Source: an uncultured Bdellovibrionales bacterium (GTDB taxonomy: Bacteria > Patescibacteriota > Minisyncoccia > Moranbacterales > UBA1568). From it: a DNA stretch of 64,000 bases. The notes under the pieces were generated by a model. The model did no database searches, was not told the DNA's origin, and saw only the letters and a program-made list of their open reading frames with translations. Below, in pieces: positions 1 to 64,000 of the stretch; positions within the stretch are counted from its first letter, which is position 1, and each line of letters starts with the position of its first letter. The translations under genes were made by a program, and so were the position numbers. The stretch lies in the NCBI GenBank assembly GCA_964612055.1, contig CAZTBI010000001.1:71957-135956 (forward strand). The letters are read 5' to 3'.

Positions 1-474
1 TCGATCAACGATGAGAAGGATTCTGCTTTGGAGACGAGCACCTTACTTGAAACGTATCTCGATACCAGACGTCATGGACTCGGAGATGAGGTGAAACGGC
101 GTATCATGCTTGGGACGCACAGCTTGTCCTCGGGGTATTACGATGCCTATTATCTCAAAGCGCAGAAAGTCCGGGCTCTCTTGAAACAGGATTTTGAAAA
201 GGCGTTTGAAGAAGTGGATCTCATTTTTTCTCCGACTGCACCAGAGCCAGCCTTCAAGATTGGAGAGAAGACAACGGATCCGCTCAAGATGTATCTCGGT
301 GATATCTATACGGTTACAGCCAACCTGACCGGTGTCCCGGCGATATCCTTTCCTATCGGTACTGTCCTGGAAGAAGGAAAGAATCTTCCTATTGGAGGGC
401 AGCTTTTAGGCAAATGGTTTGATGAAGAGACACTTCTTTCCGTAGCGCACGCTTTCGAAACACAAAAACAATAG
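1..474 (+). CDS. gatA: Glutamyl-tRNA(Gln) amidotransferase subunit A, C-terminal part (5' truncated by window edge)
   Basis: Frame-1 ORF open from base 1. Translation ...[17 protein letters not shown]...[14 protein letters not shown]... matches the conserved GatA C-terminus. gatB lies 6.3 kb downstream. Confidence 0.85.
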
Positions 475-486
475 AAATTTTTCAAT

Positions 487-1017
487 ATGGAGGTTGATCT
501 GACACAAGTCGCCATACTTATTTGGTCGAAGCTGAGCTATTTCTTCGATCACTCGATTTTTTGGTCGGCCATAAAGTTTTTCCTCTTTGTCTATGTGGCG
601 GTGCTCTTTGTTGATGTCGTGCTCTTGCTTATGCTCAAGGGAGTCTCTTCCGACCTGAAAGCAGTGCTCTATGGTGCTGAGCGACCACTTATGTCTCAGA
701 GTAAGCTCATCAAGCGTTGGGAGGCGATAAAAGCGCGCCTCGGAAGTGATAACCCTTCACAGTACAAGGTCGCAGTCTTGGAAGCGGATGCCTTGGCCGA
801 TGAGATATTGGGCGGTATCGGCTACCAGGGGACGACTATGGCGGATAAGTTTGAGCAGGTACGCGGCGGACAGCTTGAAACCAAGGAACTTTTGATAGAG
901 GCTCACGAGGCCCGTAATCAGATCATTCATGATCCGAACCTCGTTCTTTCTCGGGATGACGCCAAGCGTTATTTGGACTATTTCCAGAAGTTTTTCGACG
1001 AAGTAGAGCTTTTTTAG
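487..1017 (+). CDS. hypothetical membrane-anchored protein (one N-terminal TM segment)
   Basis: ATG-started 176-aa ORF with a hydrophobic N-terminus and a charged soluble C-terminal domain. No recognisable family. Confidence 0.5.
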   Translation: MEVDLTQVAILIWSKLSYFFDHSIFWSAIKFFLFVYVAVLFVDVVLLLMLKGVSSDLKAVLYGAERPLMSQSKLIKRWEAIKARLGSDNPSQYKVAVLEADALADEILGGIGYQGTTMADKFEQVRGGQLETKELLIEAHEARNQIIHDPNLVLSRDDAKRYLDYFQKFFDEVELF

Positions 1018-1081
1018 CCCAGGAAGAGGGTGTTTTTGGCTCCGTTGACAATTCTTCCCTTTCCTGATATCTTTATTTCAC

Positions 1082-1103
1082 AAAGCCCTCGGGGCTTTTT
1101 TTA
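1082..1103 (+). terminator. rho-independent terminator (aaagccc-tcg-gggcttt + T7)
   Basis: Perfect 7-8 bp GC-containing stem followed by TTTTTTT, immediately after the 487..1017 ORF and before secE. Confidence 0.6.
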
Positions 1104-1116
1104 AGAGGCTCAAAAT

Positions 1117-1302
1117 ATGCAAGCGATACTGACATTTCTTCGAGAGGCTAAAGTAGAGCTTTTGCGGGTCAATTGGCCATCGCAAAAAGAAGTCGCTCGC
1201 TACACTTTTTTGGTAGTCGTGATGAGTCTCTCAGTCGCAATATTTTTGGGAAGTCTGGACTTTTTATTTGGTTTTCTCGTGGAGCGTTATCTCCTCCAAT
1301 AA
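1117..1302 (+). CDS. secE: preprotein translocase subunit SecE
   Basis: 61-aa protein with a single C-terminal TM helix (...YTFLVVVMSLSVAIFLGSLDFLFGFL...). It sits immediately upstream of nusG, the conserved secE-nusG arrangement. Confidence 0.85.
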   Translation: MQAILTFLREAKVELLRVNWPSQKEVARYTFLVVVMSLSVAIFLGSLDFLFGFLVERYLLQ

Positions 1303-1323
1303 TTTTTTACTCGTCAGTTTCGT

Positions 1324-1869
1324 ATGGCAAAGCAAACTCAACATCATGGTCGCGCCTGGTATGTGCTCCATACCTACTCTGGCTACGAAGACAACGTCGC
1401 TCGCAACTTGAAGCAGCGTATTGAGTCTATGGATATGCAGGACCATATTTTCGATGTCTTGGTTCCAAAGGAGAAGAAGATCAAGATCAAGGGTGGAAAG
1501 CGTGTGGTAGTAGAAGAGCGCATCTATCCTGGGTATGTACTCGTTGATATGATGGTTACCGATGCTTCTTGGTACGTCGTGCGCAATACTCCGAACGTGA
1601 CTGGTTTCATTGGTCTTGGTACCACTCCGACTCCGATTGATACGAAAGAAATTGATGCTCTGAAGAAGCGCATGGGTGTCGCTGAACCGAAGTACAAGAT
1701 TGATGTCCATGTTGGTGATGCCGTGAAGATTGTCGACGGACCGTTCAAGGAATTTGAAGGCAAGATTCAGGAAATTGATGAGGAAAAGGGGAAGGTAAAG
1801 GTGCTCGTCTCTATTTTCGGTCGTGAAACTCCTGTCGAGCTTGATTTCCTCCAGGTAAAGAAAGGCTAA
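1324..1869 (+). CDS. nusG: transcription termination/antitermination factor NusG
   Basis: NGN domain (WYVLHTYSGYE) plus C-terminal KOW motif (GDAVKIVDGPFKEFEGKIQEID). Confidence 0.92.
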   Translation: MAKQTQHHGRAWYVLHTYSGYEDNVARNLKQRIESMDMQDHIFDVLVPKEKKIKIKGGKRVVVEERIYPGYVLVDMMVTDASWYVVRNTPNVTGFIGLGTTPTPIDTKEIDALKKRMGVAEPKYKIDVHVGDAVKIVDGPFKEFEGKIQEIDEEKGKVKVLVSIFGRETPVELDFLQVKKG

Positions 1870-1890
1870 GTAACTGATTTTTAGAATACT

Positions 1891-2316
1891 ATGGCAAAGA
1901 CAATAAAGACCGTTATCAAACTGCAGATCGCCGCAGGCAAGGCGAATCCAGCTCCTCCAGTCGGACCGGCGCTTGGTCAGCACGGATTGAACATTCAGGA
2001 TTTCTGTAGCAAGTTCAATGCGGCTACCCAGGATCGTATGGGTGATGTGGTACCAGCTGAAATTACCGTGTACGAAGATCGTACCTTTACGTTTGTTTTG
2101 AAGACTTCACCAGCTTCTGATCTTTTGAAGAAGGCTGCCGGTATTGCAAAGGCTGCTGCCAACCCACTCAAGGACAAAGCGGGACAGGTGACTATGGCTC
2201 AGGTTCGTGAGATTGCTGAAAAGAAAATGTCTGATCTCTCAGCCAACGATGTCGAGGCTGCTATGAAGATTATTGCTGGTTCCGCTCGTTCGATGGGGAT
2301 AAAGGTAGTTGACTAG
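1891..2316 (+). CDS. rplK: 50S ribosomal protein L11
   Basis: [35 protein letters not shown]... is the canonical L11 N-terminus. Confidence 0.95.
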
Positions 2317-2371
2317 ATTTTAAATTGGTAATTGTGGGAGCCTTAAAAAGCGTTTGTACCACGAGAACACT

Positions 2372-3061
2372 ATGAAACACGGAAAAGTATATCGTAACGC
2401 CGTAGCGAAGCTCGAAGTCGGGAAAGAGTATGCTCCGGAAGAGGCCCTGGCATTTCTCAAGGACAATAAGACCGCCAAGTTTGACGAGTCTGTCGAGGTG
2501 CATGTGCGTCTCGGTATCAACCCAAAGAAATCCGACGAAATGGTTCGTGCCACGGTTATTTTGCCACATGGTACAGGCCGCGCTCAGAAGGTAGTAGTTA
2601 TTACTGGCACCAAAGAAGCAGAGGCTAAAGAAGCAGAGGCGGATCTGATCGGTGGCGAAGAAGTTATTGCCGACATTAAGTCCGGTAAGCTTTCTCCCGG
2701 GACAGATTTCGATGTGATCTTGGCGACTCCAGAAATGATGCCTAAATTGGCTGTCATTGCGAAGATCCTTGGACCAAAGGGTATGATGCCATCACCGAAG
2801 ACTGAGACTGTCACGGTCAAGATCAAGGAAGCAGTGGAGATGCTCAAGAAAGGAAAGAAAGTGAGCTTCAAGAATGATGACACCGGCAATGTGCACCAGG
2901 TGATTGGCAAACTCTCCTTTACAGCTGAACAACTTGCTGAGAACTACCAGACATTCCGTGAAACACTCGACAAATCCAAGCCTGAGAACATGAAGGGCAA
3001 ACTGATCAAGTCCCTCTCCGTGTGCTCGACCATGGGTCCAAGTCTGACTCTTAAAGCCTAA
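2372..3061 (+). CDS. rplA: 50S ribosomal protein L1
   Basis: MKHGKVYRNAVAKLEVGKEY...VHVRLGINPKKSDEMVRATVILPHGTG is typical L1. ATG at 2372 preferred over the upstream TTG at 2354. Confidence 0.92.
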   Translation: MKHGKVYRNAVAKLEVGKEYAPEEALAFLKDNKTAKFDESVEVHVRLGINPKKSDEMVRATVILPHGTGRAQKVVVITGTKEAEAKEAEADLIGGEEVIADIKSGKLSPGTDFDVILATPEMMPKLAVIAKILGPKGMMPSPKTETVTVKIKEAVEMLKKGKKVSFKNDDTGNVHQVIGKLSFTAEQLAENYQTFRETLDKSKPENMKGKLIKSLSVCSTMGPSLTLKA

Positions 3062-3119
3062 GCCTTTAAAAGAGATCCTCGCTTCAGGGTCTCTTTTGTC
3101 AAAAAAAAACAACACGCCT

Positions 3120-3701
3120 ATGATTCTCTCAGATCGTGACATCAAGAAGGAGCTCAAAACGAAGGAGATTACTATCAAGCCATTCAAAGCGGAATGTCTC
3201 CAGCCAGCAAGTTATGATGTGCACCTCGATCGTCATTTTCTGGTATTCAATACCAATGCTAATTTCGTCATTGACCCGAGGGATATTTCCAAGGACTTGA
3301 TGAAAAAGATTGACATCGCAAAAGATGAGCCGTTTATTCTCCATCCGGGAGAGTTTGCTCTTGGGGTATTACTCGAAGAGACGGGGGTTTCTGATAAGCT
3401 CGTTGGTCGTCTCGAAGGTAAGAGCTCTCTTGGGCGTCTCGGTCTCATCATTCATACAACAGCGGGTTTCTTGGATGCTGGAAATTGTCTCAAGATGACG
3501 CTGGAACTTTTCAATGCTGGAAAGATCCCGCTCAAGCTTTATTACGGCATGCCGATTGGCCAGATGGCTTTCGAGTACCTCTCCTCACCCTGTGAACGTC
3601 CGTATGGTTCCAAGGGACTTAATTCTAAGTACAAGGGTGACACGAAGCCCCAGGCCTCAAAAATGCACCTCAATTTCAAGAAAAAAAGCTCCTCCAAGTG
3701 A
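3120..3701 (+). CDS. dcd: dCTP deaminase
   Basis: MILSDRDIKKEL...LQPASYDVHL...GRLEGKSSLGRLGLIIHTTAGFLDAG matches Dcd/dUTPase-fold motifs. Confidence 0.88.
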   Translation: MILSDRDIKKELKTKEITIKPFKAECLQPASYDVHLDRHFLVFNTNANFVIDPRDISKDLMKKIDIAKDEPFILHPGEFALGVLLEETGVSDKLVGRLEGKSSLGRLGLIIHTTAGFLDAGNCLKMTLELFNAGKIPLKLYYGMPIGQMAFEYLSSPCERPYGSKGLNSKYKGDTKPQASKMHLNFKKKSSSK

Positions 3702-3778
3702 GGGGTTTTTCTTTGTTTGCCGAAGTCCTTTTTGTGCGATAAAATGAAATATTGAGAGATAATTTTTCCCATACTATT

Positions 3779-4696
3779 ATGCGCCAATATCTTGATCTTC
3801 TGAAGCATATCGAGGAGCACGGGGTCGACAAGGGTGACCGGACTGGTACCGGAACACGCAGTGTCTTCGGATATCAGATGCGTTTTGATCTCTCTCAAGG
3901 GTTTCCGCTCATGACGACCAAGAAGATGGCGCTTCGTTCAATCATCGTCGAGCTCCTTTGGTTTTTGAAAGGCGATTCCAATTTGAAATATTTGGCGGAG
4001 AATAATGTTCATATTTGGGACGAGTGGCCCTACAAGGCATACTTGCAGCGTACCGGACAAGCGGTGCCAGTAACGGGGAGTGCAGAGTGGAAAACTGGTA
4101 TCACGGCTTTTATCGAAAAGATCAAAACAGATGAAGCTTTTGCCAAAGACTATGGCGAGCTGGGACCAATTTATGGGTACCAGTGGCGCAATTGGCCAAC
4201 ACCAGATGGCCGGCATATTGATCAGATCACCCAGGTGATCGAGCGCATCAAGGCAAAACCAGATGATCGACGCTTAATTGTATCGGCTTGGAATGTCGCC
4301 GATATAGAGGAGATGGCCAAGGCGGGACTCCCACCGTGTCACTGCCTCTTTCAGTTCTATGTCGCCAACGGAAAATTGTCGTGCCAGCTCTACCAGCGGA
4401 GCTGCGACACCTTTCTCGGTGTGCCATTTAATATTGCTTCCTACGCACTCTTGACCATGATGGTAGCGCAGGTCTGTGATTTGGAACCAGGAGAATTCGT
4501 ATGGACTGGTGGTGATGTGCATATTTATAGCAATCATCATGATCAAGTGAAGGAGCAGCTTTCTCGTGATCCGTTGCCACTCCCAATCATGAAGCTCAAT
4601 CCGGCAGTGAAAAATATCTTTGATTTCAAACTTGAGGATTTCACCCTTGAGAATTATCAATCACACGAAGCGATCAAGGCTCCAATCGCCGTCTAA
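3779..4696 (+). CDS. thyA: thymidylate synthase (ThyA type, long form with insertion)
   Basis: [11 protein letters not shown]...[19 protein letters not shown]...[11 protein letters not shown]... gives the active-site Cys motif and the conserved ThyA N-terminus. Confidence 0.93.
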
Positions 4697-4728
4697 ACAC
4701 CTGTTACATGAATACTCCACGACTTAGT

Positions 4729-5196
4729 ATGATCGTTGCTGTTGATGAAGCGCGCGCCATCGGCAAAGACAATATGCTTCTTTGGCATATACCAGAAGAT
4801 TTGAAACGCTTCAAGGAATTGACGACGGGTCACGTTGTGATTATGGGTGAAAATACGTATCGTTCGATTGGGCGACCGCTTCCTAACCGGAAGAATATTG
4901 TCATGACTATGAGTGCGGATCTGGAACTTCCAGGATGCCTCGTGGCGCACTCACTTGATGAGGCGTTGCAAAAAGCTAAGGAAGAAGAATCGGAAGAAGT
5001 TTTTGTCATCGGTGGTGCGAGTATATATAAACAGTTTCTTCCGATGATTGATCGACTGTATCTGACTCTGGTGCAGGGGACGCACGAAGCAGACACTTTT
5101 TTCCCAGAGTATTCAGAATTTCAGAAAGTCATCAGTCAGGAAGAAGGTCAGAGCGGAGAATATCATTATACGTATTTTGTTCTCGAAAAGAATTAA
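4729..5196 (+). CDS. folA: dihydrofolate reductase
   Basis: MIVAVDEARAIGKDNMLLWHIPEDLKRFKELTTGHVVIMGENTYRSIG is the DHFR signature. Alternative ATG at 4708. Confidence 0.9.
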   Translation: MIVAVDEARAIGKDNMLLWHIPEDLKRFKELTTGHVVIMGENTYRSIGRPLPNRKNIVMTMSADLELPGCLVAHSLDEALQKAKEEESEEVFVIGGASIYKQFLPMIDRLYLTLVQGTHEADTFFPEYSEFQKVISQEEGQSGEYHYTYFVLEKN

Positions 5197-5205
5197 CTCA
5201 ATATC

Positions 5206-5763
5206 ATGGCAAAGATTATTTTAGGTGTGGCAGGCGAGATCGGCGCTGGGAAAGATACAGTGACTTCATACATCACGGAAACGCATGGTGCCAAGTATTA
5301 TCGCTATTCCATTATCCTAAAGGATATTTTGAAGCGTCTCCATTTGCCTTATGACCGTATCAGTTTAGCGAATCTTGCTGAGGCGCTCCGGGCATATTTC
5401 GGGGAAAATGTTCTTTCTCGTACGTTGGTGGCTGATGCGGAGGTTGATGCAGATGCTGAAATCATTGTTTTTGATGGTATTCGTAAGGTGGCTGAGCTTG
5501 AATTTCTGAAAACATTTCCTCATTTTAAGTTTATTTTTGTTGATGCAGAGATGAAGGTGCGGTATGACCGGTTAGTAAAGCGTGGAGAAAAGTCTGACGA
5601 TGCTGGTAAAACGATGGAACAGTTTATGAAGGATCATGAGCACGCGGCTGATAACGTGATCTTAAAATTAAGAGAGTACGCTGATGTCGTAATTGATAAT
5701 AATGGAACTTTGGAGGATCTGTATGCGCAGATTGACAAAGCTTTGGTTGATCTAAAGAAATAA
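5206..5763 (+). CDS. P-loop nucleotide kinase, T4 gp1-like deoxynucleoside monophosphate kinase (putative)
   Basis: Walker A GVAGEIGAGKDTVTSYI resembles the T4 dNMP kinase N-terminus (SGVKRSGKDTTADFI). The gene is embedded between folA and tmk in a dTTP-synthesis operon. Confidence 0.55.
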   Translation: MAKIILGVAGEIGAGKDTVTSYITETHGAKYYRYSIILKDILKRLHLPYDRISLANLAEALRAYFGENVLSRTLVADAEVDADAEIIVFDGIRKVAELEFLKTFPHFKFIFVDAEMKVRYDRLVKRGEKSDDAGKTMEQFMKDHEHAADNVILKLREYADVVIDNNGTLEDLYAQIDKALVDLKK

Positions 5764-5775
5764 TTCTGTGACTGT

Positions 5776-6375
5776 ATGAAAAAAGGAAAATTCATCGTTT
5801 TTGAAGGGTTGGATGGGGCCGGGCAAGGGACACAAATCGCGTTGCTTGAGAAATATCTCAAGTCAAAAAATGAGAAGGTGTATGTAACTTCAGAGCCAAC
5901 ACAAAATTTAATTGGCGGACTCATACGATCTTTACTCAGGCATCACTGGTCACTGAGTAATACCGGTATCCAGCTTCTTTACTCTGCGGATCGTGCCCAT
6001 CATCTCGAGGCTGAGATATACCCTGTACAAGAAAAGGGCCATCATGTTATTTCAGGTCGCTACTTCTTTTCCACTATTGCCTTCGGATCACTCAATAATG
6101 ATGTGAAGTGGTTGAAAGCTATTAGTGAAAAATTTCCTAACCCCGATGTGACTATATTTCTGAAAGTTACTCCAAAAGAGTGCATTCGTCGTATTAATAG
6201 TGGTCGGCCACTGAAAGAGTTCTTTGAGAAAGAGAAAATTTTGCAGAAGGTCTATAAGACCTATCTAGCTCTTGTCAAAGATAAGAAATATAAGAATGTG
6301 TATGTTGTTGATGGGGAGCAGTCAATGGAAAAGGTTGCTCAAGATATCCAAAAGATTATCAACAAGCATATCTAG
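5776..6375 (+). CDS. tmk: thymidylate (dTMP) kinase
   Basis: MKKGKFIVFEGLDGAGQGTQIALLEKYL is the Tmk P-loop, with an LID region downstream. Confidence 0.9.
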   Translation: MKKGKFIVFEGLDGAGQGTQIALLEKYLKSKNEKVYVTSEPTQNLIGGLIRSLLRHHWSLSNTGIQLLYSADRAHHLEAEIYPVQEKGHHVISGRYFFSTIAFGSLNNDVKWLKAISEKFPNPDVTIFLKVTPKECIRRINSGRPLKEFFEKEKILQKVYKTYLALVKDKKYKNVYVVDGEQSMEKVAQDIQKIINKHI

Positions 6376-6380
6376 TCTGT

Positions 6381-6806
6381 ATGAAACTAAATGTCAAAAA
6401 ATTGTATCCAGATGCGACCGTGCCTGCTCGGGCGCATCATGATGATGCGGGTTTAGATCTCTACTCGTACGAAACATTTGAATTGGCGGCTGGGGAAAGA
6501 CGAACGGTTAAAACTGGTATTGCACTCGCTATCCCTTCTGGTTTTGTCGGTCTCATCTGGGATAAGTCGAGTGTGCCGCATAAGTGGGGAGTCAAAACTA
6601 TGGGTGGCGTCATTGATGCATCGTACCGTGGAGAAATCGGAGTTATTATGGTGAATCTTTCAGAAGAGACTCAGAAGTTCGAAAAAGGCGCTAAAATAAG
6701 CCAATTATTGATCCAAAGAGTGGAATTACCAGAAGTTTGCGAAGTGACCGAGTTAGATGATACCATAAGAGGTGAAGGTGGATTTGGCAGTACCGGCACT
6801 CATTAG
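6381..6806 (+). CDS. dut: dUTP diphosphatase (dUTPase)
   Basis: dUTPase motifs are present (AGLDLYS, GLIWDKSS, GVIDASYRGEIGVIMVN, RGEGGFGSTG). Confidence 0.92.
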   Translation: MKLNVKKLYPDATVPARAHHDDAGLDLYSYETFELAAGERRTVKTGIALAIPSGFVGLIWDKSSVPHKWGVKTMGGVIDASYRGEIGVIMVNLSEETQKFEKGAKISQLLIQRVELPEVCEVTELDDTIRGEGGFGSTGTH

Positions 6807-6818
6807 AGAATTTTAGGT

Positions 6819-8294
6819 ATGAAATACAACGTGACTATCGGCATGGAAGTGCATGCTGAGCTCAAAACGAAATCGAAGATGTTCTGCTCCTGCAAGAATG
6901 GTTTGGGTATGGAAACAGAACCGAACGTGAACATCTGTCCGGTGTGTACAGCGCAGCCTGGGGCATTACCAGTACCCAACGCTGCTGCTATCAAGGCGGT
7001 GCAGCGTGTCGGACTTGCTTTGGGTTGCACCCTACGTCTCCAGTCGAAATTTGATCGCAAGAATTATTTCTATCCTGATCTGCCAAAGGGCTATCAGATT
7101 TCTCAGTACGATGAACCCTTTTGTGAAAAAGGGACAATGGTGATTGGGGACAAATCATTTCGAATTACCCGTATTCATCTGGAAGAAGATACAGGGAAGT
7201 CAATGCATCCGGGAGGAGCAGACTATACGCTCGTTGACTACAATCGTGCCGGGGTGCCGCTCATGGAACTGGTGACCGAGCCTGATTTCACTAACAGCAA
7301 GGATGTCGGATTGTTTTGTCAGACGCTCCGTCAGACTTTGCGCTATCTCGATGTTTCTAATGCTGATATGGAAAAGGGGCAGATGCGTTGTGAAGTGAAC
7401 ATCTCGCTCTATCCAGAAGGCTCTGATCGTTTGTCTGGTACGAAAGTTGAGGTCAAGAATATCAACTCGTTCCGTTCTGTTGAGCGTGCTATTGAGTATG
7501 AGATTGTCCGTCAGACCGAGGCGCTTGATAAAGGGGAGAAGCTGATCCAGGAAACGAGGGGTTGGGATGAGAATAAGAACATCACCGTCTCTCAGCGCAA
7601 GAAAGAATCAGCCCATGATTATCGTTATTTCCCTGAGCCAGATATTCCACCCTTTGAATTTGATGAGGCATATGTCGAAGAGCTTCGCGCGACACTCCCT
7701 GAGTTACCTCATGCCAAGCTGAAGCGTTTCGTTACGCAGTATGGCCTGCCAGAGAATGACGCCATTATTTTGACCGAAGAACGAAAGTTTTCGGAATACT
7801 TCGAGGCGGTGGTGAGCGAGCTTGAAGAAAAAGTGCAGGCCAAAGAAGTAATAGCGCCCCTTGAGCGTGCCGTGAAACTCGCGGCGAACTACATGTTGAC
7901 CGAACTCCGCAAGCATCTTACTGAAAATAACCAGTCTATCGAAGATCTGCCTATCAAAGCAGAAAACTACGCTGAGTTTATCGGTATTGTGGCTGATGGT
8001 AAGATCAACTCCAGTGCGGCGCAGACAGTCCTGGGAGAGATGTATCGTGGCTCTGATGGTGACACGGATCCGACGCACATCATCGATCGTCTCAACTTGG
8101 GCCAGGTGAATGATACTGAAGCGCTCGAAAAAGCGGTGGATTTGGTCTTGGAGCGAAATGAGCAGTCAGTGACCGACTACAAGGCTGGTAAACAAAATGC
8201 CTTTCAATACTTGATTGGTCAGGTGATGAAGGAATCGAAAGGGAAGGCCAATCCTCAAATGGTTTCAGAAATACTTCGCAAAAAACTTGCATAA
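6819..8294 (+). CDS. gatB: aspartyl/glutamyl-tRNA amidotransferase subunit B
   Basis: MKYNVTIGMEVHAELKTKSKMFCSC...PNVNICPVCTAQPGALP is the GatB N-terminus. The C-terminal YqeY-like domain is present. Confidence 0.93.
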   Translation: MKYNVTIGMEVHAELKTKSKMFCSCKNGLGMETEPNVNICPVCTAQPGALPVPNAAAIKAVQRVGLALGCTLRLQSKFDRKNYFYPDLPKGYQISQYDEPFCEKGTMVIGDKSFRITRIHLEEDTGKSMHPGGADYTLVDYNRAGVPLMELVTEPDFTNSKDVGLFCQTLRQTLRYLDVSNADMEKGQMRCEVNISLYPEGSDRLSGTKVEVKNINSFRSVERAIEYEIVRQTEALDKGEKLIQETRGWDENKNITVSQRKKESAHDYRYFPEPDIPPFEFDEAYVEELRATLPELPHAKLKRFVTQYGLPENDAIILTEERKFSEYFEAVVSELEEKVQAKEVIAPLERAVKLAANYMLTELRKHLTENNQSIEDLPIKAENYAEFIGIVADGKINSSAAQTVLGEMYRGSDGDTDPTHIIDRLNLGQVNDTEALEKAVDLVLERNEQSVTDYKAGKQNAFQYLIGQVMKESKGKANPQMVSEILRKKLA

Positions 8295-8370
8295 AACCTA
8301 CTTGCTTAAATTTCTTGTTTAAGCTACTTTTGGTGTGGGAATAATCCCGCAAACAACGAGGGGATTCACC

Positions 8371-8544
8371 ATGGACAAAAGTCCGCCTTCCAAGCTGGAG
8401 CTGGACCCGGTCGCTTCGGCGAGAATTCAGGCCTGGTATCGGAAGTACTTGGAACGATGGAAGCAACACTCGCTTGAACGGGAGCAAGCAATGCGTGCTG
8501 CTGCGCAACGTGCCGAAGACGTGCGCGATACGCCGCTGTTCTGA
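8371..8544 (+). CDS. small hypothetical protein (57 aa), GC-rich ORF
   Basis: ORF MDKSPPSKLELDPVASARIQAWYRKYLERWKQH... sits between gatB and miaA and is locally GC-rich. It is followed by a clean intrinsic terminator. No homology is recognisable. Confidence 0.3.
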   Translation: MDKSPPSKLELDPVASARIQAWYRKYLERWKQHSLEREQAMRAAAQRAEDVRDTPLF

Positions 8545-8571
8545 GAAGTACGGATTCGGAAGAACGTCAGA

Positions 8572-8605
8572 GGTGCTACGAGAAAATTCGGAGCACCTTT
8601 TTTAT
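8572..8605. terminator. bidirectional rho-independent terminator (ggtgct...agcacc + T7)
   Basis: 6-bp GC stem with a 13-nt loop, followed by TTTTTTATT. It is located between convergent genes (small + ORF and miaA on -). Confidence 0.6.
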
Positions 8606-8608
8606 TCC

Positions 8609-9505
8609 TTAGAAAAGTTTTTCTGCTTCTTTAGCTTCGGTAATCCAATGAATCTTGGCGCCCATTTTTTCGAAACGGCGCAGCCAGGTGATTTGGCGCT
8701 TGGCGTAGTGGCGGATTTCAAAGTTCAGACGTTCTTTCATTTCTTCTTTTGAAATTTTTCCTTGGAGAAAAAGAGCGATGTATTTGTATTCTAGGCCGAA
8801 GCTTTCGAGTTTTTTGAAGCTCAGTCCGCTGGCACGTAAGTTCTTTACTTCAGCGAGCATGCCTTTTTTGAGACGCTTCTCTAGCCGCGTCTCGATGTTC
8901 TTATTGAGTGTTTCTTTTGGCGGATTGAGAGCGATAATGAGGAAAGATTCCCGATCTTTGATCTTCGGTTTTTGGACGGGAGGGACTTTACCAAGTGCAG
9001 CGACGATCTCCAGGGCTCGGATGAGACGAATCTTATTCTTGGGATCAATATTTTTGGCACGAGTAGAATCTTTCTTTTTCAGTTGCGCGAAGAGCTCTTC
9101 AGCTGAGAGTTTATCAAGCTTCTTCCGGAGTGCCATATCAGGTTTTACGGCTGGAAAAGTATTTTCTTCGAGGAGGGCTTGAATCCAAAATCCAGTACCA
9201 CCGCAGATAATCGGGTTTTTCTGGCGCTTTTTGATATCGTTTATAATTTTCTTAGCATCGCGGACGAAATGAGTGACGTTGTAATTTCGCTTTGGACTGC
9301 CAACGTCGAGAAGGTGATGTTTGGCCAGTTTTTGTTCAGCCTTGGTCACTTTGCCAGTACCGATATCCATGCCACGGTAGACTTGTCGGCTATCGGCCGA
9401 GATGATTTCGCCATTGTATTTTTGAGCGAGAGCAATGGCTAAATCCGACTTGCCAGAAGCTGTCGGTCCCATAATGACAAGAGTTTTGTGGAATGATTTT
9501 CGCAT
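8609..9505 (-). CDS. miaA: tRNA dimethylallyltransferase MiaA
   Basis: LVIMGPTASGKSDLAIALAQKYNGEIISADSRQVYRGMDIGTGK is the MiaA P-loop and signature. Confidence 0.92.
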   Translation of the reverse strand: MRKSFHKTLVIMGPTASGKSDLAIALAQKYNGEIISADSRQVYRGMDIGTGKVTKAEQKLAKHHLLDVGSPKRNYNVTHFVRDAKKIINDIKKRQKNPIICGGTGFWIQALLEENTFPAVKPDMALRKKLDKLSAEELFAQLKKKDSTRAKNIDPKNKIRLIRALEIVAALGKVPPVQKPKIKDRESFLIIALNPPKETLNKNIETRLEKRLKKGMLAEVKNLRASGLSFKKLESFGLEYKYIALFLQGKISKEEMKERLNFEIRHYAKRQITWLRRFEKMGAKIHWITEAKEAEKLF

Positions 9506-9561
9506 CGCACTAGTATGTCATATTTCTCTTTTTTGGCAAAGAATTTATAAATTTCTGCATC

Positions 9562-9695
9562 AGCAAGCAACCTTTCAAAGTACCGCTTGCTTGCCCTGGC
9601 GTGGCAAGCTGCTCTACGCTTCCACCCGCACTCTTTTTCCTTCGGAAAAAACCATGCCCGTTCGGGTTCCAGGGTTACTTTGGAAGATTCTTGCT
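9562..9695 (+). repeat. structured intergenic repeat R1, copy 1 (candidate ncRNA)
   Basis: About 135 nt. It is about 90% identical outside the variable P3 hairpin to 49893..50037. It forms three hairpins inside a closing helix, with compensatory differences between copies. Confidence 0.6.
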
Positions 9696-9738
9696 GAAAG
9701 AAATTTGGCGTCTCAAGTGAGCTCCTTCGCTCTTTCAT

Positions 9739-12700
9739 TTAAGAAATTCTCTCAACACCATCAATCGTTTTAATCTGAGCAAGGTTGTCTTCGGTGGGGG
9801 CGACAGAAAAAGTGGTCTCGATAGTGGTGCTGGCAAGCTTCACGGAAACTTTCTTGGTGCCTGTTGGGAGAGTTTTGAGGAGCTTCGAGAGAGTCTCGAT
9901 GGTTTTAGTTGGTTCGCTTCCGCCGATAGTGATCATGAGCTTTTCTTTACTTTCTGCAGAAGGAACTGGCTCTGCAGCGCGAGGACGTTCCAGTTTGGTA
10001 CGAGTAGCTTCGGCGCGAGCGAAGTGTTGCAATGTATCAGGTGAGATTTTTTCTACTCCTTCAGCCAGACAACGTAGCTGACCTTCTTTGAAAGAGACTC
10101 GAGCATCGACGATGACGATCTCTCCAGGAATCCAAGAATCACCAGTCCGTTCAGCTGCTTTGCCAAAAACCAGCATCTCGACGCGACCCGTCATATCTTC
10201 GAGACCAACAAAGTACATGTTGCTTCCAGTTTTGGTGAGTACTTTGCGCACGGTCGTGATGACGCCGCCGAGGCGAACCCGAGCACCATCTCCTTGTTTC
10301 TCGAGGCTTCCGAGTGGAGTAGCAGTGCGGTTGAAGTAGGCTTGGTATTCGCTTGTTGGATGGTCGCTGACATAGAGACCGAGGAGTTCTTTTTCCCAAA
10401 CGAGACGGGTTTTCTTGTCAGCTTTAGCGGATGGAGCGAACTTTATCTTGCTGGCGGGCATAGCCATGCTGCCGAAGAGACTATCGGCATGAGTTTCTGA
10501 TATAGTTCTCAAATTTTTACCATGACGCAAGATAGCGTCGAGATTATCGAGGAGCATCTGGCGTTCACCGAAATCCTCCAGAGCACCGACCTTGATCAGG
10601 GCTTCGACGGATTTCCTGTTGAGATCTTTGGTCTGTACGCGTTCCACGAAGTCTTCGAGAGTCACATATTTGCCACCACGTTTCCGCTCGGCGACGATTT
10701 CGTTGGTCACGACGGAACCGACATTCTTTACGGCATTTAGCCCGAAGCGTAACCGTTCCGTCCCGTCATCATCGATGATCACTGAAAATTCCTCGAAACT
10801 TTCATTGACGGAAGGTGGCATGACTTCCAGGCCCATTTCCCGAGCCTCGGTCACTTCGATGGCAATACGATCAATGTTGTCTTGGTCGGACGTCAGGAGG
10901 GCGGCCATGAACTCTGTCGGGTAGTGCGCTTTCAAATAGGCAGTCTGATAACCGATCAAGGCGTAACAGGCAGCATGAGCGCGGTTGAAACCATAACGAG
11001 CGAACGGTTCGATAAAGTCCCAGACCTCTTCAGCCTGCTTCCGGGTGATATCGGGATTGCGGACAGCGCCACTGATAAATTTCTCGCGTTGCTCATCGAG
11101 AAGTTCCTTGATCTTCTTACCCACCGCCTTACGGAGGATGTCGGCCTCGGCATAGGAGAAGCCGGCGAACTTTCGGGCGATTTCGAGTACCTGGTCTTGG
11201 GTGACGATGACACCGTAGGTATTCTGCAAGATCGGCTCGAGGAGTGGATGAAGGTACGTCACCTTCTTCCGCCCGTGCTTGCTTTCGATGAAGTCGGGAA
11301 TAGCATCCATCGGACCAGGACGGTAGAGGGCGACCATCGCCAAGATGTCTTCGAAGACGGTTGGTTTCAACTGTTTCAAATAGCGTTTCATGCCTGAACT
11401 TTCCAACTGGAAGACTCCGGTAGTGTGAGCTTCCTGGAGCAGCTTGTACGAAGCAGTGTCGTCGAGTGGCAGGTGATCGAGAATAGCGGAAACAGCGGTG
11501 TTGTTCGGATCAATGCCAAGTTTTCCACACAGTTCCGGCATTTTCTTCAGGGCCTTGACGATGCGGAGGGTGTTTTGGATGATAGTGAGGTTTTTCAATC
11601 CCAAGAAGTCCATCTTGAGCAATCCAATCTTTTCGACAGCGTTTGATTTGGTTGATGCAGCGTACTGTGTCACGACCCCTTCTCGACTTCCGGAAACGCG
11701 TTGGAGAGGAGTGTATTCGGTGACTGGATCTTTGGTGATGACTACGCCGCAAGCATGCATCGAGGCATGACGGACCAAGCCTTCGAGTTTGAGAGCGGTA
11801 TCGATAAGTTTTTTGGCATCGGCATTTTCGCTGTACCATTGTTTGAATTCCGGTACTTCTTCGAGCGCTTTGGCGATCGAGGTGAACATCGGGATCATCT
11901 TTGATGTTTTGTCGCAGAAGTCGTAAGGGAGTCCGAGGGCGCGGCCGACATCACGCACAGCAGCTCGTGCAGCCATAGTTCCAAAGGTAATGATCTGTGC
12001 CACACGATCATTTCCGTATTTTTCCCGGACATAGTTCAAGACATCATCACGACGGTCATCGGCAAAGTCCATGTCGATATCTGGCATGGAGACACGCTCT
12101 GGGTTCAGGAAGCGTTCAAAAATGAGATTGAATGCTATCGGATCAACGTTGGTGATTCTGGTGAGGTAGGCAACGAACGATCCGGCAGCTGAACCGCGTC
12201 CTGGGCCGACGATGACCCCGTTATCCTTGGCCCAGTTGGTAAAGTCCTGGACGATCAAGAAGTATGAGGCAAAGCCCATCTTCTCGATAACGGAGAGCTC
12301 ATAGTCCATGCGCTCCCGCTCCACGGCTGTGGCCTCACGATCAGGATAGCGTTTTTTGAGACCGATTTCACAGAGTTCGCGCAGGGCGCTATCAGCTGTC
12401 ACGCCGGGAGGCAAGGGAAATTCTGGCAGATGATTTTCTCCCATTTGGATGGTGACGTTGCAGACATCGGCAATCTTCCCAGTATTCGTTATAGCCTCCG
12501 GGATGTCTTTGAAGATCTCAGCCATTTCTTCTCCTGAACGGAGTGAGAGGTCGAACTCTTTCATGCTGAAGCGTTCGTGATCCGTCACCTTCTTGTTGTC
12601 GCGGATACAAAGGAGAATATCTTGGGTTTCGGCGTGCTCTTTTTTGACATAGTGAACGTCGACAGCGGCGACCACGGGGATACCGGTTTCTTGACTGATC

Positions 12701-13275
12701 TGCACCAATCCCTGATTTACCGCAATCTGATTTTCGTTTTCAGTGTGTGGACCGAGTTCGAGGTAAAAATTATCCTTGCCAAAGATGTCCTGATACTCCA
12801 AGGCAATCGCTTTGGCACGTTCGTAGTTACCATAGACGATTTCGCTTGGAATTTCTCCCTGGAGTGACCCAGAAAGGGCGATCAGTCCGTCGTGGTATTG
12901 GCGCAGAAGTTTTTTGTCGGCTCGAGCCTTGTAGTAGAAGCCGTCGAGCTGAGCGACAGAGATGATCTTCATCAGGTTTTTGTAACCCCGATCATTTTTG
13001 GCGAGGAGCACGAGTTGGGTGCGTCTGCGATCTTCGCTGGTATTGTTCTTGCTGTAGAGGTCTTTGCAGACGTAGATTTCGGTTCCGATGATTGCTTTGA
13101 TACCGTATTCTTTGGCTTTGCTATAGAACTCCACGGCACCGTACATGGCGGAAGTGTCGGTCAGCGCGATGGACGTCATCCCGTACTCTTTGGCCTGCGC
13201 CAAGAGTTCCTCGATTTTCGGGAGAGCAGTGAGGAGGCTGTAGTGGGAGTGAACGTGGAGGTGAGTGAACGGCAT
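9739..13275 (-). CDS. dnaE: DNA polymerase III alpha subunit
   Basis: 1178 aa. N-terminal PHP domain (HLHVHSHYSLL), polymerase core, OB fold. Uninterrupted ORF. Confidence 0.95.
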   Translation of the reverse strand: MPFTHLHVHSHYSLLTALPKIEELLAQAKEYGMTSIALTDTSAMYGAVEFYSKAKEYGIKAIIGTEIYVCKDLYSKNNTSEDRRRTQLVLLAKNDRGYKNLMKIISVAQLDGFYYKARADKKLLRQYHDGLIALSGSLQGEIPSEIVYGNYERAKAIALEYQDIFGKDNFYLELGPHTENENQIAVNQGLVQISQETGIPVVAAVDVHYVKKEHAETQDILLCIRDNKKVTDHERFSMKEFDLSLRSGEEMAEIFKDIPEAITNTGKIADVCNVTIQMGENHLPEFPLPPGVTADSALRELCEIGLKKRYPDREATAVERERMDYELSVIEKMGFASYFLIVQDFTNWAKDNGVIVGPGRGSAAGSFVAYLTRITNVDPIAFNLIFERFLNPERVSMPDIDMDFADDRRDDVLNYVREKYGNDRVAQIITFGTMAARAAVRDVGRALGLPYDFCDKTSKMIPMFTSIAKALEEVPEFKQWYSENADAKKLIDTALKLEGLVRHASMHACGVVITKDPVTEYTPLQRVSGSREGVVTQYAASTKSNAVEKIGLLKMDFLGLKNLTIIQNTLRIVKALKKMPELCGKLGIDPNNTAVSAILDHLPLDDTASYKLLQEAHTTGVFQLESSGMKRYLKQLKPTVFEDILAMVALYRPGPMDAIPDFIESKHGRKKVTYLHPLLEPILQNTYGVIVTQDQVLEIARKFAGFSYAEADILRKAVGKKIKELLDEQREKFISGAVRNPDITRKQAEEVWDFIEPFARYGFNRAHAACYALIGYQTAYLKAHYPTEFMAALLTSDQDNIDRIAIEVTEAREMGLEVMPPSVNESFEEFSVIIDDDGTERLRFGLNAVKNVGSVVTNEIVAERKRGGKYVTLEDFVERVQTKDLNRKSVEALIKVGALEDFGERQMLLDNLDAILRHGKNLRTISETHADSLFGSMAMPASKIKFAPSAKADKKTRLVWEKELLGLYVSDHPTSEYQAYFNRTATPLGSLEKQGDGARVRLGGVITTVRKVLTKTGSNMYFVGLEDMTGRVEMLVFGKAAERTGDSWIPGEIVIVDARVSFKEGQLRCLAEGVEKISPDTLQHFARAEATRTKLERPRAAEPVPSAESKEKLMITIGGSEPTKTIETLSKLLKTLPTGTKKVSVKLASTTIETTFSVAPTEDNLAQIKTIDGVERIS

Positions 13276-13425
13276 AATTCAGAAATCAAGCAAACAAAAA
13301 ACCAGACTTATAAAAGCTGGAGGTGCGAAGGGTGTAGTTTTTCATAGCGTTGTATTCCCTCATAGCCCAGGATATACCATTGGGTTCTGCAGAGAAGTTA
13401 TCTGTGCATAGTATATAATGAAGCT

Positions 13426-14130
13426 ATGCAAACGACAACCTTTGAAAAAGAGCGGGAAATTATCTCAAGAGGAGAGGTTTTTGTTGTTGGGGTAGATGAG
13501 GCGGGACGAGGGCCTTTGTGCGGGCCAGTGGTCGCAGCGGCAGTGTATTATAAGCGTCCGGACTTTATCATTCCTCCGGAACTTGAAAAAGACTTTACTC
13601 TGATTCGTGATTCGAAGAAGCTTTCTGAAAAGCAACGAGAAAAAATATTTTCTCTAATCCAAGAACACTTTCATGTCGGGGTTGGTATTGTGAATGCCGA
13701 AACCATTGATCGGGTGAATATTTTGCAGGCAACATTTCTGGCTATGAAGACGGCTCTATCTGATTTATTGCGTTCTATACCGGAAGCACGCGGGAAAGAA
13801 TATCTTTTAGTTGATGGGAATCAGCTTCTCCCGAGTTTCTCTGGGGCGCAGGAAGCGGTAGTATCGGGTGACAGTACGGTGAAGTCTATTGCGGCTGCGT
13901 CGATCATAGCCAAGGTGACGCGAGACCGGTTGATTACGGAATATGACCAGGAGTATCCGCAGTATGGCTTTGCTCGACATAAGGGCTACGGCACCAAGGA
14001 GCATATGGATTCGCTTCGCAAGTATGGCCCGAGTCCAATCCATCGTATGTCTTTTAAACCGGTACTTCTTTCTATTCCCGAGAATGCCAACAAGCGGTTC
14101 TCAAGTGTCTTGAAACCGAAGAAGAAGTAA
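13426..14130 (+). CDS. rnhB: ribonuclease HII
   Basis: GVDEAGRGPLCGPVVAAAV...LVDGN...GDSTVKSIAAASIIAKVTRD gives the catalytic DEDD motifs of RNase HII. Confidence 0.9.
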   Translation: MQTTTFEKEREIISRGEVFVVGVDEAGRGPLCGPVVAAAVYYKRPDFIIPPELEKDFTLIRDSKKLSEKQREKIFSLIQEHFHVGVGIVNAETIDRVNILQATFLAMKTALSDLLRSIPEARGKEYLLVDGNQLLPSFSGAQEAVVSGDSTVKSIAAASIIAKVTRDRLITEYDQEYPQYGFARHKGYGTKEHMDSLRKYGPSPIHRMSFKPVLLSIPENANKRFSSVLKPKKK

Positions 14131-14131
14131 G

Positions 14132-14271
14132 AACTCCGTGTTCCCAGAAATTCCCTTGTGCCACAAAAACACCAGCATGTTTTTGTTACTCTTCACCGAA
14201 ACTTTTCAGAAGACTGAAAAGACCATGCTTTCGGCTCCAGGCGTGCCCAAGGGAACTCCGGGAACACGGAG
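14132..14271 (+). other. structured intergenic element with 25-nt long-range inverted repeat (possible rpmF leader / small RNA)
   Basis: 5' arm aactccgtgttcccagaaattcccttg pairs with 3' arm caagggaactccgggaacacggag. Internal hairpins caaaaac/gtttttg and cttttcag/ctgaaaag. Confidence 0.4.
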
Positions 14272-14352
14272 CGCAGAGCCTGAGTCTTGCCAAAAGGGAA
14301 ATCCCGTGTTACATTGAGAGCAACGTAAATTTTCAGAGGAACCGTTACTGTT

Positions 14353-14559
14353 ATGGCTCTACCAAAGCAAAGACATACAAGGCATCGTCGTGATCGTGCT
14401 CGTAAGCAGTACGATGTAAAGTTGGTGAATACCAAAGAGTGTCCGAAGTGTAAGGCTCCTGTTTTGGGACACCGTGCATGCCCAGCTTGTGGTTTTTACA
14501 AAGGAAAAGAAGTGGTCAAAATGGCTCCGAAACTGGAAACATCCAAAAAGTCTGCCTAG
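14353..14559 (+). CDS. rpmF: 50S ribosomal protein L32
   Basis: MALPKQRHTRHRRDRARKQYD...CPKCKAPVLGHRACPACGFYKGKEV is L32 with a CxxC..CxxC zinc ribbon. GAGGA Shine-Dalgarno sits upstream. Confidence 0.92.
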   Translation: MALPKQRHTRHRRDRARKQYDVKLVNTKECPKCKAPVLGHRACPACGFYKGKEVVKMAPKLETSKKSA

Positions 14560-14666
14560 AAACCCCTCGATCCCTGCCCGCCTCTGGAGGGTTTGCTCAA
14601 TTATGTTTATAATAGAGCTATACAGAGTAGGGTAGTAATTTTTGGGTTTCTAGCAGCAAAACAAAA

Positions 14667-15242
14667 ATGGCAAACCGGCATCTTCAAAGATCAGTAGCAA
14701 TGCAGTCACTCTTCGAGTGGGATTTTTTGGGCAAGCAAGATGATCATGCGCGTGATATCTTGAAGCACAATATTGCTGAATTCGCTCCGGGTCTTGAAGA
14801 CACTATTTTTGCTGAGCACCTGATGGAAGGGACGCTTCGTGAGCGTGCTACGATCGATAAGCTTATTGAAAAGTGTGCTCCAGAATGGCCACTTGAGCAG
14901 GTAACAGTCGTGGATAGAAATGTCTTGCGTCTTGGTATCTACGAGCTCATGTTTGGGAACTATGAGGAAGTGCCGCCGAAAGTAGCGATCAACGAGGCCA
15001 TCGAACTGGCCAAGACCTTTGGGAGCGATGCTAGTCCGCGTTTTGTGAATGGAGTTTTGGGAACGATTTATCGTGAGATGGGCGAGCCGATGAAGGATGA
15101 TGTTTCCCAGAATCACAAGCATGGAGAAGGAGCTCATCCGAAAGAAGAAACTGTCTCTCCAGATGATGAAAAGAAAATAAAGAAGCCTGCCAAGACTGCT
15201 CCGAAAGGAAAGTCCGCTGTTTCCCATAAGAAAGAGAAGTAG
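14667..15242 (+). CDS. nusB: transcription antitermination factor NusB (with Lys-rich C-terminal tail)
   Basis: NusB fold motifs (RxxAxQxLFxW, RFVNGVLG). The protein has an extra roughly 50-aa basic tail. Confidence 0.85.
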
Positions 15243-15288
15243 GCGCTCATGTTGGCGCCTTTTTCATAAGAACAATGACTGAAAAGGT

Positions 15289-15987
15289 ATGAATAGAGAG
15301 ATTGATATCGAAAAACTGAAGAAAGATTTGGGGATTGAAGTGCGTCAGATTGCTTTGTTTCAAGAAGCGTTGACTCACCGTTCCTACCTCAATGAACACA
15401 AGGGGTACCAGTATCCTCACAATGAACGCCTGGAATTTTTGGGTGATGCGGTATTGGAATTGGTGGTGACAGAAAATTTGTTTCACAATTACGAGAATCC
15501 GGAAGGGGAGCTCACGAGTTTTCGAGCCGCCTTGGTTAATGGCGATATGCTGGCCAAGATCGGTCGTGATTTGGGGATGCAAGATTTCCTGCTTATGAGT
15601 CGGGGAGAGGCCAAGGATACCGGTCGGGCTCGGGGGTATTTGGTGGCTAACGCGGTAGAAGCGATCATCGGAGCACTCTACCTTGATCAGGGCTACGATG
15701 CAGCCAAAGACTTTATTTTAAAATACGTCATGAGTCATTTGCCGGAGGTCTTTGAACAGGGACTTCATACGGATGCCAAAAGTCGTTTTCAGGAGTTGGC
15801 TCAGGAAAAAATGGGCATTACTCCGGGGTATCGAGTCATCAAGGAGTGGGGACCGGATCACGACCGACATTTCATTGCCGGAGTTTATTTGGGCGAAGAG
15901 AAGATCGCCGAAGGAGAGGGCGCTTCCAAGCAGGAATCACAACGCGAAGCCGCTAAACAAGCTCTTATCGCCAAAGGCTGGCAGTAA
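15289..15987 (+). CDS. rnc: ribonuclease III
   Basis: RNase III signature ERLEFLGDAVLELVV plus a C-terminal dsRBD. Confidence 0.93.
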   Translation: MNREIDIEKLKKDLGIEVRQIALFQEALTHRSYLNEHKGYQYPHNERLEFLGDAVLELVVTENLFHNYENPEGELTSFRAALVNGDMLAKIGRDLGMQDFLLMSRGEAKDTGRARGYLVANAVEAIIGALYLDQGYDAAKDFILKYVMSHLPEVFEQGLHTDAKSRFQELAQEKMGITPGYRVIKEWGPDHDRHFIAGVYLGEEKIAEGEGASKQESQREAAKQALIAKGWQ

Positions 15988-16049
15988 ATCGCTTGCGGTT
16001 TCTAGCTTTCAGGAAAGTCTCGAAAGAGACTTTTTTCTTTTGGTTGAAA

Positions 16050-18401
16050 ATGCTTTATAATGAAGAAAAGTCGTTCTGGCTTTTCTTTTTGAATTTTACT
16101 TCACCTTCCGTGTATCTCAAGAAACTCGAAATTAGTGGCTTTAAGTCTTTTGCCAATAAGACGACTTTGGATTTTCTGCCGGAATGCAATATTGCCGAAG
16201 GAGGCAAGTGCGGTATTACGGCGATTGTGGGGCCCAATGGCTCTGGAAAGTCCAACGTGGCTGATGCTATTCGGTGGGCTATTGGTGAGCAGTCATCGAA
16301 AAACTTGCGTGGTAAGAAATCGGAAGACGTTATCTTTGCCGGGACAGATAAGAAAACGCGCCTCGGAGCCGCTTCGGTGACGCTCTATTTTGATAACTCT
16401 GACAAGCGTATCCCAATTGAGTTTGCGGAGGTTTCGATCACACGCAAGATTTATCGGAGCGGTGAAAGCGAATACCTGATCAACGGTTCACGAGTCCGTC
16501 TCATGGACATCGTGGATTTATTGGCCAAAGCCGGTATCGGCAAGGACAGCTACTGTGTTATCACTCAGGGTATGTCTGATGCCGTGCTCAATGCGACGCC
16601 GATTGAGCGGCGTGCTATTTTCGAGGACGCAGCCGGCGTGAAGCAATACCAGATTGAAAAAGAGCGAGCCCTGCGGAAACTGGAAAGTACTCGGGAAAAT
16701 CTGGTGCGTGTCGATGCGCTGACCACGGAGATCGAGCCGCATCTGAAGAATCTCCGTCGTCAGGCAGAAAAGGCATCCCAAGGAAAGGATATTGCCCTCA
16801 AATTACGAGAGAAACAAGTGCTTCTCTATAGTTACCTCTGGGATAACTTTCAGGGAGAGCGAGGGAAGCTCGCGGGAGAGCGTGATGTTTTGCAAAAGTC
16901 AGTTTTTGATATCGAAGTCGAAACCAATACGCTCCAGCGGGAAGTGACGGAAGCTTCGGCGACCATGGAAGATCAGAGCAAGGAAGAGAATATCAATACC
17001 GAATTATCAAAATTGCGTGAGGAGGCGAATACGCTCCTGCGTGATCGCAGTGTCGTCGAAGGAAAAATTGAGATCGAAAAGGAGAAACAAAAGGAACAGG
17101 AAGTTATCCGGGTGATACCGGTCGATTTGAACTATGTCCGCAAAGCGCTTGATGAAATTCGGACCCATCAAGCTGAATTGATCGATCGTATCCAGCATGT
17201 TGAAAAACTAGAAGATCTGCAGGATATCCGGGAATTTGCTCAGGTGATTAAGCAGAAACTCCATGACCTGGACCAGAAGGCTGGCGAGGGCAGTGTCAAA
17301 GAAAAGAAGGTGATTGCTCTGCCAGATGATGAAAAGAAAGCGAGTGACGAACGTTTGGCTCAGTATGAAGCAGAAAAGAAGATGCTTAATACCAAACTCG
17401 AGCAGGCACAGAAACTCTTGTCTCAGAAGGAGAGTGAATTGCAGATGATTCGAGAAGTCAGTCGTACGAGTCGAGAGACCTTCTTTACGAAAGAAAAATT
17501 GTGGCGTGAAAAGGAAAGACAGTTGACGCTGCTCAAGGATCAGCTGAATGAGGTGAAGGTGCGTTTGGCGCGTGTCGAAGTACGCGAAGAGGATCTGGTG
17601 ACATTAGTACGCGAAGAGCTTTCCGTGAAGCCCGATGATTTGAAATACGACGGTACAGCCGTGGAACGCGAAAAACTAGAACGTGAAATTGCCCGGCTCA
17701 AGGTGGAGGTGGAGCATATTGGCACTATCGATCCATTAGTAGTGGAAGAATACCAAGAAACAGAAGAGCGTTTCCAATTTTTGACTCGTGAATCAGCTGA
17801 TTTGAAACAGGCGAGTGAGTCATTACGGGTGGTGGTGAAAGAAATGGATCAAAAGATCGATAGCGTGTTCCAGGACGCCTTCAAAGAAATTCGGAAGAAA
17901 TTTGAAGCCTACTTCAAGATTATTTTTGCTGGTGGCAAGGCGGAACTTGATATCGTGAAAATAAAGCGGCGCAAAAGTGCGGAAGAAGATGGTGAAGAAG
18001 TGGAATCAGAAGAAGAGTCTGAAGAAGATGATCAGTTTGGTATTGAGATTTTTGCCTGTCCTCCTGGGAAGAAAATTACCAACCTTTCGATGTTGTCTGG
18101 CGGAGAGCGCTCTCTAACGTCACTGGCTCTTCTCTTTGCTATTATTTCCCACAATCCGCCACCGTTTGCCGTGCTTGATGAAGTGGAGGCGGCTCTCGAC
18201 GAGGCGAATTCCCGACGTTTTTCCAAGATGCTTCAAGAGCTCTCTGATCACACTCAGTTTATTGCGATTACTCATAACCGTGAGACTATGGCTCAAGCCG
18301 GGCTGCTCTACGGTGTCACTATGGGTGCCGATGGTGTTTCCCAGCTTCTCTCAATCCGTCTCGATCAAATAGGGGAGGGCGGGAAACTGGCAGTAAAGTA
18401 A
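16050..18401 (+). CDS. smc: chromosome segregation protein SMC, unusually short (~765-785 aa)
   Basis: N-terminal head LEISGFKSFA...GPNGSGKSNVADAIRWAIG. C-terminal head LSGGERSLTSLALLFAI...FAVLDEVEAALDEAN. The coiled coil is about half the usual length. Start is ATG 16050 or GTG 16110. Confidence 0.85.
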   Translation: MLYNEEKSFWLFFLNFTSPSVYLKKLEISGFKSFANKTTLDFLPECNIAEGGKCGITAIVGPNGSGKSNVADAIRWAIGEQSSKNLRGKKSEDVIFAGTDKKTRLGAASVTLYFDNSDKRIPIEFAEVSITRKIYRSGESEYLINGSRVRLMDIVDLLAKAGIGKDSYCVITQGMSDAVLNATPIERRAIFEDAAGVKQYQIEKERALRKLESTRENLVRVDALTTEIEPHLKNLRRQAEKASQGKDIALKLREKQVLLYSYLWDNFQGERGKLAGERDVLQKSVFDIEVETNTLQREVTEASATMEDQSKEENINTELSKLREEANTLLRDRSVVEGKIEIEKEKQKEQEVIRVIPVDLNYVRKALDEIRTHQAELIDRIQHVEKLEDLQDIREFAQVIKQKLHDLDQKAGEGSVKEKKVIALPDDEKKASDERLAQYEAEKKMLNTKLEQAQKLLSQKESELQMIREVSRTSRETFFTKEKLWREKERQLTLLKDQLNEVKVRLARVEVREEDLVTLVREELSVKPDDLKYDGTAVEREKLEREIARLKVEVEHIGTIDPLVVEEYQETEERFQFLTRESADLKQASESLRVVVKEMDQKIDSVFQDAFKEIRKKFEAYFKIIFAGGKAELDIVKIKRRKSAEEDGEEVESEEESEEDDQFGIEIFACPPGKKITNLSMLSGGERSLTSLALLFAIISHNPPPFAVLDEVEAALDEANSRRFSKMLQELSDHTQFIAITHNRETMAQAGLLYGVTMGADGVSQLLSIRLDQIGEGGKLAVK

Positions 18402-18415
18402 AAAGCACCCTTTTG

Positions 18416-18444
18416 TTGACAGAGATCGAGAAATGGGCTAGAAT
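18416..18444 (+). promoter_or_regulatory. sigma70-type promoter (TTGACA-17-TAGAAT) for rpsP
   Basis: Consensus -35, 17-nt spacer and near-consensus -10, about 57 nt upstream of the rpsP ATG. Confidence 0.6.
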
Positions 18445-18501
18445 GGGCTTTGTACCCTCCACAGGCGGGTAAATATCTCTAAAATCTTGTAGTTATCTGA
18501 T

Positions 18502-18954
18502 ATGTTGGCTATCCGTCTCAACCGTACAGGCAAAAGAAACCGCGCTCATTTCCGAGTGGTGGTGCAAGAACATACCAAGGCTCCTGGAAAGCGTCATGTG
18601 GAGATCGTAGGAAGCTATGATCCACACAAGAAAACCACGATCCTCAACAAAGATCGTATTTTGTACTGGGTTTCTCAGGGCGCTCAGGTTTCTGATGCTG
18701 TGCATAATATGCTCGTTCGTGAAGGTATCGTTGAGGCTAAGAAGATTGCCAAGAAAATGCCTCGTCCAGTAGTGAAGGAAGCTCCAGTTGCTGAGGTTGC
18801 GCCAGCTGAAGAAGTAAAGGCTGAAGAGGTTCCTGTCGCCGAGACCGCGTCAGTAGTTGAGGCTGCTCCCGTCGCCGAGGCTACGCCTGCCGAAGCAGAA
18901 GTGACTCCAGTAGCTGAAGAGCCTGCTGCTCCTGAAACAGAACCAAAGGCCTAA
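18502..18954 (+). CDS. rpsP: 30S ribosomal protein S16 with low-complexity Ala/Glu/Val/Pro-rich C-terminal extension
   Basis: MLAIRLNRTGKRNRAHFRVVV...SYDPH is canonical S16 (about 80 aa). It is followed by a roughly 70-aa repeat-like tail (AEVAPAEEVKAEEVPVAE...). Confidence 0.9.
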   Translation: MLAIRLNRTGKRNRAHFRVVVQEHTKAPGKRHVEIVGSYDPHKKTTILNKDRILYWVSQGAQVSDAVHNMLVREGIVEAKKIAKKMPRPVVKEAPVAEVAPAEEVKAEEVPVAETASVVEAAPVAEATPAEAEVTPVAEEPAAPETEPKA

Positions 18955-19143
18955 GGCTTGACGATAAGTAAGAAAGAGCGTACCCTAGGTATACAACCAA
19001 ATACTCCGTAGACATGAGGCAGCGCCTAAGCGCAGAAGTCCCTCACGAGGAAACACTCTCGATGACAGTCGAAAAGATAGCGTCAAGAGTAAGATTCTTC
19101 GAAGTCTGCGGTCATACCGCAGATTTTTGTTTTAGAAAAAATT
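18955..19143 (+). promoter_or_regulatory. rplJ (L10) leader with terminator-like attenuator hairpin
   Basis: 190-nt untranslated leader. Hairpin tctgcgg-tcata-ccgcaga (19105..19123) followed by TTTTTGTTTT, 11 nt before the rplJ start. Confidence 0.5.
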
Positions 19144-19668
19144 ATGCAACATACGAAACAACAGAAAGAGGCTCTGGTGCAGCAAGTTACCGAGAGCATC
19201 AAGAGTTCCAAGGCGTTGGTTTTTGCCAACTACAAGGGCGTGACCGTAAAGGACATCACCGCTATTCGTCAGGAATTGCGTAAGAGTGGCTCGAGTTGGC
19301 AGGTGATGAAGAAGACGCTTCTCAATATTGCTCTCAAGAATGCCGGTGTCGAAGTTGATGCCCGAGCGCTCGAGGGACAGGTCGGTGTGGCGTTTTCTCA
19401 TGATGAAGTCGCTGCCGCCAAGGTTATCGCTGATTTCCAGAAGGCGCACAAAGAAGTAACACTTTCAATTGAAGGTGGAGCTTTGGGGACAAAGGCCCTC
19501 TCTGCTCTTGAGGTCAAGGCGCTTTCGAAACTGCCAAGTCAGGATGAAATGCGGGCCAAGCTCGTGGGTACACTTCAGGCTCCGATCGCCAGTTTTGTCA
19601 GAGTCATGGGTGGGAATCTCAGTGGATTGGTGCAGGTGCTGAAGGCTATTGAAGGGAAGAAGGCGTAA
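19144..19668 (+). CDS. rplJ: 50S ribosomal protein L10
   Basis: Typical L10 N-domain (KALVFANYKGVTVKDITAIRQELRK). Confidence 0.92.
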   Translation: MQHTKQQKEALVQQVTESIKSSKALVFANYKGVTVKDITAIRQELRKSGSSWQVMKKTLLNIALKNAGVEVDARALEGQVGVAFSHDEVAAAKVIADFQKAHKEVTLSIEGGALGTKALSALEVKALSKLPSQDEMRAKLVGTLQAPIASFVRVMGGNLSGLVQVLKAIEGKKA

Positions 19669-19708
19669 ATTCATTTGTTATTAAGTAAGTAATCATAACG
19701 TTAATCGT

Positions 19709-20110
19709 ATGTCAGAAGAAAAGAAGGACGTCGTTGTTCCAGAGAAGTTTGAAAAGCTCGTATCTGAGATTGAAAAGATGAGCGTGCTCGATCTTTCCGA
19801 ACTCGTTGGTGTGCTTGAAGACAAGTTTGGTGTTTCTGCTGCTGCTCCTGTGATGATGGGTGCTGCTCCAGCTGCTGCTGCCGAAGCTGCCGAGGAAAAG
19901 ACTGAATTCGATGTTGAACTGACTGCTGCTGGTGCTCAGAAGATCAATGTCATCAAGGTGGTTCGTGAAGTCACTGGTCTCGGTCTCAAGGAAGCCAAGG
20001 ATATGGTAGATGCTGCTCCAAAGGTTATCAAGGAGAAGATCGCCAAGGCTGATGCCGAAGCTATCGTGAAGAAGCTTGTAGAAGCTGGTGCAACTGCTGT
20101 TGCCAAGTAG
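19709..20110 (+). CDS. rplL: 50S ribosomal protein L7/L12
   Basis: N-terminal dimerisation helix, Ala/Pro hinge, C-terminal domain [24 protein letters not shown]. Confidence 0.95.
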
Positions 20111-20132
20111 GTTTCCAAAGCCTGCTCTTTTG

Positions 20133-20166
20133 AAATCCCTGCCGTAAGGTGGGGATTTTTGTTTTG
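20133..20166 (+). terminator. rho-independent terminator after rplL (GNRA-capped stem + T-run)
   Basis: cctgcc-GTAA-ggtggg stem including G-U pairs, followed by ATTTTTGTTTT. Confidence 0.6.
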
Positions 20167-20243
20167 ACAAAAAAAGACGAAAGGAGGATACTAATTCTGT
20201 TGTCAGATTTTTCTGACCTTTTCTTTTTTAAGGAGTAAACGCT

Positions 20244-22334
20244 ATGTCGCTCGAAATGGTACTATCTTTTTTCGTTCTGCTGCTCATCTCACTCGGAACG
20301 TATTTTATCTCCCGGCGCATCCGCCTGCCATATACGGTGCTCTTGGTGTTGGTCGGCTCGCTCCTGGTTCCACTCACACATTTTTCGTTCTTCTCTTTCC
20401 TCCAGGAATTCCGTCTGACACCTGAGCTCCTTTTCTACTTTTTCCTGCCTATCCTCATCTTCGAATCGGCGTATAACATGCGGGTGAGGGATCTCATGAC
20501 TAATATCCGGGCGGTTTCTTGGTTCTCGATTGGCAGTCTCATTATTTCCATGTTCTTCATCGCCTTCGCGCTCTATGCCGTGCTCTGGCTTATCGGGATG
20601 GAAGTGCCATTTTTGGCGACGTTGCTTTTCGGAGCGCTCATTTCCGCGACTGACCCTGTGGCGGTACTAGCGCTTTTCAAGGAATTCGGGGTTCCTCGCC
20701 GTCTAGCATTTCTTTTTGAGGGAGAAAGCCTCTTCAATGACGGGACATCACTCGCTGCTTTCCTGGTCGTTCTCGAAGTCATCCTCAAGGGCTTTTCTGG
20801 CGTGCCAACGATCCTTGAGGGTATCTTTACGTTTGGCACTATGGTGTTCGGCGGTGTCGCCTTTGGTATCTTCATGGGCTTCCTTTTTGCTAAGCTGATC
20901 GAGAAAGTCGAGGATAACGAACACATCGAGATTACGCTCACCATGCTTGTTGCGCACCTCACATTCATCCTTTCCGAGGTCATTTCACACTACTTCGTTC
21001 TGTTTGGCCAGGAGATAAAGCTTTCGTCTATCATCGCGACGGTGATGGCTGCCATGGTGATCGGCAACTACGGCCGTTCCAAGCTCTCCCTCACGAGTCA
21101 TCATTTTATGGAGAGTTTCTGGGGCTATTTCGCCTTTCTCGTGAACTCGCTCGTCTTTATTACTATGGGTTTCCTCTTCGCCAGCCTGCCGATTGAACTC
21201 AAGCAGTTCATCCTCCCGATTATCCTGACGGTCGTGGTTGTGGCAGTCGGTCGGGCACTCTCCATATATCCGGTCGCCAAGTGGCTCAACCGGAGCAAGA
21301 AGGAAGAGGAAATCCCGCTCAATTGGCAGCATCTGCTCTCCTGGGGGAGTCTGCGTGGAGCGCTCGCTGTCATCATGGTGCTGCTCATTCCGGATGGACT
21401 GACCCTTCCAGGTTGGCAGTTCGATTTTACACTGAAGGAATTCATCACAGCGCTCACGATCGGCTGCATCTACTTCACGTTGTTCGTAAAGGCGCTCAGC
21501 ATAGGATCCATGATTAGAAAGTACAAGCTTGATGCTCTGACTCCGGTTGAGCAAGCAGGATACCGACAGGCCCGCTCTCTCATTCTTTCGTTCGGACAGG
21601 GAAAACTTGATGATTTTCTCGAGAAGCATTACATGAATACGGCTACTTATGAGAAATTGAAGCAAGATGTCTGCTTAAAGCAGGATCTTGAACGGAAGGA
21701 GTGCCGAAGCATCATTGAGATGAATGAGAATGATTTTGAAGAAGCGCTTCGTGTCTATGCTCTTGGTATAGAGAAGCACTTTTTGGGATTACTGTTCCAG
21801 TATCAAGAGGTGAGCGAGCCCGTCTATAAACGGGTCCTGACCAAGCTTGATGTCCAGCTCGAGCGCGTGGAACGGGGCGGACTTCAGACACAGTCTCTCG
21901 ACGAGGATTTTGAACCGGATTGGTTCGAGCAGATCGCGGCTTTTATGAGAAGAGCTCTTTTTATACGCCAGGAAGAGGCCGATCGGTTGAAGGATCAATA
22001 TATGTATTACCGGGCGCAGGAGATCATCGCTCGCAAGGTGATCAAGGAATTTAAGCGGCTCAAGAATCATCCGGCATTTAATTTTGAGACGTACGATATT
22101 CTTTTGGAGAGGGTAGTGAACACGTATCAGATCTTTCACGACGATGCCGCTACCAGGAAACAGATGCTTCTGTCTGGTCATGAAGAGCTTCTTTCGGCGC
22201 TTGATCAGGAATTTGGCAGTGAGAGTTTGCACAAAGCCTTTGTTGATGGATTGCATCAACTGACACGCAAGAACATGTTGCCTGGGAAACTTGCTATTCT
22301 CTTACGGGAAGAGTTTACTTCCAAAGAGTTTTAG
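20244..22334 (+). CDS. monovalent cation:proton antiporter, CPA1/NhaP family, with ~270-aa cytoplasmic C-terminal domain
   Basis: About 12 TM segments with the NhaP/NHE motif FLFEGESLFNDGTSLAAF, then a long soluble charged tail. Confidence 0.85.
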   Translation: MSLEMVLSFFVLLLISLGTYFISRRIRLPYTVLLVLVGSLLVPLTHFSFFSFLQEFRLTPELLFYFFLPILIFESAYNMRVRDLMTNIRAVSWFSIGSLIISMFFIAFALYAVLWLIGMEVPFLATLLFGALISATDPVAVLALFKEFGVPRRLAFLFEGESLFNDGTSLAAFLVVLEVILKGFSGVPTILEGIFTFGTMVFGGVAFGIFMGFLFAKLIEKVEDNEHIEITLTMLVAHLTFILSEVISHYFVLFGQEIKLSSIIATVMAAMVIGNYGRSKLSLTSHHFMESFWGYFAFLVNSLVFITMGFLFASLPIELKQFILPIILTVVVVAVGRALSIYPVAKWLNRSKKEEEIPLNWQHLLSWGSLRGALAVIMVLLIPDGLTLPGWQFDFTLKEFITALTIGCIYFTLFVKALSIGSMIRKYKLDALTPVEQAGYRQARSLILSFGQGKLDDFLEKHYMNTATYEKLKQDVCLKQDLERKECRSIIEMNENDFEEALRVYALGIEKHFLGLLFQYQEVSEPVYKRVLTKLDVQLERVERGGLQTQSLDEDFEPDWFEQIAAFMRRALFIRQEEADRLKDQYMYYRAQEIIARKVIKEFKRLKNHPAFNFETYDILLERVVNTYQIFHDDAATRKQMLLSGHEELLSALDQEFGSESLHKAFVDGLHQLTRKNMLPGKLAILLREEFTSKEF

Positions 22335-22383
22335 TTTTTCTTGAGCTAAGGTATACTAGGAATACTATCATTATCTGCTTTCT

Positions 22384-22989
22384 ATGACCTTTTTTGGGAT
22401 CGACCTTGTTTCGCTTATTGAAACTATCGGGTATATCGGAGTATTTAGTATTGTTTTTGCAGAGACTGGTCTTTTTCTCGGATTTTTCTTTCCGGGGGAT
22501 AGTCTACTTTTTGTAGCGGGTTTCCTCGCTTCTCAGGAAATTTTCTCTCTCCCGTTTCTTATGGTAGGTATTTTCTTGTCTGCGGTGCTTGGTAATTTTT
22601 TCGGCTACGAGTTTGGAAAACGGGTGGGACCGAAGCTTTTTAGTCGGGAAGATTCTCTCATTTTCAAGAAAGCCCATGCCTTGAAGGCACAGGCTTTCTA
22701 TGAAAAACATGGACCAAAAACGATCGTTTTGGCACGTTTCATGCCTATTGTCCGCACCTTCGCTCCGATTGTAGCTGGTATTGCCAATATGCATTTCCGC
22801 ACCTTCTTCATCTACAACTTGGTTGGGGCGCTTTTATGGACTTTGGGATTGGTACTTATGGGGTATTCGCTCGGCAGCGTCATCGACGTTGATCGTTATC
22901 TCCTCCCCATCATCCTTTTGATCGTTTTTCTCTCCTTTTTGCCTGGTATCATTGGGTATCTCAAGGAGCGTTCGCAGAGGGGAAAATAG
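22384..22989 (+). CDS. DedA/TVP38 family membrane protein
   Basis: Motifs GDSLLFVAGFLA and ARFMPIVRTFAPIVAGIANM with the typical DedA topology. Confidence 0.85.
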   Translation: MTFFGIDLVSLIETIGYIGVFSIVFAETGLFLGFFFPGDSLLFVAGFLASQEIFSLPFLMVGIFLSAVLGNFFGYEFGKRVGPKLFSREDSLIFKKAHALKAQAFYEKHGPKTIVLARFMPIVRTFAPIVAGIANMHFRTFFIYNLVGALLWTLGLVLMGYSLGSVIDVDRYLLPIILLIVFLSFLPGIIGYLKERSQRGK

Positions 22990-23136
22990 GGGAAGTCGTG
23001 GTTTTGACAAAAATTGGAAAAAGAGTAAGATGGGAATGTTCCTAAAAGATGGTTTCAGACCCTCTTTTCTTTTTTCCGCCAGAGGGTGGATCCGCCTTGG
23101 GCGGAGGGTAGACTGATATGGTTGAATTTCTCTGCT

Positions 23137-23673
23137 ATGTATCGCTTGCTCCGAAAAATCGTGACGACTCCAAAATTGATCATTCCAGAGCAGGAACTGC
23201 TTAGTCTGGATACGGCTGTTTTGGGCGAGAAAATAGAGGCTTCTGTAAAGAAACTGTTCCAGGGCTCGCTCGCTATCCGCGAAGTGGCAGCTGGTTCCAG
23301 TAATGCAGAAGAACAAGAATTGACAGCACTTGGCAATGTTTATTACGATGTCGAGCGTTTTGGTATTCACTTTGTGGCCTCTCCTCGACATGCCGATATG
23401 TTGTTTGTGACTGGTCCAGTATCACGCAATATGGCTGAGGGATTGCGTCATACCTATGATGCTATGCCGACACCGCGTTTTGTCGTCGCTATCGGTGATG
23501 GTGCCATTGACGGAGGTATCTATCGTGATTCCTACGCTATTCACAACAGTGTCGAAGAAATTATCCCGGTTGATTTCAAGATTCCTGGTGATCCGCCATC
23601 TCCAAAGGTTGTTTTGGCATCGCTACTCCATATTTTCCAGGATCTCGAGTCGCAGAATCTTCTGAATAAGTAG
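23137..23673 (+). CDS. NuoB/HyfI-like small subunit of a group-4-hydrogenase/complex-I-like module, Fe-S ligand cysteines all substituted
   Basis: The conserved NuoB core is present (ERFGI..ASPRHADMLFVTGPVS...IIPVDFKIPGDPPSP). The four N2-cluster Cys positions read S, S, D, D (AAGSSNAEE for LACCA, IGDGAIDGG for GACA, PGDPP for PGCPP). Confidence 0.8.
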   Translation: MYRLLRKIVTTPKLIIPEQELLSLDTAVLGEKIEASVKKLFQGSLAIREVAAGSSNAEEQELTALGNVYYDVERFGIHFVASPRHADMLFVTGPVSRNMAEGLRHTYDAMPTPRFVVAIGDGAIDGGIYRDSYAIHNSVEEIIPVDFKIPGDPPSPKVVLASLLHIFQDLESQNLLNK

Positions 23674-23678
23674 TTCAT

Positions 23679-25742
23679 ATGGATATTCTTCTCTCACCAA
23701 TCGGCGTCCTCACTTTTGTAACGATATTTCTCGTCGGTGCTTTCGGCGCTCTTTTTCTCTCTCGTTTTCTTAATGATCAGGGAAGATGGGCTGGATATTT
23801 CGCTCATGGGGCAGCGCTTCTTGGTTCGCTTCTCGCGTTGTTTATCGCAGCTGGTGTTCTGCTTTCTGGTCAGGGGATTGCCTTCTCTCTTCCCAGTGTT
23901 TTGCCTGGGGTGCTGAATTTTGATTTCAGGCTTGATGGTCTAGCTGCTTTTTTCTTAGGGGTCATAGCACTGATCGCAACTGCATCGTCCTTGTACGGAT
24001 TTTCCTATCAAAAGCATTTCTACGGTAAGTACGATCTTGGTTACCTTGGTTTTTTCTACAATGTATTCATCATTAGCACCATGTTGGTGACGTTGGCCAA
24101 TCAGGCGCTGTTCTTTCTCTTGGTTTGGGAATGCATGTCTCTTGCCTCATACTTCCTCGTTATCTATGAGTATCGAAAAAAAGAAAACATTCGCGCCGGC
24201 TACCTCTATTTCTTGATGACGCATTTCGGAACGCTGTGTATCATGCTGGCATTTTTCTTTGCTTACAAGGCAATTGGTTCTTTTGATTTCGATGCTTGGC
24301 GAGCGGCAGCAGGAACAGTAACTTCGGGAATGCAGACGCTTATTCTTTCCTTCGCTCTCATTGGTTTTGGTATCAAGGCTGGTATTATTCCGCTTCATAT
24401 TTGGCTACCTGGTGCTCACTCGGCTGCTCCGACCCATGTTTCTGCACTTCTTTCGGGGGTCATGATCAAGACGGCTATTCTCATGTTCATTCGCTTCTTC
24501 TTTGACTTCTTTCCAGGCGCACCACTGGAGTGGGGGCTCATCTTCTTGGTCTTGGGAGGCATTTCCTCGCTTCTGGGAGTGTTATACGCGCTCTCAGAGC
24601 ATGATATCAAGCGTCTTTTGGCCTATCACAGCATTGAAAATATCGGTATCATCTTGCTCGGAGTAGGGGCGGGGATTACTTTTTTTGCTCTTGGACTGGA
24701 AACGTTTGCTCTCTTTGCCTTGGCAGCAGCGCTGTATCACACGATGAACCACGCTATTTTCAAGGCACTGTTGTTCTTGGGTGCTGGTTCGGTTGTTTCG
24801 GCGACAGGGACACGTAATATGGAATCCTACGGGGGATTGATTCGCGTTCTTCCTTACACCGCATTTTTCTTTCTCATCGGATCACTCGCTATCTCTGCTT
24901 TCCCGCCGTTCAATGGTTTTGCGAGTGAATGGCTTACTTTTCAGGCCTTGTTTGTTGGTATCAGTTCAGCGAGCGTTGTCGTCAAAGCGGTATTTATCTT
25001 TGCTATCGGGAGCCTGGCCTTTACTGGGGGATTGGCAGCGGCTTGTTTCGTCAAAGCGTTTGGAACGACCTTTTTAGCCCGTTCTCGTAGTGCTGCCCCT
25101 TTGGAAGGGGTGCACGAAGGGGGAGTGTTGATGTTCGTAGCGATGGGACTTTTGGCGCTCCTCACACTGGTCCTTGGATTTTTTTCAACGGTCGTGATTG
25201 CTTCGCTTGTAGGAGTAGTGGCGAGTATCGGACTTTCTGATCCGCTCACGCTTCGTTTTCCATTTACTGAATTTATCGAAGCACGTCATCAATTTGCTGA
25301 TGTCTTGCCGCTTGATATGGTCGCAATACTGTTGGTCGCGGTACTTGCGATAGTGGTCGCGGTAGTCACTTGGGGGACGCGTGCTCGGAAAGTTGTCATC
25401 GGTACGACTTGGGATTGTGGTACGCCACTGACCAATCGCACAGAAGTGACGGCGACGAGTTTTTCCCGTGCTTTGATAACAATCTTCCGGGGGGTTCTTC
25501 GTCCGACCAAGCAGACGGAAGTGGAGTATCATGATGAAAAGATGCGTTACTTCATCAAATCACAAGAAGTGAAGACATCGATCGGTGATCCGTACCGAAA
25601 GGCCCTCTATCATCCGCTCAATGCCATTCTTCTTTTCATTGCTTCGAAGGTGCGCCGTATTCATACCGGTAATGTCAACATTTATATTCTCTATATCTTT
25701 GTCACCCTCCTTATCCTCTTAGTGTGGACACTCCGCGCCTAA
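23679..25742 (+). CDS. NuoL/MrpA/HyfB-like antiporter-type membrane subunit
   Basis: 687 aa, polytopic. WECMSLASYFLV...GIIPLHIWLPGAHSAAPTHVSALLSGVMIKTAI are motifs of NuoL/HyfB. Confidence 0.85.
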   Translation: MDILLSPIGVLTFVTIFLVGAFGALFLSRFLNDQGRWAGYFAHGAALLGSLLALFIAAGVLLSGQGIAFSLPSVLPGVLNFDFRLDGLAAFFLGVIALIATASSLYGFSYQKHFYGKYDLGYLGFFYNVFIISTMLVTLANQALFFLLVWECMSLASYFLVIYEYRKKENIRAGYLYFLMTHFGTLCIMLAFFFAYKAIGSFDFDAWRAAAGTVTSGMQTLILSFALIGFGIKAGIIPLHIWLPGAHSAAPTHVSALLSGVMIKTAILMFIRFFFDFFPGAPLEWGLIFLVLGGISSLLGVLYALSEHDIKRLLAYHSIENIGIILLGVGAGITFFALGLETFALFALAAALYHTMNHAIFKALLFLGAGSVVSATGTRNMESYGGLIRVLPYTAFFFLIGSLAISAFPPFNGFASEWLTFQALFVGISSASVVVKAVFIFAIGSLAFTGGLAAACFVKAFGTTFLARSRSAAPLEGVHEGGVLMFVAMGLLALLTLVLGFFSTVVIASLVGVVASIGLSDPLTLRFPFTEFIEARHQFADVLPLDMVAILLVAVLAIVVAVVTWGTRARKVVIGTTWDCGTPLTNRTEVTATSFSRALITIFRGVLRPTKQTEVEYHDEKMRYFIKSQEVKTSIGDPYRKALYHPLNAILLFIASKVRRIHTGNVNIYILYIFVTLLILLVWTLRA

Positions 25743-25751
25743 TTTTCGCTT

Positions 25752-26717
25752 ATGGACATTCTTATTTTTCTCCTCCAATTCCTCTTCATCCCAATGGTTT
25801 CGCCACTGGCTGTTGGCATTATTCGCAAGGTGAAGGCTCATATGCAGAATCGTGTGGGAGCGAGTATTTTCCAGCCCTACCGTGATTTGTGGAAATTGTT
25901 TCATAAGGACGAGGTTATTTCACAGGAAACATCTTGGATCTTTCGTTTTGCCCCGTATCTGATTTTCTCTATCACAGTTTTGATCGGAGCCAGTGTCCCG
26001 ATCATTACTACCGTTATTCCTTCGCTTTTTGAAGGATCTTCTTTTGTTCTTTCTTTGTTACCGAGCGGAGATTTTATCACGATCATCTACCTCTTTGCGC
26101 TGGCAACCTTTTTCTTGGCTCTTGCTGGTATGGATGCGGGGAGTGGTTTCGGGGGATTTGGTTCTAGTCGTGAAATGACCATGGCAGCCTTGGCTGAGGG
26201 TGGACTCTTCTTCTCTCTTCTCGTGGCCTCAGCCATCGCTCAAACGGGTAATGTCATGACCATGGTAGGAAGTTTGCAAGCACTTCCTTTTCAAGCCTAC
26301 ATCCCACTTTCTATTGCTTTCATTGCATTCTTCATCGCGCTTTTAGCTGAAAACTCACGCTTCCCGGTTGATAATCCTGCGACGCACCTTGAATTGACCA
26401 TGATTCATGAAGCCATGATCTTGGAGTACTCGGGAAAGCGCTTGGCGCTTATCGAATGGGCAAGTTGGAGCAAGCTTTTGGTGTTTATTGCCTTGGGTGC
26501 GAATATTTTCTTTCCGTGGGGAGTGGCGACGTCGTTTGTGCCGCAGACGCTTTTTGTAGCGATGCTGTGGTTTGCCGCGAAAGCCACTTGTTTTCTTTTT
26601 GCTATCGCCTTTATCGAGTCAACTATGGCGAAATTCCGTATCTTCCGTGTTCCTGACCTCCTCTTCACTTCTTTTGTTCTCTCAGTGATTGCGCTTGCTA
26701 TTACGATTACCTTTTAA
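25752..26717 (+). CDS. NuoH/HyfC(HycD)-like membrane subunit
   Basis: 321-aa polytopic protein resembling formate hydrogenlyase subunit 4 / NuoH (FRFAPYLIF..., FGGFGSSREMTMAALAEG). Confidence 0.75.
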   Translation: MDILIFLLQFLFIPMVSPLAVGIIRKVKAHMQNRVGASIFQPYRDLWKLFHKDEVISQETSWIFRFAPYLIFSITVLIGASVPIITTVIPSLFEGSSFVLSLLPSGDFITIIYLFALATFFLALAGMDAGSGFGGFGSSREMTMAALAEGGLFFSLLVASAIAQTGNVMTMVGSLQALPFQAYIPLSIAFIAFFIALLAENSRFPVDNPATHLELTMIHEAMILEYSGKRLALIEWASWSKLLVFIALGANIFFPWGVATSFVPQTLFVAMLWFAAKATCFLFAIAFIESTMAKFRIFRVPDLLFTSFVLSVIALAITITF

Positions 26718-26724
26718 CACGAGT

Positions 26725-27384
26725 ATGCTCGAACATTCCCGCGAACTCTATTTCTCACTTGATCTCATCGCATTTCTCGCGACGATTGTTATGCATGTGA
26801 TCAAGACGAATCGCAACCTCATTCGTCTCTATTTACTCCAGTCCTTGGTAGTAGGAATTTTCCTCTTGAGCCTCGGTCTGACCGAAGGGAATAACGGCCT
26901 TATATTTGTGGCTGGACTGACGCTTTTGATCAAGGTGGTTCTGGCTCCTATCTTCTTTTCTCGATTGGTGCGTCGCTATGGAACACGTTTTACAGTCAAT
27001 AATTACCTCTCGACACCGCTCACCCTTATTGTTCTTACGGCATTGGTTCTCTTTTCTTATTCACGCGTCTTTCTTCCGCTCAGTATTTTGGTACCAGAGG
27101 CGTTGGGGCTCTTCCCGCTCAATCTGGCAGTCATCCTGATTTCGATTTTCATGCTTATCAACCGACGCGGAGCCTTCTCTCAGATGATTGGCATCTTATC
27201 GCTTGAGAATAGCATCCTTCTCCTGGCTGCATTTATCGGTATCAAGCAGCCGCTGGCGCTTGAAGTGGGAATTATTTTCGATATTGTTATCTGGATGATT
27301 ATTGCTCAAGTATTTATTTCCATGATCTATAAACAATTTGGATCGCTCAACGTCACTCAGATGAAGCGTCTTATTGAAGAGTAA
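26725..27384 (+). CDS. HyfE-like (NuoK-related) membrane subunit
   Basis: Pattern IGILSLENSILLLAAF...ALEVGIIFDIVIW...QFGSLNVTQMKRL parallels the E. coli HyfE C-terminal half. Start is ATG 26725 (the ORF's upstream TTG at 26689 overlaps the previous gene). Confidence 0.65.
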   Translation: MLEHSRELYFSLDLIAFLATIVMHVIKTNRNLIRLYLLQSLVVGIFLLSLGLTEGNNGLIFVAGLTLLIKVVLAPIFFSRLVRRYGTRFTVNNYLSTPLTLIVLTALVLFSYSRVFLPLSILVPEALGLFPLNLAVILISIFMLINRRGAFSQMIGILSLENSILLLAAFIGIKQPLALEVGIIFDIVIWMIIAQVFISMIYKQFGSLNVTQMKRLIEE

Positions 27385-27389
27385 ATTCT

Positions 27390-28844
27390 ATGCTGCTTAC
27401 CTTCCTCATTTCATTGCCACTCCTCGCTGCTTGTTTCATTGGCCTGCTTCAGTCAAAGCATGTCCGTGTGATTGAAAGAGCAGTGTTTGTTTCGAGTGTT
27501 CTCGAGCTTGGATTGATTCTGTCGCTCCTTCCGCAGGTAGTGACTCGGGGTTCAGTGGAGGCGTCGGCCCTTTTCTCGCTTGATCCGCTCGGAGCCTTCC
27601 TTTCTCTTCTCATTGCTTTGGTCGGTTTCTTTGCGAGTCTGTATTCAATCGGATACTTGCGTGCTGAAGTACAGAAAGAAATTATTGGGCTGCGGCGTGT
27701 TCGTCAGTATTTTCTTCTTCTCAAACTTTTCATGTTTGCCATGTTTTTGGCCGTAGCGACCATGAGTCCGATGGTCATGTGGATTGCTATCGAAGCAACG
27801 ACGCTTTCAACGGCATTCCTGATTAGTTTCTACAACAAGCAATCCGCGATAGAGGCCGCCTGGAAGTATCTTATTATCAACTCTCTTGGACTCCTCCTCA
27901 GTCTTTTGGGAACGCTCTTGTTTCTGGCGCTGCCAGAAGCACGCGAAAGTGCTTTTACCTGGGAAGCTCTTGCGGAAAATGCCGCCAATCTTTCTCCGCT
28001 TATCATCAAGATAGCCTTCATCTTCGTCTTGGTTGGGTATGGAACGAAGGTGGGCTTGGTACCGCTCCATACTTGGAAGCCGGATACGTACGCCAAGGCA
28101 CCGACACCGATTGCGGCACTGCTTTCGAGCGTACTCTTAAACGTTGCCTTTTTTGCAATCTTGCGCTTTAAGGGGGTGACGGATGCTGCTCTGGGTTCAA
28201 ATTTCGCTTCTGAGCTCCTCATTTTCTTTGGTATGCTCTCACTTGGTTTTGCTGCCCTCATCATTTTTGTACAGACGAATTACAAGCGCCTTCTCGCGTA
28301 CTCGAGCATTGAGCATGCTGGACTCTTGGCTCTGGGATTTGGTTTCGGAGGTGTTGGCGTGTTCGCTTCGCTTCTCCATATGCTCTACCATGCCTTGGGG
28401 AAAACACTTATCTTCTTTGCGGCAGGAAATATTTTCTTGAAGTATAGTTCGACCAAGATGCGTCATGTCACTGGCATGGTGAAGACCCTGCCGCTTTCTT
28501 CAATCGTCTTGTTCATAGCATTTATCGCCCTCTTAGGCCTGCCGCCTTTTGGTTTATTTATGACAGAGTTCCTGCTTCTTTCAGCGGGTATGGAGCAGTA
28601 CCCGTATCTGGTTATTGCCGCTCTCTTGTCATTGGCCGTTGTTTTCTTTGGATTCCTGAGACATCTCATGGGGATGTTCTTTGGTGAAGTGCCACAGGGC
28701 ATCGAATGTGGCGAGTCTAACAAGCTTACACAGCTTCCACTCCTTCTGGTTTTGGCCCTCCTTCTGGTTTTGAGCTGGTATTTACCTGAGACGTTGTCGG
28801 CGCTTATAGAGCTTGCAGCACGGGGTCTTTCGCTTCATTCTTAG
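27390..28844 (+). CDS. NuoN/NuoM/HyfF-like antiporter-type membrane subunit
   Basis: 484 aa with WIAIEATTLSTAFLISF...GYGTKVGLVPLHTWKPDTYAKAPTPIAALLSSV, motifs of the NuoM/N/HyfF family. Confidence 0.85.
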   Translation: MLLTFLISLPLLAACFIGLLQSKHVRVIERAVFVSSVLELGLILSLLPQVVTRGSVEASALFSLDPLGAFLSLLIALVGFFASLYSIGYLRAEVQKEIIGLRRVRQYFLLLKLFMFAMFLAVATMSPMVMWIAIEATTLSTAFLISFYNKQSAIEAAWKYLIINSLGLLLSLLGTLLFLALPEARESAFTWEALAENAANLSPLIIKIAFIFVLVGYGTKVGLVPLHTWKPDTYAKAPTPIAALLSSVLLNVAFFAILRFKGVTDAALGSNFASELLIFFGMLSLGFAALIIFVQTNYKRLLAYSSIEHAGLLALGFGFGGVGVFASLLHMLYHALGKTLIFFAAGNIFLKYSSTKMRHVTGMVKTLPLSSIVLFIAFIALLGLPPFGLFMTEFLLLSAGMEQYPYLVIAALLSLAVVFFGFLRHLMGMFFGEVPQGIECGESNKLTQLPLLLVLALLLVLSWYLPETLSALIELAARGLSLHS

Positions 28845-28856
28845 TATTTTTCTCTT

Positions 28857-30440
28857 ATGTCTGAACCAACACTTCTCGCCCGCTACGGACTTGCGACCTA
28901 CGTTCCAGAACAGGAAGGAAATCTTTTCTTGTTTCATGTCACCGAAAAAGATCTGGAGCTTGTCATAAAGACACTTAAGCATGATCATGCGCTCCCGTTA
29001 AAAACGGTCGCTGCTACTGATGAACGGAAAGAACGAGGGACATTTCGTATCCACTATATTTTCGGTGTACCAAAGGAAAACATTTTTATTGTTCCGTACA
29101 TTTCAGTCGATAAAAATGCCGAGACATTTCCGTCTTTGACTCCGATAGACCAAGAGTTTTCTCTGTACGAACAAGAAATCAAGACATTCTTTGGTCTTTC
29201 TCCAGAGGGTCACCCTCGTGCAACGCGCATCATTCTTCATGAGGAGAACTTTCCGAAGGATGTCTACCCATTGCGTAAGGACTTTGCCTGGGATACCAAG
29301 GTGACGCCACCAACGGAGAAGTTTGTTCCGACATTTCAAAAATACGAAGGTGAGGGAGTGTATGAGATTCCGGTCGGACCAGTGCATGCTGGCATTATTG
29401 AGCCGGGACATTTTCGATTCAGTGTTTTGGGCGAAGAGATTCTGCGTCTGGAGGCGCGCCTCGGGTATGTGCACAAGGGAACAGAAAAGCTTTTTGAGCA
29501 ATTACCACTGGAGAAAAAATTGACCCTTTCGGAGCGTATTTCCGGGGATAGCTCCTATCATCATGCCTTGGCCTTAGCTCAGGCAGTAGAGCGTCTCGCA
29601 TCTATAGAGGTACCAGCCCGTGGTCGTTTGCTCCGCGTGGTATACGCAGAACTCGAGCGCTTGGCAAATCATTTCAATGATCTCGCTTTTATCATGCTTG
29701 ATACGGGGTTTAGTTTTGGCGGCAGTCATGGTTCGCGTCTCCGTGAGCGTGTTATGCAGTGGAATGAGCGTCTCACAGGAAGTCGCTTTCTCCGGGGGGT
29801 TGTCACTTATGGTGGTGTGACTCGCGATATAAGTGGAGAGACCTTGCAAGCGTTGCATAATGATTTGGAATTGCTCGAAAAGGATTTCATGGAGGTGATC
29901 GCCGTGACCAAGGAAAGCGATTCCGTACAGAATCGTTTGAAGGGGACAGGGCGTTTGGATGCGACCGTGGCCAGAGATCTTGGGGCAGTAGGAATTGCCG
30001 CTCGGGCTTGCGGACAAGAAATCGATGCTCGGGCTGATTATCCGTACGCCGCCTATGATGTGGTGCAGTTTGGTATCATGACGGAGAAATCCGGCGATGT
30101 CTATGCCCGCTTCCGGGTCCGGGCTCGTGAGGTGACGCAGTCTTTCCGTCTTTTGAATCAGGTGTTGGCGCTTCTCGTGCACGAGTCTGGGGCGATTGCC
30201 TCGCCAGTGCACGCTCTTCCTGCCAATCGTCATGCGGTCTCTCTCGTCGAAGGGTGGCGTGGAGATATTGTGTATTTCGTCGCTACTGACAGTGACGGCG
30301 TGATCAGTCGAGTGAAGGTACGTGACCCATCGTTTTTGAACTGGACCCTCTTTCCGTACGTCATCGGTCAGGATATGGTGCCTGACTTCCCGCTCATTAA
30401 TAAGAGCTTCAACCTTTCCTATACAGGAAACGATCTCTAG
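28857..30440 (+). CDS. fused NuoC-NuoD / HyfG(HycE)-like large subunit lacking Ni-Fe ligand cysteines
   Basis: The N-terminal roughly 150 aa is NuoC-like. The remainder is NuoD/HycE-like (YEIPVGPVHAGIIEPGHFRF, ERISGDSSYHH, ...VRDPSFLNW). Both CxxC Ni-Fe motifs (RxCGxC and DPCxxC) are replaced (SGDS, DPSFLN). Confidence 0.8.
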   Translation: MSEPTLLARYGLATYVPEQEGNLFLFHVTEKDLELVIKTLKHDHALPLKTVAATDERKERGTFRIHYIFGVPKENIFIVPYISVDKNAETFPSLTPIDQEFSLYEQEIKTFFGLSPEGHPRATRIILHEENFPKDVYPLRKDFAWDTKVTPPTEKFVPTFQKYEGEGVYEIPVGPVHAGIIEPGHFRFSVLGEEILRLEARLGYVHKGTEKLFEQLPLEKKLTLSERISGDSSYHHALALAQAVERLASIEVPARGRLLRVVYAELERLANHFNDLAFIMLDTGFSFGGSHGSRLRERVMQWNERLTGSRFLRGVVTYGGVTRDISGETLQALHNDLELLEKDFMEVIAVTKESDSVQNRLKGTGRLDATVARDLGAVGIAARACGQEIDARADYPYAAYDVVQFGIMTEKSGDVYARFRVRAREVTQSFRLLNQVLALLVHESGAIASPVHALPANRHAVSLVEGWRGDIVYFVATDSDGVISRVKVRDPSFLNWTLFPYVIGQDMVPDFPLINKSFNLSYTGNDL

Positions 30441-30447
30441 AGAATAC

Positions 30448-30484
30448 AAAAAACACCCTGAGCTTGTCGAAGGGTGTTTTTTGT
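30448..30484. terminator. bidirectional rho-independent terminator
   Basis: AAAAAACACCCT-gagcttgtcga-AGGGTGTTTTTTG between convergent genes. A-tract upstream and T-tract downstream allow function on both strands. Confidence 0.65.
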
Positions 30485-31104
30485 TATTGGGTCAGGCGAG
30501 CGAGAAGCTCTTCTCTGGTATCAACGGTTTCTGCGCCAGCTTTTTCCAAAGCTTCTTTGCTATTTAGGCCCCAGGTCACAGCGACGATCTTGAGGCCCGC
30601 TTTTTGACAGGCTTCGACATCGCGTACCTCGTCTCCTACGTAGAGCGTGTCAGAAGCATCCAGGTGTTCTTTTTTGAGTGTTTCCTGAAGTGACCGAGCC
30701 TTGTTGAAAAGTTTTCCGTGGTAAACGAAATCAACAGGAAGTGTATGACGTTTCACGAGTGCCTGGATGGTATCAAGTCTACTGGAAGAAACAACGCCAA
30801 TACGATAGCCCTGGCTATTGAGGGTATTTAAGAGTTCTTTGATACCAGAAAATAATTTTACTTCTGGAACCAGCGTATTATATTCTTCTCGTCCTCGCTT
30901 CAGCATCCAAGGAAGGAGAATGGCCCGCCATCCGAGACGCTGCCAGACGAGATTCTTCAGGTGAAATTTTTTCAGGCCAGGCATTTCTTCTTGGGAAAGT
31001 GGGGTGTAGCCAAATTCTGAGGATAATTTATTGAAGAGATGAAAAAAAAGAGGTTCGATATCAACCAGTGTGCCATCGAGATCAAAGATGATAGTTTTTT
31101 TCAT
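30484..31104 (-). CDS. HAD-superfamily hydrolase (phosphatase / beta-PGM-like)
   Basis: MKKTIIFDLDGTLVD is HAD motif I. VVSSS.. and GDEVRDVEACQKAGL are motifs II-IV. Confidence 0.8.
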   Translation of the reverse strand: MKKTIIFDLDGTLVDIEPLFFHLFNKLSSEFGYTPLSQEEMPGLKKFHLKNLVWQRLGWRAILLPWMLKRGREEYNTLVPEVKLFSGIKELLNTLNSQGYRIGVVSSSRLDTIQALVKRHTLPVDFVYHGKLFNKARSLQETLKKEHLDASDTLYVGDEVRDVEACQKAGLKIVAVTWGLNSKEALEKAGAETVDTREELLARLTQ

Positions 31105-31118
31105 GGAAGTGAGAGGGG

Positions 31119-31925
31119 TTAGAGACTGATGAACCGAGTGGCGACAATCACGTAGAGGAGAATCAGTATCCAGAAACTTGTAATAAAGAAGCGTCGGCCC
31201 CGAGTTATAAGTGAAGCATCCGGAGCAATTTCTTTCGGAGTAAGGCCAAAGTCTTTGAAGAGGAAGAATGACTCGTAGAGGCGGACAATTACGACCCAGG
31301 TCAGGAAGAGGGTCACGAGCATGCCAAGTCCCGGCATGAGAGGGTGAGCGAGTTCAGGGGTGACGCTGCCACCTTGTTTCAGCCACTTCATCCAACCATT
31401 CCACTTCATGACGTACACATGGATGAGGGTGAGGAGAATGACGAGGCGCAGCCCCCATCGCTGCAGGAACCACCAGCGGCTTCCACCGAGGAGATCGATG
31501 GCTTTCTTGAAAGAGATAATGAAGAGGAATACGAGAAGAAAGGCTCCGACCAGTCCGGCGGCGAAGGTAAGAGAGGCGAAATCGAGCTTTGATGCGGGGA
31601 ACTTGAGAGGGAGGAGGAAGTACGAGATGATGCCATGGGAGATGGCAAGAAATCCGCCTACGATCCCGATCTCCTTGCGATAACCGAGCCAGGCATCAAG
31701 GCGATCGAAGTAACGGACGATAGGGCCGATCAGAAAAGTGAGGGCTAGGAGAATGGTACCGGCTCCGACCAGTACTTTATTGAAAACATAAAGGGTATCG
31801 GCAGTCGGCGGGGCATCAAAGAGGTAGCCGCGACGTATGAAGAGGTAGAGGCTGAAGAACGCAACCAGCGCTCCGGCTATGAGGGACGCGATGACGTAGT
31901 CTCGGAAGGTGGATGGCTTGTGCAT
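31119..31925 (-). CDS. polytopic membrane protein, possibly ferric-reductase-like (bis-His) transmembrane domain
   Basis: About 6 TM helices with conserved His in TMs (AISHGIISYF, LTLIHVYVMKW) reminiscent of heme-binding FRD/MsrQ-like domains. The family call is tentative. The upstream GTG at 31979 extends the ORF. Confidence 0.45.
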   Translation of the reverse strand: MHKPSTFRDYVIASLIAGALVAFFSLYLFIRRGYLFDAPPTADTLYVFNKVLVGAGTILLALTFLIGPIVRYFDRLDAWLGYRKEIGIVGGFLAISHGIISYFLLPLKFPASKLDFASLTFAAGLVGAFLLVFLFIISFKKAIDLLGGSRWWFLQRWGLRLVILLTLIHVYVMKWNGWMKWLKQGGSVTPELAHPLMPGLGMLVTLFLTWVVIVRLYESFFLFKDFGLTPKEIAPDASLITRGRRFFITSFWILILLYVIVATRFISL

Positions 31926-31985
31926 AGCTATTTGTTTTAAAAATATTACTCTGAAAGAGTAAACGTTTATTTTCTCCAAAAGGTG

Positions 31986-32303
31986 TCACTTTAGTTCCCA
32001 GAGAACGCTTTGGAAGTTCTTGATGCGATCTTTTTCATCGAGTTCGATACCTTCTTTTTTGTAGAGCTTCAGACGTTCTTTACGATGCTTGTCATCGACC
32101 CAGATGTGACCATCAGCGTAGACGATACGGTGGAAGGGAATATTCTTTTCGCCGTTCTTCCAGGCTTTTCCAAGGATGCTAGTGATGCTTTGTGAAGCCA
32201 TGGTTCCGCCACCGGCAGCGCGAGCGATACGGCCATAGGTCGTGACCCGTCCCGTAGGAATGGAGAGAGCGATTTTTATGACACGTTCACTGAAAGTTAT
32301 CAT
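31986..32303 (-). CDS. alkyltransferase-like (ATL) protein, MGMT DNA-binding domain without active-site Cys
   Basis: Methylguanine methyltransferase C-terminal fold (TTYGRIARAAGGG...IPFHRIVYADG). PFHRIV replaces the catalytic PCHRV. Confidence 0.7.
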   Translation of the reverse strand: MITFSERVIKIALSIPTGRVTTYGRIARAAGGGTMASQSITSILGKAWKNGEKNIPFHRIVYADGHIWVDDKHRKERLKLYKKEGIELDEKDRIKNFQSVLWELK

Positions 32304-32311
32304 AACGTACT

Positions 32312-32878
32312 TTAAGCCACTTCTTTTGATTTTTGGTGGGCCAGGTAAGTGAGGGAGAGGATGGCGACGAAGACGACGAGTGCCATGAAAGGAATAGTTA
32401 TGAAGCCAAAGGTGACAATAGGGGAGTTGCTACAAGATGATTCAAGTGGGTTGGTAGAGCAAGGAAGGAGAAAGGGATTGCCGGCGACGTACTTCTGATA
32501 GTGACCATAGTAGTGATAGGCAGCGATCGGAAGTCCGATAGCGGCCATGATGCCTACGATCAGGTGATTCATCTTGGTCTTGGTCCAGAGAGTCACGGCA
32601 ATGATGATTTCAATCGGAAACATGAAAATACGCTGCCACCAGCAGAGAACACAGACAGGAGTGAGGTAGACATACTGATAGGTGAGGGCGCCGAGCGTGG
32701 CGATAGTAGCGAGGAGGGCGATAGCCTGGAGGAGGCAGGTGTAGGAAATGGCGGAGAGCTTTGTTCGTAGGGACTGGGAGTAAAAGGCGCCGAGTATCGA
32801 GAGGATGGTAGCGGCACCCAGGAGGAGAACCAAAACGGACAGAACGGTCGAATACTGCTCAAGATTCATAGCAAGCAA
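32312..32878 (-). CDS. disulfide bond formation protein DsbB-like
   Basis: Four TM helices. The first periplasmic-loop redox pair is CVLC (the same motif as E. coli DsbB). Second-loop cysteines are LLPCS...SSCS. Confidence 0.6.
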   Translation of the reverse strand: MLAMNLEQYSTVLSVLVLLLGAATILSILGAFYSQSLRTKLSAISYTCLLQAIALLATIATLGALTYQYVYLTPVCVLCWWQRIFMFPIEIIIAVTLWTKTKMNHLIVGIMAAIGLPIAAYHYYGHYQKYVAGNPFLLPCSTNPLESSCSNSPIVTFGFITIPFMALVVFVAILSLTYLAHQKSKEVA

Positions 32879-32992
32879 TCATGAATTATGCCCTTATTAT
32901 AGCGCTTTTTCTCGTGATACGAAAGTTCTCCCTCTGGTTGTTGACTTTTTGATAAAAGTGGGTGATTGTAAGCTTTCTGTTACAATAGGATT

Positions 32993-34240
32993 ATGAACTA
33001 CGATGTCATCGTTATTGGAGGAGGGCCGGCTGGCATGATGGCAGCTGGCCGAGCGGCTGAGCGCGGTGTTCGGGTCGCTTTGCTTGAGAAAAATGCCTCT
33101 TTGGGTCAAAAACTTCTCATTACTGGTGGTGGTCGTTCCAATGTGACCAACGCCGAATTTGACGAGCATATTTTTTTAGCCAAGTTCGGGACAGCTTCAA
33201 AGTTTCTCTACTCACCACTGTCTCAGTTTGGAGTACAGTCTGCCCTTGATTTCTTTCATAGTCACGGTATGCCGACCAAGGTGGAAGCTGAGAAACGCGT
33301 CTTTCCGGTGAGTGATAGCGCTCAGTCAGTGTGGGATGCATTGGTTGGGTATATGCGAGAGGGGAATGTCACGATACTGACCGGTATGGCAGTTTCTGGT
33401 TTGGAAACAGCCGCTGATGGTATCAGTTGCGTTCGTTTGAAAAATGGCACGGTCTTGCAGGCTCGTTCGTATATTCTGGCTACTGGCGGTCAATCACGTC
33501 CAGAGACGGGATCAACGGGGGACGGCTTTCATTTCCTTGAGAAGATAGGGCATACCGTAGTTGAGCCCCGACCATCCCTGGTACCACTTCGGGTACGCGA
33601 ATCATGGGTAGCTGAACTTTCAGGGGTGAGTTTTTCTGATGCCAAGCTTTCGTATTTTCAGAAAGACAGAAAGATTGAGAGTCGTAAGGGAAAGGTGTTA
33701 TTTACTCACGTGGGACTGAGTGGCCCCTTGGTTTTGAACATGAGTCGCAATATCAGCGAGTTTCTCCAGTATGGTGAAGTAAAGGTATCACTCGATCTTG
33801 TCCCAGGTAAAAACATCGGAGAGATCGATCATGATATCCAGATACTGTTTCAATCTCAGAAAAACAAGCAGGTAAAAAACAGTCTTGATGGTTTTCTTCA
33901 GCCGGCCATGATTCCGGTATTTTTAGAGCTTGCCAATATCAATCCAGAGACACCGGTGCATAGTATCTCCCGTGACGAGCGTATGACACTGGCACGCCTA
34001 GCCAAGGATCTCCGACTGACGGTAACGGGACTTCTTGGTGCTGACAAGGCTATTGTGACGAGTGGCGGAGTAACGCTCGAAGAAGTGGATTTCAAATATA
34101 TGTGCTCTCGAAAATTTTCCAATTTGTACTTAGTCGGCGATGTCTTGAATATCGATCGGCCATCAGGCGGGTATAGTCTGCAACTCTGTTGGACCACCGG
34201 GTATGTCGCTGGAACTTCAGCTGCCGAAAAAGGTATTTGA
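32993..34240 (+). CDS. HI0933/BaiN-family NAD(FAD)-utilising flavoprotein
   Basis: MNYDVIVIGGGPAGMMAAGRAAERG is a Rossmann FAD motif. Length and motif spacing are typical of the HI0933-like family. Confidence 0.8.
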   Translation: MNYDVIVIGGGPAGMMAAGRAAERGVRVALLEKNASLGQKLLITGGGRSNVTNAEFDEHIFLAKFGTASKFLYSPLSQFGVQSALDFFHSHGMPTKVEAEKRVFPVSDSAQSVWDALVGYMREGNVTILTGMAVSGLETAADGISCVRLKNGTVLQARSYILATGGQSRPETGSTGDGFHFLEKIGHTVVEPRPSLVPLRVRESWVAELSGVSFSDAKLSYFQKDRKIESRKGKVLFTHVGLSGPLVLNMSRNISEFLQYGEVKVSLDLVPGKNIGEIDHDIQILFQSQKNKQVKNSLDGFLQPAMIPVFLELANINPETPVHSISRDERMTLARLAKDLRLTVTGLLGADKAIVTSGGVTLEEVDFKYMCSRKFSNLYLVGDVLNIDRPSGGYSLQLCWTTGYVAGTSAAEKGI

Positions 34241-34312
34241 CACTCTCGCAACTGAACAGTAGGATAAGGAGTTGCCAAATGGGAGTAGTTTAAAAATAGG
34301 AAGGGGTCGGAG

Positions 34313-34825
34313 ATGGTTACCAATGCATATTTTCTCACGGATAGGCAGCGAAAGCGACTTCCACCGATGACTCTTTTAGGGGATCTCAATGGTGAAAGAC
34401 CAAAGGGGCATCCAAGACTCGAGCTCGGACCAAAAGGAAAGGTACTTCTTGCTCCGCGGCAAGTATGGGTGATGCGTCACAACCAGGAACTTTGGGTGAT
34501 CCGCGGGTGTGATGATCATCTCAATAAGGGGAGGTACGAGGTTCACCTGAGCCGCTATGGAAGCACGCACATTGAACGCAGTATTTCCGAAGCGAATCTT
34601 CGTACTAATTATTCCGTATGGGAACGTATGGTCGAAGAGCTTGGAACGATCGTGCGGAAGGTGCGCGGAATGATTGAGAGGGGAGAAGGGGAACCTTTTG
34701 GCCATATGACTGGAAATATCAGTAGGGTACTTGAGGGATTCTTCGAGGTTGATCCGGTAACTGGTGCCAAAAGGACGCAGGGTTCTCAGGAGTCTCGGTT
34801 GCGAGTAGTCAAGCAAAAGAGGTGA
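34313..34825 (+). CDS. hypothetical protein
   Basis: 170-aa ORF with charged composition. Its stop codon sits inside the stem of a strong intrinsic terminator. An overlapping antisense ORF exists (34376..34843), so strand is uncertain. Confidence 0.35.
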   Translation: MVTNAYFLTDRQRKRLPPMTLLGDLNGERPKGHPRLELGPKGKVLLAPRQVWVMRHNQELWVIRGCDDHLNKGRYEVHLSRYGSTHIERSISEANLRTNYSVWERMVEELGTIVRKVRGMIERGEGEPFGHMTGNISRVLEGFFEVDPVTGAKRTQGSQESRLRVVKQKR

Positions 34826-34856
34826 TACGGCATAGCCGATCACCCCTTTTTTATTT
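34821..34856. terminator. rho-independent terminator (ggtgat-...-atcacc + CCTTTTTTATTT), usable from both strands
   Basis: 6-bp stem with a 12-nt loop followed by a T-run. It lies between the + ORF ending 34825 and the convergent GH5 gene ending 34876. Confidence 0.55.
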
Positions 34857-34875
34857 CTGTAGAAACTTTATAACA

Positions 34876-36063
34876 CTATTGTTTCAGGAATTTTGAAATC
34901 ACGCTGAGAAGCTCGGTTTTTTCAGACCAGATACCGGAATGACTCTTCTCTTCGTAGAGAACGCCGTATCCCTTGTCATTCTGATTGTGTTGTTTATAAG
35001 TCCACCAGGTCCAGCCAACATTATTTTGATTCAAAAGAGAAAGCACGGCTGCTGCGTATACTCGATTGGGATCCTCGCCTGATTCAGATCCCGTTTGTTG
35101 GACAAATATAGGAACATTATATTTCGTTCGGAGGTCGAGGAGAGACTGAAGTCTTTCGCGGAGATTAGCAATATTTTCTTCCTGAGATTTTCCTGTGAAG
35201 ACAAAGAGGTTACCAGTGTAAATAAGTGGTACGTCTGTTTGTATATACCCTTCGGCGGAAGCTTTTTTAATAGTGTAGCTTGGACCCGCTCCCACAAGCA
35301 AAGGAGTACGAGGGTCTACTTCATGAATGGCAGTGATAAGTTCGCTATAAAATTGACGGATATCTGCATTACTGACGCCGGTTGGATTTGGTTCTGGTAG
35401 GAGTTCGTACATACCTATATAAGGAGTATCTTTGTAACGATTGGCGATAAATTTCCAGACCTCAATAAACTCCGCGCGCATAGCTGGGTCAGTCCAGAAG
35501 TTGTGACCCTTGTCTCCGTAAGAGTTATTAGGATCGCAGAATAATTTTTGATCTTCCTGGGTACCATTTTGTCCGCAATCAGAATCAATAAAAAGATCAA
35601 TCCAAAGATGCTGCGCGGAAGCCCAAGCAATGTACTGGTCGAGTTGTGCGAGATGAGCAGGATCAATGTGTCCGGGAGCGCTATCTTTGCGGCTATCAAT
35701 GGATGCTTCGGAGTATTTCCCCCACCATCGCAGAGGCATACGGATGATATTGGCGCCTTGCTTGACGTTATCGGCGGCATCTTTTTCCTCGGCGGTGCCC
35801 CATGAGCCCCAGTTCATCCCACGAAGCATGATTGGGTTTCCATTTTGATCCAAGATTTCTGAACCGCGGAGAGAGAGTTTCTCTGGAGTAGTGGATTGTG
35901 GAACGGTTGTGGGGGAAGTAGTAGTTGAAGAAGTAGGTGAGGAAGAAGATGGGTTTGTAGTGGTAGGGGCTGGTTTTTTAGAAAACTGTGTTATGCCAAA
36001 CGCCACAACTACGATAAGCGCGAGAAAGGCTACAGAGAGTACGAGGACTTTTGATGATTTCAT
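34876..36063 (-). CDS. secreted glycoside hydrolase family 5 (cellulase/mannanase-like) with Ser/Thr/Pro-rich linker
   Basis: Signal-peptide-like N-terminus, then a low-complexity TTTNPSSSSPTSSTTTSPTT linker. GH5 motifs are present (NWGSWG, IIRMPLRW, ELLPEPN around the catalytic Glu). Confidence 0.7.
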   Translation of the reverse strand: MKSSKVLVLSVAFLALIVVVAFGITQFSKKPAPTTTNPSSSSPTSSTTTSPTTVPQSTTPEKLSLRGSEILDQNGNPIMLRGMNWGSWGTAEEKDAADNVKQGANIIRMPLRWWGKYSEASIDSRKDSAPGHIDPAHLAQLDQYIAWASAQHLWIDLFIDSDCGQNGTQEDQKLFCDPNNSYGDKGHNFWTDPAMRAEFIEVWKFIANRYKDTPYIGMYELLPEPNPTGVSNADIRQFYSELITAIHEVDPRTPLLVGAGPSYTIKKASAEGYIQTDVPLIYTGNLFVFTGKSQEENIANLRERLQSLLDLRTKYNVPIFVQQTGSESGEDPNRVYAAAVLSLLNQNNVGWTWWTYKQHNQNDKGYGVLYEEKSHSGIWSEKTELLSVISKFLKQ

Positions 36064-36166
36064 ATGAAAAGATTTTTAGAGTATATCTCTAGTATACACC
36101 CTTCTTTTTCATACGATTGAGAGAGGAAATAAGACTCAATTTTTCTTAATAATGAGAGAAGAAACT

Positions 36167-36979
36167 CTATTTTTCTTGGTTTACAAGATAACGGATAGCC
36201 GGCTCTTGCATAATGGCGTGAGTGGCACCGTAGACGATGAAGAGACTTTTTCCTTCGTGCCATTTTTTCTCAATCTCTTTCAATATGTACTGATCACGGA
36301 GGATGCTCGTTGCTCGTGCTACTTGATTACTGACAGAGTAGATATTGGCTGGGTCAGAGGCTTTTTCAAAGTGCTCTAAATCATTCAGATCAAGCTCCGT
36401 CCCGAATATTTTTTTGTGCGTCTCAGAAAGGGTAATGAAAATATCCTGCGTGACCCTAAGTGCCTTGGCTTCATCAGAAACAAGTCGTTGAGCGTATTGT
36501 AAAGCATCCCCACCATTGTCTACCTTTTTCCACTGATCGACAGAGCGAGAAAAGTAGTAATAGAGTATCTTTTCTTTCGAAAATTGTTTAAGAAGTTCTG
36601 TCACTTCATAGGCAAGGGGAGGCTCAGGCGACTCTACGGTTATGCCAGTCTGTTCTGCTAGATATGTTGCCAAGCCGGCCTCGCCATCATTTCTGATGGT
36701 TTCCTCTTCATTGTCAGTGTTATCTCGCGTACCTCCCTCTACTAGGACAACGGATTGGCCCTTTTCGATTTTTGAAGCGAAACTTTTCCAGGCATCCTTT
36801 ATCTCTGCTATTTGTTCATGGTGAGGATCGTAAATGTGATCAGCTCCAAAATATGAAATGTGCCGGCCATTTTTTTCAACTTCGAAAAAGTGCGGAAAAA
36901 TCTGCTCCGCATTTTCATACTCTTCGTATGTCATCAGACGATCAATCCTAGAGTTTTTGATAGTTGGTATTTGCTCCAT
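36167..36979 (-). CDS. hypothetical protein
   Basis: Long ORF (300 aa from upstream GTG at 37069; ATG MEQIPTIKN at 36979). No recognisable family. Confidence 0.45.
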   Translation of the reverse strand: MEQIPTIKNSRIDRLMTYEEYENAEQIFPHFFEVEKNGRHISYFGADHIYDPHHEQIAEIKDAWKSFASKIEKGQSVVLVEGGTRDNTDNEEETIRNDGEAGLATYLAEQTGITVESPEPPLAYEVTELLKQFSKEKILYYYFSRSVDQWKKVDNGGDALQYAQRLVSDEAKALRVTQDIFITLSETHKKIFGTELDLNDLEHFEKASDPANIYSVSNQVARATSILRDQYILKEIEKKWHEGKSLFIVYGATHAIMQEPAIRYLVNQEK

Positions 36980-37059
36980 AAATATATTGCTGGGCTTATT
37001 GGACGTGCTCAGAACTGTCGATAGGGGAAAATAAGGGAAGATTTGAAGGTTTGGGAACT

Positions 37060-37476
37060 TTAGAGCCAATCAGGTTTTGTTTCTTGGGTAGGAATTGCCG
37101 CATCGAACTCCAGGTAATTGTTCGTCAGTTCTTCATCGGGAAGTATGTCTCTGTTCGCTACAAAGTATGGTTCGGGTGAAATCTTACTATCTGTAACCAC
37201 TGTCAAATTGTTTGAAGTCGGGTTGTGGTTTGTATAAAGTGCAGGGTCATTTTCTGGAGGAAAGATATACTTACCTGACGACGCTGAGAGGTAGGCAACT
37301 TTTTCCATATACTTTTTTTCTTCACCATCGAGCTTTTCGTAATCTTCCACCGAGATAGATTTATCGTGCTCAGCAACGTACTTCCACGCGATTTCACCCT
37401 TCTTAATTTTCTGAGAAGTAAAAACGCCTTTGCCTTCAATCTCTGATGGTTTTGTGTAAACGGGGACTAGATACAT
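37060..37476 (-). CDS. SET-domain protein (putative lysine methyltransferase)
   Basis: MYLVPVYTKPSEIEGKGVFTSQKIKKGEIAWKY...YTNHNPTSNNL (NHxCxPN-like) suggests a SET fold. The in-frame N-terminal extension of the ORF overlaps the tRNA-Gln gene, so the start is set at ATG 37476. Confidence 0.55.
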   Translation of the reverse strand: MYLVPVYTKPSEIEGKGVFTSQKIKKGEIAWKYVAEHDKSISVEDYEKLDGEEKKYMEKVAYLSASSGKYIFPPENDPALYTNHNPTSNNLTVVTDSKISPEPYFVANRDILPDEELTNNYLEFDAAIPTQETKPDWL

Positions 37477-37490
37477 AGTTTTTTTGAGTG

Positions 37491-37562
37491 CTGGGGAGGA
37501 AGGGATCGAACCTTCGCATGGAGGCTTCAAAGGCCCCTGCCTTACCGCTTGGCTACTCCCCA
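37491..37562 (-). tRNA. tRNA-Gln (anticodon UUG)
   Basis: 72-nt cloverleaf on the minus strand (TGGGGAGTAGCCAAGCGGTAAGGCAGGGGCCTTTGAAGCCTCCATGCGAAGGTTCGATCCCTTCCTCCCCAG). U1-A72 pair, anticodon loop CUUUGAA, T-loop GGTTCGATCC. CCA is not encoded. Confidence 0.9.
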
Positions 37563-37815
37563 ATATGTTTATAATTCTCGACTATCTTTTTCAATTCTCT
37601 TCTCCTACTTTTCGTCTTTAAATACTGCTCCTGTTTTCTGGCTTCAGTCAGAGTATCGTACTCTTTGTGATAGATCAAGATTAGTGGAGTGCGGTATTTT
37701 GTGGAAATGTTTTTTCCAGAATTGTGTTCTTGAATACGCTGCTCCAAGTTATCCGTTGACCCTGTATAGGTACGAGCATCTTTTTGGCTCAGGAGAACGT
37801 AGATGTAGCCTTTCA
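37553..37815 (-). CDS. small GIY-YIG nuclease-superfamily protein (~87 aa)
   Basis: MKGYIYVLLSQKDARTYTGSTDNLEQRIQEHNSG...TPLILIYHKEYDTLTEARKQEQYLK matches the GIY-YIG catalytic motifs. The last four codons (HIGE*) are encoded by the first 10 nt of the tRNA-Gln gene. Confidence 0.8.
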
Positions 37816-37945
37816 TAGAAGTTCCTGCCTTATCCGTCCTCGTTTGACTCGGCCGAGACAAGCCGCTTGGCCCGTCTCGACTCGGTCTCACCGAGGTGGA
37901 CCTGCTTCGGTGAGCGAAGCGAGACGAGCTACTCCCCAATGGAAT
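37816..37945 (-). pseudogene. degenerate duplicate of tRNA-Gln 5' portion interrupted by GC-rich palindromic inserts
   Basis: Minus-strand read: TTGGGGAGTAGC-[55 nt hairpin cluster]-GCCAAGCGG-[30 nt palindrome]-TAAGGCAGG. This reproduces tRNA-Gln positions 1-11, the D-loop and positions 20-28, in order. Confidence 0.5.
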
Positions 37946-37946
37946 C

Positions 37947-39533
37947 CTAGTTTTCGGTCACGACGTGACCACCAAGCATACTGAGTGCCTGGTTGATGAG
38001 AGGATTTTCATCGACACTCTGACTGGAAGCTGCTGTCTTGGTCTCGTCGAGCTTGATAACAAGCTTCATTTTGGCTCCTAGGATGGTATCAAAGGCCTTT
38101 TCCAGTGTCAATTGATTGGCTTTTTCCTCCAGGCGTTCTTTGTGAAAGGGGTATTTCACCGCGATGACAATAGTAGACCCGGTCGTTTCAATAGGGCGGG
38201 CAGTGGAGAGGCCAAGGGAGAGGGAAGCATTGAGCTTTTTGGCAGTATCAAGAATAGCCAGCCAGTGCTCTTTGATATGGGACAAATCAAAAACAGATTC
38301 AATAACTTCTTTACTTTCGCTCGCTATTGGTAATTCCTCGGTCTGAGTTTCTATTTTCGTTGGTGTTTTTGTATCAGCTTTTTTTTCGTGAACGAGAGGA
38401 GTTTTTGGTTCTGGGGGATTACTAGGTGGTGTAGCCTCTTTGTTCTGAGCCAAGATTTTTACGATAGCAATTTCGAGAGGCAGTTCCGGGATAACAGCCG
38501 TCTTGCTGGTGATATGAGCTATCTGAAACTCTTCCAGCATATGTACAATGTGCGCTGGCGTAAAAAGTGAAGAGAGTTCCAGCAGGATTGCTTGTTGTTC
38601 CTTTGTGAGTTCACCAAGTTCAGCGAGGCCGAGCTTTTGATTGGTGTTGACGAGGAGGAGGTCGCGTAGGGTATGAAGAATGAGTCCAGCAAAAAGCGAG
38701 AGATCAGTCCCATTCCCGGAAACCTCACGAACAAAAGAAAGGCTCTGGTACAACTGATTTTCTCCGATGAGACTGAGGAGATGAGTGACGTTGGCTTTTT
38801 TCGTCGTACCGAGCGCGTCAATGATCGTATCTTCGGTGATCGGTGAAATACCAAGCGAAGCAATCTGCATCAAGAGTGACTCAGCATCGCGCATACCACC
38901 CTCAGCCGCAAAAGCAATCATTTGCAGTGCTTCGTCACTGACTTTTAGTTTCTCTGCTTTGGCGATATAAGAAAGTTTTTCGACGATGCCTTTGACCGGA
39001 AAACGAGTCAGATCGAAACGCTGACAACGCGAAAGAATGGTATCAGGTACTTTATGAAGAGCGGTGGTAGCGAGAATGAAGACGACGTGCGCTGGTGGTT
39101 CCTCCAGGGTTTTGAGAAGGGCATTGAAGGCGCCAATAGAAAGCATGTGGACTTCGTCGATGATGTAGACCTTGTGAGAACCAAGGGCTGGCGGGAGAAC
39201 GACGGTCTCGCGGAGTTCACGAATATTGTCGACTCCGGTATGAGAGGCGGCGTCAATTTCGATGACATCAAAACTTTGTCCCTCAGCCATGATGAGACAG
39301 TGTTCGCATTTCCCACACGCCTCGGCGCCTTTGCGATTGGAACAGTTGATAGCTTTGGCAAAGAGTCTGGCAAGGGTTGTCTTGCCGGTGCCACGGGGAC
39401 CGGTAAAGAGATAGGCCTGACCAACTTTTCCGAGTTTGAGGGCGTTCTCGAGAGTGGTGACGACGTGTTTCTGCCCAATTACTTCGGAAAATTTCTGAGG
39501 ACGGTATTTGCGGTAAAAAGTCGAGGAGGACAT
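37947..39533 (-). CDS. dnaX: DNA polymerase III subunit gamma/tau
   Basis: YRKYRPQKFSEVIGQKHV...LFTGPRGTGKTTLARLFAKAINC...CGKCEHC gives the clamp-loader Walker A and zinc module. Confidence 0.93.
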   Translation of the reverse strand: MSSSTFYRKYRPQKFSEVIGQKHVVTTLENALKLGKVGQAYLFTGPRGTGKTTLARLFAKAINCSNRKGAEACGKCEHCLIMAEGQSFDVIEIDAASHTGVDNIRELRETVVLPPALGSHKVYIIDEVHMLSIGAFNALLKTLEEPPAHVVFILATTALHKVPDTILSRCQRFDLTRFPVKGIVEKLSYIAKAEKLKVSDEALQMIAFAAEGGMRDAESLLMQIASLGISPITEDTIIDALGTTKKANVTHLLSLIGENQLYQSLSFVREVSGNGTDLSLFAGLILHTLRDLLLVNTNQKLGLAELGELTKEQQAILLELSSLFTPAHIVHMLEEFQIAHITSKTAVIPELPLEIAIVKILAQNKEATPPSNPPEPKTPLVHEKKADTKTPTKIETQTEELPIASESKEVIESVFDLSHIKEHWLAILDTAKKLNASLSLGLSTARPIETTGSTIVIAVKYPFHKERLEEKANQLTLEKAFDTILGAKMKLVIKLDETKTAASSQSVDENPLINQALSMLGGHVVTEN

Positions 39534-39680
39534 AGGAAAAGGCTCAAAAAAAGAATCGCCTGAAGTTCATTCAGTATGTTGTCATTATATCACACCTGCC
39601 CGCCATGCCTCCGGCAGGTAAACCTTTGGAGGGAGACAAAAACCTCCCTGAAGAGAGGTTTTCTATATTGGGAAGATTGG

Positions 39681-40283
39681 CTATTTCTTGAAAACGAAGA
39701 ATTTGTAGCCGATGAAGTTCCAGGTGAGTACCAGGATAGAGGCCGTGAGGCCACCGATATTGGCCCAGGTCTTGTCGGCCATCCCGGCTGGAGCGCTGAT
39801 GACGTTTACCACGAAAGCGGTGATGCCAACGTTTAAGAGAAGTCCAACGAGACTGACCATGAGGAATTGAGTAAATTCTTCTCCGACGTTATGAACCTCT
39901 TTTTTCTCAAAGGACCAGAATTTATTCCAAACATAACTATTGACGATGGCAGCTAGGACGGAGAATGACTTGAAAACAACGATGAGATAACCGCTCGAGA
40001 CATCACTCAGATAGATAAAGAGATTGTAGATACCGAGGTCGACAACGGTATTGGCCACACCGATCAAGCCGAATTTCGCCAACTGGAAAAAGAACGAGCG
40101 GATTTTTGAGAGGAGATAGCCAGCGGCAATGCCAAGAGCCGAGAGCGTTGCTAAGAGAGGGACAAAGATGACAATAGGAACAGGAAGTTTCAGGGCAAGA
40201 TTGCTAAAAATGAATGGTGCCAAGATTCCAATAAAAGCACCATTGATAGCGCCAAATATAATATCGCGAGAAGAGAGGCGCAT
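39681..40283 (-). CDS. GtrA-family membrane protein (extended, ~200 aa)
   Basis: The C-terminal 130 aa has the GtrA signature (FGLIGVANTVVDLGIYNLF...W). There is an N-terminal extra TM hairpin. Confidence 0.6.
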   Translation of the reverse strand: MRLSSRDIIFGAINGAFIGILAPFIFSNLALKLPVPIVIFVPLLATLSALGIAAGYLLSKIRSFFFQLAKFGLIGVANTVVDLGIYNLFIYLSDVSSGYLIVVFKSFSVLAAIVNSYVWNKFWSFEKKEVHNVGEEFTQFLMVSLVGLLLNVGITAFVVNVISAPAGMADKTWANIGGLTASILVLTWNFIGYKFFVFKK

Positions 40284-40286
40284 AGG

Positions 40287-41066
40287 CTACTTCTGATTGT
40301 TGATTTCTTTTTCAATTTCTTCCATATCTCGCACCCAAGCATCAAGGGGGGAAGTGCTGATAGGCACCTCCTCAACATGAGGAGTAGGAGGGGGAGTGAT
40401 ATCTTTCAAATCCTTCCTCCAATTATTGATGACGCTATTTTGATCTGTAGCCTTGGCCATTTCACCCTGCCAGTCTTTGCTCGTGCCTTTCTGGATGACG
40501 TTTTCTATAGCAGCCCAGGAACTATCGATATCACGAGGAAGGACGACGGCTACCTCATCTCCAGGAGTGGCTTTGAAGTAGGTGATAGACGCCAAAAGTA
40601 CTCGGTGCGGTTTGCCATTGGCTAAGACGTAGTAATTGCCAGATTCGTCCTGGGTAACGATACCAAGGGCGTGACGACGCTCGATGGGGCCAATCTGTTT
40701 ATAAAGAAAAGTGCCAGTGTCAGTGATAGTGAGCTTGAGCATGTCGCCTTCAACCAATTTAGACTTGGAAGCGTAGTTGGCGGGAACAGGGTATTGCTTG
40801 CCATCGGTGCCAATCATAATCTGACCGTCAAAGGTTCCTTCGACGATAGTACCGCCGTTTTCGTCGACATCTACTTTTCGTGGTCGGCCAGACTTCTTCT
40901 TTCCTTCCAGCTGCAAAAGCATCGCCTTGGCGCTTTGGATGGTTTTTTCGGCGTTTCCTACCATATCGCGGAGCGCCTGGATTTTCATGGCTTGTTCAGC
41001 CTCGCCCGTTGTTTCCTCTTCGGGAGGAGTAATATGCTTGACCATAATTTTTTGTGTTTCGCGCAT
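40287..41066 (-). CDS. hypothetical protein
   Basis: 259-aa charged protein. No family recognised. Confidence 0.45.
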   Translation of the reverse strand: MRETQKIMVKHITPPEEETTGEAEQAMKIQALRDMVGNAEKTIQSAKAMLLQLEGKKKSGRPRKVDVDENGGTIVEGTFDGQIMIGTDGKQYPVPANYASKSKLVEGDMLKLTITDTGTFLYKQIGPIERRHALGIVTQDESGNYYVLANGKPHRVLLASITYFKATPGDEVAVVLPRDIDSSWAAIENVIQKGTSKDWQGEMAKATDQNSVINNWRKDLKDITPPPTPHVEEVPISTSPLDAWVRDMEEIEKEINNQK

Positions 41067-41225
41067 CCCAGAAAAAATTCTGTTCCAAGAGATGGCGCCC
41101 CTTTTAGTTTTTGTTTGGATATTCTTATTATAAACGAAACTTTTTTGTCGAGCAAGTGTGTGTTCTTTTTTCGAGCTGGGATTTCAAGGAAAAGAGGGCA
41201 CTTTTTTGACGGGACGTAGCGGCTC

Positions 41226-41255
41226 TTGACAAAATATAGGAATATGCGCTAATAT
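41226..41255 (+). promoter_or_regulatory. sigma70-type promoter (TTGACA-18-TAATAT)
   Basis: Consensus -35 and strong -10, about 70 nt upstream of the 41324 ORF. Confidence 0.55.
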
Positions 41256-41323
41256 GAGGCGATAGCATAAGTGATTTTTGCATCTCTCCATTAAGTCAAT
41301 TTTTCGTTAAAGACGCTCACTCT

Positions 41324-42385
41324 ATGACCACCCCCAAAGGAACCCCATCTCTCGATCCTCTCGACGCATCAAAGGTGCTTTTTTCGTCGACCCTCCAGAC
41401 CCTTTTGGAGCACCTGCCACCACGTTCCCGGAGCATTGTCGAGGAGCGTTTTGGTGTCGGTACTGGTACTCCAAAGACTCTCGAGGAAATCGGGAAGTCA
41501 TATCAGATTACTCGCGAGCGCGTGCGTCAGGTCATCGGGAGTGCTCTAGGATTTCTTTCTCATGAAAAGGGTCATCCTTCGATTGGCCAAGTCGTTGATT
41601 CTATACAGAAAGCTTTGAACGAAAAGCATGGCGTCATGAAGGCTGATGAATTACTTGAAAAACTTTCTTCTCAGAGCAAGAAGGAGCGCGGAGCGTTGCT
41701 CGCTTTTCTCGAAGCCCTGTCAGTTGTCAAAGAAGAGAAGGCAACAAAGGAATATGAAAAACTGTATCGTTTGAAAGATTTTTCACTCAGTCATTTGCAT
41801 GAGGTAAAGGAATTGGCCAAGAAAGTTCTCATCGAAGCGAAGGATGCTCTCGATGCGACCGAGTTTTATGCTCGTTTCAAAAAACTGCGTCCGGAACTTA
41901 CCAAGCAGGAACTTTTCAATCTTCTTTCCGTATCGAAAGAAATAAAGCAGAACGTTTTCGGGAAGTGGGGACTGGCGAGTTGGAGTGATATCCGACCTCG
42001 AGGAACCCGTGAAAAGGCCTACTTGGTTTTGAAAACTGCCGAGAAGCCACTGCACTTCCGTGATATTGCAAAATTGATTGATAGTTACGGTCTCCAAAAG
42101 AGAAACCGCAGTCATCCTCAGACGGTGCACAATGAGCTCATCAAAGATAAGGGCTTCGTCTTAGTCGGGCGCGGTATCTATGCGTTGTCTGAATGGGGCT
42201 ACAAGCGTGGAACCGTGAAGGATGTCATTGCTGATATTCTGAAAGTTTCCGGAAAGGCCCTTTCTCGAGAAGAAGTATTGGTGGAAGTACTGAAAGTGCG
42301 CCAAGTGAAAAAATCAACAGTCGTGATCAACTTGAATACATTCTTTGCGCGGACGGGAAAGAACGCGTATACTATCAAGCAGTAA
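41324..42385 (+). CDS. sigma-70 region-4-like HTH domain protein (CPR-type, N-terminal r4 helix-turn-helix)
   Basis: RSIVEERFGVGTGTPKTLEEIGKSYQITRERVRQV resembles sigma-70 region 4.2. The remaining roughly 270 aa are unassigned. Confidence 0.55.
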   Translation: MTTPKGTPSLDPLDASKVLFSSTLQTLLEHLPPRSRSIVEERFGVGTGTPKTLEEIGKSYQITRERVRQVIGSALGFLSHEKGHPSIGQVVDSIQKALNEKHGVMKADELLEKLSSQSKKERGALLAFLEALSVVKEEKATKEYEKLYRLKDFSLSHLHEVKELAKKVLIEAKDALDATEFYARFKKLRPELTKQELFNLLSVSKEIKQNVFGKWGLASWSDIRPRGTREKAYLVLKTAEKPLHFRDIAKLIDSYGLQKRNRSHPQTVHNELIKDKGFVLVGRGIYALSEWGYKRGTVKDVIADILKVSGKALSREEVLVEVLKVRQVKKSTVVINLNTFFARTGKNAYTIKQ

Positions 42386-42404
42386 GGCTTGTTATGTGTG
42401 ACGA

Positions 42405-42552
42405 GGGTCAACCCCGCACTATTTTGGCGCTAAGAATTTTTTAAAAAAAGTCAGACACGAAAGTGTTCTGACATGGTCCATCGATATAACCACTCTTTTG
42501 GTTTCAGAATGCCTTCGGCATTTGCGCCAAGAGAGTGCGGGGTCAACGCACC
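42405..42552 (+). promoter_or_regulatory. structured 5' leader: ~150-nt long-range inverted repeat enclosing two hairpins (one UUCG-capped)
   Basis: Arms gaccccgcact..ttggcgc (42408..42430) and gcgccaa..agtgcggggtc (42524..42546). Internal hairpins gtcagacacgaaagtgttctgac and aatgcc-TTCG-ggcatt. The element ends 10 nt before the ATG at 42562. Confidence 0.45.
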
Positions 42553-42561
42553 TCTTTTGCC

Positions 42562-43866
42562 ATGAGTACTCTTTTTTCCAATATAACTGAAGCGTTTTCT
42601 CTTATGGGAAGCGTTTTTTCCGTTGTCATGAGTGTGTGGTTTATTCTTTTTCCACCACTTTTGTATTTCTTGTTCAAGCTCCTCTGGATGTTTCATGTTT
42701 GGGGGCACTATGGGAGTAAAATTCAGTGGGTGCTCCTTGAGATCGTGCCGCCACGAGATATTGAGAAGAGTCCGGCCCTGATGGAGTCTATCTTTTCTGG
42801 CTTCGCTGGTGTCATGAAGTCACCGAGTGCCATGGAGGAACTGATCAAAGGGGAGTACCCGACATCATTTTCTTTGGAGATAGCGAGCAACGAAGGACAG
42901 GTGCACTTTTATGTACGTACTCAAGCTGGTTTTCGTAACCTCGTAGAAGCTCATTTTTACGCTCAGTATCCTGGCATCGAATTGGTAGAGGTAGAGGATT
43001 ATGTCAATTTGGTGCCGAAGACGATTCCGAATAAAGATTGGGATTTGTGGGGGACGGATTTCGTTTTCGTGAAACCGGACCTTTATCCGATCAAGACCTA
43101 TCGTTTTTTTGAAGAAACCGTGACCGGGAAGATGATTGATCCTTTGGCCGGACTCATTGAAACCATGGCCAAGACCGGTCCAAAGCAGTACATCTGGCTA
43201 CAGTTCATCATCACTCCCTATAGTGAGAAATGGTATGCCACTGGCCAGGGGACAATTGATGAATTTTTAGGCAAGGTGAAAGAAGAAAAGCAGGGCATGA
43301 TCAGCCGAATTTTTTGGGATATTTTAGACGTTTTTGCCAATCTGGGCCGTGGTCTCCTGGGTCAGGAAGTTATTTTTTCTGGCAGTGAAGAAGCTGCCAA
43401 GAAGGAGGAGCAACCATTGGAGTTTCGCTTGTCGCCGGGTCAGAAAAAGGTGTTGGAAGCGCTCGAGAACAATCTCGGGAAGCAGATGTTCAAGACGCGT
43501 ATGCGCCATGTCTACGTCGGTCGAAGAGAAGCGTTCAATAAACCAACTGGAGTTTCTTCTTTTATTGGGGCCATCAAACAGTTCAATGACTTCAACTTAA
43601 ATAGCGTGAAGCCAGATGATAACTCAAAGACGTACGCCAGTTATATTTTTGCTGAAGAGCGTTTGCGTTACCGTCAGCGGCGTTTGTTTCGTCGCTATGC
43701 GACTCGTGATTCTGATCCGCAGAGCTCTCGTTTTATGTTGAGTAGCGAAGAGTTAGCTACTGTTTTCCATATTCCAGATATGGCAGTTATGGCACCGACA
43801 CTGACTCGTGTGGCAGCACGTCGTGGCGGCGCTCCGATGAACCTCCCTATCCAAGAAACCGAATAA
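42562..43866 (+). CDS. membrane-anchored hypothetical protein (N-terminal TM hairpin + ~380-aa soluble domain), partner of downstream ATPase
   Basis: Two N-terminal TM helices (VFSVVMSVWFILFPPLLYFLFKLLWMF). There is a 4-nt gap to the next gene. No recognised family. Confidence 0.55.
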   Translation: MSTLFSNITEAFSLMGSVFSVVMSVWFILFPPLLYFLFKLLWMFHVWGHYGSKIQWVLLEIVPPRDIEKSPALMESIFSGFAGVMKSPSAMEELIKGEYPTSFSLEIASNEGQVHFYVRTQAGFRNLVEAHFYAQYPGIELVEVEDYVNLVPKTIPNKDWDLWGTDFVFVKPDLYPIKTYRFFEETVTGKMIDPLAGLIETMAKTGPKQYIWLQFIITPYSEKWYATGQGTIDEFLGKVKEEKQGMISRIFWDILDVFANLGRGLLGQEVIFSGSEEAAKKEEQPLEFRLSPGQKKVLEALENNLGKQMFKTRMRHVYVGRREAFNKPTGVSSFIGAIKQFNDFNLNSVKPDDNSKTYASYIFAEERLRYRQRRLFRRYATRDSDPQSSRFMLSSEELATVFHIPDMAVMAPTLTRVAARRGGAPMNLPIQETE

Positions 43867-43870
43867 TACT

Positions 43871-46048
43871 ATGCTTGATCAGAACGAAATTACTTTTTTT
43901 GCCAAGACGAACTTCCGCAATCAGGAGCGGGTTTTTGGTATCAAAACAGATGATCGACGCCGTCACATGTATGTGATCGGAAAGACGGGTATGGGAAAAA
44001 CCAACCTCTTGGAAAACCTAGCTATCCAGGATATTCAAAAAGGTCACGGTATTGCCTTTATCGATCCGCACGGTGATACGGCAGAAAAACTGATCAAAGC
44101 CATTCCGAGCAACCGTATCAATGATGTTATTTATTTCAACCCGGCTGATCAGGATTTTCCTATCGCGTTCAATGTGATGGAGAAGGTTGATCCAGAGTAT
44201 CGCCACCTTGTCGCTTCCGGTTTGGTCGGCGTGTTCAAAAAAATCTGGGCGGACTCCTGGGGACCACGTCTCGAATATATCTTGCGCAATGCTATTTTGG
44301 GACTGCTGGAATATCCGGGCAGTACGCTTCTCGGGGTGACGCGTATTTTGGTGGACAAATCTTATCGTGAACGCGTGGTAGAAAAAATCACCGACCCGGT
44401 GGTGCGTTCTTTCTGGGTGGATGAATTCTCAAAGTGGGATCCCCGCGTGCTTCAGGAGGTGATCTCGCCGATCCAGAACAAGGTGGGGCAGTTTCTTTCG
44501 AGCGCCCTTATCAGAAATATCGTTGGTCAGACAGTATCATCTTTCGATGTGCGCAAGATCATGGATGAACGCAAGATCCTCATCATGAACCTTTCCAAAG
44601 GTCGCCTCGGTGAAGATAATAGCGCCCTTCTGGGAGCCATGATGATTACCAAGATACAGCTCGCCGCTATGGGTCGGGTGGACATTCCTGAAGAGACCCG
44701 CGCTGACTTTTATCTCTACGTTGATGAATTCCAGAACTTTGCCACGGAGTCGTTTGCGAATATCCTTTCTGAAGCTCGTAAGTATCACTTGAACCTCATC
44801 CTGGCTAATCAGTACGTGACCCAGATTGATGAAGAGGTGCGTGATGCTATTTTCGGAAACGCAGGCTCTATCATCTCATTTCGAGTGGGCGCTATGGACG
44901 CCGAATTTTTGGAAAAGGAATTCGAGCCGGTTTTTATGATGAATGATATCGTCAATTTGGCGAAGTATCAGATTTACCTCAAGCTCATGATTGATGGTAT
45001 CGCGGGAGATGCTTTCAGTGCTACGACGCTGCCACCAATCAAACTTGAGACCGCTGCTAATGAGCAGAAGATTATTGATGCTTCTCGAGAACGTTATACG
45101 ACGAAGAAAGAAGAGGTAGAGGAGAAAATTCGTCGTTGGAGCGGCATGTTGTCAGCCGAAGAGCGTCAAGCCCTCGTTCAGCCAAGAAGCCCTGCTCCGA
45201 TTCCGGCAGCTCGACCAAAGGAACCTGTCAGGTCTCAAGCTCCCGCTCCGGCGCGTTCACAATCCGTGCCAGCTGCTCCGAGGGTAGAGCGGTCCGGAGA
45301 AGGTCGTTACGCCGCTCCCAAGGCCCCTGTCGCTCCTTCTATTCCGAAAGCTCCAGCCCCGGTAGTGTCTAAAGTTGCACCAGTCCAGAAGGAGGGGGCG
45401 TATTCTCCGAAACAAGCATCAGCCGTCTTGCAATCTGCTCTGACGCAGAAGCAAGCTCCAACTCCCGTCGCTCCGAAGCCAGATTTTGTGCCGCCCATGG
45501 CACCGAAGAAGGAACCGATGATTTCACTCGATGAATTTGAAAAGGAAGAGGAGAGGAGTCAGCTTCGGCTAGAAGAAAAAGAAGAGCCAGGGGATCAGGG
45601 AATAGTAGGGGGTGTCGAAACAGAAGCTTTGGCAGAGGTGCCGGAGAAGAAGCTCTACCAAGCACAGTGCGCCACCTGCGGCACTGATATTGAGGTGCCT
45701 TTTGAGCCAGATGGGAGTAGGCCAACTTTCTGCAAGGACTGTCTGCGTGATTATCAACGAGCGACCGCCAAGGCCCGCAATGAGATAGAGAAAAACCAAG
45801 CCACGAGAGCGGCGATGGGAAATGGAGGGGGCATGCCGCGGCAGAATGCTCCAGAACGGCGCGATATTCCTCGAGACCGCGTGGTTTCTCACCAATCCTA
45901 TGCTTCATCTGAACGGCCGCTTTCTTTGGCTCAGGTGCAACATATTGAACCCAAGAAATTCAAGGCCTTGAGAAAGCGACCAGAACTCAATCTCTCTGAG
46001 GTGCGAGCACTGATTGATGATACTCGAAGAACTCAAGGGGGCGCGTAG
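43871..46048 (+). CDS. VirD4/TraG/TraD-like (T4 coupling protein family) P-loop ATPase with Pro/Ala-rich linker and C-terminal CxxC...CxxC zinc ribbon
   Basis: Walker A VIGKTGMGKTNLL followed by the T4CP-typical IAFIDPHGD. Walker B is FYLYVDEFQNF. The C-terminus has QCATCGTDIEVPFEPDGSRPTFCKDCL. Confidence 0.55.
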   Translation: MLDQNEITFFAKTNFRNQERVFGIKTDDRRRHMYVIGKTGMGKTNLLENLAIQDIQKGHGIAFIDPHGDTAEKLIKAIPSNRINDVIYFNPADQDFPIAFNVMEKVDPEYRHLVASGLVGVFKKIWADSWGPRLEYILRNAILGLLEYPGSTLLGVTRILVDKSYRERVVEKITDPVVRSFWVDEFSKWDPRVLQEVISPIQNKVGQFLSSALIRNIVGQTVSSFDVRKIMDERKILIMNLSKGRLGEDNSALLGAMMITKIQLAAMGRVDIPEETRADFYLYVDEFQNFATESFANILSEARKYHLNLILANQYVTQIDEEVRDAIFGNAGSIISFRVGAMDAEFLEKEFEPVFMMNDIVNLAKYQIYLKLMIDGIAGDAFSATTLPPIKLETAANEQKIIDASRERYTTKKEEVEEKIRRWSGMLSAEERQALVQPRSPAPIPAARPKEPVRSQAPAPARSQSVPAAPRVERSGEGRYAAPKAPVAPSIPKAPAPVVSKVAPVQKEGAYSPKQASAVLQSALTQKQAPTPVAPKPDFVPPMAPKKEPMISLDEFEKEEERSQLRLEEKEEPGDQGIVGGVETEALAEVPEKKLYQAQCATCGTDIEVPFEPDGSRPTFCKDCLRDYQRATAKARNEIEKNQATRAAMGNGGGMPRQNAPERRDIPRDRVVSHQSYASSERPLSLAQVQHIEPKKFKALRKRPELNLSEVRALIDDTRRTQGGA

Positions 46049-46118
46049 AAGGTTTTTCGTGGTTGTCCAGAGGCATTTTTTTTGCTACCATAGTACAGTA
46101 AGCGTTGAAAAGAAGTGT

Positions 46119-46229
46119 ATGAGTTTTAGACGGTGGCACAAAAAGATCTATGCATTTTGGGTGGTTATTTCCGTGCTCGTAGTAGTATCGATGATTGGTT
46201 TTCTTTTTGCGCCGTTCTTCATGTATTGA
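46119..46229 (+). CDS. possible small single-TM membrane protein (36 aa)
   Basis: MSFRRWHKKIYAFWVVISVLVVVSMIGFLFAPFFMY, immediately upstream of the ftsB-like gene. Speculative. Confidence 0.25.
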   Translation: MSFRRWHKKIYAFWVVISVLVVVSMIGFLFAPFFMY

Positions 46230-46237
46230 GGTTGATT

Positions 46238-46630
46238 ATGACAGCGAAGTATTTGATGCGGGCAGGCGTTGTTATCATCGTTGCCTTGATCTCTTGGGCA
46301 GTGTATGTTTCTTCGAAGCAGCTTTCTCGGAATCAGCGGATTGAGGATGAGGTGAGCGCTCTCCAGGAAGAAGCCAACAAGATCAGTCGTGAAAACGAAA
46401 CCTTGACCGAAAAGATTCGCTATTTTGATTCCAATGATTTCCGTGAGCAAGAAGCAAAGGAAAAACTTGGCATGAAGAAGGCAGGGGAAGAGGTCGTGGT
46501 GATAAAATCATGGCAGCAAGATGAGGAGGAGGCATCACCGATAGACACCAAAGCAGCTTCCTTAGAGCAGATCGACGAACAGTCTCCGAATTATAAAAAG
46601 TGGTGGCATCTTTTCTTCAGCGAATTGTAA
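46238..46630 (+). CDS. septum formation initiator (FtsB/DivIC family)
   Basis: Single TM, coiled coil (EDEVSALQEEANKISRENETLTEKIRY), then a conserved E..AKEKLGM..GEEVV motif. Confidence 0.65.
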   Translation: MTAKYLMRAGVVIIVALISWAVYVSSKQLSRNQRIEDEVSALQEEANKISRENETLTEKIRYFDSNDFREQEAKEKLGMKKAGEEVVVIKSWQQDEEEASPIDTKAASLEQIDEQSPNYKKWWHLFFSEL

Positions 46631-46638
46631 ATATTTTT

Positions 46639-47685
46639 ATGGAACAAGCCTCTAAAAAAAGAATCCGTTGGTCCACGGTGCTGTATGGTATTCTCGCGCT
46701 TTGCGCCGTGCTTCTCTCGGCGAGCTTTTTGGCGGTGTATTTTTTCCCACGCTCTGAAATGGTGAACACGGTCGTAAAACGTCTGCCGTATCCAGCGGCC
46801 GTTGTTGATTATCGACAGACGATTTCCTTTCGCGAACTTGCCCAGAACATGCAGTCGATCCAGCGGTTCTATGAAAACCAGGACTTCTCACAGGTAGGGC
46901 TACGCATTGACTTCTCAACCGATGAAGGCAAGAAGCGCCTGAAGGTTCGTGAGAAGGAAGTGTTGAACAAGATGATTGAGGATCAGAGTATTATCGCCCT
47001 TGCCAAGGAACGAGGCATTTTTGTCACGGAGGAGATGGCTCGCCAGGGGGTGGCTCGCAAGCTTGAGGAGTATGGCAACGGTGATCAGGTCAAGGAGAAT
47101 CTCGAGCGTCTGTATGGTTGGACTCTCTCTGATTTCGAGGAAAAGATCGTATTGCCAAGCCTCTATGAAGAAAAGCTGAACGATATCTTTGTGAAAGAAA
47201 TGAATCCGGATGCCGCGGCGAAGGAAAAGATTGAGAAGGCAGCAGAACTCCTGCGTCAGGGATCGGACTTCACTGAAGTCGTGAAGCAGTACTCGGATGG
47301 ACAAACCGCTGATGCCGGTGGTGATCTCGGATGGTTTTCAATCGAAGATCTGGCACCAGAATTGCGTGGTTCAGTGGTACTGCAGAAGGTGGGTGTCTCA
47401 GGAAACGTGATAGAGAGTAGTCTCGGATTTCATATCATTCTCGTTGAAGAGGTGAAAAAAGAAAAAGACAAACAACTCTATCGAATTCGGCAGATCTTTG
47501 CGAGAAAAGAGACCTTTCCTCATTGGTTGTCAGAGGAGATGAGTTCGATGTCTATTTGGATACTGACTCCCGAATATCGCTTTGATCATGATACTGCTCG
47601 GGTGGAGTTCAAGGATCCAGAGTGGAAGAAATTTGAGGAAGATCTTTATAAAAAAGCGAGCGGCGATCCCTCTTTTCTTCTCTAA
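46639..47685 (+). CDS. peptidyl-prolyl cis-trans isomerase, parvulin (PpiC) type, membrane-anchored PrsA/SurA-like
   Basis: N-terminal TM. The parvulin domain gives SDGQTADAGGDLGWFSIEDLAPEL...SLGFHIILVEE. Confidence 0.8.
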   Translation: MEQASKKRIRWSTVLYGILALCAVLLSASFLAVYFFPRSEMVNTVVKRLPYPAAVVDYRQTISFRELAQNMQSIQRFYENQDFSQVGLRIDFSTDEGKKRLKVREKEVLNKMIEDQSIIALAKERGIFVTEEMARQGVARKLEEYGNGDQVKENLERLYGWTLSDFEEKIVLPSLYEEKLNDIFVKEMNPDAAAKEKIEKAAELLRQGSDFTEVVKQYSDGQTADAGGDLGWFSIEDLAPELRGSVVLQKVGVSGNVIESSLGFHIILVEEVKKEKDKQLYRIRQIFARKETFPHWLSEEMSSMSIWILTPEYRFDHDTARVEFKDPEWKKFEEDLYKKASGDPSFLL

Positions 47686-47744
47686 GAGTAGCTAAAAATA
47701 GAGTCACCTTGAGGGCTTATACTCATCCTTATCTTTTTCTTATG

Positions 47745-48977
47745 GAAAATACCTCTTTCAACGAACAGGGCAACACTGTCATCGAGCAGCCTCTTCCTCC
47801 AAAAAGTTATAGCAAAGGAAAACTCGTTGTTTTTTTGATTCTCGCTCTCTTGTGTGGATTCGCTGGTGGCATGATCGCGCCAGCGCTCCAAGAGCGCTTT
47901 GCTCAGTATCTGCCTGAAATACTTCGGCCGATGAATTCGGTACTGGAAAAAAATACAGTGGTTCTTTCTGAGGAAAGCGCCGTAGCTGATTTGGTAGAAA
48001 AAAATTCTCCGGGGGTGGTCAGTATTGTTATTAGTAAAGATGTTCCCAAGGTGCGGAGCTTTTTTGGATTTCCGTTTTTTGATTCGGAAACTGGCAATGC
48101 GGAAACGAAAAAGCAGAAAGTGGGGAGTGGTTCCGGATTCTTTGTTTCATCGGATGGTTTGATTGTGACAAATAAACACGTGGTTGCTGATGAGGAAGCT
48201 GATTACACGGTTCTTCTGGGAAACGGGGATGAGTATAAGGCGACTGTCTTGGCGCGGGATCCGAGTAATGATATCGCGGTCATTCAAATTGAGGGCAAGG
48301 ATTTCCCTGTTTTGACACTGGGTGATTCCGAAAAGATTCGCGTGGGAGAAACCATCATCGCTATCGGTAATCCTCTGGGTGAGTTTGAAAACTCGGTCAG
48401 TCGAGGGATTGTCTCTGGTCTCCGTCGAAACCTCGATGCTGGTTCGGGTCTCGGTGATTCCGAACATCTTTCAGAGATTATCCAGATTGATGCCGCTATC
48501 AATCCTGGGAATTCCGGTGGGCCACTTTTCAATCTGGCGGGCGAAGTTATTGGCGTGAACGTTGCTATGGCTCAAGGAGCCGAAAATATCGGCTTTTCGC
48601 TCCCGATTAATCAGATCAAGCGCATCGTAGAACAAGTGCGTACCACGGGGAGACTTTCTTTCCCGTATCTGGGAGTGCGTTCTATTACCTTGGATGATGA
48701 ATTGAAGAAAAAGACTGGCCTCCCATTCAATTATGGGGCACTAGTGCTGCGTGGACAAACGGTGACGGATTTTGCTGTTGTGCCAGGCTCGCCAGCAGAC
48801 AAGGCTGGCATTGTCGAAAATGATATCATCCTTGAAATTGATGGCAAAAAAGTAGATACTGATCATAGCCTTGTCTCCTTCATGGCGCAGTATTCGGTTG
48901 GGGATGAAGTGACGGTAAAACTCTGGCACAAGGGAGAAGTGAAGGATGTGACCGTGAAGCTCGAAGAACGCCAGTAG
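47745..48977 (+). CDS. HtrA/DegP-family serine protease with PDZ domain
   Basis: Catalytic triad motifs are present (TNKHVV, DIAVIQ, GNSGGPLFN), followed by a C-terminal PDZ. Confidence 0.88.
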   Translation, partial: ENTSFNEQGNTVIEQPLPPKSYSKGKLVVFLILALLCGFAGGMIAPALQERFAQYLPEILRPMNSVLEKNTVVLSEESAVADLVEKNSPGVVSIVISKDVPKVRSFFGFPFFDSETGNAETKKQKVGSGSGFFVSSDGLIVTNKHVVADEEADYTVLLGNGDEYKATVLARDPSNDIAVIQIEGKDFPVLTLGDSEKIRVGETIIAIGNPLGEFENSVSRGIVSGLRRNLDAGSGLGDSEHLSEIIQIDAAINPGNSGGPLFNLAGEVIGVNVAMAQGAENIGFSLPINQIKRIVEQVRTTGRLSFPYLGVRSITLDDELKKKTGLPFNYGALVLRGQTVTDFAVVPGSPADKAGIVENDIILEIDGKKVDTDHSLVSFMAQYSVGDEVTVKLWHKGEVKDVTVKLEERQ

Positions 48978-49016
48978 TACGGGAGATAATCTATTTAAAA
49001 GAAGATTGGCAACGAA

Positions 49017-49772
49017 ATGATTTTTCACCTTACTGTTTTTGTCTGGAGCTTAGCCTTTCTTGCTGGCCTTGAGGCGGTAGCACTCAATCCCATCTTTGCC
49101 TCTTGGAGTTGGTATCTTCTTTCTATTGGCGTGCTGGTCGCGATATCGCTCGGTGCCATTCGTCGTTTGACGGAGAATTCTTCAGATGCCTTTATTCCGA
49201 TTCTGCTTTCTCTCGCTTCGCCGACGCTCCTCTCGCTCGTCGATCATCCTGGTGAGCGGCAAGTGTTTGTTTTCCTAAGTGCGGTGATGTATTATTTCGC
49301 GCTCCTCGGGAACTACCGTCTCCACCATGCTCCTGCTGACAAAACGGGTGAGGCCTTTCTGAACTCAGCTGCGATGGCGGCCATGTTCTTCTTTTATGCC
49401 GGTCTGTACGGATTTTTTCTCAACTTCTCCTTTCCACTTTGGGGATTGATGCTTCTGTACTTTATTGGTACGGCACTGACCAGTTACGAGACGTTTATTA
49501 CCGTCGACAAGAAAGAACGCAAAAGAGTGATTCTCTACAGTGCGCTTCTCGGCTTTATCATGGGCGAGATGGTGCTCGTGATGAGTCTTTGGCCATTTGG
49601 GTACCTGACAACAGGGGCTCTCGGGACGATTCTTTTTTTCATCGCGTGGGATATTTCCTTTGATGCTTTTCGAGAGACGTTGTCATTGAAAAAGGCGATG
49701 ATTCGCATCCTATTTCTCATGATACTCGTCCTCCTTCTCCTTATCAGTTCTCCGTGGCGGATATTGGTGTAG
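49017..49772 (+). CDS. hypothetical polytopic membrane protein
   Basis: 251 aa with 6-7 predicted TM helices. No family recognised. Confidence 0.5.
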   Translation: MIFHLTVFVWSLAFLAGLEAVALNPIFASWSWYLLSIGVLVAISLGAIRRLTENSSDAFIPILLSLASPTLLSLVDHPGERQVFVFLSAVMYYFALLGNYRLHHAPADKTGEAFLNSAAMAAMFFFYAGLYGFFLNFSFPLWGLMLLYFIGTALTSYETFITVDKKERKRVILYSALLGFIMGEMVLVMSLWPFGYLTTGALGTILFFIAWDISFDAFRETLSLKKAMIRILFLMILVLLLLISSPWRILV

Positions 49773-49892
49773 AGCGTATTCTTGTTGTTCGTGACGGTTT
49801 TGCGATAGAGTTTCTTGGGAGTGAAAAATTACATACTTTTGGGGAGTTGTTTCCCAAAAATACCTTCCCTTTTCTTTTTAAGGAATTCCTAA

Positions 49893-50037
49893 ACCAAGCA
49901 ACCTCCCAAAGTACCGCTTGCTTGCCCCGGCGTGGCAAGCTGCTCTACGCTTCCACCCGCACTCTTTTTCTTCTGCCAGCTGGCAGAAGAAAAAACCATG
50001 CCCGTGCGGGCTCCAGAGTTACTTTGGAAGATTCTTG
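49893..50037 (+). repeat. structured intergenic repeat R1, copy 2
   Basis: Near-identical to 9562..9695 except that the P3 hairpin is extended (tttttcttctgcc-agc-tggcagaagaaaaa versus tttttcc-TTCG-ggaaaaa), with stem-preserving changes. Confidence 0.6.
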
Positions 50038-50091
50038 TTTAGGGATTCTCGGTATGCGCAGCGTTTTCGAAAATATTTTCATTTTCTTCAG

Positions 50092-50203
50092 CCGTGTCCT
50101 GTCGGTCACATTTGTCATGAGTGTACCGGTAACAGTCGAGCGTAATGAGTGGCTTCCGTCAGATAGCTCCCTGTTCGGCGAAGCGATTGAGAAATGTTCG
50201 ATA
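50092..50203 (+). repeat. intergenic repeat R2, copy 1
   Basis: About 112 nt. About 85% identical to the reverse complement of 59381..59497, with a shared core gtcggtNacatttgtNatgagtgNaccggtaacagtcgagcgtaa...agctccctgttcggc...gaaatgttcga. Confidence 0.55.
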
Positions 50204-50314
50204 GGACTAAAGGGGGAGAAAAGGGAACATATTTTTGAAAACGTACATACCATTTTTTGTTCAGAGGCATTTCTTGCCGAAAATGGTGAAATATGATAGA
50301 AGTAAAGCACTGTT

Positions 50315-51499
50315 ATGGCATCATTTTTCATCAAAAAAGCCCTTCTTTTCAGTTTTTTAGCCATCATCGTGCTCATCTTGGGCGGGGTGGGGGGTGTTTT
50401 TTTTGAGCGTTCACTGGTGCCGCGTTTGGCTGCTACAGAATACTTTGGGAACTGGGATATCTTCAAGAAAGCCGCAGAGCACGTGACGGTCATCAACAAG
50501 ACTGAGCAGATCGTGATCCGTGAAGATGATACCGTTGAAAGAATCGTTTCTCAGCCAGCAACGGCAGTGGTGAATATCGTGGCTTTGCCTGGGGTAAAGG
50601 GTGCGAAGGGGAGTACGGCCGCTTTGGGCGCAGCCGCAGAGACGGTCGTGACGACTACGGGTGTGCTGCTGACGAATGACGGTCTGGTAGCGACCTACAG
50701 CGAGCTTCCTTTTGATACTGAAAAGACAGAGTATTCCATCTTGCTTTACGATGGCTCGATCCACCAAGCGACGTTTGCTGGTCGAGACAAGTTGACGAAT
50801 CTTTCATTTTTCCGAGTGAGCGATGCTTCCAATACGCCGGCCATTGCTTTTGCAAATTCCGATGACGCACGCGTAGGAAGAAAGCTGATTGCGATCGGGA
50901 ATACATTTGCGGAATATCAGAATCGTTTGGCCGTAGGTATCCTTTCCAATATCAATCGCATCTTCAATCTTTCTGGAAAAACGGTTGCTTCCTCAGAAAA
51001 GTGGGAAGGAGTCTTTGAGATGGATCTGGCTAGACCAGAATCGTTCGTCGGTGGTCCGGTGATCGGTTTCAATGGGGAGATGGTTGGTATCGTAGGAACA
51101 CTCGCCATCAACAATACACTCCAGTCGTTTGTCATTCCATCGAATGTGGTGCGCGATGCTCTTAATCGTCTGATCGCTGGGACATTGGAGAGGCGGCCGA
51201 TTCTTGGTGCGTACTATCTCTCGATTACGAAAGCTTTGGCACTGGGTCAAGGTCTCGCTCGTGATCGTGGGGCGCTTGTCTATTCGCGCTCTGGTTCCAC
51301 TGGTCTTGCCCTGATCGCTGATTCACCGGCCATGAAGGCTGGGATTCTGGCAGGGGATATTATTATCTCGGTAAACGGTACCGAAGTGAATCTCGACAAT
51401 CCGCTCCCAGAGATACTGTCACGCTTCAATGTTGGCGACACGCTTTCTCTGGTCATTCTCCGCAACAATGAGGAGCGGACCATCGAAGTGAAACTGTAA
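50315..51499 (+). CDS. HtrA-like pseudo-protease with PDZ domain (catalytic His and Ser substituted)
   Basis: Trypsin-fold/PDZ architecture aligns with the neighbouring HtrA. The His motif reads TNDGLV and the Ser motif reads ESFVGGPV (no GNSGGP). Confidence 0.7.
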   Translation: MASFFIKKALLFSFLAIIVLILGGVGGVFFERSLVPRLAATEYFGNWDIFKKAAEHVTVINKTEQIVIREDDTVERIVSQPATAVVNIVALPGVKGAKGSTAALGAAAETVVTTTGVLLTNDGLVATYSELPFDTEKTEYSILLYDGSIHQATFAGRDKLTNLSFFRVSDASNTPAIAFANSDDARVGRKLIAIGNTFAEYQNRLAVGILSNINRIFNLSGKTVASSEKWEGVFEMDLARPESFVGGPVIGFNGEMVGIVGTLAINNTLQSFVIPSNVVRDALNRLIAGTLERRPILGAYYLSITKALALGQGLARDRGALVYSRSGSTGLALIADSPAMKAGILAGDIIISVNGTEVNLDNPLPEILSRFNVGDTLSLVILRNNEERTIEVKL

Positions 51500-51520
51500 A
51501 TCTCTTCTCAAAAATACTGA

Positions 51521-51551
51521 AAAAAGAGGCTTGGTATAGCCTCTTTTTTGC
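51521..51551 (+). terminator. rho-independent terminator
   Basis: agaggct-tggtat-agcctct followed by TTTTTTG, 25 nt after the stop of the HtrA-like gene. Confidence 0.65.
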
Positions 51552-51564
51552 TATCTCTAGGACA

Positions 51565-51593
51565 TTGACTTTTATACTAAAAAGTGATATAAT
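51565..51593 (+). promoter_or_regulatory. sigma70-type promoter TTGACT-17-TATAAT
   Basis: Perfect -10 and near-perfect -35 with 17-nt spacing. It drives the GC-rich ORF at 51706 through a roughly 105-nt leader ending in a strong AAGGAG SD. Confidence 0.65.
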
Positions 51594-51705
51594 AGTAGGT
51601 CGTTGATTTTGTCGACGACGAGCACGTTTACAAGAAGAATAAGCATTCATCAATCTGGGCATCAGCCCATCATCAACGAGCGTTTGAGCTCACAAGGAGT
51701 TTGAC

Positions 51706-53034
51706 ATGGCACCACTGCCAGTTGATAAGATCCCGACTCATACCGGGTTCCATTTCGATGAGGTCCTGGGGATTTTCCAGATGTGGAATTATCCGCAGCA
51801 TTCCGAACCGCTTTTCCCTGGCATCAGCAACGCCAGTGTGGTTTTCTGGAATGCCGGCCGCAAGACGCCGGATGGCTACTACGCTGACGAAGGCTGGATC
51901 CGGAAGAATCGGATGTGTCCTGTCGGTTGTGGCGGCAGCATCTTTGACGAGCACCCCAAAGAAGAAGAGTCTGAGGAAGAGGAGCGCCTTCGTCCACAGA
52001 CCTGCGCGGCCCTGTTGGTTGCTCAGAAGCTCGGCATCGATCAGTTGCCACGGCTCCAGTCCTGCCTCCGATTCGCGGTGGAAGTCGATAACAATGCGAC
52101 GGATCATCCGCACAGCATTGCTGCGACCATCAAGAAGCTCCACAACAACCGTGAGACGACGCCGGGTCATGTCAGGAAGTGGGTGAAGGATCCGGAACAG
52201 GCAAAGAGGATCAAAGAACTCCTCCAGCGTCGGATCTCGATCGGTGATGTGTTCGAATGGGTGCAGCAAGGGATCTACGCCAAGATGTGCGAACAACCCC
52301 AGACCGACGACTTCACGATCGAAAAGATCGGTGAACTCATGCAGCTGCAAGGCATGCATGAACCGTTTTCGGCTGAGGACTGGTTGCGCATCGGCACTGA
52401 TGCGATGGAGCTCGATCAGTTGCTTTTTGACACGGTGACGGCTGAGCAGTACCAGGCGTTCAAGACCATTGTTCCTTTCCGAGGAATCGGCAGAGGGAGC
52501 AAGGTCATGGACATGAAGATCGCCGTAGTTCCGTCGGATGATGTGCGCATCGATCGTTACGCCCGATCAAAGTTGGGCGATCAAGTAGCGGTCACCGTCA
52601 TCAAAAGGTCGACTGGCAACATCGTCGTCATGGTGAACAAGTATTACGGTCTCCGTACCTATGACATCGCTCGGGCGATCAAGACGGAAGAATGTCTCAT
52701 GAGAGGCATCGAACTTCCGCGCTGGGATCAGATGAGGCGGCAGCTTCAGCACAGTGTGTGGTACTACCATGCGCCGGGCGGCAACCTCTTTAATGGGGCC
52801 AAGACCTCGCCGGATACGCCGCCGACCGTAATCCCGCTGCCGAGGATTGTCCAGTTGGTGAAGATGGCAGTTTCGTCTGAGGCGTTCGAATCGTCTCGGA
52901 GCGAATGCTGCCTGCAGGGGATCTGCAGTTCGACTCCACGGCAACCCTGTTCGTGGTACAAGTACGGCCTGTCCCGTTGTCAGACAATCCGCTTTGAAGC
53001 ACGACGTGACGCGGAGGCCGAGCTGAATAAGTAG
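51706..53034 (+). CDS. hypothetical protein (442 aa) encoded in a GC-rich island; possible horizontally acquired gene
   Basis: It is the only ORF spanning the whole island. It has a strong SD (AAGGAG 7 nt upstream) and its own promoter and terminator. GC is visibly higher than flanking DNA, with many spurious all-frame ORFs. No family recognised. Confidence 0.55.
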   Translation: MAPLPVDKIPTHTGFHFDEVLGIFQMWNYPQHSEPLFPGISNASVVFWNAGRKTPDGYYADEGWIRKNRMCPVGCGGSIFDEHPKEEESEEEERLRPQTCAALLVAQKLGIDQLPRLQSCLRFAVEVDNNATDHPHSIAATIKKLHNNRETTPGHVRKWVKDPEQAKRIKELLQRRISIGDVFEWVQQGIYAKMCEQPQTDDFTIEKIGELMQLQGMHEPFSAEDWLRIGTDAMELDQLLFDTVTAEQYQAFKTIVPFRGIGRGSKVMDMKIAVVPSDDVRIDRYARSKLGDQVAVTVIKRSTGNIVVMVNKYYGLRTYDIARAIKTEECLMRGIELPRWDQMRRQLQHSVWYYHAPGGNLFNGAKTSPDTPPTVIPLPRIVQLVKMAVSSEAFESSRSECCLQGICSSTPRQPCSWYKYGLSRCQTIRFEARRDAEAELNK

Positions 53035-53053
53035 GTTCCAAGCAACATTGAAA

Positions 53054-53096
53054 GACCCGAAAGACGAGAAACATCGTCCGGGTCTTTTTTCTTTGA
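53054..53096 (+). terminator. rho-independent terminator
   Basis: agacccg-(19 nt loop)-cgggtct followed by TTTTTTCTTT. Confidence 0.55.
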
Positions 53097-53122
53097 CCAA
53101 AAGGCCAATTTCGGCTATGATG
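53094..53122 (+). promoter_or_regulatory. sigma70-type promoter TTGACC-17-TATGAT for proS operon
   Basis: Good -35 and -10 hexamers with a 17-nt spacer, 20 nt upstream of the proS ATG. Confidence 0.55.
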
Positions 53123-53142
53123 AAAGAAATTTAGCCTATTTT

Positions 53143-54378
53143 ATGAAACAATCACACCTGTTTACCAAGACTAAAAAAGAAGCTCCAAAGGATGAAGTGA
53201 GCCGCAATGCCCAGTTATTGATTCGGGCTGGCTATGTCTACAAAGTGATGGCGGGAGTCTATGCCTATACGCCACTTGGTCTGCGGGTGCTCGAGAACAT
53301 CAAGCGAATTGTCCGCGAGGAGATGAACACTATTGGCGGACAGGAGCTGATCATGACCAATCTGCAACGGAAAGACACCTGGGAGGTGACGGGACGCTGG
53401 AGTGATGAGGCGGTCGATGTGTGGTTCAAGACAAAGCTCCAAGATGGGGTGGAGCTCGGACTGGCTTGGAGTCACGAAGAGGCTATCATGGAAATGATGC
53501 AGCAGTTTGTGGAAAGTTACAAAGATTTACCGATCAGTGTCTACCAGTTCCAAACCAAACTGCGGAACGAACTGCGTGCCAAAAGCGGCATCATGCGTGG
53601 TCGTGAATTCGTGATGAAAGATATGTACTCGCTCCATGCGACAGAAAAGGACATGGATCAGTACTATGAGCGAGTTATCGAAGCGTACAAAAAGATCTAT
53701 CAGCGGCTTGGTATTGGTGATGAGACGTACGTGACCTTTGCGAGTGGCGGCGCTTTTACGAAGTTCAGTCATGAATTTCAGACGATTTGTACTGCTGGTG
53801 AAGATGTCTTGTATGTGAATGCCGACAGGACGGTGGCGGTCAATGAAGAAGTGCTCGATGATGCGACACAGGAGCTTGGTGTCGATAAAAAAACGTTGTC
53901 ACCAGTAACCACCGCGGAGGTCGGAAATATCTTCAAATTTGGTACGGAGAAGAGTGATAAGATGCATGTTGTATACAAGGATGCCGAAGGAAAGCAGCAA
54001 CCGATATATCTTGCTTCCTATGGAATCGGAATCACGCGTGTCATGGGGGTGATTGTAGAAAAGTTTTCTGACGATAAGGGCCTGGTATGGCCGGAGGCGG
54101 TAGCGCCGTTTCAGGTGCATTTGCTTTCGCTTGGAGCTGATGAAAAGGCAACCGAGATCTATGAGACACTGACCAAGGCTGGTATCGAGGTACTGTATGA
54201 CGATCGTGATCTTTCCGCTGGTGCTAAATTCGCTGAGAGTGACCTCTTGGGAATTCCGTGTCGGATCGTCGTTGGGAAGCGTTCTCTCGAGTCTGGTAAA
54301 GCGGAGGTGAAGAAACGGACCGAAGGGGACGCTACCGAAGTAGCCTTTGATGATCTCGTTTCGTTGTTTAGAAAATAA
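53143..54378 (+). CDS. proS: proline--tRNA ligase (short form without INS editing domain)
   Basis: N-terminus LFTKTKKEAPKDEVSRNAQLLIRAGYVYKVMAGVYAYTPLG. Class II motifs and a C-terminal anticodon-binding domain. 411 aa. Confidence 0.85.
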   Translation: MKQSHLFTKTKKEAPKDEVSRNAQLLIRAGYVYKVMAGVYAYTPLGLRVLENIKRIVREEMNTIGGQELIMTNLQRKDTWEVTGRWSDEAVDVWFKTKLQDGVELGLAWSHEEAIMEMMQQFVESYKDLPISVYQFQTKLRNELRAKSGIMRGREFVMKDMYSLHATEKDMDQYYERVIEAYKKIYQRLGIGDETYVTFASGGAFTKFSHEFQTICTAGEDVLYVNADRTVAVNEEVLDDATQELGVDKKTLSPVTTAEVGNIFKFGTEKSDKMHVVYKDAEGKQQPIYLASYGIGITRVMGVIVEKFSDDKGLVWPEAVAPFQVHLLSLGADEKATEIYETLTKAGIEVLYDDRDLSAGAKFAESDLLGIPCRIVVGKRSLESGKAEVKKRTEGDATEVAFDDLVSLFRK

Positions 54379-54396
54379 CTTCTCAGTATACTTCGC

Positions 54397-55122
54397 ATGA
54401 ACGCTCATCAGAAAAAAGAACGGATCATCATTTCGCTCGGGGGATCGCTTTTGGTTCCGGAAAGTATTGATGCGGAGTTTGTCGGAAATTTCAAAAAGTT
54501 CATCGTTTCTCATATTAAAAAAGGGTATCGTTTTATTCTCGTGACTGGTGGTGGAAAAACAGCCCGGCGCTATATTGAAGCCGCTGGGCAGGTGACCAAA
54601 ATTACTGATGAGGATCGTGATTGGCTGGGTATTCATGCCACCCGTATGAATGCTCACTTGGTGCGTACTATTTTCCGTGAATATGCTCACCCGCGGATCA
54701 ACACCAACCCACACGACCTCGAAGATTTTTACTCAGCGCCGGAGCCGATCTTGGTGGCGGCTGGCTGGCGCCCGGGCTTCTCAACGGATTTTGATGCGGT
54801 GGTCATCGGAAAGTATCTCGATGTGAAGCGTATTATCAATTTGTCGAACATCGAACGTGTCTACGACAAGGATCCGCGTCTCCATGCTGATGCCACGCCG
54901 TATGACCACATGACTTGGAAAGGGTTTCGCAAAATCGTCGGGAGCAAGTGGAATCCAGGCATGAACGTGCCGTTTGATCCGATTGCTTCGCAGATGGCCC
55001 AAAAAGAGGGCATGGAAGTGGCTATCATGAATGGTGGCGACCTGAAAAATGTTACCAACTATGTTGCCGGGAAACCATTTATTGGCACTCTGATCAAGGA
55101 TGAATCTGAAACGACTGAGTAA
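54397..55122 (+). CDS. pyrH: uridylate kinase (amino-acid-kinase fold, archaeal-type PyrH)
   Basis: IIISLGGSLL...ILVTGGGKTARRY...VAAGWRPGFSTD are amino-acid kinase family motifs consistent with UMP kinase. Confidence 0.7.
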   Translation: MNAHQKKERIIISLGGSLLVPESIDAEFVGNFKKFIVSHIKKGYRFILVTGGGKTARRYIEAAGQVTKITDEDRDWLGIHATRMNAHLVRTIFREYAHPRINTNPHDLEDFYSAPEPILVAAGWRPGFSTDFDAVVIGKYLDVKRIINLSNIERVYDKDPRLHADATPYDHMTWKGFRKIVGSKWNPGMNVPFDPIASQMAQKEGMEVAIMNGGDLKNVTNYVAGKPFIGTLIKDESETTE

Positions 55123-55139
55123 CGATCGAAACGGATACT

Positions 55140-56108
55140 ATGGAAACAGTGAAAAAGATATTACTGGCATCTCCGAGAGGATTCTGCGCTGGAGTGGCTC
55201 GTGCCGTCAAAGCGGTAGAAGATACGCTTGAAATTTTCGGTGCGCCAGTCTATGTGAAGCACGAAATCGTGCATAATAAGCACGTGGTGAAGGATTTGGA
55301 GGGGAAGGGTGCCATCACCATAGAAACGCTTGATGAAGCTCCGGAAGGGGCGGTAGTGGTTTTTTCAGCTCACGGTTCGCCACCTCGGCACTATGCTGAG
55401 GCGAAGGCGCGTGGTATACGCCTCATTGACGCCACCTGTCCTTTGGTGACCAAGGTGCATCTCGAGGTGCAACGTTTTATCAAAGACGGTTACCAGATTA
55501 TTTATATTGGACACAAAGGGCATATCGAGGGCGTCGGTGTGTTGGGGGAAGCGCCCGGAGTAGAGATTCCTTTGATTGAAACCGTAGAAGATGTCTTGGG
55601 ACTCGAAATCGGCAATCCGGAAAAACTCGTGTATCTGACGCAGACGACTTTGTCACTTGATGATACGAAATCAGTTATTGAAGCACTGAAAAAGAAGTAC
55701 CCACAGATTATCGCGCCACCACTCGAAGATATCTGCTATGCGACGACCAATCGCCAGACAGCGGTAAAGGAGCTCGCCAAGGAATGCGAGTTGGTGCTGA
55801 TTGTTGGATCGAGATCGTCTTCCAATTCAACTCGTCTCATGGAAACAGCCAATGCCTATGGTTCTATCGCCTATCTCGTTGATGATGCTACGCACCTTGA
55901 TCCACTGTGGTTCAAAGAAGTGGAAGTAGTCGGTATCAGTGCGGGCGCCAGTGCCCCTGAACATTTGGTGCAAGATATTGTGCAGCGCATCATGTCTCTG
56001 AGTAAAGCGTCTGTCGAAGAGTTCATCGTCAAACCAGAAACCATGAAGTTTGTCGAACCGCTGGAACTTATGAAGATTCGTGCTGAAAAGAAAGTCTCTC
56101 AAGTATAA
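55140..56108 (+). CDS. ispH: 4-hydroxy-3-methylbut-2-enyl diphosphate reductase
   Basis: SPRGFCAGVARAV...IVHNKHVV...SAHGSPP...ATCPLVTKVH is the IspH/LytB signature with three Cys. Confidence 0.9.
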   Translation: METVKKILLASPRGFCAGVARAVKAVEDTLEIFGAPVYVKHEIVHNKHVVKDLEGKGAITIETLDEAPEGAVVVFSAHGSPPRHYAEAKARGIRLIDATCPLVTKVHLEVQRFIKDGYQIIYIGHKGHIEGVGVLGEAPGVEIPLIETVEDVLGLEIGNPEKLVYLTQTTLSLDDTKSVIEALKKKYPQIIAPPLEDICYATTNRQTAVKELAKECELVLIVGSRSSSNSTRLMETANAYGSIAYLVDDATHLDPLWFKEVEVVGISAGASAPEHLVQDIVQRIMSLSKASVEEFIVKPETMKFVEPLELMKIRAEKKVSQV

Positions 56109-56112
56109 CTCT

Positions 56113-57228
56113 ATGCGTGTCGCCATTCAGGCTTCAGATCTGGATCATAGCCGTATCGATGGCACGCGTGTCTATCTCCGTGAATTACTTAAGCGTTTTG
56201 GAGTGCTTTCTCCCGAGACCGAGTTTGCTTTGTATCACAAAAAGACTTTTAATCCGGTTCTCGCGCCACCGGAATTTTCCAACTATTTCGTACGGACACT
56301 TTCGTTCCCGATCGCTTGGATGCAAACTAGGTTTGCCTGGGAACTTTTTCGGACAAAACCGAAGAAGTTATTTCTGCCCATTCAGGCTGCCCCGGTTTTT
56401 CTTCCAAACTCGGTCGAAGTCACGGCCACCATTCATGATCTCGCGTTCAAGCGTTACCCTGCAACCTTTCCCAAGAGGGATCTTTTCAAGCTTAATTTTA
56501 TGCTTGAAACAGCAGTGAAACGCGCTGATAAATTGATTGCTGTTTCAGAGTCAACGAAACGCGATCTCTTGGAATTTTTCCCAAAGCTAGCGCCATCAAA
56601 GATCCGGGTTATTCATCATGGTTTTGATGGTGAATTTTTTGGTACTCGAGTTTCTCAAGAGGAACTTGCTTCCAGACTTAAAAAATATCAGCTTCATGAA
56701 AAGGACTACTGCCTCTATGTCGGCGCTCTTCAACCAAGAAAGAATCTCACACGATTGATTCAGGCATTTGAACAGGCCAAAAAGGCAGTGCCAGAAATGA
56801 AACTGGTCTTGGCAGGGGAGGCGGCCTGGTTGGCGGAAAGTATTCTCACGGTGCGGGAGAAAAGTGTCTATCGAGAGGATATCCTTTTGATGGGTAGGGT
56901 GTCGTTTGAAGATGTGCGAGCGCTCTATCAAGGGGCCCGCTTGTTTGTGTTTCCATCTTTGTACGAGGGTTTTGGCTTACCGATTCTCGAAGCTTTTGCT
57001 TCAGGGGTTCCAGTACTCACAGCGAGTAACTCCAGTCTGACCGAAGTAGCGGGCCGTGCAGCGCTCTACTGCAATGCTGAGAGTGTTCCGGATATTGCAG
57101 AGAAATTGGAGTATCTTTGGAGAGATGAGGCGCTCCGCAAGAACTTGGTTGCTCGAGGAACGGAACAATTGAAGCATTTTTCCTGGGAAAAGTGTGCCAA
57201 GGAGACGCTCGGGTACATTCTTTCCTGA
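56113..57228 (+). CDS. glycosyltransferase family 4 (GT-B)
   Basis: The C-terminal domain has E(x7)E-type motifs (FVFPSLYEGFGLPILEAFASGVPVL). Confidence 0.85.
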   Translation: MRVAIQASDLDHSRIDGTRVYLRELLKRFGVLSPETEFALYHKKTFNPVLAPPEFSNYFVRTLSFPIAWMQTRFAWELFRTKPKKLFLPIQAAPVFLPNSVEVTATIHDLAFKRYPATFPKRDLFKLNFMLETAVKRADKLIAVSESTKRDLLEFFPKLAPSKIRVIHHGFDGEFFGTRVSQEELASRLKKYQLHEKDYCLYVGALQPRKNLTRLIQAFEQAKKAVPEMKLVLAGEAAWLAESILTVREKSVYREDILLMGRVSFEDVRALYQGARLFVFPSLYEGFGLPILEAFASGVPVLTASNSSLTEVAGRAALYCNAESVPDIAEKLEYLWRDEALRKNLVARGTEQLKHFSWEKCAKETLGYILS

Positions 57229-57229
57229 C

Positions 57230-57258
57230 TTGATTTTTGCCTCAAAAGAAGCTAGAAT
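57230..57258 (+). promoter_or_regulatory. sigma70-type promoter TTGATT-17-TAGAAT
   Basis: Immediately after the GT4 stop, driving the GC-rich ORF at 57312 (GGAGG SD 6 nt upstream of its ATG). Confidence 0.55.
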
Positions 57259-57311
57259 AGATCGCAAGATGAAGAGTCCTTTTGAAGGGTTATGCAAATA
57301 CGGAGGTTGCA

Positions 57312-57749
57312 ATGCAACGAGTTTTTACGCTTGATGGACAGCTCAGCGTTCCGGTGGAGCCTTCCGTCGAGGCGCTTCTCGAAGAAGTCGCAGGCCTGGT
57401 GGATGCGGTGTGTAGTTTCAATCGATACAACCCGCTGATACAGATGTGGTTTGCCATCGGTCCTGGCGCCAAGGACGAAGCCTACAGGAACGCCCAAAAG
57501 ATCTACGGCCTTCCTGATGTCGCCGATGAAGAACGGGAAAAGCCACATGGTCTGGTCTTTTTCTGGTCGAGGATCCGGGATCTGCTCGAGTCCGAACTGG
57601 ACAGATTGCGCAAGACGGTGGAGCCGTGCGATCATCCGTTCCTGGTGACGATGCCTCATCGAGAGGGTGGTGGCGAACCAAATGGGGATTTCATTTCCCC
57701 GGGCGAAGGGCCTTACGATCCCTTGGCGATCCATCCTTTTGCCGAATGA
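57312..57749 (+). CDS. hypothetical protein (145 aa) in a second GC-rich island
   Basis: ATG with a strong SD, its own promoter and a terminator (57764..57803). GC is markedly above flanks. No family recognised. Confidence 0.5.
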   Translation: MQRVFTLDGQLSVPVEPSVEALLEEVAGLVDAVCSFNRYNPLIQMWFAIGPGAKDEAYRNAQKIYGLPDVADEEREKPHGLVFFWSRIRDLLESELDRLRKTVEPCDHPFLVTMPHREGGGEPNGDFISPGEGPYDPLAIHPFAE

Positions 57750-57763
57750 CGATGTTCTTCTGA

Positions 57764-57803
57764 GCGACTTATGGCCAATGGTCAGAAGTCGTTTTTTCTT
57801 TCC
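57764..57803 (+). terminator. rho-independent terminator
   Basis: cgactt-(15 nt)-aagtcg followed by TTTTTTCTTT. Confidence 0.55.
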
Positions 57804-57867
57804 CCTTGCAATTCCGAGAAATTCGTGTCACAATACTTCTGCTCCATTTCGGAGCTTTTGTTGAAAT

Positions 57868-59325
57868 ATGGCCAAAGATAACGTCGTTCTCAGATTTGAT
57901 AAAGTGTCCTTCGAATACGGGCACAAAAAGCCTATTTTAGATGAGGTGAGTTTTAGCATGCGCAGTGGCTCCAAGATCACGCTCATGGGACAAAACGGCG
58001 CTGGTAAAAGCTCGCTTTTTAAGCTCATCACTGGTGAAGAAAAACCACAGAGCGGGCGTATTTCTCTTGATAGGGATGCTGTGGTAGCTATCGGTCGCCA
58101 GACGATTCCGCGCGATCAGCTCGATATGACAGTGGAAGATTTTTTCCAACAGTTTTTTCATGAGAAGAAGTGGAACCTTCCCGCTTTGATCAAGGATGTT
58201 TTGGAAGTGGTCAATCTGCCGGTGCCGCCGCTTGAGAAAAAGATCCGTCAATTTTCTGGTGGTCAGCAGGCACGCTTGCTTCTTGCCTCAGCACTTATTC
58301 AGGATCCAGACATCCTGCTCCTTGATGAACCGACCAACAACCTTGATTACGCTGGTATCTCACACCTGACGCAGTTTCTGATCGATTACAAGAAGACGGT
58401 TATCGTCATTTCTCACGATGCGGAGTTTTTGAATGCTTTTACCGAGGGCGTGTTTTACCTTGATGTTTTCACTCATCAAATTGAGCAGTACACGGGTAAC
58501 TACTATGACGTGGTAGAGGAGATCGCTAGACGTATTGCCAAGGCGCAGAGCGAAAACGTTCGTTTGGAGCGTACCATACAGGAAAAGAAAGATCAGGCGA
58601 ACGTCTTTGCCAACAAAGGAGGAAAGCTCCGTGCTGTCGCGAAGCGGATGCGTACATTGGCTGAAGAGCTTGAAGAGAACAAAGTCGACGTCCGTCGTGA
58701 AGATAAAACACTTTCTCCTTTTGAAATTTCTACCAATGATGTCGTGGGACCGATTGTGAATATCAAAACGGTTTCGGTTTTGGGTGAGTTTGGTCCCAAT
58801 ATCAAACGAGTTGACATGATACTGAAGAAAAATACTCACCTCGTTGTCTCTGGTCCAAACGGTATTGGCAAGAGCACGTTTCTCGAAGAATTGGCGACGG
58901 GCAATACCGAACGCGCTGAAATTACACCGGGCGTGAAAGTCGGTTACTACCGCCAGGATTTCTCGACGCTTGATTTTGATAAAACAGTAGCAGAGACGCT
59001 CCTTGCTTCACTTCCAGAGAAGAATACTGAATTGGCCTACAAAGTGGCAACGAAATTTCTGGTGCCGTCTGAGCTCCTCCAGAACAAAGTCGCCAGTCTT
59101 TCAGAGGGACAGAAGGGACTCCTTATGTTTGCCTGTCTCTACGCCGAAAAGCCAGACCTTCTCATTCTTGATGAACCGACAAACCATATCAACTTTCGTC
59201 ATTTACCAGTGATTGCTGAGGCGCTCGACAATTACAAAGGCGCTCTGATACTAGTTTCCCACGTTCCAGACTTTGTAGCGCAAATCCGCATCGACGAAGT
59301 GTTGGATTTGGAATCTTTGAGCTAG
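57868..59325 (+). CDS. ABC-F family ATPase (two tandem ABC domains, no TMD)
   Basis: Two Walker A motifs (GQNGAGKSSLF, GPNGIGKSTFL), two LSGGQ-like signatures (FSGGQQARL, LSEGQKGLL) and two Walker B motifs (LLLDEPTN, LILDEPTN). Confidence 0.88.
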   Translation: MAKDNVVLRFDKVSFEYGHKKPILDEVSFSMRSGSKITLMGQNGAGKSSLFKLITGEEKPQSGRISLDRDAVVAIGRQTIPRDQLDMTVEDFFQQFFHEKKWNLPALIKDVLEVVNLPVPPLEKKIRQFSGGQQARLLLASALIQDPDILLLDEPTNNLDYAGISHLTQFLIDYKKTVIVISHDAEFLNAFTEGVFYLDVFTHQIEQYTGNYYDVVEEIARRIAKAQSENVRLERTIQEKKDQANVFANKGGKLRAVAKRMRTLAEELEENKVDVRREDKTLSPFEISTNDVVGPIVNIKTVSVLGEFGPNIKRVDMILKKNTHLVVSGPNGIGKSTFLEELATGNTERAEITPGVKVGYYRQDFSTLDFDKTVAETLLASLPEKNTELAYKVATKFLVPSELLQNKVASLSEGQKGLLMFACLYAEKPDLLILDEPTNHINFRHLPVIAEALDNYKGALILVSHVPDFVAQIRIDEVLDLESLS

Positions 59326-59380
59326 GTGTTGTTAGGCCTGACTTCGGAGAAGATTTAATTTTTCTGACCACTTTCGTTTC

Positions 59381-59497
59381 GTCGAACATTTCTGACTCGT
59401 TCTGCCGAACAGGGAGCTAGCCGCTCGAAACCATCGCGTTACGCTCGACTGTTACCGGTTCACTCATCACAAATGTTACCGACGGCACACGGGATGC
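59381..59497 (-). repeat. intergenic repeat R2, copy 2 (inverted)
   Basis: Its reverse complement aligns along its length with 50092..50203. It lies between convergent genes. Confidence 0.55.
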
Positions 59498-59567
59498 AGA
59501 AAAATCAAACCTTTCCTTCGCTATACTCGGGTATTTCGGCCGTATTAGATTTTCTATGCGGCCTTGA

Positions 59568-60014
59568 TTATTTTTCCTTTTCGAAAAATATGTTCCAGAA
59601 AAGGTAGCCGGCGAGAAAGAAGCCGGCGATGAAGACAGGAATGAGGAGTGGGGGAAATTTGATGAGTGAGACTGAGAGGATGCCAACTGCCCAGAAGATA
59701 CCGAGCCACAGAAGGGGGCTCTTTTTTGTGATGTTCCAGGAAAATGAAAGATTGAGGTAGCGCCCGAGGAGGGCGGTGGCGAAAGTGGAGAGCGTGAGGA
59801 TGAGCAAGAACTTGGCGAGGCTGAAACGTGTGGTTACGAACGTTGGGAGGAGTGTTTCAATGGTGAAGAAGCCGGCAAAATAGAGGTAGCCGATGATAAG
59901 AGCTTCAACAGCGAGGGCATAGACGATATGGAGCGCTCCAGATGTGCGCCACTTTTCGAGAGAAGGGGTGAGTTGCTTGAATAAGAAATCCATAAGAGTG
60001 TTTTTAGGCGTCAC
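59568..60014 (-). CDS. hypothetical small polytopic membrane protein
   Basis: 148 aa with 4 TM helices. Overlaps the upstream gene by 11 nt. Confidence 0.5.
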   Translation of the reverse strand: MTPKNTLMDFLFKQLTPSLEKWRTSGALHIVYALAVEALIIGYLYFAGFFTIETLLPTFVTTRFSLAKFLLILTLSTFATALLGRYLNLSFSWNITKKSPLLWLGIFWAVGILSVSLIKFPPLLIPVFIAGFFLAGYLFWNIFFEKEK

Positions 60015-61155
60015 CGAAGCGAGCGAGTAAACGTTGCTTGATTTTTGAGAGAAGCGTCATTAAGTTCTCTTGATTCTTGGCGGTTTCAAAGGAAACAGAG
60101 AGGGCACTTATTTCAACGCTAGTTTTTTGATTGGTGATTTGGAGCTCGAAATCATTACCGAAGCCCGGAGTGAGGGTAGTGATAGGGGTGGTACAGGCAA
60201 GTTTGGTACTGAAAATATTGGGCAAAAGAGAACAATGAGCAGATTGTGTACTTGCCTGTGTCGAGACGATTATTGGATGCTTGTCTGTAACGAGGAAGTC
60301 TCGATAGGTGCCAGGAAGGAGCGGTCGCTTCGTTCCTTGGTCAATCAGGTAGTAACTCTCATTATCTTGGTCGAAAAGAACTGTACCGTCAGGATGAGCG
60401 GCGCCGAGGAGAAAAATCCGGCCACGTTTGTATACCCCCAGTTCTTCTTCGCTCGCTTCGATGACGTCCTGGAAGTCATAGCCCAGTGCCAGGAAAATTT
60501 CAGCACTTCCTACTGGACGGGCTTCGGTTTCACTGGTCACTACAAAGACGCCCATGGCATTGGCGAGAAGCGACCCGATACGGAAACCAAGCCACTCTTC
60601 TGACACAGGGTAACGTTCGAGGAGTGTATCATCAGATGCTTCGGCGTATTCTTCGGGAAAGCGGGAGAGATAGGCTGCTTCGCTTACGAAGGGGAAGAGG
60701 GTGTCGCTGCGAAGAGCGTAATAAGTGCCGTCAATGACGTACAGATTTTCTTTTGGGAAGTCAGTGACTGGGGCGCCAGTCGGGTAGAAGAAGCTCTGAT
60801 AGGAGCGGCGTAGGGAAAAATCGAGTGTTTCCGGTACGGCAGAATTCTTTTCCAGGGTGACGCTTGCTTTGACGAGTGAGAAGTCGCCAACGACGGCAGT
60901 GTCTGCGACCAGGGTTCCGCCCTGTTCAATTTTGCCGTTGCTGCGGTCAGTATTATCTGGAGAGCGTGGCAGGAGGATGGTGTTTTTACTGGCGCTGGCT
61001 GAGCGAAAATCAAAACCTTGCTCGATGGTTGGGAAAAAGACATTGAGAGCGAGTAGAATCGTCAGGATGATGATTCCAAGATAGAGGAGGGCGCGGAGCT
61101 TGTGATAGCGACTCTGCCAGTGTTCCGGGATGACGATCGGTGAGGGGAAAAACAT
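60004..61155 (-). CDS. hypothetical membrane-anchored protein
   Basis: 383 aa with an N-terminal TM anchor and a large extracytoplasmic domain. No family recognised. Confidence 0.5.
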   Translation of the reverse strand: MFFPSPIVIPEHWQSRYHKLRALLYLGIIILTILLALNVFFPTIEQGFDFRSASASKNTILLPRSPDNTDRSNGKIEQGGTLVADTAVVGDFSLVKASVTLEKNSAVPETLDFSLRRSYQSFFYPTGAPVTDFPKENLYVIDGTYYALRSDTLFPFVSEAAYLSRFPEEYAEASDDTLLERYPVSEEWLGFRIGSLLANAMGVFVVTSETEARPVGSAEIFLALGYDFQDVIEASEEELGVYKRGRIFLLGAAHPDGTVLFDQDNESYYLIDQGTKRPLLPGTYRDFLVTDKHPIIVSTQASTQSAHCSLLPNIFSTKLACTTPITTLTPGFGNDFELQITNQKTSVEISALSVSFETAKNQENLMTLLSKIKQRLLARFGDA

Positions 61156-61164
61156 AGAGCGGTG

Positions 61165-62952
61165 TTAGTAAATTTGAAAGAGGAAGTTCTTAGTTTCAGG
61201 GCTGATTTTTTCCGGGAGACGGAAAGGTACTTCTTCGGAGAGGGTGATATTTTCGAGCTGCTCCAAAGAAAAGGTGAAGGATTTTTTGAATACCAGGCGA
61301 TCACCAAAGACTGCGGCATAACGACCCTGACTTTCTTCTGGTGTCAGGAGGTAGATGTGATCAAAATGTGTCGTGTCGAGGGCAGAAAGGTCGTAAGGGT
61401 TGAAGAAGTAAACGGTATTCTTTCCGAAGAGGAACTGGCCGGGACCAGAAAGCATGAAGAAGCCGTTTCCGGTAGCGTTCTGATCAACTAGGATGAGATC
61501 TTTGTCCGAAAATTCCTGGCTGAAAAGAGCGATCTGATCTTTCAGTCCGCGTCCTTCGGCGAAGGTAAGCTGCGTGCTCCAGGCAGGGTACTGGAGAAGA
61601 ATGAGACCAAGAAAAATAATCGTCACGAGAAGAAGTCTTTTCCCCCTTGGTTGTTCGAAGAGGGAAGTTTTTTCTTTGGCGAAAAGGAAAGCTATGCCTA
61701 CGACAGCTGAAAAGAGGAGGGTCGGAAAAAGTGAGAAGAGATAACGCCTGAGCATCCAAGGATGATCAGGGGTAATATTGGGGTGGAAAAGATAGAGAAA
61801 GGTTGGGAGAGCGATGAAAGTGGGAATCAAGAGGAGCCAGCGTTTTTTCTTGAGAAAAAGAAGGATGCCGAAGAATCCGAGGAGGGCGAGAGCCAGTAAT
61901 CCGTAGAGAAAAAAGATGGAACCGAGGCCAAGTGATGCGCCTTGTTCGATGACGCTTTCATTTGAGCCTGAAAAGCCACGAAGAAATTTGAAGAGCGCTT
62001 TCCCGATCATCTTGTAGTAAGGGAGGTTGATGAAGAAGTCGCGCAAGAAAAAGAACGTAAAAAGAAGTCCTGGAATGACGATGCTTTTCCAAGGATAGGT
62101 ACGGAAGATGGCCCGAGTATGAGGATGAAGAGCGATGAGTAAAAGAGCGAGACCAAGGAAAGCAAACCCCTCAATTCGAGTAAAGGCAAAAAGGGCTCCA
62201 GAGAGTAGGATGCCAGCATAGAAAAGAAATTTTCCCTCACGAAAGAAGAGGACGAGATTGTAGACGAGAAAAATAAAGAGGAAGACAGCCAGGTTTTCGG
62301 TCAGAGTAATTTTGGCGAACCAGCTTGGGAGGAAAGAGGTCATGGCAAGGAGGAGTCCAGCTCCCGCATAGTAGGGGTGAACAAAGAGGCGCAAGAGTTG
62401 ATAGAAAAAGAAAAGCGCGAGGAAGAGGAGTATGGCATTGCCGATGGCGAATCCATGTATCCCAAAGAGTGAGACGAAGCTTCCAAGCCAGGCGGTATAA
62501 CCGAGTGGAAATTGGGTCAGAAGATAACCCTCTTTGGTATACGCGAAGCCAGGGAAGTTGAGGGCGGTCCCAGCGCCATAGATCTGGAAGAAGCTGTCGC
62601 TTGCCGGGGTAGAAAAGGCGAGTTCGGTGTTTTGAGCTAAACGATAGGCGGCCTCGGCGATAGAGCCCTGGTCGCGGCCAGAGAACAAGGTTGGTTCGGA
62701 AACGAATCCAACAAAGACAGCGTAGAGGAGAGTGGTAATAAAAACAACACGGAGATCGAGTGCCGCGAAACGAATGAGTTTGAAGGAGATGAGAAAAACG
62801 AGCGTGGCAAAAAGAACGAATCCAGTCACGAGGAGTGGAAAGAGAAAAAGGCTACCAAGTGTCAGACAGAAAGCAAACCACCCGAAGACGACAAAAGAAA
62901 GTCCGAAGAGCGCGATGAGACTGTCGGTTTTTTCGAGGGAAAGAAGTTTCAT
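61165..62952 (-). CDS. GT-C fold glycosyltransferase (ArnT/PMT, GT39/GT83-like) polytopic membrane protein
   Basis: About 12 TM helices with a periplasmic C-terminal domain. The architecture is typical of undecaprenyl/dolichyl-phosphate sugar transferases. The start is set at ATG MKLLSLEK (the ORF extends to 63078). Confidence 0.55.
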   Translation of the reverse strand: MKLLSLEKTDSLIALFGLSFVVFGWFAFCLTLGSLFLFPLLVTGFVLFATLVFLISFKLIRFAALDLRVVFITTLLYAVFVGFVSEPTLFSGRDQGSIAEAAYRLAQNTELAFSTPASDSFFQIYGAGTALNFPGFAYTKEGYLLTQFPLGYTAWLGSFVSLFGIHGFAIGNAILLFLALFFFYQLLRLFVHPYYAGAGLLLAMTSFLPSWFAKITLTENLAVFLFIFLVYNLVLFFREGKFLFYAGILLSGALFAFTRIEGFAFLGLALLLIALHPHTRAIFRTYPWKSIVIPGLLFTFFFLRDFFINLPYYKMIGKALFKFLRGFSGSNESVIEQGASLGLGSIFFLYGLLALALLGFFGILLFLKKKRWLLLIPTFIALPTFLYLFHPNITPDHPWMLRRYLFSLFPTLLFSAVVGIAFLFAKEKTSLFEQPRGKRLLLVTIIFLGLILLQYPAWSTQLTFAEGRGLKDQIALFSQEFSDKDLILVDQNATGNGFFMLSGPGQFLFGKNTVYFFNPYDLSALDTTHFDHIYLLTPEESQGRYAAVFGDRLVFKKSFTFSLEQLENITLSEEVPFRLPEKISPETKNFLFQIY

Positions 62953-63076
62953 ATCGCTTTTAGTATACCTCAAAAGGGGCATGTCTTTCAATTCTTTTCC
63001 TGTTTGCCAATGGCCGGTTGAGAGGTTACAATACAGAGAAAAGAATAGGCAGGTCTGTTTTTGTCTCGACCCACTC

Positions 63077-64000
63077 ATGAATCGATATTTTTTTCTTTGG
63101 TACTACACAAAAGGACTTTTTTCTTCCGGGACACTTTCCTGGAATCTGGTTCGTTTTGTCGTCTGGAAGTTTCATATCTTTGGCCTTCTCGCTACGCTTA
63201 TTTCTCCGTGGAAGAGAGACGTGACATTCAAGGATTGGCGTGGGCTGCATCCGGTGAAGTCGCTCCAACTCATCTTTGAAAATCTCATTTCTCGTTTTCT
63301 CGGGATGATGCTCCGTCTCGTGGTGATCGGAGCGGGTATTGTCGTCTTGGTACTGGTTTTGATTTCGAGTCTGGCAGCGTTTCTTTTGTATACGCTTGCG
63401 CCGCTGTCTCTTGCTTTTGGAATAGTGTTTCTTTTGATGGCGCCGACCTTTGGGATAGTGCTCCTTGCGGCTGGTATTGTTGGGGTGATGGCGGCCTTTG
63501 TCGGATACCTGTTTCGTGAGCAGGATGAGCCAGAGACGACAGACATGGCGAAGCTTTGTCACCGACCTTGGTTTGAGAGGCTCTTAGGGAGATTAGGCCT
63601 TGAAAAGAAAGAACTTGGCAGGGAGCTTTTGACCGATACCGAAGCTTTTGTCGATTATCTTACTTCTTTGGGTCTCAATCGGGAGATATTCGAACAAGCG
63701 GTCTTGATAGAACGGACTGCCGCCTTGGCGCGCGCCAGGAAGGGACAGTTTCTTTCTTGGGAGAACCTTCACAAGAGCACGCCTATCGGCAAAGGTTGGC
63801 AGTATGCCTATACGCCTCATCTCGATCGCTACTCTCTCGATCTCTCGGCCTTTGATCCGACGGAGTACCGGAATCTTGTTTTGGTCGGAAGAGAAGACGA
63901 GTTGCGAGTGGCAACCCTAGTATTGGAACGGCCAGCGCAGAACAGCGTCTTTTTGGTCGGTGACCCTGGTATTGGCAAGAAGACGTTGGTGCATCATTTG
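63077..64000 (+). CDS. membrane-anchored Clp/Hsp100-like AAA+ ATPase (3' truncated by window edge)
   Basis: Open frame with no stop to the window end. N-terminal 4-TM domain. ...NLVLVGREDELRVATLVLERPAQNSVFLVGDPGIGKKTLVHHL parallels ClpA/B/C D1 (VIGRDEEI...NPVLIGEPGVGKTAI). Confidence 0.6.
   Translation, partial: MNRYFFLWYYTKGLFSSGTLSWNLVRFVVWKFHIFGLLATLISPWKRDVTFKDWRGLHPVKSLQLIFENLISRFLGMMLRLVVIGAGIVVLVLVLISSLAAFLLYTLAPLSLAFGIVFLLMAPTFGIVLLAAGIVGVMAAFVGYLFREQDEPETTDMAKLCHRPWFERLLGRLGLEKKELGRELLTDTEAFVDYLTSLGLNREIFEQAVLIERTAALARARKGQFLSWENLHKSTPIGKGWQYAYTPHLDRYSLDLSAFDPTEYRNLVLVGREDELRVATLVLERPAQNSVFLVGDPGIGKKTLVHHL

Follow-up and report, generated by a model that had tools for sequence, protein, structure and literature searches.

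What is the element of some 130 nt that lies between miaA and dnaE in this genome: a gene for a small structured RNA, or an interspersed repeat that can move? A preliminary description of the 64,000-nt stretch of DNA analysed here (the window) had placed a candidate novel non-coding RNA at 9562-9695 and a second copy of it downstream. The evidence set out below points, with moderate confidence, to a lineage-specific, non-coding, hairpin-forming interspersed repeat family of Moranbacteria, termed R1, which resembles MITEs, REPINs and ERICs and has a core of 130-145 nt (about 160-175 nt with its flanks). From the pattern of conservation an RNA function is possible, and the label of a novel ncRNA is premature.

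The R1 family in the window and in related genomes

The element lies where it had been placed; its conserved core, bounded by CAAG and CTTG, occupies 9564-9693, and additional paired flanks extend it to 9549-9706 (Table 1). Four bases were missing from the sequence as first quoted, the true reading being ...gtaccGCTTgcttgcc.... The reported position between the 5′ end of miaA (start at 9505) and the 3′ end of dnaE (stop at 9739) was correct, and as both genes are on the minus strand, the strand folded initially is antisense to both. The second copy was found on the same strand at 49895-50037, between a DUF5656 gene (49017-49772, +) and a gene for an HtrA-like protease (50315-51499, +), and is 93% identical to copy 1 over 130 aligned columns, a swapped central hairpin excepted.

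The two copies have the same orientation and lie 40.3 kb from each other, as direct repeats, as would be expected of the attL and attR sites of an integrated 40-kb element; chance similarity or a decaying segmental duplication might also be considered. We regard all three as highly improbable. The 20-mers of R1, which have a chance expectation of 0.00 in the window, are present there at both copies only, as is the 20-mer of the terminal inverted repeat (TIR); copies also occur in other genomes and at other sites, and the element is constrained and not decaying (see below). A pair of att sites was further rejected on the grounds that the interval consists of conserved housekeeping genes, which are syntenic in relatives without the repeats.

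The best DnaE and ProRS homologues carry the names Candidatus Moranbacteria or Moraniibacteriota and, judged by these names, the host genome is that of a Candidatus Moranbacteria (CPR/Patescibacteria). It is compact, with intergenic gaps mostly below 100 nt. CPR genomes are about 1 Mb in size, tightly packed and generally held to be poor in repeats and mobile DNA.

That related genomes should hold more copies had been anticipated, and five were identified. A metagenome scan with a 20-mer of the left arm gave two distinct diverged copies, at loci L008 and L010 (77-81% identical to copy 1; L007 is the L010 locus in a different sample). Among DnaE homologue loci, L011 holds an orthologous copy from a strain with 98% DnaE identity, and L014, from a species with 80% DnaE identity, has in its dnaE-miaA spacer a copy that shares 90% identity with copy 1; the L017 copy, which follows rnhB, is decayed. 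An alignment and a de novo covariance model (CM) were built from these five sequences and the two window copies. About 318 kb of Moranbacteria loci searched with this seven-sequence model yielded no additional copy. Genome contigs scanned with GCTCTACGCTTCCACCCGCA gave five matches, two of which (L002, L003) are chance matches without an element and three of which (L004-L006, Betaproteobacteria and Arthrobacter records) contain no R1 by nhmmer. Viral contigs searched with a gapped TIR pattern, and plasmids and phages searched by blastn with R1, gave no match. The copy number appears low, with two copies and one diverged relative in 64 kb and, elsewhere, 0-1 per locus of 8-23 kb.

The diverged relative, R1b, was the best non-self match of the covariance model in the window with filters off (14144-14261, 17.9 bits, E ~0.03), and is located between the rnhB stop and the rpmF promoter. 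Its layout is that of R1 and every helix sequence is different: the closing helix is CTCCGTGTTCCC.../...GGGAACACGGAG, the side hairpin ACAAAAA/TTTTTGT, the inner helix CCGAAA/TTTCGG and the apical hairpin CTTTTCAG/CTGAAAAG. Alignment to the model brought the closing helix, P1, the inner P2, P3, ACCAUGC and CCAGG into register, the unpaired motifs in register being ACTC, ACCATGC and CTCCAGG.

Table 1 Features of the R1 and R2 families and their neighbours (window coordinates unless a locus is named)
Feature	Position	Strand	Evidence or remark
miaA	8609-9505	-	neighbour of R1 copy 1
miaA promoter-like site TTGCCA-16-CATACT	9512-9539	-	promoter scan; just outside R1 copy 1
R1 copy 1, outer helix, left arm AAATTTCTGCATCAG	9549-9563	+	pairs with 9694-9706; MFE fold
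R1 copy 1, conserved core CAAG...CTTG, 130 nt	9564-9693	+	direct repeat; nhmmer 140.8 bits; CM 150.9 bits
P1 hairpin GCTTGCC-CTGGCGT-GGCAAGC	9589-9609	+	98% of cells paired
P3 apical hairpin TTTTTCC-TTC-GGAAAAA	9634-9650	+	86% of cells paired; double-sided changes at three pairs
Conserved unpaired motif AACCATGCC(C)	9651-9659	+	ACCRTGC in all R1 copies and R1b
R1 copy 1, outer helix, right arm CTGAAAGAAATTT	9694-9706	+	kept in orthologous L011 and L014
dnaE	9739-13275	-	neighbour of R1 copy 1
R1b, strongly diverged relative	14134-14271	+	inverted repeats; CM alignment; MFE fold; between rnhB stop and rpmF promoter
R1 copy 2, outer helix, left arm GGAATTCCTAAAC	49882-49894	+	duplex of -13.9 kcal/mol with 50038-50050; 0 of 1000 shuffles as good
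R1 copy 2, conserved core, 143 nt	49895-50037	+	direct repeat; CM 135.3 bits
R1 copy 2, outer helix, right arm TTTAGGGATTCTC	50038-50050	+	duplex energy; MFE fold
R2 copy a, second repeat family	50078-50222	+	inverted repeats, nhmmer, consensus fold; 40 nt downstream of R1 copy 2
R2 copy b	59361-59505	-	inverted repeats, nhmmer, consensus fold
R2, further copies	L008 1863-2007; L011 13562-13708		
R1 copy 2 flanks, left/right			GGAATTCCTAAAC / TTTAGGGATTC
L008 flanks, left/right			AGAAACTCCCCAAT / CTTGGAAGTTTCT
L010 flanks, left/right			GAGTTGCCCACAG / CTGGAGCAACTC
L017 flanks, left/right			CTGGAATTTTTCTG / CAGAAAATCCAG

Fold of the core and of its flanks

R1 is an imperfect palindrome composed of a long closing helix, a side hairpin in the left arm (P1) and an apical hairpin (P3). 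It had been described as a closing helix with three hairpins, and the closing helix, P1 and P3 were all supported. The third hairpin, P4 (GCCC-GTTC-GGGT), is not a structure of the family: it is 75% paired, has no double-sided changes and is broken in four of the seven sequences (L008, L010, L014 and L017), while the change between the window copies that had been read as compensatory is a one-sided U-to-C (G.U to G-C) together with a change in the loop. The closing helix has about double the length first stated, with 17-19 conserved bp (P0) and flanks of 12-15 bp. In the seven-sequence alignment, 94% of the P0 cells are paired. The terminal inverted repeats that form it, a classical MITE feature, are CAAGCAACCTTTCAAAGTA paired with TACTTTGGAAGATTCTTG, and 16-17 of the 17 model pairs are standard in six of the seven copies.

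Double-sided changes were found at two P1 pairs in L014 and L017 (GTTCGCC/GGCGAAC), at three pairs of P3 (Table 1) and in part of a long-range helix. The replacement of P3 in copy 2 by a longer perfect stem was borne out: a 13-bp stem, TTTTTCTTCTGCC-AGCT-GGCAGAAGAAAAA, stands there in place of the copy 1 hairpin. A better fit than P4 is a candidate long-range helix enclosing P3, termed P2. Its arms are CCCGCAC/GTGCGGG in copies of the window type and TTGAAGTC/GACTTCAA in those of the metagenome type, and R1b has CCGAAA/TTTCGG. When the family is placed in one register, P2 is only 67% paired, and RNAalifold picked a different register. Over the family, double-sided changes affect 10 pairs, compared with 6.3 in shuffles, and pairing falls to 38-55% when the registers of the helices are slid.

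Beside these variable helices, the unpaired motifs CTCTAC, ACTC, ACCATGCC and CTCCAGG are conserved. The combination ACTC...ACCRTGC is common to R1b and every R1 copy; about 318 kb contained it in only three other places, two of them inside called genes. Conserved unpaired motifs next to variable helices are typical of functional RNAs and count against a mobile repeat. They would suit small structured RNAs transcribed on their own, whether protein-binding or trans-acting: a three-way-junction core would be the functional part, a variable terminal stem would close it, and the patchy distribution would reflect gene gain and loss. The architecture kept by R1b with all helix sequences different argues in the same direction, as do the folding energies of the R1 copies relative to dinucleotide shuffles (z = -3.3 and -4.9). 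We nevertheless consider such RNAs an unlikely explanation of R1, given the following observations on strand, expression signals and flanks.

The reverse complements of the R1 copies fold at least as well, with z-scores (-2.3 and -4.8) about equal to those of the plus strand and minus-strand folds somewhat more stable in every case. Watson-Crick pairs make up nearly all of the helices, and on the plus strand of the six intact copies A.C is at least as frequent as G.U. Since A.C pairs match or exceed G.U pairs on the plus strand and the minus-strand folds are the more stable, nothing in pairing or fold stability identifies either strand as the RNA.

No Rfam 15 family was matched by R1 at gathering thresholds or at E up to 10, so that the sequence is indeed new to Rfam, as had been supposed and as an undescribed RNA would be; sub-threshold matches of both copies reached at most 17 bits against thresholds of 50-80, and the only gathering-level match in the window is a tRNA at 37491-37562. 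A consensus scan found no promoter-like site upstream of the window copies on their own strand, CPR promoter rules being poorly known, and no terminator was found. Beyond the paired flanks the non-orthologous loci are unrelated, and hence share no expression signal there. The orientation of R1 relative to flanking transcription is mixed: it is that of the upstream gene in copy 2, L010, L017 and R1b, the opposite at dnaE-miaA, and ambiguous in L008.

Several other roles were rejected. A coding function is contradicted by a 13-nt indel between the window copies, by stops in all six frames in L008 and by overlapping ORFs without a Pfam match. ATG- or GTG-initiated peptides stop after 9-39 codons and differ in sequence; no open reading frame is conserved that would point to a small protein or a type I toxin locus. 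A putative outward minus-strand promoter within P1 and the TIR (TTGCCA-19-TACTTT) loses its -35 in the L014/L017 variant. The template and variable repeats of a DGR are excluded, because the changes that separate the copies show no specificity for adenine and neither copy is coding. As for an intrinsic terminator, P3 has a T-run before it and an A-run after it on both strands with no GC-rich stem and U-tract, and the sole match of a terminator scanner in R1 was a weak stem of 3 GC pairs in the right arm. The -35 hexamer TTGCCA of the miaA promoter-like site also precedes rpmF and, as TTGCCG, the HtrA-like gene; these three promoters are at 9512-9539 (-), 14290-14318 (+) and ~50277-50305 (+), and each repeat lies just upstream of such a hexamer.

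Homology among non-orthologous R1 copies stops exactly at CAAG...CTTG. At every locus, the 12-15 nt outside these ends are complementary to each other, and their sequence differs among non-orthologous loci (Table 1). Within-locus outer duplexes have energies of -9.3 to -16 kcal/mol, compared with averages of about -4 to -6.5 for shuffles (copy 1: -9.3 against a mean of -4.3), and the fraction of shuffles that match them is 0.000 to 0.05 per locus. When flanks of different loci were combined, most duplexes were weaker than -8, with a few at -9.1 and -9.6 kcal/mol. The sisters L014 and L017 have the outer helix TTTTCTG/CAGAAAA in common. No direct target-site duplication was found, the flanks being inverted complements (TCAG/CTGA, CCTAAA(C)/TTTAGG, CCAA(T)/(C)TTGG, CAG/CTG). 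That copies 93% identical in their cores should have unrelated outer stems is not producible by point mutation, which is a further argument against independent RNA genes.

Insertion into pre-existing palindromes was rejected as the origin of the outer helix, the empty rnhB-rpmF site in L014 and L015 having 3-10 nt from the stop codon to the -35 hexamer and no palindrome; the outer helix either comes along with the insert or arises at insertion. Template switching at a hairpin could produce it, and could also produce seemingly compensatory changes without selection. R1 copy 1 and R2 copy b have the 10-mer TTTCTGCATC in common (9552-9561; 59493-59502, -), at the base of the outer stem in the former and of the closing stem in the latter. 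No other occurrence of it was found in about 318 kb from related genomes, perhaps a hint of different apical modules carried on one stem.

Occupied and empty sites

R1 copies are found at non-homologous intergenic sites, and the equivalent spacers of sister species are empty and only 3-52 nt long. The DUF5656/HtrA-like spacer has 542 nt in the window, compared with 52 nt in a species with 90% ProRS identity and 42 nt in one with 88%. In both of these species the stop codon is conserved, as is the promoter region after it, with nothing between the two. The dnaE-miaA spacer contains R1 in the window, L011 and L014 only; none is present in L013 (41 nt), L016 (158 nt), L017 (115 nt), L015, L025 or L026. 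In a DnaE tree, the window and L011 group with L015 and with L013 and L016, and L014 groups with L017, so that the species without R1 at dnaE-miaA are closer kin of one or other occupied lineage. The P1 variant of L014 recurs in its sister L017, together with a similar outer helix, in a different spacer 4.5 kb away: L014 has R1 at dnaE-miaA and an empty rnhB-rpmF spacer, and L017 the reverse. Judged from these two loci, the pattern looks like relocation of R1. Small size, absence of an ORF, copies at non-homologous sites and filled or empty sites among relatives are all features of classical MITEs.

Logan short-read contigs end inside such repeats (L001 at ...GCTTCCACCC, L012 in R2, L025 in a repeat fragment), which implies several near-identical copies per genome that fragment the assemblies. 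A transposase was not found among 37 distinct window ORFs scanned with Pfam; nor did these 64 kb contain a RAYT gene or a partner IS with ends matching R1. The lack of a transposase in the 64 kb, the lack of a target-site duplication and the apparently low copy number weigh against a mobile repeat.

Every R1 copy comes after a stop codon and ahead of the next promoter or terminator. This placement would be expected of a cis-acting element maintained by the host whatever its origin, such as a transcription insulator or terminator, an mRNA 3′-end stabiliser or an RNase III processing site; the closing duplex of about 30 bp and the RNase III gene in the window (15289-15987) fit the same role. We judge it improbable as an account of the family. 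The 3-52 nt spacers of sister species show the element to be dispensable there, its orientation varies by locus, and canonical stem-plus-U-tract terminators are used elsewhere in the window with none in R1; in L010, R1 is followed by a normal terminator.

Other repeats share these spacers. The R2 family is a non-coding rod-like hairpin of ~150-190 nt with ~46 predicted pairs and no Rfam match. It has G.U pairs that all four copies share, and within it a GGTAACA...TGTTCG module is repeated. At three loci R2 follows downstream of R1 after 34-55 nt, and it is also found alone. When L011 13538-13937 is compared with 9694-9741 of the window, a 167-nt R2 insertion directly follows the dnaE stop in L011 and is absent from the window; this presence/absence polymorphism between near-identical strains has T-run microhomology at its junction and reflects an insertion or a deletion. 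The spacer after an ABC-F gene is a hotspot (window 59326-59567; L018 8399-8861; L021 16163-16598; L024 16226-16278), containing R2 in the window, a 93-aa membrane-like ORF in the 98% strain, a different 107-aa ORF in the 90% species and 53 nt in the 88% species.

A third intergenic motif (L018 8795-8870 and L014 13660-13735), AAGTGAGTGAA.TGAAA...CCGAGC.AGTGC.GGT.AAATCAGG.TGAAT.CCTGTTATTTT, directly abuts R1 in L014 and is absent from the window. Two further intergenic inverted-repeat hairpins lie at 42400-42554 (34-nt arms, 76% complementarity) and 14556-14653 (31-nt arms, 71% complementarity). The sequence ATACCTTCCCTTTTCTT (49860-49885), just upstream of R1 copy 2, matches the pyrimidine arm of R2 (L011 13553) and also L025 1-27, a Logan contig end that follows rnhB in another species; the 542-nt DUF5656/HtrA-like spacer looks like a mosaic of repeat fragments.

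The dnaE-miaA spacer tolerates varied insertions: in L015 (6851-7231) and L025 (4485-5315) it contains unrelated ORFs of 126 aa and 276 aa, respectively, without Pfam matches. In L014, the dnaE call ends about 60 codons early with recognisable C-terminal coding sequence beyond (13348-13500), probably owing to a frameshift or an assembly error. A homologue of TraG/VirD4-like coupling proteins with DUF87 and a treble-clef zinc finger is encoded at 43871-46048 (+), and a 48%-identical paralogue (L010 11-730) ends 30 nt upstream of R1 in L010.

Constraint, possible roles and known systems

The preliminary description had held that R1 is not a decaying duplicate, and comparison with the 98% strain (L011) agrees. 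Only 3 of 158 positions of the element with its outer helix differ, two in the P1 loop and one that converts a P2 mismatch into a pair, compared with identities of 86.5% (dnaE) and 82.8% (miaA) at four-fold sites, that is, 13.5-17% divergence (75/554 four-fold differences; Fisher p 3e-5 to 9e-5, ~1e-4). The dnaE-miaA copy is thus about six times more conserved than four-fold sites between strains, which would accord both with independent RNA genes and with a host-kept cis-acting element. R1b is less conserved between strains, with 7 differences in 141 nt and a 19-nt indel. With respect to L014, R1 is 90% identical at a distance where four-fold sites are saturated (33-37% identity); given the tree, this likeness may reflect recent spread instead of long-term selection. 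The 98%-strain comparison indicates either real constraint or homogenisation of R1. As neutral decay is expected of a selfish copy, the conservation points to host-level function, gene conversion or recent transfer. Conservation together with structure-preserving variation had been taken as the hallmark of a functional RNA; the constraint and the double-sided changes are real, and an RNA gene is not singled out by them.

The case for a mobile repeat rests on the sharp ends of homology, the filled and empty sites, the apparent relocation, the clustering with R2, the assembly breaks, the symmetric Watson-Crick helices and the absent expression signals, while strain-level constraint and the conserved unpaired motifs keep a functional RNA under consideration. 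Compensatory change is compatible with a mobile repeat, being common in the hairpins of REPINs (PMC3116915). We propose that R1 spreads as DNA, through an enzyme supplied in trans or through template switching or recombination between hairpins. The folded hairpin, as single-stranded DNA or RNA, would be the recognised form, and such recognition would explain why pairing is preserved despite sequence change. Transcribed together with its neighbours after insertion, R1 would offer RNase III a natural substrate in its closing duplex of about 30 bp, or the duplex would act as a 3′ stabiliser; this may explain the constraint between strains.

More tentatively, R1 and R1b could be an undescribed class of functional CPR RNAs that multiplies like a mobile element, an idea to which we give only limited credence. 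Such RNAs would be built on a three-way junction with the conserved unpaired motifs CUCUAC, ACUC, ACCAUGCC and CUCCAGG, and apical modules might be exchanged between hairpins with locus-specific basal stems; one hint of such an exchange is the 10-mer in the stems of both R1 copy 1 (at 9549) and R2 copy b (at 59502).

Whether mobile repeat or RNA, such elements are prominent here: at least seven of the 11 inspected intergenic gaps of about 150 nt or more contain a long-hairpin element (R1, R1b, R2 or two others), and these break metagenome assemblies and vary between strains with 98% DnaE identity. Defining the R1 family by a covariance model should improve the assembly and annotation of these uncultured bacteria and provide strain-level markers. 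Since an inserted copy is clearly constrained, R1 also lends itself to the question of whether small palindromic repeats are parasitic or have been recruited as RNA elements.

Full-text literature searches found nothing relevant on repeats or ncRNAs of this kind in CPR or Moranbacteria. R1 was compared with systems known from other bacteria. ERIC (IRU) sequences of enterobacteria are imperfect palindromes of ~127 nt in transcribed intergenic regions, found in both orientations, highly conserved, and at sites that depend on the species. R1 resembles them in its size, its long-hairpin imperfect palindrome, its intergenic location, where the flanking genes belong to one transcription unit or to adjacent ones, the lack of an ORF, the occurrence in both orientations, and its high cross-species sequence conservation with patchy site occupancy. 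It differs in having an asymmetric side hairpin (P1), locus-specific paired flanks and a CPR host, and in sequence: blastn (word size 11) of R1 against 5,426 complete E. coli genomes gave no match.

Correia/NEMIS elements and other bacterial MITEs have terminal inverted repeats and a direct duplication of TA or another target, and Correia transcripts are cut by RNase III. The likeness of R1 to these lies in TIRs of ~17-19 bp, a length of 100-160 nt, the absence of an ORF, presence or absence between related genomes and the long duplex formed on transcription; unlike them, R1 has no direct target duplication and instead has flanks of 12-15 nt complementary to each other. To the structured RNAs of Rfam 15, R1 is similar in its multi-helix architecture and conserved junction sequences, although no family matches.

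REPINs are mobile, show compensatory changes in their hairpins and form clusters by insertion next to each other (PMC3116915). R1 shares with REPINs and REP-BIMEs the nature of non-autonomous, extragenic hairpin repeats, compensatory changes, clustering and the lack of target-site duplication (PMC3116915). A REPIN, however, consists of two inverted copies of a short REP palindrome with a spacer, whereas the GC-rich palindrome of R1 (P1) is present on the left arm only and has no counterpart on the right; the copy number of R1 is also apparently much lower, and no RAYT accompanies it in the 64 kb. R1 therefore departs in one defining feature each from ERIC, REPIN and Correia-type MITE, which are nonetheless its closest analogues.

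Follow-up and report, generated by a model that had tools for sequence, protein, structure and literature searches.

The complexes named Ehr (energy-converting-hydrogenase-related) form a family whose function is described in its literature as unknown; an example from outside the CPR bacteria is EhrA-S of Geobacter sulfurreducens (Marreiros et al. 2013, cited by PMC6349859 and PMC4758237). Within this family, Jaffe et al. (2020, BMC Biol 18:69; PMC7304191) recognised a monophyletic CPR clade whose large subunit lacks the L1 and L2 Ni–Fe cysteines – the L1/L2 regions alone being aligned in their Fig. S6b – and inferred lateral transfer of the genes; their sole conclusion for the clade was that the use of H2 is unlikely.

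Among other described relatives, both Hyf and Hyc are genuine [NiFe] hydrogenases that possess a proximal cluster, the ferredoxin subunits HycF/HyfH and HycB/HyfA, and Hyp maturation. The Mrp antiporters (CPA3; 7QRU, 6Z16) are redox-free relatives of the complex I membrane arm, and mammalian complex I itself, in its deactive state, acts as a Na+/H+ antiporter once the coupling between its redox and ion domains is lost (Roberts and Hirst 2012, PMC3464577).

An Ehr locus of the CPR type and its closest relatives

The locus discussed here lies in a 64-kb stretch of DNA (the window) from a CPR bacterium (Candidatus Moranbacteria / Moraniibacteriota). Six genes, spaced 5–12 nt apart, span 23137..30440 on the plus strand, and the features referred to below are as follows.

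20132-20159 and 20164-20192: predicted terminator-like site, then predicted promoter-like site, directly upstream of the CPA1 gene
20244..22334, plus: CPA1-type Na+/H+ exchanger (PF00999, E 8.1e-55; TIGR00831, E 9.4e-68, below the curated cutoff)
22384..22989, plus: DedA/VTT-domain membrane protein (PF09335, E 2.9e-20; NF008102 DedA, E 1.9e-49)
23004..23031, plus: predicted promoter-like site TTGACA-16-TAAGAT in the spacer between the DedA and small-subunit genes (consensus scan, 10/12 matches)
23137..23673, plus: small subunit, NuoB/HycG/MbhJ-like (EhrS-like), 178 aa (PF01058, E 4.7e-23)
23679..25742, plus: HyfB/HycC/MbhH/MrpA-like antiporter-like subunit, 687 aa, extended at the C-terminus (PF00361; NF005086, NCBIfam hydrogenase-4 subunit B, E 1.8e-191)
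25752..26717, plus: HyfC/HycD/NuoH-like subunit, peripheral-arm anchor, 321 aa (PF00146; HycD 7z0s_D)
26725..27384, plus: HyfE-like (NuoK/J-related) membrane subunit, 219 aa (NF008556, hydrogenase-4 membrane subunit HyfE, E 1.2e-17; weak PF00420)
27390..28844, plus: HyfF/NuoN/MrpD-like antiporter-like subunit, 484 aa (PF00361; NF005044, HyfF, E 1.9e-125)
28857..30440, plus: large subunit, fused NuoC-NuoD / HycE-like (EhrL-like), 527 aa (PF00329 and PF00346)
55140..56108: IspH, which shows that the organism makes Fe–S proteins

The gene order and coordinates agree with those proposed in an earlier note on this DNA. The small-subunit start (ATG 23137) is backed by 178-aa homologues with 100% protein coverage, and homologues of the HyfE-like product begin at the same ATG (26725). 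The note went too far in calling the set a complete hyf module, since HyfA, HyfD and HyfH are absent, and in counting three antiporter-like subunits, as just two (HyfB-like and HyfF-like) carry PF00361. Its Ehr-like assignment was sound: the cluster falls in the Ehr family, and all operon-encoded Ni–Fe and Fe–S ligand cysteines are gone. The complex represents Ehr as found in CPR bacteria (Candidatus Moranbacteria). It descends from group-4 membrane hydrogenases and has lost the entire electron-transfer chain: gone are the Ni–Fe site, the proximal [4Fe-4S] cluster and, with its two clusters, a fused ferredoxin domain.

It almost certainly belongs to the clade described in PMC7304191, whose genome set includes Moranbacteria UBA1302, a carrier of the operon (locus L017). 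The Ehr family is well established and its CPR clade without Ni–Fe cysteines has been known since 2020, and the novelty is accordingly smaller than first implied; what seems to be unreported is the replacement of the proximal-cluster ligands and the deletion of the ferredoxin domain in the CPR clade relative to other Ehr. PMC7304191 mentions neither that deletion nor the loss of all four small-subunit Fe–S ligands, and is also silent on gene order, DedA/CPA1 synteny and the selection pattern.

Non-CPR Ehr loci from Vicinamibacteria, Verrucomicrobiota and Bacteroidota (L041–L080) encode the same six subunit types and have signature motifs in common with the window complex, among them DNPATHLELTMIHEAM (HyfC) and VGPVHAGIIEPGHFRF (large subunit). 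Their large subunits, 44–47% identical to the window protein, also lack the Ni–Fe cysteines (SISGDT..GH / NLSYSG), which identifies these relatives as Ehr. Their small subunit differs: encoded last, in the order HyfB-(HyfB)-HyfC-HyfE-HyfF-large-small, it has about 285 aa and about 13 cysteines, and retains CxxC, GAC and PGCPP as well as an N-terminal Fer4 dicluster domain, whereas the CPR protein lacks both the motifs and the domain and, in the window, is encoded first, with 178 aa and no cysteine.

HycE, HycC, HycD and HycG of Escherichia coli FHL-1 (7Z0S) are the best solved relatives of four window subunits, and the NCBIfam names HyfB, HyfE and HyfF fit best, yet the operon encodes none of the proximal cluster, ferredoxin subunits or Hyp maturation of Hyf and Hyc, and HyfD is missing too. 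The absence of a HycF/NuoI-type ferredoxin subunit from the operon, noted earlier, extends to the 64-kb window, where no ORF contains a CxxCxxCxxxC motif and the family scan found no ferredoxin, hyp or nuoEFGI genes among the scanned ORFs. Mrp, which we propose as a working analogy, also has two antiporter-like subunits and a NuoK-like one (MrpA and MrpD matches, E 4.8e-39 and 1.6e-31). Membership of the Mrp family was rejected because NuoH-, NuoB- and NuoCD-type subunits, which Mrp lacks, are present and the MrpB/E/F/G of Mrp are absent.

Loss of the metal-cluster ligands

Ligand positions in both peripheral subunits were mapped through residue-level alignment with solved structures (PDB). 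The small subunit, whose best solved relative is HycG (7z0s, E 1.3e-22), contains no cysteine at all: its AGSSNAEEQE aligns with SGSCNGCDIE of MbhJ and CGGCNGCEIE of HycG, its GDGA with GSCA of NDUFS7 and its PGDPP with PGCPP, and the former [4Fe-4S] ligand positions are occupied by Ser55, Glu58, Gly122 (with Asp121 adjacent) and Asp152. The loss of all four ligand cysteines claimed in the note is borne out (4/4 positions substituted), as is PGDPP for PGCPP (Asp152), but two of its assignments have to be redrawn: for 'SS for CC', the group-4 motif is CxxC and the changes are Cys to Ser55 and Cys to Glu58, while for 'D for C in GxCA' the third ligand cysteine aligns with Gly122 of GDGA, which Asp121 precedes.

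The same variant recurs in related genomes. The 120 closest small-subunit homologues, drawn from independent assemblies, all lack cysteine at the four ligand columns, and 107 of them contain none anywhere; with the same substitutions in all of these assemblies, the loss is not an assembly artefact. Throughout the CPR clade, invariant Ser/Glu/Gly(Asp)/Asp replace the cluster ligands. An AF2 model of the cysteine-free protein has a confident NuoB fold (pLDDT 88.9, pTM 0.86) and superposes on MbhJ 6cfw_J with a TM-score of 0.88 and an rmsd of 2.0 Å. The N-terminus, MYRLLRKIVTT, aligns with that of Fer4-NuoB fusion proteins, the two-cluster core being missing; the small subunit thus retains the N-terminal stub of such a fusion, its ferredoxin domain having been deleted.

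In the large subunit (best solved relative HycE 7z0s_E, E 6.2e-67), RISGDSSYHH aligns with RVCGICGFAH of HycE and the C-terminal NLSYTG with DPCYSC, and the former Ni–Fe ligand positions are Ser229, Ser232, Ser521 and Gly524; the single cysteine of the protein lies outside the ligand motifs. Both CxxC pairs have indeed gone, and RISGDSSYHH had been recognised correctly, but the second site is this C-terminal NLSYTG and not the DPSFLNW named before. The four positions read S/S(T)/S/G in 39/39 CPR large subunits, which also share, without exception, SGDSS.HH, NLSY.GNDL and the loop VGPVHAGIIEPGHFRF. In the window protein, the equivalent of the complex I quinone-site Tyr87 is Gly230.

Membrane arm, selection and gene neighbourhood

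In the membrane arm, the canonical Glu/Lys/His residues of the ion channels are intact. In the HyfB-like subunit, whose best solved relatives are HycC 7z0s_C (E 1.2e-67), MbhH 6cfw_H and MrpA 7qru_A, residues E151, K233, K264, H354/H358/K362 and E417 are at least 90% conserved across CPR and non-CPR relatives; E161, E180 and D186, membrane carboxylates of the HyfE-like subunit, are conserved, as are E135, K220 and H330/H334/K338 of the HyfF-like one, where position 393 is Glu in the window protein and Lys in most CPR homologues. The HyfC-like subunit matches HycD 7z0s_D (E 2.7e-42), and its loop motif DNPATHLELTMIHEAM is kept in CPR and FeS-containing Ehr relatives alike.

Purifying selection acts strongly on each of the six genes: dN is 0.09–0.26 against saturated dS, lowest for the small subunit, and dN/dS, where dS can be measured, lies far below 0.1. 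At least 40 species-level genomes share the operon, at 52–82% identity. By the share of columns with at least 90% conservation, the small subunit (0.44), HyfC (0.43) and the large subunit (0.37) rank highest, and the pocket motifs reach 0.58–0.95; the former active-site junction between these three subunits is the most conserved region of the complex. Cysteines have been replaced by Asp/Glu/Asn/Ser repeatedly, in separate CPR and Chloroflexota lineages.

Family matches support the CPA1 and DedA genes reported directly upstream, which probably form a transcription unit separate from the complex. DedA directly precedes the small-subunit gene in 25/30 CPR loci and CPA1 lies upstream in 13 of the 29 with enough sequence; both linkages are absent from more divergent CPR loci (L024, L033, L034, L036, L038). 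The window DedA protein also has weaker NCBIfam matches, far below cutoffs, to models of the undecaprenyl-phosphate transporter UptA. In E. coli, loss of the DedA proteins YqjA/YghB makes cells sensitive to alkaline pH (PMC10846249).

Possible functions of a cofactor-free complex

Because every metal-cluster site has been lost and conservation is nevertheless strong, ion movement without redox chemistry appears the likeliest function, and we tentatively read CPR Ehr as a redox-independent, gradient-driven cation/proton translocator (probability about 0.45). The complex would have abandoned electron turnover and would work in the way that deactive complex I or Mrp antiporters do; deactivation of complex I is reversible and affects a full redox enzyme, whereas the disconnection here is permanent and genetically fixed. 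The cofactor-free peripheral arm may persist as a cap, gate or sensor that the HyfC-side channel requires, with Glu58, Asp121 and Asp152 providing fixed negative charge or a cation/proton site at the former cluster position; in Moranbacteria, the complex would probably aid pH and ion homeostasis alongside the neighbouring DedA and CPA1. The earlier statement that no known redox cofactor can be bound is valid for the gene content of the operon and the 64-kb window, and reaches too far beyond that. Several points count against a translocator. Subunits of the MrpB/E/F/G type, to which Na+ transport in Mrp and MBH is attributed, are absent, so neither the antiport partner ion nor its path is evident; a CPA1 antiporter is already adjacent, and a second one of 7.3 kb would be costly for a genome of ~0.65 Mb; and the divergent CPR loci lack the DedA/CPA1 linkage.

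A pure antiporter, moreover, has no obvious need for a peripheral arm, yet the arm is best conserved, and its pocket may therefore do more than cap. A rather unlikely alternative to translocation alone is that the pocket at the junction of the small subunit, large subunit and HyfC binds a specific non-redox ligand – a metal cation bound by the newly acquired carboxylates, CO2/bicarbonate or, jointly with DedA, an isoprenoid lipid carrier – making the complex a ligand-coupled or ligand-gated transporter or sensor. The exceptional conservation of pocket motifs and substituted positions would fit, as would the non-random replacement of cysteine in separate lineages and the frequent adjoining DedA with its sub-cutoff UptA matches; but the sequence names no particular ligand, the DedA linkage fails in divergent members, and the pocket motifs are common to FeS-containing Ehr, so their conservation may merely reflect coupling machinery. 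The same sharing implies that a redox reaction formerly depended on the pocket. Fe–S clusters with a single Asp or His ligand are known from other proteins, the host makes Fe–S proteins (IspH), and the gene search was confined to the 64-kb window, all of which would suit an enzyme still holding a cofactor on Asp/Glu/Ser/His or receiving electrons from a separate partner at the old Ni–Fe pocket. We consider this very improbable, given a cysteine-free small subunit, with substitutions at all four ligand positions in each of its close homologues, the deleted ferredoxin domain, the loss of 4/4 Ni–Fe cysteines, Gly230 in place of the quinone-site tyrosine, a window devoid of redox genes for the complex and a pocket that, to judge from homologous solved complexes, would lie too far from the surface without a relay cluster.

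Least credible of all is that a hydrogenase-like operon, acquired laterally, is now decaying and without function, or that assembly or sequencing created the cysteine loss. CPR genomes are reductive and lateral transfer has been inferred (PMC7304191), but all six ORFs are intact and the cysteine-free subunit has a confident fold model; operon conservation, substitutions identical in more than 100 independent assemblies and purifying selection in effect refute this reading.

The gene cluster and its ligand positions

Profile assignments of all six open reading frames at 23137..30440, which lie on the + strand with gaps of only 5–12 nt between them, bear out the reading of this stretch in the earlier note as a six-gene hyf/complex-I-like complex. 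Directly upstream, on the same strand, stand – as that note had also seen – the genes for a CPA1 antiporter and a DedA protein. Two of its details did not survive: the antiporter-like (PF00361) subunits number two rather than three, and the hyf module is not 'complete', as HyfA, HyfD and HyfH have no counterpart.

Genes of the complex and its upstream neighbours (window positions)
20244..22334, +, CPA1 Na+/H+ exchanger, upstream of the complex
22384..22989, +, DedA protein, upstream of the complex
23137..23673, +, NuoB/hydrogenase small subunit (PF01058, E 4.7e-23)
23679..25742, +, HyfB, antiporter-like subunit (PF00361; NCBIfam hydrogenase-4 subunit B, E 1.8e-191)
25752..26717, +, NuoH/HycD-like subunit (PF00146)
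26725..27384, +, HyfE-like subunit (NF008556, E 1.2e-17)
27390..28844, +, HyfF, second antiporter-like subunit (PF00361; E 1.9e-125)
28857..30440, +, fused NuoC-NuoD/HycE-like large subunit (PF00329 and PF00346)

For two genes the mechanical ORF list offers alternative starts (GTG 23086 for gene 1, TTG 26689 for gene 4); because the homologues are 178 and 219 aa long, ATG 23137 and ATG 26725 were adopted. On the 5' side of CPA1 lie a hairpin resembling a terminator and a promoter-like site, and a further promoter-like site occupies 23004..23031 in the spacer between DedA and the small-subunit gene, all of them consensus matches only. A HAD hydrolase gene on the opposite strand closes the unit downstream.

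The small subunit contains no cysteine, and alignments to MbhJ, HycG and NDUFS7 uphold the claim that all four proximal ligands are lost, with two of the replacements now read differently. Its AGSSNAEEQE aligns with SGSCNGCDIE of MbhJ and CGGCNGCEIE of HycG, so the ancestral motif is CxxC, not the CC for which SS had been proposed, and its cysteines are Ser55 and Glu58 here. The third cysteine, previously matched to Asp in GxCA, aligns to Gly122 (GDGA against GSCA in NDUFS7), with Asp121 preceding it; the fourth is Asp152, PGDPP standing for PGCPP as originally read. The AlphaFold2 model of this Cys-free subunit, a single-chain prediction, is confident (pLDDT 88.9, pTM 0.86) and superposes on MbhJ (TM 0.88, rmsd 2.0 Å), and likewise on NuoB/PSST chains.

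The only cysteine of the large subunit, C385, lies outside the ligand motifs. That this subunit lacks the Ni–Fe CxxC pairs holds, as does the placing of RISGDSSYHH at the first Ni–Fe motif region, L1 (RVCGICGFAH in HycE); DPSFLNW, by contrast, is an internal conserved strand and not the second region, L2, which is the C-terminal NLSYTG, aligned with HycE DPCYSC. When 2fug_4 is aligned without gaps, Gly230 falls where T. thermophilus Nqo4 has its quinone head-group ligand, Tyr87, while the equivalent of Nqo4 His38 is ambiguous because loop lengths differ. Read from these alignments, the products of the operon can form no cysteine-bound Ni–Fe or Fe–S site; residue-level alignments and independent assemblies agree that the cysteines are lost, not shifted or removed by error.

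Conservation, relatives and origin

The cysteine-less variant recurs in related genomes. Cysteine is absent from the four ligand columns in all 120 of the closest small-subunit homologues (64–98% identity, many independent assemblies), the columns reading S-E-G-D in 113 of them, and 107 being free of cysteine throughout. Every one of the 39 large subunits present in CPR loci (CPR being the group to which Candidatus Moranbacteria belong) has S/S(T)/S/G at the Ni–Fe positions, and 41 CPR loci carry all six genes intact, in unchanged order (small–HyfB–HyfC–HyfE–HyfF–large). Against seven relatives dN is 0.09–0.26, the small subunit having the lowest value of the six genes, and synonymous sites are saturated (dS > 1.4 or undefined); for many pairs dN/dS is therefore not expressible as a number, and low dN with saturated dS places it well below 0.1.

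Within the CPR clade, the fraction of columns that are at least 90% conserved is highest in the small subunit (0.44), HyfC (0.43) and the large subunit (0.37), and reaches 0.95 in the VGPVHAGIIEPGHFRF loop region, 0.88 in the substituted-ligand segment VaAGSsNAEEQELTAL and 0.84 in PDFPLINKSfnLSY.GNDL. The tightest constraint thus falls on the junction that houses the catalytic site and coupling loops in relatives. Channel residues are at least 90% conserved in both the CPR and the FeS-containing groups: E151, K233, K264, H354/H358/K362 and E417 in HyfB, E135, K220 and H330/H334/K338 in HyfF, E161, E180 and D186 in HyfE, and the DNPATHLELTMIHEAM loop in HyfC. The exception is residue 393 of HyfF (gene 27390..28844), an ionisable position in TM12 where this window and the non-CPR relatives have Glu and most CPR homologues have Lys. 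As sequence comparison shows, the complex is maintained by selection and its ion-channel residues are intact.

The top genome matches are MAGs of Candidatus Moranbacteria/Moraniibacteriota; more distant ones comprise one Magasanikbacteria MAG, 'Patescibacteria group' MAGs and, by title, two MAGs each from Candidatus Saccharibacteria, Deltaproteobacteria and Gammaproteobacteria. In many TPA MAGs titled 'uncultured Bdellovibrionales' (loci L001, L003, L004, L006, L009–L012, L014 and others) the operon is 78–82% identical to that of the window and of Moraniibacteriota MAGs, and in all likelihood CPR bins have here been given a wrong taxonomic name systematically.

The next relatives, at 44–47% identity, belong to Vicinamibacteria, Verrucomicrobiota and Bacteroidota and have the gene order HyfB–(HyfB)–HyfC–HyfE–HyfF–large–small. 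By sequence comparison the nearest non-CPR relatives all have large subunits without Ni–Fe cysteines and are so of the classical Ehr (energy-converting-hydrogenase-related) type; their small subunits, of ~285 aa with ~13 Cys, keep AGSCNGCE, GAC and PGCPP and bear an N-terminal Fer4 dicluster domain. The CPR small subunit retains the N-terminal stub of this fusion (MYRLLRKIVTT against MFRIIAKSLRAG) and is missing its two-cluster core of ~110 residues. Since proximal ligands and Fer4 are both present in the non-CPR relatives and gone in CPR, the CPR form is an Ehr complex whose whole Fe–S chain has been secondarily lost. What looks in sequence like an intermediate state is found in a Magasanikbacteria locus (L033, 4315..4881) and in one titled 'Deltaproteobacteria' (L034, 4279..4824), whose small subunits have one of the four ligand cysteines (AGSTNACEQE and TGSDNSCEQE, respectively) and which have neither DedA nor CPA1 upstream.

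Replacement of the proximal cysteines extends further. Among the best 150 small-subunit cluster representatives (50% identity), 100 keep all four cysteines and ~25 have the four ligands replaced, mostly by Asp, Glu, Asn or Ser (related small-subunit proteins P0122–P0269 and P0270–P0386), in patterns that include SEGD, NEGD, DAAD, DADN, SAES, DDDS, ECED and DTED. Searching with a profile built from the divergent, Cys-poor small subunits recovered many Chloroflexota/Dehalococcoidia proteins that keep Fer4 and have E/D–C/T–E–D at the proximal site (AGSENSCDWE, GDEA, PGDPP). One Chloroflexota locus, L081, shows the operon around such a subunit:

3303..10867, hyf-like six-gene operon (MAG GCA_054604075.1, contig JBTSGA010000001.1)

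Its large subunit has both Ni–Fe CxxC pairs (RVCGACAFSH, ELCYAC), and the proximal [4Fe–4S] ligands of its Fer4-fused small subunit are replaced by D/T/E/D (AGSDNSTDWE, GNEA, PGDPP), making it an apparent hydrogenase with an electron-relay gap. Given this operon and the varied lineages, the proximal-site conversion of Cys to carboxylate is therefore recurrent and independent of Ni–Fe loss, not a single CPR event.

Among the Ehr relatives, Verrucomicrobia-type loci L046, L054, L060, L061, L062, L069 and L072 carry two tandem Ehr-like gene sets, roughly at 900–4700 and 4700–12300; in the upstream set the large subunit diverges more (TVAGDTTIGH ... NLSYCG), and a Fer4-small subunit of 265 aa belongs to that set alone. 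A Verrucomicrobiota Fer4-small-subunit fusion (L057, 7445..8308) has a first ferredoxin motif that seems degraded, without CxxCxxC, and keeps the proximal-cluster cysteines, which may be another partial relay loss.

Family placement and possible function

Comparison with known systems leads to several rejections. A group 4 membrane-bound [NiFe] hydrogenase (Hyf/Hyc/Ech/Mbh) is rejected because the L1 RxCGxCxxxH and L2 DPCxxC pairs are lost, also in the 39 CPR homologues, and S55/E58/G122/D152 stand where that group has its four proximal-cluster cysteines. Respiratory complex I (Nuo/Nqo) is rejected because the NuoB homologue lacks the N2 cysteines and the Tyr87 position is Gly230; NuoI, NuoE/F/G and NuoA/J/M are not encoded among the six genes of the operon. 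There is a likeness to Mrp (CPA3) antiporters in the two PF00361 proteins, which have MrpA and MrpD among their solved relatives, and in the HyfE/NuoK-like subunit, comparable with MrpC; membership is nevertheless rejected because the operon has no MrpB, MrpE, MrpF or MrpG and has NuoH-, NuoB- and NuoCD-like genes instead. With Ehr the complex shares one cluster of group-4-type large, small, NuoH-like and antiporter-like subunits and a large subunit without Ni–Fe-binding cysteines, the published criterion (PMC6349859, PMC10284858), and the term Ehr-like used for it earlier is borne out. It differs in having lost the Fe–S module for electron input that is presupposed by published proposals on function, in which redox is coupled to ion translocation. 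On this comparison of sequences it is filed as an Ehr member departing from the family's usual (assumed) feature of Fe–S input.

The observation in the earlier note is, with corrections, confirmed and its interpretation partly supported; the function we infer. Our main reading, to which we give a probability of about 0.45 and which draws on the analogy with Mrp antiporters and deactive mammalian complex I, is an electron-transfer-free, gradient-driven cation/proton translocator, in which the peripheral arm would be kept because the complex needs it for capping, gating or sensing, and the carboxylates E58, D121 and D152 would put a fixed negative charge, or else a site for cations or protons, in the former place of the cluster. 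A role in Moranbacteria ion/pH homeostasis would fit the neighbourhood, DedA lying immediately 5' of the complex in 25 of 30 CPR loci, and 13 of 29 having CPA1 upstream. Deactive mammalian complex I carries out Na+/H+ exchange once the link between its ion and redox domains is broken (PMC3464577), and E. coli requires its DedA members YqjA and YghB to tolerate alkaline conditions (PMC10846249). Against the translocator stand the absence of the Mrp Na+-path subunits from the operon, the lack of the DedA/CPA1 linkage in divergent CPR members and the peripheral arm itself, which, conserved as it is, is not obviously needed for a plain antiporter.

A ligand- or ion-binding pocket, by which transport or sensing by the complex would be coupled or gated, is a rather unlikely reading. 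Residual redox function, through non-cysteine ligation or an unseen partner, seems highly improbable. The organism does make Fe–S proteins (the IspH gene lies at 55140..56108), and the annotated genes around the complex are housekeeping; the ferredoxin motif CxxCxxCxxxC occurs in none of the ORFs of the 64-kb window, and neither a ferredoxin-type 2×[4Fe–4S] subunit (HycF/HyfH/EchF/MbhN) nor Hyp maturation genes were found there or in the operon itself, which extends the earlier remark that the operon has no HycF/NuoI-type subunit. That the cluster is a relic or an artefact is scarcely credible: a pseudogene is rejected by six intact genes in 41 CPR loci, the low dN/dS and the confident fold model, and a sequencing artefact by the same loss in all 120 closest homologues from many independent assemblies.

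The recurrence of the conversion is also the basis for a further idea, namely that the change from proximal Cys to carboxylate is adaptive rather than decay; Moranbacteria have Ser/Glu/Gly(Asp)/Asp, and other CPR lineages and Chloroflexota repeatedly show related D/E/N patterns. We consider it unlikely that the pocket has in this way become a fixed-charge or cation/proton site gating the conformational cycle; the pocket of a once negatively charged [4Fe–4S] cluster would then set or gate the cycle of a complex-I-type machine. If true, this would be a natural, permanently redox-free complex I relative with its peripheral arm as a switch for ions or pH, and these fermentative episymbionts might have in it their chief device for energising the membrane or converting ions.

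Significance, published knowledge and other loci

Complex I, MBH, MBS, FHL and Mrp have one coupling machine in common, and it is disputed by what mechanism chemistry at the junction sets ions moving through the membrane arm. A conserved junction – NuoB, NuoD and NuoH homologues with their loops – without electrons would separate a structural/electrostatic role from the redox contribution, and six subunits are few enough for cryo-EM and mutagenesis. The complex also bears on membrane potential, pH and Na+ handling in genomes of ~0.65 Mb without a respiratory chain, and the labels these genes now carry ('formate hydrogenlyase', 'Ni,Fe-hydrogenase III small subunit', 'NuoB') wrongly credit hydrogen or NADH metabolism to CPR genomes.

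Ehr is an established, functionally uncharacterised family defined by Ni–Fe cysteine loss (PMC6349859, PMC10284858, PMC10432482, PMC4758237). Jaffe et al. 2020 described a monophyletic CPR subclade of Ehr without those cysteines that 'likely cannot interact with H2', aligned large-subunit L1/L2 only (Fig. S6b) and included Moranbacteria UBA1302, locus L017 here, in their genome set (PMC7304191). In the literature searched, which Marreiros et al. 2013 and Coppi 2005 lie outside, we found no description of small-subunit cluster loss, ferredoxin-domain deletion, gene rearrangement or synteny, and no paper tying Moranbacteria to this complex; a review of complex I evolution (PMC8165549) leaves Ehr unmentioned. 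The kind – Ehr, CPR clade – is already known; the fully cofactor-free state and the conservation pattern appear new.

Elsewhere in the window, RNA scans (tRNA, Rfam) gave one tRNA-Gln, irrelevant to the complex, and some further loci stand out:

32312..32878 and 34876..36063, –, just downstream of the complex: DsbB-like disulfide-bond protein and GH5 cellulase
41324..46048, +, three consecutive genes: a protein with sigma-70 region-4 and HARE-HTH, a 443-aa ORF without annotation and a TrwB/VirD4-like coupling protein that has a treble-clef zinc finger
51706..53034, +, 442-aa ORF without a Pfam match at E <= 0.001, conspicuous for its 11 Cys where the surrounding stretch is poor in Cys

Follow-up and report, generated by a model that had tools for sequence, protein, structure and literature searches.

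What is a small nuclease gene doing between a complete tRNA-Gln gene and broken pieces of the same tRNA, and why are those pieces held apart by palindromes? On the minus strand of the window, as we call the whole 64-kb stretch of DNA analysed here, the order is dnaX, three pieces of tRNA-Gln(UUG), an 87-aa GIY-YIG nuclease gene and then a complete tRNA-Gln(UUG). dnaX (37947..39533, minus strand), which encodes DNA polymerase III gamma/tau and matches Pfam DNA_pol3_delta2 (2.3e-44) as well as other clamp-loader families, is the upstream neighbour and is context only, the ancestral order being dnaX then tRNA-Gln. The complete tRNA (37490..37562, minus strand) is the single call of both ARAGORN and Rfam (62.6 bits and E 1.4e-12 in the latter). 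The nuclease ORF (37553..37816, minus strand; 87 aa plus stop, Pfam PF01541) overlaps it by the ORF's final 10 nt: the 3′ end of the ORF reads ...AAA CAT ATT GGG GAG TAG, so that its last codons are tRNA nt 1–10 and its stop codon is U8-A9-G10 of the tRNA. A 128-aa ORF (37939..37553) that runs in frame through the hairpins was rejected as the true gene because close homologues all begin at the MKGY... methionine.

Upstream of the nuclease gene, three minus-strand segments repeat the 5′ part of the tRNA, collinear with it and mismatch-free in our repeat search. Segment A (ATTGGGGAGTAGC; 37928..37940, tRNA nt −2..11) is an exact 13-nt direct repeat of 37552–37564 at a spacing of 376 nt from this counterpart, segment B (GCCAAGCGG; 37863..37871, tRNA nt 10–18) an exact 9-nt direct repeat of 37545–37553, and segment C (TAAGGCAGG; 37824..37832, tRNA nt 19–27) an exact 9-nt direct repeat of 37536–37544. 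Two GC-rich palindromic inserts, of 56 nt and then 30 nt, separate the pieces. Most of this anatomy had been set out in a sequence-only reading of the locus, namely a gene ending inside the tRNA, a copy of the tRNA 5′ end upstream that continues into further tRNA segments, and nested palindromes (CGTCTCG/CGAGACG, GCTTCG/CGAAGC, CTCGGT/ACCGAG and others), and all of these are present as described; of the two insert lengths it gave, 30 nt stands and 55 nt is corrected to 56 (an ambiguous GC dinucleotide).

Chance is a poor account of these repeats: for sequences of 73 and 130 nt we calculate an expectation of about 0.04 shared exact 9-mers, against the three collinear blocks of 13, 9 and 9 nt found, and match chains of at least 25 nt arose in 10 of 580 control trials with mismatched tRNAs (the window scores 27). 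The fragment and hairpin region has a GC content of 57–63%, compared with roughly 37–46% in most neighbouring windows, and the 130-nt leader has a folding energy of −59.1 kcal/mol (z = −3.3 relative to shuffles). Sister strain L087 has the same structure in an independent assembly from a separate sample, which rules out an assembly artefact; its segment A carries a 1-nt deletion in the acceptor strand. As judged from the repeats, then, the cassette appears to sit inside a partial tandem duplication of tRNA-Gln, with a downstream copy that is complete and presumably functional and an upstream copy (nt −2..27) that is redundant, interrupted by hairpins and may serve as the leader of the nuclease gene. 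The AGG at the 3′ end of segment C and the A that follows it form, as read from the sequence, a Shine-Dalgarno-like AGGA 7 nt before the ATG, and this is probably the ribosome-binding site. The repeat unit is 376 nt long and its sole coding content is the 87-aa GIY-YIG ORF, without integrase or site-specific recombinase.

The GIY-YIG domain of the encoded protein spans residues 2–72 (PF01541, E 4.6e-16, 59.3 bits; cut-off 22.6). Pfam finds no other domain besides a marginal match to the related T5orf172 family, and specifically no second, DNA-binding domain that could confer long-site specificity; the match to the group I intron endonuclease model (NCBIfam TIGR01453) covers the first 37 residues only and, at 21.9 bits, stays below its cut-off of 56.05. 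Among 23 relatives, counting the window protein, residues Y6, Y17, G19, R27, H31 and E63 do not vary; the window protein has the catalytic-type set (the GIY and YIG tyrosines, the arginine, the His/Asn and the metal-binding glutamate). The nearest solved structures are the UPF0213 proteins EF2693 (1ywl, 5.8e-14) and BH0048 (1zg2, 4.7e-13), and with a single domain in 87 aa the protein belongs among the stand-alone UPF0213/COG2827-like GIY-YIG proteins (about 80–110 aa). A phage origin was rejected, as tblastn against the 50,697 phage records of INPHARED found no relatives of the window protein. Between the window and L088 the ORF has a pN of 0.145 and a pS of 0.87 (saturated); this comparison shows it to be under purifying selection, with its catalytic residues retained. 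The window's own copy may nevertheless be decaying, to judge from its Q26 and R71, where most relatives have R and G, and from its three nonsynonymous and no synonymous changes relative to L087.

The arrangement is not peculiar to the window. We surveyed 80 relatives of the window protein in species-representative genomes, counting as adjacent any co-oriented tRNA within 400 nt. By this measure 57 of the 80 ORFs adjoin a tRNA, of many identities; the tRNA is just downstream of the ORF in 29 loci and just upstream in 20, and the remaining 23 loci have no co-oriented tRNA within 400 nt (20 of them none in the locus at all). Across the ORF from the tRNA, a truncated copy of the same tRNA, called at 20 or more matched nt, was found in 30 of 58 close ORF–tRNA pairs, against 15 of 580 mismatched controls. 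This copy is the 5′ part of the tRNA where the tRNA lies downstream of the ORF, and the 3′ part where it lies upstream. GC-rich hairpins interrupt the tRNA copies, mostly without loss of tRNA bases, and their insertion is biased towards the D-arm: of 42 in 32 loci, 28 are in the D-arm, five in the anticodon arm and five in the T-arm. The layout is common to the closest relatives (L087, L088, L007, L008, L009, L089, L074 and L090), in which the fragments match each locus's own tRNA, acceptor stems differ and one tRNA is tRNA-Leu; homologues at 57% identity have different target tRNAs (Gln vs Leu). More broadly, the architecture recurs in distant bacterial phyla and at tRNAs of different identities. 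A full-text literature search found no description of this cellular architecture, nor of the 20-mer palindrome considered below.

Presence and absence can be compared at the dnaX–tRNA-Gln site itself. The window and L087 are occupied, and L091 and L092, which have the identical 72-nt tRNA-Gln with dnaX directly upstream, are empty on that side of the tRNA, with a 59–75-nt spacer and no cassette; both are family-level relatives rather than isogenic strains (the dnaX of L092 is 63% identical to that of the window). L092 instead has its GIY-YIG gene, a different one, on the downstream side of the tRNA, and a 15-nt fragment of the tRNA 3′ part comes after it. Tandem arrays also occur, with three units in L076 and two in each of L046, L040, L044, L047, L075 and L079; in L046 there are three hairpins in the array's outer fragment and one in its inner fragment. 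The recurrence of the cassette in relatives, phyla and tRNA identities, together with the empty sites, supports the proposal of the sequence-only reading that a selfish, homing-endonuclease-like GIY-YIG cassette inserted at a tRNA gene and duplicated part of its target.

One insertion is too simple a history for some loci: in L090, L005, L049 and L085, tRNA fragments also lie downstream of the complete tRNA. The fragments in L090 and L005 differ from the complete tRNA (L090 has one compensatory acceptor pair), hinting at a cassette that carries its own tRNA and splits the resident one; L049 and L085 equally fit repeated two-sided invasions. A structured region downstream of tRNA-Gln in L008 and L091 has no match to any Rfam family.

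The first insert of the window is composite. Hairpin module a (27 nt, TCGTCTCGCTTCGCTCACCGAAGCAGG; 37901..37927, minus strand) is inserted at tRNA position 11/12, in the D-stem, and matches, over 27/27 nt, the hairpin that L088 has at this position, despite the saturated synonymous sites of the ORF. Nested in its insert in inverted orientation is module b (29 nt, 37872..37900, reading CCGTCTCGACTCGGTCTCACCGAGGTGGA on the plus strand), and the two together fold as one composite hairpin of −28.4 kcal/mol. Module b is absent from L088, where the alignment has a 29-column gap, and its family is that of the L009 and L005 hairpins (CCCGTCTCGAC...CCGAGGTGGA). The insert thus consists of the L088 hairpin plus a nested 29-nt inverted hairpin, and this nesting, like the unequal fragments of the L046 array, directly supports an earlier suggestion that hairpins were added later as decoration.

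Module c (30 nt, CTTGTCTCGGCCGAGTCAAACGAGGACGGA; 37833..37862, minus strand) lies at tRNA position 18/19, in the D-loop, with no tRNA bases lost. A hairpin with invariant ends occupies this position in all seven tRNA-Gln lineages (window, L087, L088, L008, L007, L009 and L089), and the window and L088 versions are nearly identical, with three substitutions and a 1-nt indel. We regard the hairpins as integral, selected parts of the unit because the 18/19 position and ends are invariant and because the sequence is conserved where ORF synonymous sites are saturated; on these alignments, conservation of hairpin sequence goes beyond neutral expectation. The upstream copy is therefore not merely degenerate, as it had been taken to be.

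We consider it probable that the locus holds a copy of a small, selfish nuclease and hairpin cassette (~376 bp) that colonises tRNA genes by partial target duplication, by a mechanism that we infer as follows. The putative nuclease would nick or cut tRNA-gene DNA, possibly single-stranded DNA folded into hairpins or a cloverleaf, by analogy with the Ssn nucleases discussed below. The break would then be repaired from a cassette-bearing copy; should its two ends pair with two different tRNA repeats, the cassette and the partial duplication would be copied in together, with the conserved tRNA sequence serving as a portable homology arm, as in homing, and repair directed at the element itself could give rise to tandem arrays. 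As the ORF abuts the tRNA, both would be transcribed from the tRNA's upstream promoter, and the host could not silence the cassette without losing the tRNA, which RNase P would release from the joint transcript. The hairpins might be recognition modules for the nuclease, might split the direct repeat into pieces of 13+9+9 nt and so block deletion of the cassette by recombination, and/or might stabilise the 5′ end of the mRNA. Among the points against this reading, an 87-aa protein without a DNA-binding domain leaves specificity unexplained, and any target within the tRNA would persist in the intact copy, which the nuclease might then still cut. Moreover, the occurrence of relatives at different tRNAs and different loop positions is a poor fit to a classical sequence-specific homing enzyme.

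Of the competing explanations, the one that survives best competes only over the role of the hairpins, as it is compatible with a mobile cassette. The truncated tRNA and hairpins would chiefly be a functional 5′ leader of the nuclease mRNA, selected as RNA: the hairpins would protect the 5′ end or gate a ribosome-binding site built from the 3′ strand of the D-arm, and RNase P cleavage at the downstream tRNA would separate mRNA from tRNA, in the window also removing the stop codon. We think this possible but on balance unlikely. The fragment does end 1–20 nt before the ATG in most loci, and in the window and L007 tRNA nt 20–27 supply an AGGA/AAGG 7–8 nt before it. With −10 to about 25 nt between ORF and tRNA, a promoter for the tRNA alone would hardly fit, making co-transcription likely. 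The 6-bp outer stem of hairpin c is kept on the tRNA-sense strand in 47 of 48 cells, 14 of them with G.U pairs that would be A.C mismatches on the other strand. This sense-strand-favouring pattern is, however, found only in the outer stem of the 18/19 hairpin, and folding energies of 25 hairpins show no consistent strand bias (mean sense–antisense difference −0.9 kcal/mol). Module b is inverted, pseudo-tRNAs full of hairpins occur with no adjacent ORF (L005, L027 and L090), and a 5′-leader role cannot be general, since in loci with an upstream tRNA the fragments that bear hairpins follow the ORF on its 3′ side.

It is improbable, in our judgement, that the hairpins are unrelated passengers, that is, independent REP- or MITE-like palindromes in dispensable DNA for which the redundant tRNA copy is neutral ground, with no connection to the nuclease. 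The case for this draws on one 20-mer, CCTGCCTGCCGGCAGGCAGG, which is present in identical form in nine protein-selected genome loci, several of them in different Bacteroidota genera, within tRNA-Arg and tRNA-Leu fragments, and also 42 times in 35 viral-contig stretches, where a GIY-YIG gene is nearby in one case and the surrounding sequence is tRNA-like in three; this Bacteroidota hairpin, at least, is therefore able to spread or persist on its own. The nested insertion in the window and the rise in hairpin number with apparent fragment age in L046 point the same way. Against this, all 13 occurrences of the 20-mer in protein-selected loci adjoin a GIY-YIG ORF, 12 of them in recognisable tRNA-derived sequence, insertions fall in tRNA arms and mostly spare the tRNA bases, and the 18/19 position and hairpin ends are invariant in seven lineages with saturated ORF synonymous sites. 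Nor are such hairpins dispersed in the window: no other comparable GC-rich hairpin was found within its 64 kb, and a search for CCGYCTCGAC with one mismatch gave 15 matches (7.2 expected), only the locus itself being a hairpin.

We give still less credence to a domesticated host function, in which the nuclease and a decoy tRNA fragment would guard tRNA genes against integrating elements that attach at tRNA sites, or would maintain or amplify tRNA loci much as SegB does in phage T6. Purifying selection on the ORF over long divergence and its tight, conserved coupling to an essential gene would suit such a role, and SegB offers a precedent for adaptive tRNA amplification (PMC13096335). The distribution is patchy, however: 23 of 80 loci lack a co-oriented tRNA within 400 nt, and L091 and L092 have an empty site. 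Close homologues have different target tRNAs (Gln vs Leu, at 57% identity), strains L005 and L006 differ at the locus, and tandem arrays and copies in decay are what selfish elements typically show. Finally, a split or multi-intron tRNA, with the upstream pieces as exons and the hairpin inserts removed from RNA, had been offered as the alternative by the sequence-only reading and is effectively refuted: the three pieces are mismatch-free and their D-stem and D-loop inserts are reminiscent of non-canonical introns in archaeal tRNAs, but the copy stops at nt 27 without an anticodon, a search of the window allowing up to three mismatches finds no second 3′ half, no cloverleaf is restored, ARAGORN in intron and pseudogene modes returns only the known tRNA and a spurious match inside dnaX, Rfam has no tRNA or intron family in 37816–37945 at E values up to 10, the sister-strain fragment has lost an acceptor-strand nucleotide, and a complete, identical tRNA lies immediately downstream at the 376-nt spacing. 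Group I and group II intron ribozymes around the ORF were likewise sought in Rfam, with no intron family at E up to 10 in 36500–39000.

Beyond the selfish cassette of the window, we tentatively suggest, as a serious possibility that falls short of probable, that these loci represent an undescribed, phylum-spanning class of autonomous selfish elements of ~0.35 kb. Each would pair a single-domain GIY-YIG nuclease with cognate hairpins and invade tRNA genes by duplicating part of the target, using the universally conserved tRNA sequence as homology arms and the tRNA promoter for expression. Its hairpins would enter the arms of the redundant copy, the loops above all, while mostly sparing the tRNA bases; the nuclease would then be guided by structure (hairpins or cloverleaves) and would not be sequence-specific. 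Were this true, it would account both for the small 'GIY-YIG nuclease family protein' genes beside tRNAs and for the stray partial tRNA genes that recur in Patescibacteria, Bacteroidota, Planctomycetota, Omnitrophota and other phyla, and the most conserved genes of the cell would be serving as landing pads, homology arms and promoters for an element that the host is unable to silence without tRNA loss. To our knowledge, an element of about 0.35 kb would rank among the smallest autonomous selfish elements. Candidate structure-guided nucleases with natural hairpin partners are also possible tools, and annotation is affected, since gene callers carry such ORFs too far, through the hairpins, and the counts that tRNA finders give may be wrong at these loci.

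Several known systems share parts of this arrangement. REP/BIME sequences with their RAYT (Y1) proteins and IS200/IS605 elements also have GC-rich extragenic palindromes flanking a small nuclease gene, with hairpins recognised in single-stranded DNA, but they use an HUH/Y1 transposase where the cassette has a hydrolytic GIY-YIG nuclease and no Y1 gene, and they have neither a tRNA target nor target duplication. Archaeal multi-intron and split tRNA genes carry short structured inserts at the D-, anticodon- and T-loops that are proposed to be mobile between tRNA genes, and cleavage by the splicing endonuclease turns the products of these genes into functional tRNAs; here, in contrast, it is truncated copies that are interrupted, with an intact copy as neighbour, and the hosts are bacterial. 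Integrative elements that target tRNA genes (prophages, genomic islands and ICEs, with attL/attR) bring a tyrosine or serine recombinase of their own, and it is usually the 3′ part of the tRNA that they duplicate. The window resembles them in having an insert between a complete tRNA and a partial-tRNA direct repeat (13+9+9 nt), and differs in that the unit is 376 bp and encodes a nuclease only, either tRNA end can be duplicated and the repeat is interrupted by hairpins. The tRNA fragments left by such elements are a known source of partial tRNA genes, and the elements themselves run to kilobases, about 9–23 kb in the cases cited there (PMC9897764).

Nearer to the cassette is the Ssn family (SsnA/NTS; cd10448, GIY-YIG_unchar_3), described in Nat Commun in 2025: single-domain proteins of ~94 aa with catalytic Y6, Y17 and E64, whose genes are flanked by hairpin-forming repeats of 20–50 nt that are bound as single-stranded DNA and cut beside, in a repeat–gene–repeat layout called insertion-sequence-like (PMC11893778). 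The cleavage that defines them is site-specific and confined to single-stranded DNA, double-stranded DNA and RNA being left uncut. The window protein is likewise a single-domain GIY-YIG nuclease, with invariant Y6, Y17 and E63, and its gene is flanked by hairpin-forming inverted repeats in the same size range (27, 29 and 30 nt), the sequences of which differ from NTS. The Ssn motif SRM (HGTCWYN(0-2)YYVSBRHN(0-5)WNVSBRGN(0-2)RNCYNB), found within 500 nt of 71% of SsnA homologues (PMC11893778), has no match in 87 loci including the window, where shuffled sequences averaged 0.5. Nor does that paper contain the word tRNA (0 occurrences in PMC11893778), and in the window such hairpins stay within the tRNA fragment. 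With UPF0213 proteins as its nearest solved structures, the window protein may belong to a sister family.

SegB of phages T4 and T6 is a free-standing GIY-YIG homing endonuclease in tRNA gene clusters that cleaves within tRNA-gene DNA, is inherited preferentially and gives rise to tandem tRNA+segB units by way of microhomology that the 3′ end of the nuclease gene shares with the 5′ end of the tRNA (PMC2330249; PMC13096335). As far as those accounts go, no standing partial tRNA duplication or loop-inserted palindromes are described for SegB, unlike in the window. SegB is a phage protein, which we take to be about 220 aa long with a DNA-binding region, and the window protein has 87 aa, a single domain and no match among the INPHARED phage records. 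Presence or absence at a conserved site is shared with SegB-like elements; a second domain or TIGR01453 match is not. The two are alike in further respects: a GIY-YIG gene is lodged among tRNA genes of many isotypes, the ORF 3′ end here overlaps the tRNA 5′ end, and tandem arrays exist. The closest analogues of the cassette are thus phage SegB and the Ssn/NTS nucleases, and the loci described here connect the association of SegB with tRNA genes and the hairpin-guided, single-stranded DNA nucleases of the Ssn family to a cellular system.

On the minus strand of the window, the 87-aa GIY-YIG ORF (37816–37553) matches PF01541 at 4.6e-16, a bona fide GIY-YIG domain, and its 3′ end reads ...AAA CAT ATT GGG GAG TAG. 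Because this end lies inside the complete tRNA-Gln(UUG) (37562–37490, minus strand; the single call at the locus by ARAGORN and Rfam, 62.6 bits in Rfam), the two genes overlap by 10 nt and the ORF stop codon is tRNA U8-A9-G10, as the sequence-only reading had proposed in noting that the gene ends within the tRNA. That reading also saw the tRNA 5′ part recur upstream of the gene, and a repeat search found it there as three exact, collinear blocks at a copy spacing of 376 nt, the first beginning 7 bases beyond the dnaX 3′ end (37947, minus). Segment A (ATTGGGGAGTAGC, 37940–37928) copies tRNA nt −2 to 11, segment B (GCCAAGCGG, 37871–37863) nt 10–18 and segment C (TAAGGCAGG, 37832–37824) nt 19–27, all on the minus strand, with GC-rich inserts of 56 nt (37927–37872) between A and B and 30 nt (37862–37833) between B and C, read on the same strand. 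Every palindrome originally listed is present in this insert region, which has 57–63% GC (roughly 37–46% in most neighbouring windows) and folds at −59.1 kcal/mol (z = −3.3). The ATG follows 7 bases after segment C, and an AGGA 7 nt 5′ of it consists of tRNA nt 25–27 plus the next base. The structure is not an artefact, since L087, assembled independently from a near-identical strain (protein 97% identical), has it too.

Two further features accompany the locus. A 128-aa ORF (37553–37939, minus) starts at a TTG in the tRNA fragment and stays open across all three hairpins, in frame with the GIY-YIG gene that it joins; such genes may be over-extended by gene callers, and a comparable N-terminal extension, rich in Arg and Ser, is seen in P0003, a homologue from the database. 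Within the dnaX 3′ end, about 145 nt upstream of the fragment, a promoter-like site (38083–38111, minus; TTGACA, 17 nt, TACCAT, upstream TG; 10/12 matches) could drive the fragment–nuclease–tRNA unit, the count of such sites being no higher than shuffle expectation.

Contigs of the nearest homologues, retrieved and inspected around the ORF, share this layout: L088 (77% identity, tRNA-Gln CUG), L007 (Doudnabacteria), L008, L009 (CPR2), L089, L074 (a quite different tRNA-Gln UUG) and L090 (tRNA-Leu UAG). In all seven the fragment spans tRNA nt 1 to about 25–39 with one or two GC-rich hairpins inside, the ATG lies 1–20 nt after it, and the complete tRNA is abutted or overlapped by the ORF, whose stop in L007 and L089 is again U8-A9-G10. 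The fragment matches the local tRNA in every close relative despite differing acceptor stems (GGGGAG, GGGGCG, GCCCGG, TCCCGGG). All seven tRNA-Gln lineages in alignment A2 carry a hairpin at position 18/19, with invariant ends (GG/CYYGTCTCG...GGA/TAAGGCA). The first window insert comprises the 27-nt hairpin of L088 and an additional 29-nt module (plus strand, CCGTCTCGAC...CCGAGGTGGA); because this module is extra relative to L088 and, read on the plus strand, groups with the hairpins of L009 and L005 in one family, sequence comparison makes it a later insertion, nested and inverted.

An unusual fragmented tRNA, the alternative originally offered, fails: the upstream copy stops at nt 27, short of the anticodon, no second tRNA 3′ half occurs in the whole 64 kb with up to three mismatches allowed, ARAGORN with introns and pseudogene thresholds called nothing at the copy, and Rfam at E up to 10 gave no tRNA or intron family match in 37816–37945. 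In L087 the fragment has lost one acceptor-strand G, with its hairpins unchanged. The proposal of a selfish cassette with partial target duplication is supported, but not the part of it that treated the upstream copy and hairpins as mere decay, both being conserved and selected components of an element that recurs. Between the window and L088 the ORF shows pN 0.145 and a saturated pS of 0.87, whereas hairpin a is identical at 27/27 positions and hairpin c differs by only 3 substitutions and a 1-nt indel, so that the hairpins are constrained rather than scars. On the tRNA-sense strand, pairing holds in 47/48 cells of the outer 6-bp stem of the 18/19 hairpin, 14 of them G.U, a hint that it works in that strand, whether as RNA or as ssDNA; a broader comparison of hairpin folding energies gave no strand bias. 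The window copy itself may be starting to decay, since its ORF differs from that of L087 by three nonsynonymous and zero synonymous changes and carries Q26 and R71 at conserved positions.

The arrangement is widespread. A protein-alignment scan of one genome per species confirmed 174 relatives; among the best 80, which were analysed, 57 have a co-oriented tRNA at most 400 nt away, just downstream of the ORF in 29 and just upstream in 20, involving many isotypes and hosts from Patescibacteria, Bacteroidota, Planctomycetota, Omnitrophota, Ignavibacteriota and others. In 30/58 adjacencies the side of the ORF away from the tRNA carries a truncated copy of this tRNA (20 or more matched nt), against 15/580 in a control with tRNAs exchanged among loci; the copy is the 5′ part where the tRNA is downstream and the 3′ part where it is upstream. 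Repeats usually start at the mature tRNA end or a few nt outside it (median flank extension 2–4 nt; 9–12 nt in some loci, >60 nt in arrays). GC-rich hairpins interrupt these copies 42 times in 32 loci, mostly with no tRNA bases lost, in the D-arm (28), anticodon arm (5) and T-arm (5). One identical 20-mer, CCTGCCTGCCGGCAGGCAGG, is a frequent insert in Bacteroidota and relatives, where different genera have it in fragments of tRNA-Arg and tRNA-Leu; in these protein-selected loci all 13 occurrences adjoin a GIY-YIG ORF and 12 lie in recognisable tRNA-derived sequence. Tandem arrays of fragment with hairpin plus ORF reach three units in L076 and two in L046 (outer fragment with three hairpins, inner with one), L040, L044, L047, L075 and L079.

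In viral contigs (IMG/VR, L093–L127) the same 20-mer occurs far above chance, in 35 stretches, often between short direct repeats of its surroundings (for example cacagaga or ttgcgga on both sides); only three copies lie in tRNA-like sequence (L094, L117, L124), and only one adjoins a GIY-YIG gene (L124). Near GIY-YIG loci, genuine tRNA-Gly genes are preceded by series of tRNA-Gly-like copies (L054 1299–1700, L027 1560–1655, L078 1671–1730), in which nt 1–29 and 41–56 are conserved and the anticodon region is replaced or interrupted; ARAGORN calls none of them.

Occupied and empty sites can be compared in relatives. Metagenomes scanned with the exact tRNA core yielded two contigs, L091 and L092, with the identical tRNA-Gln(UUG) and dnaX directly upstream (63% identical to the window dnaX in L092), the tRNA following a 59–75-nt spacer that holds no cassette. 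In L092 a different GIY-YIG gene lies downstream of the tRNA, followed directly by a 15-nt tRNA 3′ fragment, so across related lineages colonisation of this tRNA gene has occurred from both sides.

Other loci vary around their tRNAs. Strains of one Moranbacteria species (L005 3360–3497, L006 3330–3660) differ 3′ of tRNA-Gln(CUG), one carrying a pseudo-tRNA-Gln that is unlike the adjoining tRNA and has hairpins in both its D-loop and its anticodon loop, the other a second GIY-YIG gene. tRNA fragments flank the ORF–tRNA pair on both sides in L090 (1935–2000 and 2357–2530), L049 (2380–2485) and L085 (2470–2520). In L090 the upstream 5′ fragment (GCCTGGG) and the downstream 3′ fragment (CCAAGGC) have in common a compensatory acceptor pair not found in the complete tRNA (GCCGCGG/CCGCGGC), a hint that an incoming ORF plus tRNA unit split a resident tRNA. 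Immediately 3′ of tRNA-Gln the window (37476–37490) and L087 (535–609) diverge completely, into a SET-domain gene (37476..37060) and a terminator-like hairpin, respectively; this places a synteny breakpoint at the tRNA 3′ end, which may mark a second insertion event. Just downstream of tRNA-Gln, L008 (2366–2560) and L091 (reverse complement 456–690, equal to about 3702–3936 in plus-strand coordinates) share some 200 nt of conserved, GC-rich, structured sequence, with no match among Rfam families, which starts with an antisense tRNA T-arm copy (GGAAGAGATCGAAC), ends in L008 with a sense T-arm and acceptor 3′ fragment, and at one homologous position reads CCTGCCTGCCGGTAGGCAGG in L008 and CPR-type CCGTCTCGACGAGACAAACCGAGGTGG in L091.

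We infer that the locus most likely works by break repair with the tRNA as homology arm. A break in a tRNA gene would be repaired from a cassette-bearing copy, the two ends pairing with different tRNA repeats, which would leave the insert between a complete tRNA and a direct repeat of part of it, as at the locus. If a break in a cassette-bearing copy were repaired from the repeat upstream in that same copy, units would be added and tandem arrays like those seen would form. Since the repeats are essentially confined to tRNA sequence, the tRNA itself could act as a homology arm across species, and the ORF, packed between fragment and tRNA, would have to use the tRNA's transcription unit. By analogy with SsnA and NTS the hairpins may be the nuclease's binding modules; they should also shield the cassette from deletion by recombination, since they chop the repeat into 13+9+9-nt pieces, and may stabilise mRNA. 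The mechanism has weak points: the intact tRNA copy stays a potential target, the 87-aa protein is without a DNA-binding domain, the tRNA and the loop position differ among close homologues, and viral contigs contain 42 copies of CCTGCCTGCCGGCAGGCAGG, hardly any of them close to a GIY-YIG gene.

SegB is a larger, multi-domain protein, and tRNA-targeting islands encode integrases; the nearest solved proteins to the window nuclease are UPF0213. The observation of the sequence-only reading is confirmed and its main interpretation supported. The architecture is robust, spans phyla and appears undescribed: no published account of it in cells was found in the full-text literature searched, although coverage was incomplete and an earlier description is possible. 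Islands targeting tRNAs leave similar partial tRNA repeats but are kilobases long (PMC9897764), compared with the 376-bp unit here. SegB is a free-standing GIY-YIG homing enzyme of phages T4 and T6, statistically associated with tRNA genes, that cleaves tRNA-gene DNA and drives tandem amplification of tRNA plus segB through microhomology shared by the tRNA 5′ end and the segB 3′ end (PMC2330249; PMC13096335); it is a phage protein, unlike the cellular window protein, which had no phage homologue in INPHARED. The Ssn family comprises 94-aa single-domain GIY-YIG enzymes whose flanking hairpin repeats they bind and cleave in the form of ssDNA (PMC11893778), but that paper nowhere mentions tRNA, whereas the loci here are tRNA-associated and the Ssn SRM motif is absent from them. 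The locus is a variation on two types already known: GIY-YIG genes of homing type located at tRNAs, and single-domain GIY-YIG nucleases associated with hairpins.
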